A DNA stretch of 25,848 nucleotides from PVC group bacterium (GTDB taxonomy: Bacteria > Auribacterota > Erginobacteria > Erginobacterales > Erginobacteraceae), in the NCBI GenBank assembly GCA_043804695.1, contig JAZDIV010000090.1:1-25848 (forward strand), written 5' to 3'. The position numbers and the translations under genes were made by a program. The stretch's first letter is position 1. Every line of letters starts with the position of its first letter. This document shows, one piece after another, positions 1 through 25,848 of the stretch. The notes below the pieces were generated by a model that worked only from the letters and a program-made list of their open reading frames with translations, did no database searches and had not been told where the DNA came from.

Positions 1-434
1 GCCTCCACCAGGCACTTTTCGATCTCGGCGCCGGTCTGGTCGGCGGCGTGGAGGACCCGCCGCCGGGAGTGTCCTCCCTCCCGGCCCAGGTCATATTCCG
101 TCCGGTTTTTCCGGCGGCGGGTGAACCGCACCCCGAGCTCGATGAGTTCCCGGATCCTCTCGGGAGCGCTGTTCACCACCAGCTCGACCACCCCGGGGCG
201 GCAGAGGCCGTCGCCGGCTCGGAGGGTGTCCCGGATGTGGTCCTGAAAGGAATCGTCGCGGTCGGTGACGGCGGCGATACCGCCCTGGGCGTAGCGGCTG
301 CTGGACTCGGCGATGTCCTGCTTGGTCACCAGGGCGATCGAACCGGCGCCGGCCGCCTTCAGCGAAAAACTCAGCCCGGCCAGCCCGCTACCGATGACCA
401 GGAAGTCGGTTGTTATCTGGTCGTTGCTTGTCAT
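1..434 (-). CDS. nadB: L-aspartate oxidase (5' part; runs off the left edge of the window)
   Basis: Not in the ORF track. Manual translation from the ATG at 434 gives MTSNDQITTDFLVIGSGLAGL...SSSRYAQGGIAAV...HIRDTLRAGDGLC...YDLGREGGHSRRRVLHAADQTGAEIE, i.e. the FAD-binding GxGxxG, AQGGIA and EGGHS..R.LH motifs of NadB. Confidence 0.93.
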   Translation of the reverse strand, partial: MTSNDQITTDFLVIGSGLAGLSFSLKAAGAGSIALVTKQDIAESSSRYAQGGIAAVTDRDDSFQDHIRDTLRAGDGLCRPGVVELVVNSAPERIRELIELGVRFTRRRKNRTEYDLGREGGHSRRRVLHAADQTGAEIEKCLVE

Positions 435-489
435 CCGTTCAGTCCACGCAAATGTTGAAGGTGGCGTCGCCCCCTTTTGGTTCATAATA

Positions 490-525
490 GGACGGATCGG
501 TCAGATCCGTCGGATCCGACTGATT
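490..525. repeat. Intergenic tandem 9-mer repeat (GGTCGGATC-like), copy A
   Basis: GGACGGATC GGTCAGATC CGTCGGATC CGACTGATT; the same family occurs at 2923, 6053 and 7004. Confidence 0.8.
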
Positions 526-581
526 TTATTTCCTTGCTTCCTCTACGTCTCCGCGGCGTAGTGAAACACTCCTGAGAGAAC

Positions 582-1436
582 TTATAACCCCGCGGTTTTA
601 TGCCTGGCCACGCAGCAGTCAAGGTTGAGGGCGACCGGGAGGCTGGCAATATGGCAGGGGAGGGTCAGGATATGACAGTCCAGGCAGGTTATCCGGCCGC
701 CCAGTCCCCCCGGCCCGATCCCGGTCCGGTTGAGTTTCTCGATCACCGCCTCTTCCATCTCCGCGTAGAAGGGATCGGGGTGTCTGCGACCGATCGGGAG
801 GAGAAGCGCCTTCTTGGCCAGGAGGGGGGCCGTCTCGAAATTGCCGCCCAGGCCGATCCCGGCGATGACGGGAGGACAGGCGTTAGCCCCCGCTTCGCTC
901 ACCAGGCCGGCCACGAAACCGATGATCTCTTCCCTCCCCGCGGCCGGCGTCATCATCCGGACGGCCGACATGTTCTCGCTCCCGGCCCCTTTGGCGGCGA
1001 CGGTGATCTTCAGCCGGTCCCCCGGCACGATCCGGGTATGAATCACGGCCGGAGTGTTATCCCCGGTATTGCGCCGCCGCAGGGGATCGGAAACGATGGA
1101 ACTCCGGAGGTACCCGTCCCGGTAGCCTTTCCGGACGCCCTCCTCGACGGCTTGTTCCAGGTCACCCCCGGCGACATGCAGATCCTGCCCCAGCTCGAGG
1201 AAGACGACGGCGGTGCCGGTGTCCTGGCAGAGGGGGGCGTCGTTTGCCGCCGCCATCGCCACGTTGTCCAGCAGCTCGTCGAGCACCTTCCGTCCGTCGG
1301 GGGACTCTTCCTTCTCCCGGGCCCTCCGGAGCGCTGCCGTCAGGTCGTCGTTCTGGCGGCAGTTGGCTTCCCGGCAGAGGCGGGCGACCGTATCGATAAT
1401 CGAGGCGGCTGTTATTGTCCGCATATCATTATTCAT
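582..1436 (-). CDS. Fe-S hydro-lyase, fumarate hydratase class I alpha subunit (tartrate dehydratase alpha family)
   Basis: PLCQDTG, NTGDNTPAVIH, KGAGSEN, NACPP, GIGPGGLGG and PCHIASLPVA motifs. Confidence 0.92.
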   Translation of the reverse strand: MNNDMRTITAASIIDTVARLCREANCRQNDDLTAALRRAREKEESPDGRKVLDELLDNVAMAAANDAPLCQDTGTAVVFLELGQDLHVAGGDLEQAVEEGVRKGYRDGYLRSSIVSDPLRRRNTGDNTPAVIHTRIVPGDRLKITVAAKGAGSENMSAVRMMTPAAGREEIIGFVAGLVSEAGANACPPVIAGIGLGGNFETAPLLAKKALLLPIGRRHPDPFYAEMEEAVIEKLNRTGIGPGGLGGRITCLDCHILTLPCHIASLPVALNLDCCVARHKTAGL

Positions 1437-1460
1437 CTAATGATTAAATACAGAATAATA

Positions 1461-1532
1461 AAATCCCAAATCACAAGCACCTCAGCCAGAGGCTGATCAG
1501 CCTCTGGCTGAGATGCTTGTTATTTGGAATTT
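1461..1532. repeat. 72-bp near-perfect palindrome with a perfect 32-bp core
   Basis: Core CTCAGCCAGAGGCTGATCAGCCTCTGGCTGAG at 1481-1512; the arms extend to 1461/1532 with three mismatches and are made of AAATCCC/AAATCAC/AAGCACC heptamers. Confidence 0.9.
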
Positions 1533-1579
1533 GAGGAAGACAGTAGAGTGTGAACATTGCTGTTTTATCGGAATAGTCT

Positions 1580-2898
1580 CTAGGGGATAATTCCCTCTCT
1601 CATTAAAAGCTTGGCTTCTTCCCGGGAACGCTTAATGATGGTCTCCGCGGTCGCGGCCAGTTCCCCGCGGGAGAGGGGAACGGCGGCCAGTCCCTGTTCG
1701 ACGGCCGTCGTCCCCACCGCCGCCGCTATCCGGGGGTAAACCTCCCAATCGTCCATGGTGGGGATGAGGTGTTCCTCGTCCAGGCCGCGATCCCGGGCGC
1801 ACCCGGCCAGTTCCCTGGCGGCGGCGATGCACATCTCGTCGGTAATGGCTGATGCCCGGACATCGAGGGCGCCCCGGAAGATGCCGGGAAACCGAGCGAG
1901 GTGTTGATCTGATTTGGGAAATCGCTCCGCCCGGTGGCGACGATGCGCGCCCCCGCCTCTTTCGCCTCCCAGGGCCACAGTTCCGGGACCGGGTTGGCGC
2001 AGAGAAAGCAGACCGGGTCGCGGGCCATCCCCGCGATCCATTCTTTCCTGATCGTGTCCGGACCCGGCCGGGAAAGGGCGATCAGAACATCGGCATTTTT
2101 GAGGGCGTCTCCGGCACTTCCCTGCAATTCCGCCGGGTTCGTCCGCAGGCAGATCTCCCATTTCTGCGGGTAGGCTTCCCGCAGTTCTTCCCGTCCCCGG
2201 TGGAGCGTTCCCCGGCTGTCGCAGACAATCAGGTGAGCCGGGTCCGCTCCGGCGGCGATGATCATCCGGGCGATGCAGATGTTGGCCGCCCCCGCCCCGA
2301 CCAGGACGATCCGGGCTTGGCCGATCTCCTTGCCGACGATCTCGAGGGCGTTGATCAGTCCGGCCAGGGTGACGGCGGCGGTTCCCTGCTGGTCGTCGTG
2401 CCAGACCGGGATCCGGCACTCCTTCCGCAACCGCTCCAGGATGGCGAAGCACTTGGGCTGGGCGATGTCTTCCAGGTTGATCCCGCCGAAGGACGGCTGG
2501 AGGATCTTGACGGTCTCGATGATTTTTTCCGGATCCCCGGTGTCGAGGCAGAGCGGACAAGCGTCCACCCCGCCCAGGTACTTGAAGAGGAGCGCCTTGC
2601 CTTCCATGGTGGGCAGCGCCGCCTCCGGGCCGATATTGCCCAGGCCGAGGACCCGGGAGCCGTCGGAGACCACGGCAACCGAGTTCCACTTGTTCGTATA
2701 GTCATAGACCAGGGCGGGGTTTTTATGGATCGCGGAGCAGGGGGCGGCGACGCCCGGCGTGTACCAGACCGCGAAATCATCGATGGAGCTGATCCGGCAC
2801 TTGGGGACGACCTCGATCTTTCCGCGGTAGAACGGGTGGAGCCTGAGCGCGTCCCGGGCGGGCTGTTCTGCCCGCTTTAAAAGTTCGTCTTTGTTCAT
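1580..2898 (-). pseudogene. NAD(P)-dependent malic enzyme, split by a 1-bp frameshift near 1884-1888 (may be a sequencing error)
   Basis: The ORF from 2898 has YTPGVA, GLGNIG, MEGKALLFK, GGINLEDI, HDDQQGTA, GAGAA, ANPVPE and ATGRSDFPNQIN. The expected continuation FPGIFRGALDVRA...IP* lies in the frame ending at 1580. Confidence 0.88.
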
Positions 2899-2922
2899 TC
2901 CTCCCCGCGGCCCCTGTTTAGT

Positions 2923-2967
2923 CCACGGATCGGACGGATCGGTCGGATCAGTCCGATCGGTTGGATT
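2923..2967. repeat. Intergenic tandem 9-mer repeat, copy B
   Basis: CCACGGATC GGACGGATC GGTCGGATC AGTCCGATC GGTTGGATT. Confidence 0.85.
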
Positions 2968-2987
2968 AGTTCCACACTATTCGACGT

Positions 2988-4199
2988 TCAGCTTGTGCCC
3001 TCTGCGAATCCCTTCCACCTCTCTTCCAGGTCGGGATCGGCCATCGCCGCCAGCAGGTAATCGGTGATCTCCCGGGCGGTGGCCCCTCCCGGGCGGCCGG
3101 TGACGACCAGCTTCTTCTCGTATTGCCCGCAGATATCGAGAGCCATCTCGAGTTTCCGGGCCCGGTCCGGGAAGCCGATCTGCTTCAGGAGCATCGCGGC
3201 GGCCCGGATCATGCTGAAAGGGTCGGCGAACTGCTCCCGCCCCTCCTTCACCATCCGGGGGGCGCTCCCGTGGACGGCTTCAAACATCGCGTAGCGCCGG
3301 CCGATGTTGGCGCTCCCGGCGGTGCCGACCCCTCCCTGGATCTGGGCGGCTTCATCGGTGAGGATGTCTCCGTACAGGTTGGGCAGGACGAAGACCTTGA
3401 ACTGGGTCCGCCGACGGGGATCGAGCAGCTTGGCGGTCATGATATCGATGTACCAGTCGTCGGCCTCGATCTCCGGGTACCCGGCGGCGATGCCGGTGAA
3501 GGTGTCGAGAAAGAGCCCGTCTGTGGTCTTGATCACGTTGGCCTTGGTGACGGCGGTGACCCGGTTGATCCCGTTCTTCCGGGCGTACTCGAAGGCGAGG
3601 GTGATGATCCGGCGGGCGCCGGGCTCCGTGATCACCTTGAAGTCGATGGCCAGGTCGCCGGTCACCATGAAACCGTCGCTGCCCAGGATGTAAGCCCCTT
3701 CGGTGTTCTCCCGGAAGAAAGTCCAGTCGATGCCGAGCGCGGGAACCCGGACCGGGCGGACGTTGGCGAAAAGATCGAGTTCCCGGCGCATTGCCACGTT
3801 GGCGCTCTCGATATTCGGCCAGGGATCTCCCTTCCGGGGGGTGGTGGTCGGCCCTTTCAAAAGAACGGGGCACTGCCTGATCTTTTCCAGCACATCGTCC
3901 GGGATCGCCTGGCCGACCGCGGCCCGGTTCTCGATTGTGAGGCCGTCGATGAAACGGAAGCGCACCGAGCCTTTTTTTAGTTCCGCCGCCAGGCACGTCT
4001 CCAGCACTCGCTGGGTCTCCCGGGAGATGATCGGGCCGATCCCGTCCCCCCCGATGATCCCGATCCAGAGAGGCTGAAGGCTCTGGTAGTCGATCCAGTC
4101 GGGCGCGGCCTGGAGACGCTCCACCCGCGCCAGCTGCGACTCCAGGATCCGTTTGAACCGTTCCCGGGCGCGCTCGATGATCTTCCGCTCACTCTTCAT
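2988..4199 (-). CDS. Isocitrate/isopropylmalate dehydrogenase family protein, probably isocitrate dehydrogenase
   Basis: GDGIGP, LKGPTTTP, SANVAMRRELDLFANVRP, RENTEG, KANV, NLYGDILTDEAA and FEAVHGSAP motifs. Start placed at MKSERK (4199), overlapping the upstream stop. Substrate inferred from the neighbouring citrate-synthase-like gene. Confidence 0.85.
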   Translation of the reverse strand: MKSERKIIERARERFKRILESQLARVERLQAAPDWIDYQSLQPLWIGIIGGDGIGPIISRETQRVLETCLAAELKKGSVRFRFIDGLTIENRAAVGQAIPDDVLEKIRQCPVLLKGPTTTPRKGDPWPNIESANVAMRRELDLFANVRPVRVPALGIDWTFFRENTEGAYILGSDGFMVTGDLAIDFKVITEPGARRIITLAFEYARKNGINRVTAVTKANVIKTTDGLFLDTFTGIAAGYPEIEADDWYIDIMTAKLLDPRRRTQFKVFVLPNLYGDILTDEAAQIQGGVGTAGSANIGRRYAMFEAVHGSAPRMVKEGREQFADPFSMIRAAAMLLKQIGFPDRARKLEMALDICGQYEKKLVVTGRPGGATAREITDYLLAAMADPDLEERWKGFAEGTS

Positions 4200-6033
4200 G
4201 CTGGGAGTGCTCCTCCTCCTCCAGTTTGGCCGCGTCTTCAAAGCGGATGTCCGCCCCCAGGACGCCGATGATCTCTTCCCGTTCGTCCCTGACCGGCGCG
4301 GAGACGGTTATGCAAAGTACCCGGTCGAAACGGGAGATATAAAAATCGGTGATGTAAGCCCGTCCGTCCTTCATCGGGTTGACGAACCAGTTGCGGTCGG
4401 AGAAGTCCTGATGGAGTTCAAACTCCTTGTCGTACTTGGCCCGGTCGTAAGGATGGACGACGTTCCGGGTCACCTTGACCCCGTTGGTGTCGGTGATGTA
4501 GAGGTACTTGATGAACGGGTCATTGACGATGTACTCCTCCAGGACCGGCTCCTGCCGGGCAGGGTCCATCGAACGGATCGCCGGATTGGTGACCATCTCG
4601 GTGACCAGGTCGAGGGCGATCGCCGCCACCCGGTCCCGGATCCGGTCGAACTCCGACTTGAAGAGGTGGGGGAGGTGCTTTTTGACCTGGAATATCATCT
4701 CGTCCGAGGAGATGTCCGTGGTCCGGCCGTCCTGATAGAGCTCATCCACCCAATCCCGGAGGTTGACCACGCCGGGATGGTTTTTGTCCAACTTGTCGGT
4801 GGCCAGGTCGGTCTGGGTCCGGATCCAGTAAAGGATGCCGGCGATGCCCGACTTGTCGGTCACCGAGACTGACGGCGGCCGCTTCAGGAGGGTCCCGGTA
4901 TCGAATATGTTGTAGATCTCCTCGTTCTTGATCGCTCCGTCGGCGTGAATCCCGGCCCGGGTGACATTGAAGTCCCGGCCGACCAGTGGGGTGTTGTGGG
5001 GGATCCGGTAATGAATCTCTTGCTTGAAGTACTCCGCCAGCTCGGTGATGACCGGCATTTCCATCCCGTTGGTGGACCCGGTGATCTCCGCGTAGGTGAC
5101 GCAGGCGACCTCGATCGGGGTGTTTCCCGTCCGTTCCCCGAAGCCGAGGACGGTGGCATTGATGGAGGAGCACCCGAAGAACCAGGCCGAGATCGCGTTG
5201 GAGGTGGCGAGGTAGAAGTCGTTATGTCCGTGCCACTCCAGCCATTCCTTGGGGACACCCGCCTCCCCGGTCAGGGCCCGGACCAGCTTGGGCACGCTGC
5301 GGGGAAGCGCCGCCTGGGACCAGGGCACCCCGTAGCCCATGGTGTCGCAGAGCCGGATCTTGACTTTGGATTTCGCCTGCCGGGCCCGCTCCATCAGCTT
5401 CTGGGCGAAAGGAACGATGAAGCCGTAGATGTCAGCCCGGGTGATATCCTCCAGGTGGCAGCGGGGGATAATCCCGTTGGCGAGGGCGGCGTCGACCAGG
5501 GCCAGGTACTTCTCCATCGCCTTCTCGCGGGTCGAGTTGAGCTTGAGGAAGATATGGTAATCGGAGGCGGAGGTCAGGATCCCGGTCTCTTTCAAACCCA
5601 TCTCTTTCACCAGCTGGAAGTCCTTTTCCACCGCCCGGATCCAGCCGGTCACTTCCGGGAACCGGTAGCCCCGGGCCAGGCACTCCCGGACCGCTTCCTT
5701 GTCTTTGTCGGAATAAAGGAAGAACTCACACTGGCGGATGACCCCGTTGGGGCCGCTCAGGCGGTGAAGGAAGTCGTAGATGGCGACGATCTGGTTGACG
5801 GTGTAAGGGGGCCGGGCCTGCTGGCCGTCCCGGAAGGTGGTGCAGGTGATCATCATTTCATCCGGGGGATCGAGCGGGATGGTGACCCCGTCGAAGGGAA
5901 TCCGGGGGACTTCGGTGTAAGGGAAAAGGTCCCGGAAAAGCTTCGGCTCCGCGGTGTGCGTGATGTCAAGCTTCTTTCCGGTCGGCTCCCTCCAGACGTT
6001 ATCCGATGGATAGACAAGTTGGAATTTTCCCAT
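4189..6033 (-). CDS. DRE-TIM metallolyase, Re-citrate synthase-like, with C-terminal Cache/PDC domain
   Basis: TTFRDGQQ, EWHGHNDF, GFGERTGN, TRAGIHADG..KNEEIYNIFDT and TDKSG.AG motifs. The C-terminus DRNWF...YITDFYIS...CITVSAPVRD..EIIGVLGADI is a Cache-type signature. Start placed at MGKFQ (6033). Confidence 0.8.
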   Translation of the reverse strand: MGKFQLVYPSDNVWREPTGKKLDITHTAEPKLFRDLFPYTEVPRIPFDGVTIPLDPPDEMMITCTTFRDGQQARPPYTVNQIVAIYDFLHRLSGPNGVIRQCEFFLYSDKDKEAVRECLARGYRFPEVTGWIRAVEKDFQLVKEMGLKETGILTSASDYHIFLKLNSTREKAMEKYLALVDAALANGIIPRCHLEDITRADIYGFIVPFAQKLMERARQAKSKVKIRLCDTMGYGVPWSQAALPRSVPKLVRALTGEAGVPKEWLEWHGHNDFYLATSNAISAWFFGCSSINATVLGFGERTGNTPIEVACVTYAEITGSTNGMEMPVITELAEYFKQEIHYRIPHNTPLVGRDFNVTRAGIHADGAIKNEEIYNIFDTGTLLKRPPSVSVTDKSGIAGILYWIRTQTDLATDKLDKNHPGVVNLRDWVDELYQDGRTTDISSDEMIFQVKKHLPHLFKSEFDRIRDRVAAIALDLVTEMVTNPAIRSMDPARQEPVLEEYIVNDPFIKYLYITDTNGVKVTRNVVHPYDRAKYDKEFELHQDFSDRNWFVNPMKDGRAYITDFYISRFDRVLCITVSAPVRDEREEIIGVLGADIRFEDAAKLEEEEHSQHEE

Positions 6034-6131
6034 TTTTCCTGTCCTCGTGTTGAAGTCGATTGGTTGGATTGATTGGATATTGATAAATATGAGTTGTTGT
6101 GAAAGTATAATAGCAGGAAAGAAATAAAACA

Positions 6132-7007
6132 ATGAACGAAAAAGTATATATTGCCCGGACGCAGGATCCCTACCGGGGCGCCGGCGAGGTTCTGGACGGG
6201 CTCGGCTTCCGGGTCACCGGCCGCCGGGTCTTCATCAAGCCCAACCTGACCGGCTGCCGCCCTTCCCGGGAGGGGATGGGTGTGGACATCGGCCTGGTCC
6301 GGGCGGTCCTGGAGCGGCTGGTCGATTGCCCGGTGATCACGATCGGCGAGTCCTGCAGCAAGACGGAGCGGTCGTTTGCCGCGCCGGGGTACCGGGACCT
6401 GCAAAAAGAGTACCCGCAGCTGAGGTTCCTGGACATGCGGGAGTCGGAGCATTGCTGGAAACCGATCCCCCGGCCCTTTCACACGGCCGAGATGCCGTTT
6501 GCCGCCGAGATCTTCGACCACGATTACCTGGTCAACATCGCCAAGCTGAAGACCCATTCCCTGGCCGGGGTGACGCTCTGCCTGAAGAACATCTTCGGCT
6601 TCATCCCCACCCGGAAGCAGAAGCTGATGTACCATCCTTTCATCCGCGCGGCGGTCCTGGACATGAACCAGGTGATCAGGAGCGATTTCTGCCTGGTGGA
6701 CGGGGTCTGGGGCAACGAGTTTGACGAGATCCAGTCCACTCCGATCAACGCCGGGGTGGTGATCGGGGGGGAGAATATCCTGGCGGTGGACGCGGTGGCG
6801 GCGGCGGTGATGGGAATCGACACCAGGAAGATGAACTCCTACCGGCTGGCGGAAGAGCTTTTCGGCGCCCCGGAGGCCACCATCCTCGGCACGCCTATCC
6901 GCGAGGTTTGCGGGTCGTTTCGCCAGGGCTGCCTGCTCACCACCCGCTTTCGCTACCTGAAGGAAGGCGCCCAGAGCCTCTTCTACCGCGCCGTCTCCCG
7001 CCATTGA
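6132..7007 (+). CDS. DUF362 domain protein
   Basis: VFIKPNL, ITIGES, VNIAKLKTH..AGVTLCLKNIFG, LVDG and AVDAVAAAVMG motifs; the only credible plus-strand gene. Confidence 0.85.
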   Translation: MNEKVYIARTQDPYRGAGEVLDGLGFRVTGRRVFIKPNLTGCRPSREGMGVDIGLVRAVLERLVDCPVITIGESCSKTERSFAAPGYRDLQKEYPQLRFLDMRESEHCWKPIPRPFHTAEMPFAAEIFDHDYLVNIAKLKTHSLAGVTLCLKNIFGFIPTRKQKLMYHPFIRAAVLDMNQVIRSDFCLVDGVWGNEFDEIQSTPINAGVVIGGENILAVDAVAAAVMGIDTRKMNSYRLAEELFGAPEATILGTPIREVCGSFRQGCLLTTRFRYLKEGAQSLFYRAVSRH

Positions 7008-7048
7008 GGATCGGTCGGATCAGTCGGATCCGACCGATCGGTCCGGTA
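7004..7048. repeat. Intergenic tandem 9-mer repeat between convergent genes, copy D
   Basis: TTGAGGATC GGTCGGATC AGTCGGATC CGACCGATC GGTCCGGTA; self-complementary, so it could form a hairpin. Confidence 0.8.
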
Positions 7049-7053
7049 ACAAT

Positions 7054-10000
7054 TTAAGCGGTGAAGAGAGTGAGGGCGGCCAGGTAGTCCCGGGCGCCGT
7101 CCCGGACCCAGTTGTCGAGGGTGCGGGGGTCTTTCAGCTGGCGTCCCCGGTTCCGTTCGACGGCGATGAAGCCGGTCTGAAGGCCCGGCAGGCGGCTCAT
7201 CTCCCCCCATAATCGCTCGCACTGCACCACCGGCACCGTCTCGGTCCGCCCGCCTTCCCGGATGAACGGGGCCTCTTTCAGGGTGACATAGACCGGGATC
7301 TCTTGTTCCGCCTCGGCGAGGGCGTTTTTCACGCGTTTTTCCGCGTCCGGGTCGCTCGCCGCCCCTTTGATATCCTCCCGGGTCAGCCAGAGGAAAGCGA
7401 GGAGCCGGTCGATATCAACCCAGGTGGTGAGGGAGTTGTAGCAGGAGAAGAGAAACACGTCTTCTTCCCGGGGCAGGCACCCGGCCTCGACGATCCGGGG
7501 CTCCCCGTTCACCCGGGCCAGGAATCCTCCCCGGTCTTCCCAGAACCGGGGAACCGCCTCGAAAGTGAGTGTTTTTTCCTTCATGATGTGAAAACCGAGA
7601 ATGACCGGATCGAGCGCGGCCCCCAGGGTGTCGGCATTGTGGACCAGCAGGTGGTTCAGCCCCGGGTTGTCCCGCAGCATCTTCCCCAGGGTGCCGTTCC
7701 GGATCAGGCCGGGGATCTCGTACCAGTGCCCGGGGGGGTAGAAGCGCTGGAGAGGGACATTCCCGTTGAACTCCTCCCCCGGGCCCATGGCCGCCGCCCA
7801 GCGGACCGTCCGCTCGACTCGCTGCCGGGCGTTTCGCCGCTGCTCGGGGTCGTGGATCAGCCGGAGCCGGGGTTTCCAGAACTCCCGGAGATCGTCTTCC
7901 CGGGGATAGAGCCGCTGGATGATGGAGCGGGAAGGGGAGAGATAAACCGGCCCCGTCGCGCCGAAATTCCGGGTTCGGGTGAGGGTGGAGGCGATAGGAT
8001 CGTGGGTCAGGAAGCTGGTGGTGACGGCGTGCTGGATGGGGTGTCCGCTCTCCTGGCCCGTCTTCGCGGTCTTGGCGAGGTGGATCTCGAGGAAGGAGCG
8101 GTGCCTGCCGTCCATCATCAGGAAGGGGCTCAGCAGCTTCACCACGTCGGCGCCGCCCGCCCACCGGCTTCCCAGTCCGGCTCCGAAGGTCACCGCCGCC
8201 GCCGCGCCCGCGCGGAGCGCTTTTTCTCCAAGGTCCCGGCACTTCCGGAAGACCGGGCTCCCCGCCCGGGGGACCGGGGAGATGTCATCCGGACCGACAT
8301 CCTCGATCAGGACATCTTCCGGGAGGCGGTTCCGGATAAGTCCGATCTCCCCTTCCCGGTAGAGCTTCCGGTTTCGTTCATGGAGTCCGGCGTCGAAGCC
8401 GAGCCGCTGGAGCAGATCGGGAGTGACCGGGGTCCCGGCTCCGGCCTGCCCGCGGCCCGCCCTGGCCGCCGCCGTCCCCGGTTCCGGAAGGGCGTACCGG
8501 CGCCGGGCCTGATCGATCTCCGGGGCGGGGGGAATCTGCATCTTCGCTTCCGGCCGGAAGGAGGGATCGGAAAGGATCAGGCGATAATAGTCTTCGGGGA
8601 GGAGGGCATCCCCCTCCCGGCGGAGTTCCCCCCGGATCCCGGTGGAGTTGAGGGTGAAGTCGAAGACCGCCGGTTCCATGGCGAAGGGGAGGGCGCGTTC
8701 ATACCTCTGTTTGACCTCGCCCATCAGTTTCCCCAGGTTTTCGACGACATCGCGGTGAACGGCCGGGCTGACGATGAAAGCCATCCCCCCGCCCGCCTCT
8801 CCGCCCAGCATGAGGAAACCCCGGTAATCGTCTTTCCATCTCTCCCGGACCCGGGAGATCAGCTCTTCGGTGTAGGCGTCCGTCGCCCAGGGGATGATCT
8901 GCTTGGTCCCCCTTTCCCAGTCCTCGGTGGTGAACCGCCCCAGCGCGGCCGTGTCCCCCCGGCGGATGGCCGCCACGATCCGGTCGAAGTATCCGGCTTC
9001 CCGCAAGCGCGCCTCCCACTCCGACCGGTAGCGGAGGAGGTACTTGTCGGTCACCAGTTCCAGGACCGGCCCCACGTCCCGGGCCAGTCCCCCGTGGACG
9101 AGGACGACGCTCTCCCGGAGCAGTTCATCAAGGCGGGGGGGGAGTTCCTCCGGAGGGATAACCCGGTAATCGGGGAGAAGCCTCCCCCGGCTGACGCCGT
9201 ACTCCGGGTCCCCCGGCCGGGCCGGGACGCCTTTGATGATCTTGATCCCGGGCCAGAGCCCGCCCGCATCCTGCCACCCGCCCCCCGAACCGCCCAGCCA
9301 CTCGCCGAGGATGGCCCGGGAGGTCACCAGCCTGCGTTCTTCATCGCTCAGTTCTCCCTCAGGTGAAGGAAGCTGGCCGGTCTGGCGCATCAGCCGGGTG
9401 ATGATGGCCGCGAGCAGGGTGGTGGAGACGGCCATCCGGGAGCCCCGGGGGAGGTCCCGGACCCGGGTGACCAGCTCTATCCCGCGCCCCCGTCCGATCA
9501 GCCGGCAAAGGATCTTCAGGACGGCCAGGCGGTTATCCCGGAAGGCGGGGGGGACGATCCCGGCCGCGATCACCCCCGCTTTCAGAAGGCCGAGGTGGTC
9601 GAGATCGAAGTTGAAGAGGTCGCCGGTGGTGGTGATGTTCCGGGCGATCCCCAGGTCGAGCGAGACCAGGCGGATGGCCGGCCGGTCGATGACCCGGCTG
9701 TAGCATTCGATCGGGGGACGGGGCGCCCCCGTGCCCTGCCGGGCGATGTCGACCGAGAGGTTGATGACCCGGGCCCCCTCGGGATAATCCATGGCCAGAA
9801 AAAAGATGTCGGACCATCCCGAGTGGCAGGGGTCGATCCGGACCGGGCAGCAGTCATAACCCAGGGGGTAAAGGCCGGTTTCGGGGCCGGGGGCGGCGCG
9901 GTCTTCCGGAACCCGGAGAGGGTAGTCGTCAATCGAGGTCAGCCGGTAGAGCCATTCGTTCCCCGGCGCCCGGCTGATGGAATCGTGGACCTGGTCGAGC

Positions 10001-10386
10001 AGGCAGCGGAAGGCCAGCCGGTAGTGGGCTTCCGCCAGCGCGCTGAGAACGATGTTCGGCGCTCCCATCTTGAGCGCCGGCCGGAGAAGCCTGATCGCGG
10101 CCTCCCAGTTCCGGCTCATCATCTGCCGGGCGGCGGCGGGGGAAATGCATCCCCGGCCGGGTGCCGACCGGGCCGCCGGCAGGTAAAACCGGTAGATGGC
10201 AAAGAGGAAGAGGCCGGCGCGGACACGGTGGTAGAGACTGGGGCAGTCCTCGAGGAACCGTTCCAGCTCCCCGGCCAGGGCGAGGAGAGCCGGAAAGGGC
10301 TTCCCCTCGAGCAGTTCCTCCGCCGTCCGGTCCCGGAGGGCGGGATCCTCGCTGGTTATCGTCTCGATGATCGGGTTCGTTTCCAT
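7054..10386 (-). CDS. Fusion of a GHMP-type (fucokinase-like) sugar kinase and a UDP-sugar pyrophosphorylase-like domain
   Basis: N-terminal half: PVRID...GWSD, LPRGSRMAVST (GHMP PxGSGLxxS-like), GGGWQD, LGGEAGGG. C-terminal half: GAGLGSRW, PPGHW, HNADTLGA, RGGFLA, IVE, YNS (UDPGP-like). Start placed at METNP (10386). Confidence 0.75.
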   Translation of the reverse strand: METNPIIETITSEDPALRDRTAEELLEGKPFPALLALAGELERFLEDCPSLYHRVRAGLFLFAIYRFYLPAARSAPGRGCISPAAARQMMSRNWEAAIRLLRPALKMGAPNIVLSALAEAHYRLAFRCLLDQVHDSISRAPGNEWLYRLTSIDDYPLRVPEDRAAPGPETGLYPLGYDCCPVRIDPCHSGWSDIFFLAMDYPEGARVINLSVDIARQGTGAPRPPIECYSRVIDRPAIRLVSLDLGIARNITTTGDLFNFDLDHLGLLKAGVIAAGIVPPAFRDNRLAVLKILCRLIGRGRGIELVTRVRDLPRGSRMAVSTTLLAAIITRLMRQTGQLPSPEGELSDEERRLVTSRAILGEWLGGSGGGWQDAGGLWPGIKIIKGVPARPGDPEYGVSRGRLLPDYRVIPPEELPPRLDELLRESVVLVHGGLARDVGPVLELVTDKYLLRYRSEWEARLREAGYFDRIVAAIRRGDTAALGRFTTEDWERGTKQIIPWATDAYTEELISRVRERWKDDYRGFLMLGGEAGGGMAFIVSPAVHRDVVENLGKLMGEVKQRYERALPFAMEPAVFDFTLNSTGIRGELRREGDALLPEDYYRLILSDPSFRPEAKMQIPPAPEIDQARRRYALPEPGTAAARAGRGQAGAGTPVTPDLLQRLGFDAGLHERNRKLYREGEIGLIRNRLPEDVLIEDVGPDDISPVPRAGSPVFRKCRDLGEKALRAGAAAAVTFGAGLGSRWAGGADVVKLLSPFLMMDGRHRSFLEIHLAKTAKTGQESGHPIQHAVTTSFLTHDPIASTLTRTRNFGATGPVYLSPSRSIIQRLYPREDDLREFWKPRLRLIHDPEQRRNARQRVERTVRWAAAMGPGEEFNGNVPLQRFYPPGHWYEIPGLIRNGTLGKMLRDNPGLNHLLVHNADTLGAALDPVILGFHIMKEKTLTFEAVPRFWEDRGGFLARVNGEPRIVEAGCLPREEDVFLFSCYNSLTTWVDIDRLLAFLWLTREDIKGAASDPDAEKRVKNALAEAEQEIPVYVTLKEAPFIREGGRTETVPVVQCERLWGEMSRLPGLQTGFIAVERNRGRQLKDPRTLDNWVRDGARDYLAALTLFTA

Positions 10387-10517
10387 GCACTCTACCCCGG
10401 CCCCTTTTATTAGCCGCAAAAAATCGCAAAAGTCCCCCTGCCTCGCCCCCTTTTAAGTCCACTAATTACACGAATTTCCACTAATAATGTGTTCCTGTTC
10501 TGTCTTCGGTCTTACAT

Positions 10518-10675
10518 TTCGATATTCGGTGTTCGATATTCTGCGGTTCGTTATTCGCTTTTCTCCCGCCACGCCTCTTCGTCATTCGGTTTTAAGAATT
10601 CTTTCGTCATCCGCCTTCGCGAGAGCGCCGAAGCCGCTTCGGCGGAGGCGCTTCGTCATTCGGATTTCGTCATTT
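10518..10675. repeat. Heptamer repeat tract (TTCGATA/TTCGTCA-type) with an embedded GC-rich palindrome
   Basis: TTCGATATTCGGTGTTCGATATTC..., four TTCGTCAT units, and the insert CCGCCTTCGCGAGAGCGCCGAAGCCGCTTCGGCGGAGGCG. Confidence 0.75.
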
Positions 10676-11393
10676 TTTCAATCTCCGCCTCCCGCGCCGG
10701 TGATGGATAAATCTCAAGACTCTTTTTAAAGTGTTCATCCGCCGCCCGGTTCTCACCCCGCTCGCGGCAGATCAGGCCGAGATGATAGTGAGTCTCCCCC
10801 CGGAGATAATCTTCCTCCGGCGGCGTCTCTTCGAGAGCACGGGTGAGCGTCTCCCGCGCTTCCTCCCCCCGGCCGTCACGGTAGAGCGCCCAGCCGAGGC
10901 TGTCCAGGTAGAGATACCGGTTCTCCCGGTCAACGTCGATCGCCCGCTTCAGCAGCGCGATCGCGTCCGCCGGGCTCCTCCCGCGGAGGAGGAGAACCCA
11001 GGCCAGGTTGTTGAGGGCCTGCGGCTGGTCCGGTTCCTGTTCCAGCGCCTGGCGGTAGAGCTGCTCCGCTTCGGTCAATTGGTTCATCTTGACCAGGACG
11101 TTCCCGGCGTTGATGTACGCGAAAACCAGCCCCGGATCTTTTTGCCGGGCGATCCGGTACTGCGCGAGCGCTCCGTCCAGGTCCCCCTCCCGCTCCAGGA
11201 GCACGCCCAGGTCGTTATGATAGACCGCCTCCTCCTCCTTGGTCCGGGTGTCGGAAGCCGCCGGGCGGCTCTCGATGAAATGATCGAGATTCACCCCCTG
11301 GACGGTCATCCGGTAGCCGGAACAGGATGCCGATACGAAGATCAGGAGCGATAAAGAGCAGGGGATAATAAAGATATATATTTGGTAAAGCAT
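10656..11393 (-). CDS. Tetratricopeptide-repeat protein, probable lipoprotein
   Basis: TPR units (YHNDLGVLL, AYINAGNVL, ALNNLAWVL, YLDSLGWALYR, THYHLGLI). Hydrophobic N-terminus ending in SASC from Met 11393. The longer ORF-track start translates repeat DNA. Confidence 0.85.
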   Translation of the reverse strand: MLYQIYIFIIPCSLSLLIFVSASCSGYRMTVQGVNLDHFIESRPAASDTRTKEEEAVYHNDLGVLLEREGDLDGALAQYRIARQKDPGLVFAYINAGNVLVKMNQLTEAEQLYRQALEQEPDQPQALNNLAWVLLLRGRSPADAIALLKRAIDVDRENRYLYLDSLGWALYRDGRGEEARETLTRALEETPPEEDYLRGETHYHLGLICRERGENRAADEHFKKSLEIYPSPAREAEIEKMTKSE

Positions 11394-11400
11394 AAAATTT

Positions 11401-11506
11401 AAATGACGAACTCCGAATGACGAAGGGGCGCGTACCACGCGCGCCGAGAAAAACTTTGGAATTGGATATTTCTTCGGATTTCTGATTTCGGGTTTCGGAT
11501 TTTTTC
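11401..11506. repeat. Heptamer repeat tract (AATGACG and TTTCGGA types)
   Basis: AAATGACGAACTCCGAATGACGAAG followed by TTCGGATTTCTGATTTCGGGTTTCGGATTT. Confidence 0.75.
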
Positions 11507-11558
11507 TGTCGAGAGATATAGATTCTATTTTCGCCGCGGTTTTATCGGCAGCTTCCAA

Positions 11559-12095
11559 TTATAAGTCCTGCTTCTGTTCAATAACCAGCATCCAGCGGCC
11601 GGCCGCTTCCCACCCGCGCTCGAAGTCGCGGTAAGGAACCGTTCCGGCCCGGGTTTTCCCGGAATGGACGGATACATTTTCCCCGCCGTCATCGTACCCA
11701 TAAACAACCATGTAGTGGTACCGTTCCGGCGCGGCGCCGGTCTTGATCATCACGATGACGGGGATGTCGCGCCGGATATATTCCTTCAGCAGGCTCAGCG
11801 AGCCAGCGGGGGCGTCGGCGTCGAAACCGTGCCGGCGGGCGGAGATCAGCATGTCAAGGTTGAGCGTGCCGTCGAGCTTTTTCCGGTAGATTTCGTCCGC
11901 CAGCTCTTCCTGGGAGATGGCGACACGGTAATAGCCGAAGACCATGGCCAGGGTGGACGGTCCGCAATATTCGCGTCCCTGGCGCTGGAAGGGGATGCCG
12001 GCGATGATATGCCGGGAGGGGGGAGACGGGGCGGGTGTTGACGGGGCCGACAGGAGAAGGAGCTGGCTGAAGACAAGGACCCCGGATAGATTCAT
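11559..12095 (-). CDS. C39-like cysteine peptidase (PA2778-like), secreted
   Basis: Q....YCGPSTLAMVFGYY, SQEELA, HYMVVYGYD and F...W motifs (catalytic Cys and His); signal-like N-terminus. Confidence 0.85.
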   Translation of the reverse strand: MNLSGVLVFSQLLLLSAPSTPAPSPPSRHIIAGIPFQRQGREYCGPSTLAMVFGYYRVAISQEELADEIYRKKLDGTLNLDMLISARRHGFDADAPAGSLSLLKEYIRRDIPVIVMIKTGAAPERYHYMVVYGYDDGGENVSVHSGKTRAGTVPYRDFERGWEAAGRWMLVIEQKQDL

Positions 12096-12155
12096 GGCGG
12101 GAGATCGGGTCCGGCCGGCCCCGGCCGGTCCGTTCGGTCGCCGGCCCGGGGGTTT

Positions 12156-12542
12156 TTAATTTGAATTGGCGAAGAGATAGAGGCCGGTGATGGCGGCCAG
12201 GACGATGACGATGACCAGGCCGACCCCGAGAGCCCGCGAGTCCGGGTTCTCCTCTTCCCCGCCGGCCCTGACTCTATCCAGAGCGGCGGCGATCCGGTGA
12301 ATCTCCCCGTCCGGGAGCTGTGCCAGCCTCTCGGTCGCCTCTTCCCGGCTCCAGCCCAGCCGAAGCAGGGAGCCCGTTATGATCTCTTTCTCCAGTTCCA
12401 GCCGCGAGAGACCGGCCGTTTCCGCGTCCCCGCCCCGGGAGAGGAGAAGCCCCGCCCAGCCCGGCGATGAGAGGCAGAGCATTCCGGCCACGAAGAGAGC
12501 GACCGTCAGGCACGGCCATTTGAGAATTGATGTTGAAAGCAT
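12156..12542 (-). CDS. PA2779-family-like membrane protein
   Basis: Signal peptide, then LG.SREEA..RLAQLPD.EI..IAAALD...AGG followed by one C-terminal TM helix; directly upstream of the C39 peptidase. Confidence 0.7.
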   Translation of the reverse strand: MLSTSILKWPCLTVALFVAGMLCLSSPGWAGLLLSRGGDAETAGLSRLELEKEIITGSLLRLGWSREEATERLAQLPDGEIHRIAAALDRVRAGGEEENPDSRALGVGLVIVIVLAAITGLYLFANSN

Positions 12543-12608
12543 GGGATAATCCCCTGGATTTTTCCTTCCCCTCCGGCGGGTCAGCGGGGGGGGAAGAAGA
12601 GTTCGTTC

Positions 12609-12779
12609 CTATTCGTCCTCCGAGATTGCTTCCACCGGGCAGATGGTGGCGCAGGCGCCGCAGTCGGTGCACTTCTCCGGGTCGATGACATAGGGAGTTC
12701 CTTCCGAGATCGCCTCCACCGGGCACTCCGGCTGACAGGTCCCGCAGGAGACACACTCGTCGCTGATATGATACGCCAT
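12609..12779 (-). CDS. Clostridial-type 2x[4Fe-4S] ferredoxin, 56 aa
   Basis: MAYHISDECVSCGTCQPECPVEAIS...IDPEKCTDCGACATICPVEAIS; AGGAGG RBS upstream. Confidence 0.95.
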   Translation of the reverse strand: MAYHISDECVSCGTCQPECPVEAISEGTPYVIDPEKCTDCGACATICPVEAISEDE

Positions 12780-12820
12780 GACTTTTCCTCCTTGGATCTG
12801 ATTTGAGATATCGACCATCC

Positions 12821-12848
12821 AAAATAAAGAAGTTGGACAGCAAGTCAA
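12821..12848 (-). promoter_or_regulatory. Possible sigma70 promoter for the ferredoxin gene
   Basis: TTGACT-16 bp-TATTTT on the minus strand, about 40 bp above the ATG. Confidence 0.3.
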
Positions 12849-12862
12849 GCACTATTTTAATT

Positions 12863-13756
12863 TTAGGCGCTGCGTTTTCCGACCGGGCGAATTCGGGAGG
12901 CCCTCTCTTCTCCCCGCCCGGCATCCCGGCGGGAGGATCTCTTCCCGGTGGTAAGCCCGAACGCGAAGCATCCCTGCGGGCAGGCATCCCGGCATTTCAG
13001 GCAGCGGATGCACTCCCCGCTCAGGTATTCACCTTTCTCGGGGGCGAGGTCCACCGGGCAGGCTTTTCCGCAGAGCCCGCAGTCGGTGCAGCGGTCGGCA
13101 TCACAGGAGAGGCCGATCAGCGCCAGCCGGTTGAAGAACCCGTAGATCAGGCCCAGGGGGCAGGCCGTCCGGCAGAAGAAACGAAAGGTGACGGCGGAAG
13201 CCCCCAGGAAGAAGACCAAGAGGCCGATCTTGAAAAAGTACAGCCCGCCGATCATCGCCCGGACCTGGCTGGAAAAGATGCCGAAGGGAACGCCGCCTTC
13301 CAGCGAGCCGGCCGGGCAGAGGTAACGGCAGTAGGATGGGCTGCCGGTCAGTAAAGGGAGGAGGACTACCAGGATGAGAAGCGCCGCCCAGCGAAGATGG
13401 CGGAGGGGGGCAAAGAGTTTCACCTTGGGGCTCCTGATCTTGTAGAGCAGTTCTTGGACCAGCCCGAACGGGCAGAGCCACCCGCAGACCAGCCGGCCGA
13501 AGATGCCTCCGAAAAGGAGCAAGAAACCGCCCACGTAGATTGAGAAATGATAGACGCCGGAGCCGATGAAATATTGGAGGGCGCCGACCGGGCAGGCGGC
13601 CGCCGCGTAGGGACAGGCGTAGCAGTTCAGCCCCGGCTGGCAGACTTGCTTCAAGGGGCCCTGGTAGATCCCGTTCGGCAGGGGCTGGCCGAGCAGGAAG
13701 GCCGAGTTGACCGCCACCGCGGAAAGGCACTGGACAATAAACCGGAGCGCCTGCAT
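12863..13756 (-). CDS. Membrane 4Fe-4S binding protein (NapH/MauN/YccM-like)
   Basis: CxPGLNCYACP....CPVG, GRLVCGWLCPFG, CRYLCPAG, RFFCRTACPLG and two CxxCxxCxxxCP clusters; several TM segments. Confidence 0.88.
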   Translation of the reverse strand: MQALRFIVQCLSAVAVNSAFLLGQPLPNGIYQGPLKQVCQPGLNCYACPYAAAACPVGALQYFIGSGVYHFSIYVGGFLLLFGGIFGRLVCGWLCPFGLVQELLYKIRSPKVKLFAPLRHLRWAALLILVVLLPLLTGSPSYCRYLCPAGSLEGGVPFGIFSSQVRAMIGGLYFFKIGLLVFFLGASAVTFRFFCRTACPLGLIYGFFNRLALIGLSCDADRCTDCGLCGKACPVDLAPEKGEYLSGECIRCLKCRDACPQGCFAFGLTTGKRSSRRDAGRGEERASRIRPVGKRSA

Positions 13757-13935
13757 CAGCCGATCCCCAGGCAGTCGAGACAGAGGTAGTGGGCGTTTCT
13801 CATCGTCTCCTTGTTCTCACCGAGCAGGATCCCCCAGACGATCAATTCCACCGCCAGGAGTAAAAGCAGGATGACCGTTGAGAATCGTTTTTTAAAGAAG
13901 ACGTGATAAAACCATGCTGACCGGTAATTGAACAT
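13756..13935 (-). CDS. Small membrane CxxC protein (CD1871A-family-like), 59 aa
   Basis: Not in the ORF track. MFNYRSAWFYHVFFKKRFSTVILLLLLAVELIVWGILLGENKETMRNAHYLCLDCLGIG*; its stop overlaps the next start (TGATG). The start codon is uncertain. Confidence 0.8.
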   Translation of the reverse strand: MFNYRSAWFYHVFFKKRFSTVILLLLLAVELIVWGILLGENKETMRNAHYLCLDCLGIG

Positions 13936-14016
13936 TGAATTTTAATATTCTTTCGGGTTTCCTCATTCTTATTTTGTCATTTTTCATTCGATGTTCATTT
14001 TGTCAGCATCCCGATC

Positions 14017-14541
14017 TCACTGCTTCAGCAGTGCCGTGATGTCTTCCTCAAAAACCTCCCGGGGCCGGAAGCCGACATACTGCTTATACACCCTGCCTTC
14101 CCGGTCGATGACGAACGTGGTGGGGATGCCGGTTACTCCGCCGTACGCCCGGTCCACCTTCCCATCGGTGAGAAGAATGGGGTAATTGATCTTGTATTTC
14201 TCCACGAAAGGAGGAAGGACACCCCGCGGTTTCTGATCAAGGCTGATCCCGAGGATCTCCACGCCCTTCCCGGCGTACTCCTTGTAGAGTTCGACGAAGT
14301 CCGGTATCTCCTTGCGGCAGGGAGGGCACCAGGTGGCCCAGAAATCAATGATGACGATCTTGCCGCGGTAATCGGCGAGCCTGATCCTTCCTCCGCCCAG
14401 CTTCTCCAGGTCAAAATCGGGGGCCTGCTTGATGGTGACGGCTGAACCGCTCCCTGTCGTTCGGGTGTCGCATCCGCCCAAACATATCCCCGCACACAGG
14501 ACTGCGAGGACGATTGCGGTCACCTTCTTGCTATTGATCAT
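14017..14541 (-). CDS. TlpA/ResA-family thiol-disulfide oxidoreductase, lipoprotein
   Basis: LGGC lipobox, APDF, FWATWCPPCRKEIP and GIPTTFVIDREG motifs. Confidence 0.93.
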   Translation of the reverse strand: MINSKKVTAIVLAVLCAGICLGGCDTRTTGSGSAVTIKQAPDFDLEKLGGGRIRLADYRGKIVIIDFWATWCPPCRKEIPDFVELYKEYAGKGVEILGISLDQKPRGVLPPFVEKYKINYPILLTDGKVDRAYGGVTGIPTTFVIDREGRVYKQYVGFRPREVFEEDITALLKQ

Positions 14542-14617
14542 AACTGCACTTCTCCTTGCCTGTCCATCAATGAAAAATGATTTGACCGGATAATACTATA
14601 ATCAATAAGTAGGTGCG

Positions 14618-14821
14618 TTACCAGTGATAATACCTCCGGAGTTCGCTATGTATACTCTGATCATCGTATGATTTTTCAAGCAAGGCAGCCGGGTATTCAC
14701 GATCATTGTGAATAAATACGACTCTGCTTTTGTTTTCGGGGTTGTCAGTTTCTTCGGCGAGGCAAGTTGATGAAAGGGTAAATATAATTGAGAATATCAA
14801 GCACTGGATTTGCTTGCTCAT
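14618..14821 (-). CDS. Short secreted hypothetical protein, possibly truncated; last cassette of the array
   Basis: Signal-peptide-like N-terminus; AAGGA RBS; starts 17 bp after the attC R' box GTTAGGC; AT-rich. Confidence 0.5.
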   Translation of the reverse strand: MSKQIQCLIFSIIFTLSSTCLAEETDNPENKSRVVFIHNDREYPAALLEKSYDDQSIHSELRRYYHW

Positions 14822-14838
14822 AATCTTTAATCCTTGTC

Positions 14839-14898
14839 GCCTAACATGAAAGCTCAGCGGCGCAGCTTTTCCGCGTCCGCGGGAGCGACTTGTTCAAT
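14839..14898 (-). mobile_element. Integron attC site (60 bp), both core triplets intact
   Basis: Minus strand: R'' ATTGAAC-AAGTC-L'' GCTCCCGC-...-L' GCTGAGC-TTTCAT-R' GTTAGGC; inner stem CGCGG/CTGCG; extra base in L''. Confidence 0.85.
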
Positions 14899-15735
14899 GT
14901 CCTTACTTGTCTTCATCTTGGAGTAGTCGGCGATCTCTCGCATGCGAGCGAACCACACGCCTTCATGTTCGAGCTGATACCCGATGAAGCGCTCAAGCAT
15001 CTGCATCCGGTGAGGGCGCCCAATAATCTGGGGGTGGCAAGTGAGGACGAAAACGGTGTCCTCGCCTTCGCCATAGAAGCCGTCAAAGTCTCCGCGCCAG
15101 ATCTCTTCAACTTTGGAGGGCGAACTCAAGCCGGGCAATACGATTGGCTGGTAGAGAAACATGAAATGAGGAGAGTCCGTCAATTCTATCGACATGGGAA
15201 TCTCGACGATTTTCCTGTCTGTATTCGGGACTTGAACCAAGTAGGGCCGGTCGGACGCCATCATGCTCGAATCATAGATAAACGCCATGTCTGACAACAG
15301 ACTCAAAGTGTTCGGCGACAGTTCAGCGGAGGGCGAACGGAAACCGACCGGGCGCTTTCCCGTGACCTTCTCCAGCGCTGTCGTCCCTTTTCGGAGTACT
15401 TCCTTCTCTTCTTCTTTGTTTAATAAATTCGGAGGCTCATGTAAGTAACCATGATGTCCAATCTCATGGCCGGCCCGGGCGATAGTCCTCACTTCCTCCG
15501 GGTGCTGCTCGGCGGTATATCCGGGGATGAAAAAGGTGGCAGGGAGATCATATTTTTCGAGCAATCTAAGTATCCTGGGGACGCCTTCCTCTGCCCCATA
15601 ACTGCCTCGTGAGATGGCGGAAGGAGAAGTCATTTTAGCGGGACCCACCCAGTAGGATTCTGCGTCAAAATCGAACGTCAAAGCTACGGTAAGACGGTGA
15701 TTCTCACGCGTGCCGCGTAATGATTTGTCAGGCAT
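14854..15735 (-). CDS. Polysaccharide deacetylase (CE4, PuuE/HpPgdA-like)
   Basis: TFDFD, YG...GVPRIL.LL, ATFFIPG, HEIGHHGYLHE, GFRSP, YDSS and CHPQIIGRP motifs; the C-terminus reads into the attC. Confidence 0.9.
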   Translation of the reverse strand: MPDKSLRGTRENHRLTVALTFDFDAESYWVGPAKMTSPSAISRGSYGAEEGVPRILRLLEKYDLPATFFIPGYTAEQHPEEVRTIARAGHEIGHHGYLHEPPNLLNKEEEKEVLRKGTTALEKVTGKRPVGFRSPSAELSPNTLSLLSDMAFIYDSSMMASDRPYLVQVPNTDRKIVEIPMSIELTDSPHFMFLYQPIVLPGLSSPSKVEEIWRGDFDGFYGEGEDTVFVLTCHPQIIGRPHRMQMLERFIGYQLEHEGVWFARMREIADYSKMKTSKDIEQVAPADAEKLRR

Positions 15736-15805
15736 TCCTACAGCCTCCTTCTTTTAAGGAACGGCATCTTTCTATCCAACCTCTGTCTGGAGAGAAGATC
15801 TCACA

Positions 15806-15861
15806 GTAGCACAGACATTCCTGTCTGTGCCGCAGAGTGACACAGACATTCCTGTCTGTGC
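15806..15861 (+). repeat. Tandem REP-like hairpins (GTAG/GTGA-CACAGAC-ATTCCT-GTCTGTG-C), pair 1
   Basis: Copies at 15806-15830 and 15837-15861; identical cores at 19212 and 19244. Confidence 0.85.
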
Positions 15862-15907
15862 AGCCCACCGTCCGCCCCCCACCGGGAGGGGTTCTCTTTT
15901 TCCGTCG

Positions 15908-15990
15908 GTAGCTATTGAACGTATACTCCGACCCGCGGTGAAACCGGGGTCGGGGGTAATTGAAATTTAATATTGTGTCTCCGGAATTAT
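15908..15990. repeat. ~80-bp dispersed block, copy 1
   Basis: GTAGCTATTGAAC.TATA.TCCG-hairpin-CGGGG.TAATT...TATTGTGTC.CC(G)GAATTAT; second copy at 23149-23225. Confidence 0.8.
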
Positions 15991-16000
15991 GAATTTCAAA

Positions 16001-16615
16001 TTACTTGTCGACGTCTATGGAGATGATAAGAATTGCTGATCTCGGATTCAATTTCAATAATTTTTCAATCGAAGTGTTGGTATGAGACATTCCTTTTCCC
16101 TCGGTAGTACCTAGTATCCAAAGCAATGGAACATTGTTACCTTTAGCGGCGGTTGAAGAGAAATAATTGAAGGCGTATCCCCTCGAAAAATCTAATTCCT
16201 TTTTAGGGATTTCAAATGTATATAGCGTTGTTTGACCTCCCAGTTGTATTTGAAAGCAGACACGCCAAGAATTTTTTTTCAGGTCCCCGAGGGGTAACAA
16301 GTCCAAATCGGCAAATTGGATGTTCGCTTTCCCGGACGAGCGTGGTTCGATGAAAGTAATTCCGAAAGAAAATTGCGTCCCCGTGGATTTTACCCCGTTT
16401 TTATATAAGTCGATTTTAATTGTTATACCCTGAACAGGCTCGGATAATTCAAAATCTGCTGTAATGGATTTAATCCCCAGGATAGCTGATACATCCCCGA
16501 ACTCTGGCTCTGTTAGTACAATATTTTTTAAGCATGGCTCGGCAAACAGGGTTCTTGTCCAGAGAAAATTGTAAACAATCAATAAAGTAAGAATTGATCT
16601 GAGGAGTATGTTCAT
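16001..16615 (-). CDS. Secreted hypothetical protein
   Basis: 204-aa AT-rich ORF, GGAGG RBS, signal-like N-terminus; no family recognised. Confidence 0.7.
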   Translation of the reverse strand: MNILLRSILTLLIVYNFLWTRTLFAEPCLKNIVLTEPEFGDVSAILGIKSITADFELSEPVQGITIKIDLYKNGVKSTGTQFSFGITFIEPRSSGKANIQFADLDLLPLGDLKKNSWRVCFQIQLGGQTTLYTFEIPKKELDFSRGYAFNYFSSTAAKGNNVPLLWILGTTEGKGMSHTNTSIEKLLKLNPRSAILIISIDVDK

Positions 16616-16666
16616 GATACCTCCCGTTTTAAGTTCAGATTACAATGTTAGGTCTCTTTACCCTTG

Positions 16667-17911
16667 TCAGGAAGTACGCTCCAGCATGATCGAGGCCCTA
16701 CCTGTTATGATCTTCTGGAGATGCTTGGTCTTCGCTGCGTCATCATTTGGGATCGACGTTCCAACGGCGTCAAGCTTGTCCGGGATCATCCGGCAGATCT
16801 CGCCTATTCGCTCACGTATCATTGGCCAACCAAGGCGGGTCTCTTGTGTCATCTTCTGCCAGTTACCGACAGTAAGCGTATCGAGTGATCTGCCGCCACC
16901 GATCTTCATCGCCAGATTCCGCGAGAGTTCCGGCCAGGCAAGTGTGCAGACAAGATCGTAGAACGGCGACAGCCTGCGTTCGCCGCCACGGTACAGGATC
17001 GAGTAGTTCTTGCCGTGCGCGTCGGCATTCCCGATCAGCACATTGAAGATCAACGCATCGATGAAGTCGCGAATATCCACAACAGGCGCGGTGGACCATT
17101 CGCGTAGTAGTGAAATGCAGTCCCGAAGCAGCGGGCCTCCCTCTTCCTGGTACTTTCGCTCCGGTGGAAATCCGAGCGCCTGACAGAAGTCCTCCTGGTG
17201 CAGTCGTGTGGTAGTACCGTCCCTATTGATCAGCCGGTCATACCTTTGAACCAGAATACACGCCTTCTCGCCGACGAGACGATACTCGACGGAAGGCACG
17301 TTCAGTCCAACGGCACCTGCCAATTTCATGCACAAGATTTCGTTGGCGACCAGTCCGGGAAAACGGTCCGGTTCCGGTTTCAGGATGTGTGAACTCGGCG
17401 TATTATCGAGGGGCAGACTGATCTTGCGGTCATGAACAACGACAGGCAATTTATCCTGAGCGCCGGCCAGCGACAGCCGGACGCCCTCCATGCCGGCCAT
17501 CAGGGGCCGGAGGGGAAGCTCGGCTACCACGTCCTTTAATTCTGTCTCGCTCAATTCACGCAGCCGGGTATCCTCTGGTTGTGGCGGCGCGGTACCTTCC
17601 TGAAGCAGGCTCACGGCTCCCGCGCACTCGCCTCCTATACGCTCCAGCATGGCGAAATCATTACGCTCGCTGATTCCAAGGATCGCGGCTATCTTTCTCC
17701 GGGGATCTTCATCGGGCAAAATGCCTGCGAAAAAGGGTCTGACTTTTTTCCCCTGGAATGCCTCTGGTTGGAGAGGCAGTGATCGGGAAAGAGGTATTGC
17801 ATCCGGCCGGTTGAGCCACGTCTCATCGTAGCGGAACTGCATCAGGCCGCTCTCGTCTTGTTCGAGAGAGCCTACCCTCTTGTTATGCAGATAAACAATC
17901 AGGCGCTTCAT
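16667..17911 (-). CDS. hipA: Type II toxin HipA (Ser/Thr kinase)
   Basis: Couple_hipA N-terminus (PLSRSLPL, FFAGILPD), IGGECAGAV, SLAGAQDK, HILKP, HQEDFCQALG..PERKY, IGNADAHGKNYS and LSPFYDL motifs. Confidence 0.95.
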   Translation of the reverse strand: MKRLIVYLHNKRVGSLEQDESGLMQFRYDETWLNRPDAIPLSRSLPLQPEAFQGKKVRPFFAGILPDEDPRRKIAAILGISERNDFAMLERIGGECAGAVSLLQEGTAPPQPEDTRLRELSETELKDVVAELPLRPLMAGMEGVRLSLAGAQDKLPVVVHDRKISLPLDNTPSSHILKPEPDRFPGLVANEILCMKLAGAVGLNVPSVEYRLVGEKACILVQRYDRLINRDGTTTRLHQEDFCQALGFPPERKYQEEGGPLLRDCISLLREWSTAPVVDIRDFIDALIFNVLIGNADAHGKNYSILYRGGERRLSPFYDLVCTLAWPELSRNLAMKIGGGRSLDTLTVGNWQKMTQETRLGWPMIRERIGEICRMIPDKLDAVGTSIPNDDAAKTKHLQKIITGRASIMLERTS

Positions 17912-18147
17912 GATTTCCCGTGTCTACTCGCTTCAACGTCGAGAGCGTCTATCCGGATCTTCAGCCCCAGGGCCTGAATCACATGGAGGAGCTTTCCGAT
18001 CTGACACGTCGGCTTGCCCTTTTCAAGATCGACGATGAAACGCAGACCGGTGCCGCAGGCCATGGCCAGCTCTTTCTGGGTGACCTTCAGTTGCTTACGC
18101 CGGGCACGGATGGTCATGCCCAGTTGCTCTGGATTCAGGATATTCAT
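17908..18147 (-). CDS. hipB: HipB-like XRE/HTH antitoxin
   Basis: LGMTIRARRKQLKVTQKELAMACGTGLRFIVDLEKGKPT; ATGA overlap with hipA; start placed at MNILN (18147). Confidence 0.9.
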   Translation of the reverse strand: MNILNPEQLGMTIRARRKQLKVTQKELAMACGTGLRFIVDLEKGKPTCQIGKLLHVIQALGLKIRIDALDVEASRHGKS

Positions 18148-18148
18148 A

Positions 18149-18262
18149 TTACCGATCGGGAATATTCCATATAATCTACGATAAGTCAAGGCTAATATTT
18201 ACCGTTCGGTAACAAAAAGCCTGTACTCAGCCCCGATAGCTGCTATCGTTCCCGAGCGGTAA
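18149..18262. promoter_or_regulatory. Three palindromic operators (TTMCCG-N2-CGGKAA) and the probable hipBA promoter
   Basis: TTACCGATCGGGAA 18149, TTACCGTTCGGTAA 18199, TTCCCGAGCGGTAA 18249; minus-strand TTGACT (18189-18184)-17 bp-AATATT overlapping the first operator. Confidence 0.75.
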
Positions 18263-18286
18263 CATTTCGTAGGTGGAATGTGCAAG

Positions 18287-18361
18287 AATTCCAGGGACAC
18301 AACCCATATCGTTAAAATTTAGTTTGGGTTCCGACCCTGTTCCCTTTGTGTCACCGGAATT
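18287..18361. mobile_element. 75-bp MITE-like element
   Basis: Terminal inverted repeats AATTCCAGGGACACAA / TTGTGTCACCGGAATT (14/16); internal GGGTTCCGACCCTGTT motif shared with the repeats at ~19500 and ~23312. Confidence 0.55.
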
Positions 18362-18368
18362 ATTTGCG

Positions 18369-18401
18369 TCACCACCCCGATTGAATCAATCGGGGTGGTG
18401 A
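18369..18401. repeat. Perfect palindrome TCACCACCCCGATTGA-A-TCAATCGGGGTGGTGA
   Basis: 16-bp arms with a 1-nt centre; related copies at 21365-21391 and 24193-24215. Confidence 0.9.
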
Positions 18402-18509
18402 TCCTCGACCTATACTCTTTGTTTGCTCTCCTTTTCTCAGCCCCGGAATGTTACGGGGCAAACCAGAACAATCGTCACTTTTTGATTCAACCGGGAACAA
18501 CCAAGTGTG

Positions 18510-18572
18510 GATTACAATTTTCCCGCGATGGGAGGTTCGCGTCTATTGACACCCGGAGGGCTTTATAAGGGT
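18510..18572. repeat. Gene-end motif, copy 1 (GATTACAATT...GGGAGGTT...TTGAC.CCCGGAGG....TAAGGGT)
   Basis: Aligns with 21663-21735 and, in its right part, with 23357-23383. Confidence 0.75.
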
Positions 18573-19102
18573 TGAGCTTTCTGCTGTATGAATGCTTCCC
18601 TATCGCTGGTGGCAACAACTATTATTAAAACGAGGTTTACAACAACGCTAAAAAGACCCCCAAAAACAAGTACCATGCCTAAGGAGGCTGTCTGTGTCAG
18701 GGCTCCCACTAAGCCTTTAACCAGGGTAAGGAATATGGATACTCCGGCAGCATAATAGAACATTGAGATTGCAGAAGGCTTGACTTGAAGAAGTCTAATC
18801 GAAGCAAATAAGTAAAACCCGGAGACAAGCAATGAAAGGACGCCGGCAATCACACACCATGTACCATACCAATGAGGAACATTCCACATTTTCTCAAATA
18901 TCTTGAACATTTCTTTCGGTCGCGCCTGATGACCGGCATTTCCTTCACTTTTCTCGAATGATTCTTTCATATCTGAGAACATTTCTTTCTGAATTTCCAT
19001 TATCTTGGGGAAGATCATGAGTTGACCTCCCCCGATAATGCCGAGGCATCCCAAAATGATGCCCAGTACTCCTACTACCGTTGCCCACGTTGGTCTTTTC
19101 AA
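18563..19102 (-). CDS. Hypothetical membrane protein (4 TM)
   Basis: TTG start at 19102 with GAAGGAG RBS just after the attC R' box GTTAAAT; MKRPTWATVVGVLGII... The ORF-track extension to 19489 is translated repeat DNA. Confidence 0.8.
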   Translation of the reverse strand: MKRPTWATVVGVLGIILGCLGIIGGGQLMIFPKIMEIQKEMFSDMKESFEKSEGNAGHQARPKEMFKIFEKMWNVPHWYGTWCVIAGVLSLLVSGFYLFASIRLLQVKPSAISMFYYAAGVSIFLTLVKGLVGALTQTASLGMVLVFGGLFSVVVNLVLIIVVATSDREAFIQQKAQPL

Positions 19103-19129
19103 TTGTAGTCTCCTTCCCGTATCTAAAAA

Positions 19130-19208
19130 ATTTAACATCGAGTTAAGCAGCCGGATCGGCGGCTCTGTCGCGCGAAGAGCAAAAAAGCTTAGCTCGGACG
19201 GTATGAAC
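19130..19208 (-). mobile_element. Truncated attC site (R'/L' half and loop retained; R'' replaced by REP copies)
   Basis: R' GTTAAAT; the body GGCGGCTCTGTCGCGCGAAG.GC.AAAA.AGCTT is homologous to the attC sites at 22841 and 24073. Confidence 0.75.
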
Positions 19209-19211
19209 AGA

Positions 19212-19268
19212 GTGACACAGACATTCCTGTCTGTGCAGCAAGAGTGACACAGACATTCCTGTCTGTGC
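19212..19268 (+). repeat. Tandem REP-like hairpins, pair 2
   Basis: GTGACACAGACATTCCTGTCTGTGC at 19212-19236 and 19244-19268. Confidence 0.85.
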
Positions 19269-19418
19269 GCCCCCCGCTCCCTCAGGGATGGGTTAGGGGG
19301 GAGGGAGGTAGTTAGTTTCCAGTCATGTCTCCACCCCGGCAAGCCCCGATAAATCGGGGCAGAGCGGGGGTGGTGGACTTTATTTTTCTCCCTCCTTTTC
19401 TCCACCCCGGAATCTGGC

Positions 19419-19521
19419 AAATCAATAAGCTGTACGGTACGATGGCATGTATCGCGCGGTGCGTTAAGATACAGTGTAGCTGCCTTCAAACTTATTATTT
19501 GGTGTCCGACCCTGTTTTCTC
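19419..19521. repeat. ~105-bp dispersed block, copy 1
   Basis: About 80% identical by manual alignment to 23227-23333, including an identical TGCGTTAAGATACAGTGT and GACCCTGTTTTCTC. Confidence 0.85.
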
Positions 19522-21300
19522 GTCGGCTCCAGCCGTCTTGTCACCAATGTTTTGCTCTGCTCCAGGAACCAATGCATAGGCTTGAATTGTGTCTTGATAC
19601 ATGGTTACCAAGTATCCTTTTCCGCCGGGTCCGCTCGCTACCGCGAAGGCTTTAAGCGTATCTTTTATAGGCAAGGAGGCCAACTTCACGCCCGTTGGCG
19701 AGGCTATTACCAGGTCGCCTGTATTCTCACGAAAAATCCAGTCCTTGAGGTTATCCCCATCCATGTCTCCACAGGCAAAGGTTGTGCCTCGCCATGCACC
19801 AGGATCTTTTATTCCCGCAGTTGACCACGACACTTCCCCTTGAGGATTGAATCCCACAATGTTCCCCTCTCCAAGAGCAATGACCTGAACAGTGCCCACA
19901 TTGTCAACCACTGAAGCTGTCATTTGGGCATAGTACTTGTCAAGGGGCCTCAGCACATGAAGCTGGTGTCCCTCTCGGTCATAAACGCGGATCGTCCCTC
20001 CTGCTTCGGTGGCAAGAACCAGACAGTCATTTGGCTCTTCTGGTGAAACAATGGCTTGGTTCCATACGTTTCCGATATCCTTGACTTTCCATCGGACTTC
20101 CCCGTTGGCAGATACAGCGTGGAGACCACCGCCTCCGTTCATTCCTACGATGAGCTCATCAGTGCCATCACGATCCAGATCTCCCCAGTGTGCGCCATCA
20201 ACCCCGGGTGTCGTTGGGTATTCCCAGATCATGTTGCCCTGGGTGTCAAGTACTGTAACTTGTTTCCCCCAATTAGAGTATCCCAGGAGTCTGGCGCCTT
20301 GTGTTGCGTGATGGCCAATTTCTATTTGAGAAAATGTTGTAGGCAGGGAAATACTGGCCTTGATGCGGCCCTTTAGACTGATGACATGCATTTGCTTGTC
20401 GCGGTCAATTACCAGAATATCATCTACCCCATCGCCATCCCAGTCCCCCGCACAGATGCTGCGACAACCTGCCATGTCCAGGTCCCATTGAAGTGCCAAC
20501 TGATTTGCCACTCCGGTCTCCTGCAAATTGGACTTCACAATGGGAGGCTGTTCCTTGGGTTCCCCCTGATAGTCTTCGGCCAGAGCGGCTGTTCTGATTG
20601 TCTCATAATCGTGATAGCCCACGAAAACGTTCTGAATCACTCCGTTTCTATCGATGAAGAAGGTTGTAGGTATTGATCGAACATCCCCGTAGGGGGATGG
20701 CAAATCATCGCTGGAAGCGATGGGGTAGTTGATGCCTTTCTTCTTAACGAACTTCTCGATAACTTCCTTGTTTTCCGAACTTATGCCGATAATAACGAGA
20801 TCATCTCGCGAGGTATCGCTTGCCAATTTGATAAAGTGGGGTATCTCCTTGACGCAGGGAGGACACCAGGTAGCCCAAAAATCGAGGACTACGCGCTTGC
20901 CTCGCAGATCTTTTAATCGGATTTCCTTACCATCCAGCCCCTGCATAGTAAAATCGGGGGCTATGACACCTTGCCAAACTTCGGCTGATGGGCCTTCTTT
21001 CTTCATGCCATCGTATGCGGCACGAAAGCGCTTGTATCCTTGGTAGTACAAATATCCTAAACAGATGGAGGCCAACAGTCCCACGACAGATAAACTGATT
21101 CCCCATATTGCTAATTTTTTGAATATCTTCCTTCTCTTCAGGTGAACCACGCCCAAAACAGCGCCAATGAGTGCAAGTATCCCGCCAACCAGAAACAGGC
21201 TGAAGGCAATGGAGATTATTCCCAGTATTAAGCTGGCGACAGGCAGCCCGATGTGGAGTGATTCTCCCGTTTGTACAGGAACATCCGAATTATTTTTCAT
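19495..21300 (-). CDS. Membrane-anchored TlpA-like thioredoxin fused to an FG-GAP/beta-propeller domain
   Basis: N-terminal TM helices (DUF4190-like); APDF...FWATWCPPCVKEIP...IPTTFFID; then GDWDGDGVDDIL, GDLDRDGTDELI and GDMDGDNLKDWI repeats. Confidence 0.85.
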   Translation of the reverse strand: MKNNSDVPVQTGESLHIGLPVASLILGIISIAFSLFLVGGILALIGAVLGVVHLKRRKIFKKLAIWGISLSVVGLLASICLGYLYYQGYKRFRAAYDGMKKEGPSAEVWQGVIAPDFTMQGLDGKEIRLKDLRGKRVVLDFWATWCPPCVKEIPHFIKLASDTSRDDLVIIGISSENKEVIEKFVKKKGINYPIASSDDLPSPYGDVRSIPTTFFIDRNGVIQNVFVGYHDYETIRTAALAEDYQGEPKEQPPIVKSNLQETGVANQLALQWDLDMAGCRSICAGDWDGDGVDDILVIDRDKQMHVISLKGRIKASISLPTTFSQIEIGHHATQGARLLGYSNWGKQVTVLDTQGNMIWEYPTTPGVDGAHWGDLDRDGTDELIVGMNGGGGLHAVSANGEVRWKVKDIGNVWNQAIVSPEEPNDCLVLATEAGGTIRVYDREGHQLHVLRPLDKYYAQMTASVVDNVGTVQVIALGEGNIVGFNPQGEVSWSTAGIKDPGAWRGTTFACGDMDGDNLKDWIFRENTGDLVIASPTGVKLASLPIKDTLKAFAVASGPGGKGYLVTMYQDTIQAYALVPGAEQNIGDKTAGADEKTGSDTK

Positions 21301-21440
21301 GCGTTATCCTTTCCGTCCAAAATTAGTTGAATTTAGTATTGTGTTGCCGGAATTATTTGCGCCCCCACCCCGATTGATTCAATCGGGGTGGTGATCCTTT
21401 TCTCCACCTCGGAATTATTTGAATTAAGTATTACTACCTA

Positions 21441-21575
21441 GGCCACAATTCAGTTTGCATTAGGGTAATAGAATAAAAATATGAGATAATCAACCTAATT
21501 GCCTCTACCACATTGGCTTAAGACATTCTAAAGCGGGAATGTAGAATCTTGCCAAGTGCAAACTGAAATACGGCC
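21441..21575. mobile_element. 135-bp MITE-like element with 24-bp imperfect terminal inverted repeats
   Basis: GGCCACAATTCAGTTTGCATTAGG vs the reverse complement of CCAAGTGCAAACTGAAATACGGCC (19/24); AT-rich non-coding interior; no clear target duplication. Confidence 0.55.
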
Positions 21576-21662
21576 AGATTAGTATGTCCCCGGAATTCCG
21601 GCTCTTTTATTAGACAATCCGTGGCAATTATTCCTTGGCTGAAACATAAATAAAAAAGCGTA

Positions 21663-21735
21663 GATTACAATTATTCTGCGGCGGGAGGTTTGTGCCTATT
21701 TCCCCCTGTTGACGCCCGGAGGCCTTGTTAAGGGT
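21663..21735. repeat. Gene-end motif, copy 2
   Basis: Aligns with 18510-18572 with a 10-bp indel. Confidence 0.75.
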
Positions 21736-21760
21736 AAGGATTTGTCTATAACCAAATCCT

Positions 21761-22147
21761 TCACTTCTGACCATAAAATCGAGAAACTTCGCGGAGCAAA
21801 TCCCTCCTGGCTACGATTCCCACCACTTTTTTCCCCTCCACAATCGGAATGCGCCGGAAGTTATGTTCACTCAAGCTGATGCAAAGCTTTTCATAGGGTG
21901 TGTCAGGCGGGAAGCATATCACCTCTTTGGTCATGGCCTCTTTTACTACAGTCTGAGGCAGGCTGCCGCTGAGAATGAAATTTAACATATCCTTCTCGGT
22001 AATAATTCCCACCATCTCATTCTCTTGGTTAACCACCGGCAGACCGCTGATCTTATTTTGGATCAACTTGAATAAAGCCTCTCGCAAAGGTGCTTCTGCT
22101 TGGATGGTAACAACTTCCCGAGTCATAATATCTGCTGCCGTAACCAT
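21761..22147 (-). CDS. Stand-alone CBS-pair protein
   Basis: AADIMTREVVTI, ISGLPVV...VGIITEKD, VKEAMTKEV, RRIPIVEGKKVVGIVARRD; AGGAGG RBS before Met 22147. Confidence 0.92.
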   Translation of the reverse strand: MVTAADIMTREVVTIQAEAPLREALFKLIQNKISGLPVVNQENEMVGIITEKDMLNFILSGSLPQTVVKEAMTKEVICFPPDTPYEKLCISLSEHNFRRIPIVEGKKVVGIVARRDLLREVSRFYGQK

Positions 22148-22185
22148 CTCAACCTCCTTGGATTGAATTACTTCTATCAATGGAA

Positions 22186-22253
22186 TACTAACGCTTGGGA
22201 TAACTTGTAAAATCGCGCAGCTATTTTTTGTCAGGTTGATCCCGTTGTCCGGC
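22186..22253 (-). mobile_element. attC site (68 bp), R'' degenerate
   Basis: Minus strand: R'' GCCGGAC-AACGG-L'' GATCAACC ... L' AGTTATC-CCAAGC-R' GTTAGTA; GGGAT(C)AAC pairs with GTTATCCC, leaving one extra base. Confidence 0.7.
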
Positions 22254-22820
22254 TTTGGTATCTCCCGCAACCTTCCGCAGGATCATCGGTTCCCTGTACT
22301 CAAATAACTTCAGGTTATCAGGATCAATGATGAACTCAAGAAGCTTCTCGGGCGCGGTCGTTATCGTTATGTCGGTACTGTACTGCTGCTGCTTAATTAC
22401 CCCATCGAGTTGCTTTTTCTCGATCGCTTCCTCAAATACGTCCTCATTGGGTAACCAGAGAATCAGGTCACCTTGCTCCGAGAACTTGTACGCGAGGAAT
22501 AGGTAATCATCCATCCATTTGCCGTCTTCTTGAAATCGAACGGACAAAAAGTTGTGCTTGTCTCCCTCTGTCACAATCATCTCGCCCTGGACAATGTGGA
22601 ATTGATTGTTCTCCCATTCCAATCCTGCAATCTGAGCAATACCATTGCTGCCGAATTGTACATGGACTACGGTATCATCCACAAGCCAGACGCCTTCAAA
22701 CTTCTCTTGGTCAATCGGCTTCGGGTTGTTGGATAGAGGATGCTTGGTTGTCACGCTTGAGCAACCCGAAGTAAGTAACATGGCGGAGATTGACAATAGC
22801 ACGATTGAAAATTGTCTCAT
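22221..22820 (-). CDS. Hypothetical lipoprotein
   Basis: MRQFSIVLLSISAMLLTSGC lipobox; starts 20 bp after an attC R' box and ends inside the next attC. Confidence 0.8.
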   Translation of the reverse strand: MRQFSIVLLSISAMLLTSGCSSVTTKHPLSNNPKPIDQEKFEGVWLVDDTVVHVQFGSNGIAQIAGLEWENNQFHIVQGEMIVTEGDKHNFLSVRFQEDGKWMDDYLFLAYKFSEQGDLILWLPNEDVFEEAIEKKQLDGVIKQQQYSTDITITTAPEKLLEFIIDPDNLKLFEYREPMILRKVAGDTKAGQRDQPDKK

Positions 22821-22840
22821 TCTGTTCCCTTTTTCTTGAA

Positions 22841-22933
22841 GTGTAACATCGAGTTGAGCGCGGCGCCCCGGCGGCTCTGTCGAGCGAGGCGCGTAAAAAG
22901 CTTTGCCTGGTTTGTTCGAATAATAGATCCCTG
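22841..22933 (-). mobile_element. Degenerate attC site (93 bp)
   Basis: R' GTTACAC and L' GCTCAAC intact; full-length homology to 24073-24164; L'' and R'' mutated. Confidence 0.75.
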
Positions 22934-23036
22934 CCGCCTCGCGCGGCAGGTGAATCAATTCATCAGCTACAATCGTTGCCCCCACCCGCAAAGACCCCTG
23001 CCGGTTTATCCGGCAGGTGAATGAGTTCATTTGCTA
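22929..23036. repeat. Two 41-bp direct repeats containing a CCTGCCG-N7-CGGCAGG hairpin
   Basis: 22929-22969 and 22996-23036: CCCTGCCG..CGGCAGGTGAAT.A.TTCAT..GCTA. Confidence 0.8.
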
Positions 23037-23148
23037 TATCTGTTTTCCAAACCCCCCAGATGAAGAAGGGGAACCGGTGATTAGCTTATGAACTTTCTCC
23101 CCTTCCACACAAGGTGGCAGGGGCCGGTTGTGTTGGTTTAATTCCCAT

Positions 23149-23333
23149 GTAGCTATTGAACTTATATTCCGGTGGGACAAGCCCACCGGGGATAATTTGA
23201 ATTTAGTATTGTGTCCCCGAATTATTAAATCAATGAGCTGTGCGGCGCAGTGGCATGTGCCGCGCGGCGATGCGTTAAGATACAGTGTGTCTATCTTCAA
23301 ACTTAGTATTTAGGGTTTTGACCCTGTTTTCTC
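23149..23333. repeat. Adjacent second copies of the ~80-bp block (23149-23225) and the ~105-bp block (23227-23333)
   Basis: Homologous to 15908-15990 and 19419-19521 respectively. Confidence 0.82.
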
Positions 23334-23353
23334 CTCTGTGGGCCTTTTTATCC

Positions 23354-24022
23354 TTATTGATACCCGGAGGCTTTAATAAGCGTTCGGCGCGACTGCCCCA
23401 TCCGGCGCAGATCGGCGACAGCCTCCCTTGAAAGGAATTGAACGTCGCCTCCGGCCCCGAGGATAATCTTGCATGCCAGTTCGAAATACGTCGCTTTCTC
23501 TATCACCCCATCAAAGTCCCTTCCCACCGTGACCTGTCCATGATTGCGCAGGTTCGCCAAGTCATGCTCCCTGATTGCCGCGGTGACCGCTTCAGCAAGT
23601 TCGGGGGACCCGGGGCGCAGGTATGGTACCAACGCGACCGGTCCAACGTAATAGGGTATTTCCGGGATGATAAAGAAGTTTTCAACCTGTGGTTCCCGGC
23701 AAGCGAGGGTTGTGGCGCATGGTGATTGAAAATGCAGGACAACGTTCACGTCCCCGCGTTCACGGAGAATGGCAGTGTGAAATCCGATCTCCTTTGACGG
23801 CTTCTTTCCGTTGAGGGTTGCCCCGTCCGCGATTCTGCAAACGGCGACTTCGTCTATGGAGAGACTGACCATCCACGAGCCCGCGGCCGTGACCAGCATA
23901 CAATCATCATCAACACGCCGGGATAAGTTGCCGCTACCACAAAACACCAGGCCGTATTCAGCAACACGATGAGCTGCGGCAACAAAATCCTCCACCTGTC
24001 CTTTTGGGATGTTGTTCATCAC
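23354..24022 (-). CDS. fucA: Class II aldolase, L-fuculose-1-phosphate aldolase-like (Bacteroides FucA type)
   Basis: SGNLS.R, KPSKEIGFH..ILRER.DVNVVLHFQS, PEIPYYVG, PY.RPGSPELA and NHGQV.VG motifs. The LHFQS variant matches my recollection of Bacteroides FucA; the substrate is not certain. Confidence 0.75.
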   Translation of the reverse strand: MMNNIPKGQVEDFVAAAHRVAEYGLVFCGSGNLSRRVDDDCMLVTAAGSWMVSLSIDEVAVCRIADGATLNGKKPSKEIGFHTAILRERGDVNVVLHFQSPCATTLACREPQVENFFIIPEIPYYVGPVALVPYLRPGSPELAEAVTAAIREHDLANLRNHGQVTVGRDFDGVIEKATYFELACKIILGAGGDVQFLSREAVADLRRMGQSRRTLIKASGYQ

Positions 24023-24072
24023 TGCCTCCCCATCGACTCGGATCCTGTTCTGTTATCTTGAATGATCTAAGA

Positions 24073-24164
24073 GCCTATCATCGAGTTGAGCGTCCGGACC
24101 GGCGGCTCTGTCGCGCGAAGCGCGAAAAGAGCTTTGCCCGGTTCGCTCGAACGATTGGTTCTGA
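24073..24164 (-). mobile_element. attC site (92 bp), R' triplet mutated
   Basis: Minus strand: R'' TCAGAAC-CAATC-L'' GTTCGAGC ... L' GCTCAAC-TCGAT-R' GATAGGC; extra C in L''. Confidence 0.85.
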
Positions 24165-24262
24165 GCCGATTTATCGCCCCGGGTTCGTCACCACCCCGAT
24201 TGAATCAATCGGGGTAGGCGATGACTGAAAACTACAACACCCGCCATGCACACACTCTCCCC

Positions 24263-24805
24263 CTATTCCACTATTTCAACAGGTGGCTCAACGAGATAGG
24301 AACTTTCTTTTTCTAACAAATTACCAAACCTGCGGAATGAACGTATTAAGAGCGAGTAGTATATCACGGAGAAAATTGGAACCAATATCGAGAATAGTAG
24401 GGAATATTTTGGAAGTTGATGTAGATGGTGCTTTAGAATAACATAGATAATTCCAGTTATCATTAAAGTCAGGGGGAGAAAGATCAAATATAATTTCAAT
24501 GTAACGGGTAATACTAAAATGCAGAATCGCTCTATGAAATTATGTCCGTCGATTTTTTCATTTGTCTTGAAACAAAATTTAATCCCGAAATAAGTGATAA
24601 CCATTGAACTGATTGTAAAGAAGGTCTGAATGAGAGAATGGATTCCTGGGGGCCTTTCTCCAAACCGTGGGCTGATAAAAACGGCTGTTGCGGAGAGAGG
24701 AGTAAGAATTACAGCGGGGATGATTATATATTTTGCTTTTTGCCAACGTGTGAGTTTGCCCTCAGCAATCGCTATTTCTAACTTTCGAGAAGAAAAAAGA
24801 ATCAT
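24263..24805 (-). CDS. Hypothetical membrane protein (about 4 TM)
   Basis: 180-aa very AT-rich ORF, AGAGGA RBS, starts 19 bp after an attC R' box. Confidence 0.75.
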   Translation of the reverse strand: MILFSSRKLEIAIAEGKLTRWQKAKYIIIPAVILTPLSATAVFISPRFGERPPGIHSLIQTFFTISSMVITYFGIKFCFKTNEKIDGHNFIERFCILVLPVTLKLYLIFLPLTLMITGIIYVILKHHLHQLPKYSLLFSILVPIFSVIYYSLLIRSFRRFGNLLEKESSYLVEPPVEIVE

Positions 24806-24824
24806 GGTGATATCCTCTCTTTTT

Positions 24825-24918
24825 TTCTAACGCTGAGCTGAGCCGACATGGCACAAGCATGCCACCCCAGAGGGGGCTCGCCGGCAAGTGTCTGTATAGC
24901 TCGAATGGGTGATTAGGT
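24825..24918 (-). mobile_element. attC site (94 bp), R'' degenerate
   Basis: Minus strand: R'' ACCTAAT-CACCC-L'' ATTCGAGC ... L' GCTCAGC-TCAGC-R' GTTAGAA; same family as 25614-25700. Confidence 0.8.
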
Positions 24919-24967
24919 GGCGCGGAGCATCGCCGTCCAACCGATAAGAACGAATCTCAGCGCTGAG

Positions 24968-25423
24968 TTATGCCTTATCGGGCTCGTCAGGAAGCTCTAA
25001 GAGACGAACATCATCGAGATCAATTTTTCGCCCTGAAGCCCGCTTGGACAGAATCAGATCTTCCTTCGATGCGACGAAAAAATCCTGGCCCTGGTAATTC
25101 ATCGTCTCTCGTCTTTCCCATGCGTGGTCAAACGTCAAACCCGGGGTATCGGTCTGGACGTCAATACGGACGCGGTCTTTGAAAACGGTAATTTCGTTGG
25201 CCAGAAGCTCTTCAGCAGTGGTGAGAGATGCAGTTCCCAATCCGGCTTGGAGAAGAGCGTCCAAAAGATGCTGGGCATTTTCTATAGAAGCTTCTATCAG
25301 GATATCTAGATCGAAGGTGGCGCGGGGAACGCCATGCAAAACGGCGGCAATGCCACCGATCACCAGATATTTGACATCATGCTCTTGAAAGGAGGCGAAT
25401 ACGCCCGTTAGCCTGTTGATCAT
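24968..25423 (-). CDS. Pol-beta-fold nucleotidyltransferase (DUF6036/AbiEii-like)
   Basis: YLVIGGIAAVLHGVPRATFDLDILI, RIDV and LILSKRASGRKIDLDDV motifs. Confidence 0.85.
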   Translation of the reverse strand: MINRLTGVFASFQEHDVKYLVIGGIAAVLHGVPRATFDLDILIEASIENAQHLLDALLQAGLGTASLTTAEELLANEITVFKDRVRIDVQTDTPGLTFDHAWERRETMNYQGQDFFVASKEDLILSKRASGRKIDLDDVRLLELPDEPDKA

Positions 25424-25577
25424 CTTTGAAATCCGGAAGATTAGGGTTGTGTTGTAGGGCTAAGTCGGTAAACCAGCAGAAAAAGTCCATTCGCTCGGAA
25501 AGAGACAGACCTCTGAACCATCGTGTTTTTGCCTCAATGGATTCATCCGCGCGGTCGTGTGATATGGAAGGGTTCAT
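25377..25577 (-). CDS. 66-aa hypothetical protein, putative partner/antitoxin of the nucleotidyltransferase
   Basis: MNPSISHDRADESIEAKTRWFRGLSLSERMDFFC...; begins 36 bp after an attC R' box and overlaps the next gene by 47 bp. Confidence 0.65.
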   Translation of the reverse strand: MNPSISHDRADESIEAKTRWFRGLSLSERMDFFCWFTDLALQHNPNLPDFKDDQQANGRIRLLSRA

Positions 25578-25613
25578 AATCCTATAGTACCAGTTATCAT
25601 CTTTCAATTCAAC

Positions 25614-25700
25614 ACATAACGCAGAGCTGAGCCGACATGGCACTCGTCCCGATATTGTCATCGGGACGAGTGCCTGTACGGCTCGAGCGGGTGGATAGGC
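25614..25700 (-). mobile_element. attC site (87 bp), R'' degenerate
   Basis: Minus strand: R'' GCCTATC-CACCC-L'' GCTCGAGC ... L' GCTCAGC-TCTGC-R' GTTATGT; perfect 15-bp inner stem 25639-25653/25660-25674. Confidence 0.85.
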
Positions 25701-25848
25701 GGCGCGGAGCGCCGACGTCCATCCGCGAAGAGCGAAGCTCATCTCTGCGATAAGCGGCGCGGAGGCAACCCCCTCGCTTCCGCCATCCTTCGTTATTTTT
25801 TTCTTTCTTTTCCCTTTCTTCTTTTATTCGGCGCGTAGCGCTGCTTAT

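Follow-up and report, generated by a model that had tools for sequence, protein, structure and literature searches.

Right-end stumps of a probable IS1111-type, attC-targeting insertion sequence at the ends of three cassette genes in a PVC group bacterium

Insertion sequences that enter attC sites

IS1111-family insertion sequences that insert near the 5′ end of integron attC sites, antisense to the cassettes, have already been published (PMC3001079, PMC11187229), and the IS1111-attC group is listed in these sources as ISPa21, ISPst6, ISKpn4 and ISPa25 (Tetu and Holmes 2008; Post and Hall 2009; both as cited in PMC11187229 and PMC3001079). The hallmarks given for IS1111 elements in PMC11187229 are subterminal inverted repeats of 11–13 bp, extensions of 7 bp and 3 bp outside these repeats and a longer non-coding region downstream of the transposase gene. 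The related elements IS4321 and IS5075 target the terminal repeats of Tn21-type transposons, according to the same source. Group IIC-attC introns such as S.ma.I2, which consist of a ribozyme and a reverse transcriptase, are described in PMC3001079 as also inserting antisense near the 5′ end of attC.

Here we examine a motif found three times in a window of 25,848 nucleotides (the whole stretch of DNA analysed, contig C90 of its genome). We conclude that the motif is very probably the outer right end of an attC-targeting insertion sequence of the IS1111 type (IS110 family, with an RNA-guided DEDD transposase) and that the copies in the window are dead stumps. The original prediction, made from the window alone, had offered the end of an unknown attC-targeting element as one of two readings: that it is such an end holds, but elements of this kind are already in print (PMC3001079, PMC11187229).

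As far as the published descriptions go, the element resembles the IS1111-attC group in its IS110-superfamily DEDD transposase, its subterminal inverted repeats with short asymmetric extensions, the long non-coding region after the transposase gene and its insertion at a single set position close to the 5′ end of attC, in an orientation against the cassette genes. Whilst the named members, compared here by description, come from clinical class 1 integrons, related ends are found here in metagenome-assembled genomes (MAGs) of Nitrospirota and Desulfobacterota and on a Vibrio plasmid, and in the window only right-end stumps remain. IS4321 and IS5075 likewise share the subterminal repeats, the 7-bp and 3-bp extensions, the non-coding stretch after the transposase gene and insertion at a set target in a set direction. 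They enter a different target, however, and the similarity of the proteins is remote, the element's transposase being 25% identical to that of IS4321 (from R751) over 226 of 347 residues (pairwise E 2e-6). With the group IIC-attC introns the likeness lies in antisense insertion near the 5′ end of attC and interruption of the array; neither ribozyme nor reverse transcriptase was found here.

The motif in the window

Read directly, copy 1 (18546–18570) is TTGACACCCGGAGGGCTTTATAAGG followed by GTTGAGC, copy 2 (21709–21733) is TTGACGCCCGGAGGCCTTGTTAAGG followed by GTAAGGA and copy 3 (23357–23381) is TTGATACCCGGAGGCTTTAATAAGC followed by GTTCGGC. The pattern TTGAYRCCCGGAGGSYTT, with up to two mismatches allowed, occurs three times in the window against 0.05 expected, and none of 100 shuffles reaches three. 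A profile built from seven copies detects all three (Table 1), with nothing better than E = 0.32 in the rest of the window; copy 3 aligns to profile positions 49–96 only. The original prediction of a three-copy motif that stops at GTT or GTA, abutting an R″-type box (..AAC) where minus-strand genes end, is thus real, and it was also correct in assigning the GTT to the R″ box and in regarding the attC sites at all three copies as no longer intact.

At the outer boundary homology stops at the identical point in every copy. The flank beyond it begins with GTT in six of the eight copies in the window's genome, the exceptions being GTA at 21734 and GTC at C110:18570, and in six of eight an opposite-strand open frame of 139–352 codons has its end close to the boundary, from 30 nt before it to 25 nt after it. 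Two copies had been said to extend inward as far as GATTACAATT. They do extend (repeat families D5 and D17), but homology continues inward of that point: copy 1 matches relatives over ~178 nt (140–178 nt against the copies at G001:C19 and G003:C335), and copy 2 matches complete elements over ~85–90 nt and another stump of its own genome, at C24:22923, over ~140 nt, this stump being its only match inward of ~90 nt.

The stumps differ in detail. Stump 1 has one extra nucleotide in its right subterminal inverted repeat (GGAGGGCTTTATA) and lacks one 10-nt unit of the ATAGGNAAAA type that other copies have. Stump 1 supplies the last two codons and the TAA stop of the predicted membrane protein gene, and the adjoining R″ box is placed as GCTAAC is at the complete element of G001, a genome of the same genus. 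Stump 3 encodes the final nine codons and the stop of a class II aldolase-like gene (23354–24022), and its flank, GTTCGGC, also adjoins a related element on a Candidatus Manganitrophus plasmid. The pattern scan that found an uninterrupted attC in the window (Table 1) also found 11 attC sites in the integron on contig C7 of G001; because this intact site lies on the minus strand, the region is read as a cassette array on that strand.

A fourth occurrence had been suggested at the hipA end, where a lone R″ is joined to AGATTACAAT at 16637–16653. The profile scores it at 1.7 bits (E = 4.9), and the 9-mer GATTACAAT occurs 31 times in the window's genome, four of these within the repeat. The idea that hipBA is cargo between two GATTACAAT copies was rejected, as the right-end homology runs unbroken across the right-hand copy and the left-hand copy is at noise level.

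Table 1. Coordinates of the stumps, adjoining R″ boxes and neighbouring features in the window
Feature	Position	Strand	Remarks
Lone R″ with AGATTACAAT, hipA end	16631..16674	+	Indistinguishable from chance; excluded from the copies
Right-end stump, copy 1	18393..18570	+ (element's own orientation)	74.4 bits; inner limit set by homology to the G001:C19 and G003:C335 copies
Outer 25 nt of stump 1	18546-18570	+	-35-like TTGACA, right subterminal inverted repeat, 3-nt extension AGG
Cassette gene, predicted membrane protein	18563..19099	-	Predicted by eye from hydrophobic sequence; no Pfam family
R″ box of targeted attC	18571..18577	-	GCTCAAC on the gene strand; contained in the upstream gene's frame
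Right-end stump, copy 2	21594..21733	+	86.5 bits
Decayed R″ box	21734..21740	-	TCCTTAC on the gene strand; 20 nt past the stop of the CBS-domain gene 21761-22159
Right-end stump, copy 3	23339..23381	+	Outer 43-47 nt left; 24.6 bits; E 1.6e-4 in a separate search
R″ box	23382..23388	-	GCCGAAC on the gene strand; direct reading
Uninterrupted attC	24825..24973	-	GCATAAC-TCAGC-GCTGAG ... CTCAGC-TCAGC-GTTAGAA on the gene strand; pattern scan

The complete element in relatives

The suggestion that the motif be compared with the ends of IS1111/IS110 elements proved well founded. In G001 (contig C7, locus L043) the motif, at L043 15731–15814, ends a 1,706-bp element with a DEDD/IS110 transposase, 12-bp subterminal inverted repeats and a 565-nt non-coding region downstream of the transposase gene. 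The open reading frame (347–405 aa) matches the Pfam families DEDD_Tnp_IS110 (E 1.9e-12) and Transposase_20 (E 5.4e-15) and the NCBIfam model NF033542, ‘IS110 family RNA-guided transposase’ (180 bits, cut-off 140). The same contig encodes an IntI scoring 442.6 bits (cut-off 265), followed by plus-strand cassettes with 11 canonical attC sites; the element lies 12.7 kb from intI, with its transposase gene on the intI strand, antisense to the cassettes. A second copy, at G001:C17, is 99.4% identical over 1,742 bp, and because its flanks differ from those on C7 the two copies together define the ends of the element. A third, at G002:C25, is 78% identical. The complete elements in relatives are 1.5–1.7 kb in length and are inserted without target duplication.

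On G001:C7 the insertion lies between R″ (GCTAAC) and the spacer and L″ (CAGTC-GCTCAAGC) of an otherwise normal attC. The left flank ends in GCTAAC whilst the right flank begins CAGTCGCTCAAGCAGACC and runs on to GCTTAGCTCTACGATAAGC, and when joined the flanks rebuild an intact attC, collinear with the intact attCs of the same array. The subterminal inverted repeats, TTTAAGGCCTCC and the complement of GGAGGCCTTATA, match at 11 of 12 positions with a perfect 10-bp core (TAAGGCCTCC), a match that also holds in 12 aligned left ends. The left repeat is preceded by 7 bp (GATACTG) and the right one followed by 3 bp, which read AGG here and AGT in other lineages. The non-coding sequence before the transposase gene is 97 nt long, measured from the left end at L043 17436 to the MRFYTQ start at 17339, as against 565 nt downstream; with this start the protein aligns with the Vibrio transposase from residue 1. 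The element is therefore IS1111-like, of the IS110 family, and resembles the IS1111-attC group, a kind already known and set here beside its named members by description; its insertion site and orientation agree with those of the published elements.

Further clues come from more distant genomes. Elements on the Candidatus Manganitrophus plasmid (transposase 62% identical by tblastn) and on a Vibrio campbellii plasmid (51%) share the same ends: TTGACN, 18 nt, the end itself and then GTT, with GATACTN at the left end. TTGACN 18 nt from the right end and GATACT at the start of the left end are found in all three phyla examined. The exact terminus occurs at 58 distinct places in a collection of species-representative genomes, with GTT next in 51 of the 57 that have a readable flank, and the right end with its GTT flank is also present in Nitrospirota, in Desulfobacterota and on one Vibrio plasmid.

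In the relatives the element thus enters between R″ (..AAC) and the 5-nt spacer and L″ of attC, with no target duplication and with its transposase gene pointing against the cassette genes. An antisense insertion at this point brings the right end against the complement of R″ (GTTRRRY) just past the stop of the upstream gene, which is where the window copies sit. By analogy with ISEc11 and ISKpn4, the element would be excised as a circle whose junction sets the TTGACA of the right end 18 nt from the GATACT of the left end to make a promoter, and this promoter would drive the transposase and a guide (‘seek’ or bridge) RNA from the 565-nt region. By the same analogy TTGACA probably serves as the −35 box of this junction promoter, and GGAGGCCTTATA, which follows it, would be the right subterminal inverted repeat. 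A search for exact matches of 6–9 nt between the 565-nt region and the rebuilt targets gave only scattered 6–7-mers and no clear guide; YTAACTGG is present in the non-coding region of all five elements examined, and twice in four of them.

At the three sites in the window, 43–178 nt of the right end and the R″ box have been kept, and the transposase, the left end and the remainder of attC lost. Loss of the attC remainder means that three attC sites have been destroyed, and the cassettes flanking the stumps are presumably fixed in place.

The window's own genome (88% complete, 155 contigs) holds eight right-end stumps and three left-end pieces (on C65, C133 and C154), and neither an intact element nor an integron integrase above the family cut-off was found in it. 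Since this is so, the link from motif to element runs through the relatives: the IS110-type DEDD transposase is seen on complete copies there only, and the window copies differ from the G001 element by 15–25%. A transposase query recovers fragments of just 22–117 aa from the window's genome and no match on C90, where no left end was detected by pattern (up to three mismatches) or by profile; in particular, no transposase or left end was found near stump 1. The window copies are thus neither an intact insertion sequence, having neither left end nor transposase gene, nor a MITE (both ends, no transposase), as the window has no left end. Among 14 genomes of the order, the aldolase-like gene has no close homologue (best 32% identity) and the CBS gene only homologues of 39–43% in other contexts, so that there is no direct empty site with which to compare the window insertions.

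How the stumps arose, and what they mean

If the motif is the end of an insertion sequence, it may be asked whether the stumps are simply the debris of decay. The boldest answer, which we regard as unlikely, is that the element belongs to a separate unnamed attC-targeting lineage of the IS110 superfamily, far from the IS4321 type and spread through anaerobic environmental phyla, whose plentiful right-end stumps arise when its RNA-guided recombinase uses an internal sequence resembling the end, and not through random deletion. Were this true, recombinase-made stumps would be a regular route by which integron cassettes become locked in place.

A more general form of the idea, that the stumps are not passive debris but are made by the element's own recombinase or persist through some function, strikes us as improbable. 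Manufacture by the recombinase could take the form of faulty excision, for example if the left end were paired with an internal sequence resembling the right-end junction; persistence could follow from supplying stop codons, as two window genes terminate inside a stump, or from blocking re-insertion into the same attC. The public copies lend this some weight. Of 41 with at least 1,500 nt of upstream sequence, 15 have a near-complete transposase gene and 25 have none, with the last retaining a 43-aa piece, and the left end is kept in only two of these 26 truncated copies; the MITE form fits those two and G003:C207, with 700 nt from left to right end. Simple random decay does not explain this pattern of truncation. 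Some stumps are moreover recent: across 119 nt L097 shows 100% identity to a full copy on its own contig, and L080, which matches a full copy of its MAG at 98.7% over 151 nt, occupies the precise insertion point in an attC that is otherwise intact, its inner end falling just past a look-alike of the junction between right end and target. Against this, the inner breakpoints are scattered (23–655 nt retained) with no common motif, the retained lengths being lower bounds, as few stumps have an identified parent element; the exact left boundary is seen in one case only (L080), and the window copies have no attC remainder on the inner side. Left-end stumps are present in the window's genome too, three against eight right-end copies. 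With matched 17-base end patterns (up to two mismatches) the genome gives six right ends and two left-end matches, one of which, on C35, is unconfirmed, and counts this low, from ends detected so unevenly, do not justify calling a right-end bias there.

Other readings deny that the motif is the end of an insertion sequence. A host regulatory element, whether a promoter for antisense transcription of the upstream gene, a terminator or a 3′ UTR signal of the cassette genes, would account for the perfect or near-perfect TTGACA and the fixed place at gene 3′ ends, but we think it very improbable: 18 nt past TTGACA the stumps have non-conserved flank (GTTGAG, GTAAGG, GTTCGG), unlike a −10 box, there is no conserved terminator-like hairpin and the element's choice of target accounts for the fixed place. 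Equally, the motif is not itself an attC hairpin or a structured RNA, as no fold is supported in either orientation (RNAalifold gives three pairs for one strand, 13 weak ones for its complement and none across 37 copies, with essentially no compensatory change, one pair in one sequence) and only the flanking R″ belongs to attC.

The other reading in the original prediction, an attI-like site or the hybrid product of an IntI-mediated exchange with an R″ core, can be all but dismissed. It appeals to the R″-type box that the motif abuts and to the outer boundary by GTT, the triplet at which IntI cuts in R′. Yet the check for adjacency to intI found no copy beside that gene: wherever intI is found the motif lies away from it, the sole copy on G001:C7 being 12.7 kb inside the array, and there is no match to the motif in the attI region of G001:C7 (L043 3486–3640) or on the intI contigs of G002 and G003. 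Each genome has between one and eight copies, neither strand of the motif shows conserved pairing, and in three places the motif is the end of a transposase-bearing element, removal of which restores attC. An origin as the 3′ terminus of a group IIC-attC intron, or as a terminus of an HUH (IS200/IS605-type) element, is scarcely credible either: both kinds also enter attC-like hairpins, the introns antisense near the 5′ end of attC as described in PMC3001079, but the check for such ends was answered by complete copies that carry an IS110-type DEDD transposase and neither a reverse transcriptase nor an HUH enzyme, an Rfam scan of the window is empty at gathering score, for group II intron domains as for all other families, and the motif lacks domain V/VI-like pairing.

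Reading the motif as the right end of an attC-targeting IS1111-type element reveals neither a new recombination site nor a new mechanism. It does explain why three cassettes have no functional attC: each site was divided by an insertion sequence that later decayed. It also widens the known host range of attC-targeting IS1111-type elements to genomes of the PVC group, Nitrospirota and Desulfobacterota, and offers those who annotate uncultured phyla a brief, clear-cut signature of these scars (TTGACN, 18 nt ending in GGAGGCCTTATAAGK, then GTTRRRY) where integron-finding tools would otherwise register only a missing attC. Decayed insertions of this kind should freeze the affected cassettes in place.

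The repeat at cassette-gene ends

All genes between 14.6 and 25.8 kb of the window are read from the minus strand; they are small, for the most part unrelated, and separated by repeat-rich spacers. Pfam searches placed some of these in families (see table) and gave no family match for several others. The three copies of the repeat picked out there by the original prediction are real, with a pattern scan giving three matches against 0.05 expected. Two measure at least about 90 nt, the third 43–47 nt. All run antisense to the genes, each immediately beyond the 3' end of one of them. The repeat itself encodes the final nine codons of the aldolase-like gene and, for the gene at 18563, the stop codon. 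The proposed flank resembling R'' (one of the attC core boxes) also holds, every copy stopping where the gene strand reads ..AAC, or ..TAC in one case. With neither conserved base pairing (both strands tested) nor an Rfam match, the repeat is conserved as sequence rather than as a fold, which argues against attC.

In three other, related units of the region, which are attC-like, one end reads ..AAC-5 nt-.. and the opposite end ..-5 nt-GTT.. whichever strand is taken. Because one R box has decayed in each, their orientation and attC function seem ambiguous. Separately, two thioredoxin-fold genes sharing a WCPPC stretch are paralogues, one within the array and one at its edge.

Coordinates of features in the window and, where stated, in the relative G001
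Feature	Position	Strand	Basis or remark
Repeat copies	18546–18570; 21709–21733; 23357–23381	plus
Right-end stumps	18393–18570; 21594–21733; 23339–23381	plus
Canonical attC	24825–24973	minus (gene strand)	attC pattern scan
attC-like units	19128–19200; 22841–22920; 24076–24151
G+C hairpin module CACCACCCCGATTGAATCAATCGGGGTGGTG	18367–18396; 21360–21389; 24186–24215		with 18346–18405 / 21339–21398; conserved AT-rich leader; in front of three cassette genes
31–32-nt unit, paired copies	15803–15873; 19209–19280		two array spacers; contains hairpin CACAGACATTCCTGTCTGTG
9-nt unit (GGATCGGTC-like), short tandem arrays	485–528; 2918–2979; 6999–7051		three spacers between housekeeping genes
Weak match to outer right end	25411–25455		profile, 5.5 bits, E 0.32; probably chance; overlapping ORFs, a probable nucleotidyltransferase pair
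WCPPC stretch, 78 nt	14290–14367; 20827–20904		78% identity
Thioredoxin-fold gene	14017–14541		by eye from WCPPC motif
AhpC/redoxin plus FG-GAP protein	19495–21300	minus	Pfam; AhpC/redoxin part shares WCPPC stretch
Polysaccharide deacetylase; hipBA; CBS-domain protein; class II aldolase-like protein; DUF6036 nucleotidyltransferase	14.6–25.8 kb	minus	Pfam
Three tandem 1,883-bp repeats	L043 (G001:C7) 9008–14390		apparently identical; 538-aa ORF each; within integron array
Left-end and right-end pieces	G001:C18 33759–33908; 35606–35694		same strand, 1.7 kb apart

A complete element in an integron of a relative

The identity of the repeat comes from G001, a relative of the same genus. At one of its loci (L043), a plus-strand array containing 11 textbook attC sites comes after intI, which lies on the minus strand, and a 1,706-bp insertion there has the repeat as one of its ends; the ORF of this insertion, antisense to the cassettes, encodes an IS110-family DEDD transposase. 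As this copy sits 12.7 kb into the array, the suggestion of an attI-like site is rejected. Both element ends are fixed by a second G001 copy, 99.4% identical and set between unrelated flanks; a third, in the relative G002, is 78% identical. The insertion point lies between GCTAAC (R'') and CAGTC-GCTCAAGC... (spacer plus L''); when the flanks are joined, they are collinear with the intact attC sites of that array, with nothing duplicated or lost. The other reading offered, the end of an attC-targeting element, is thus borne out, since the repeat ends a transposase insertion splitting an attC, and the proposed check for an IS1111/IS110 end found the DEDD transposase and subterminal repeats in the relatives' complete copies. 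The repeats in the window are confirmed as right-end stumps of an IS1111-type, IS1111-attC-like insertion sequence, of which the window holds nothing else.

In its own orientation the element has a left end of GATACTG then TTTAAGGCCTCC and a right end of TTGACG, TCC, GGAGGCCTTATA and AGG in that sequence. The terminal 12-mers are inverted repeats (11 of 12 positions matching) with seven bases outside the left one and three outside the right one; non-coding sequence takes up 97 nt upstream of the transposase gene and 565 nt downstream. These features are those separating IS1111-type from IS110-type elements in Siddiquee et al. 2024 (PMC11187229), who also report that end-to-end joining in the circular form creates a promoter and that the downstream non-coding region gives a 70–100-nt seekRNA. 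On that end-joining model, the repeat would consist of the right inverted repeat preceded by a -35 box (TTGACA) and followed by a 3-bp extension; judging from the sequence, joining the ends would bring GATACT of the left end to 18 nt from the -35 box, where it would serve as the -10 partner. All five related elements examined (L043, L050 and L054–L056) have the octamer YTAACTGG in their non-coding sequence downstream of the transposase gene, four of them twice; in the G001 element its distances from the transposase stop are about 54 and 252 nt. Because CTAAC forms the target's R'' side, these segments are candidate guide segments of a seek/bridge RNA. Both the site and the orientation match the statement of Léon et al. 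2010 (PMC3001079), who place the IS1111-attC elements ISPa21 and ISPst6 close to the 5' end of attC, running antisense to the array.

Elsewhere in G001, the left-end and right-end pieces on contig C18 stand in the 'wrong' order. Because the left end comes first in the cassette direction, they are not the two ends of one element.

Distribution and wider relatives

The genome to which the window belongs (a 2.97-Mb assembly of 155 contigs, 88% complete) has seven long copies of the repeat and one short copy on four contigs. A sequence-only profile (R1), searched in 61 genomes including this one, found it in four of the eight others of the family (6, 2, 5 and 1 copies) and gave one weak match among 52 genomes outside. 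Three of the four motif-carrying relatives encode an integron integrase above the NCBIfam cut-off; none was found above it in the window's own, 88% complete genome. A species-representative genome collection contains the exact 21-base terminus at 58 distinct sites, mostly in Nitrospirota and Desulfobacterota MAGs; of the 57 whose flank is readable, 51 have GTT directly after it.

The transposase is 62% identical to that of an element on a Candidatus Manganitrophus plasmid, about 49–55% identical to those in Pseudoalteromonas, Alteromonas and Vibrio plasmids and 25% identical to the IS4321 transposase over 226 residues. The end geometry and GTT flank of the G001 element recur in the Manganitrophus and Vibrio elements, and in the Vibrio plasmid the sequence outside the left end resembles an attC arm, on the pattern of Vibrio repeats.

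Truncated copies

A transposase query found no complete element in the window's genome, only fragments of 22–117 residues, and no fragment on the window's contig. That genome has eight right-end and three left-end pieces, the latter each still attached to decayed flank or to what is left of an attC; pattern and profile searches found no left end within the window. On their inner side the three window stumps adjoin other repeat modules of the genome or the next gene's leader, not an attC remainder, and they differ among themselves and from the G001 element by 15–25%. They are thus old scars and were probably left by at least two lineages of the element.

When the 58 public-collection copies were scored by the transposase upstream, 15 had a near-complete gene, one a 43-aa remnant and 25 no transposase within the 1.5 kb or more available upstream, while 17 lay too near a contig end to judge. 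There is a hint that stumps arise by directed truncation: the left end is kept in only two of 26 truncated copies, some stumps are 98.7–100% identical to a full copy, and one 151-nt right-end piece (L080; 98.7% identical to the full copy L101 in the same MAG) occupies the precise insertion point in an attC that is otherwise intact. The inner end of this piece falls just after an internal sequence (..CTCAATAAGTGTT) resembling the right-end/target junction. Against this, inner breakpoints are scattered, and the retained stump lengths are lower bounds. IS1111-type elements that target attC are a kind already known, to which the copies in the window add a member.
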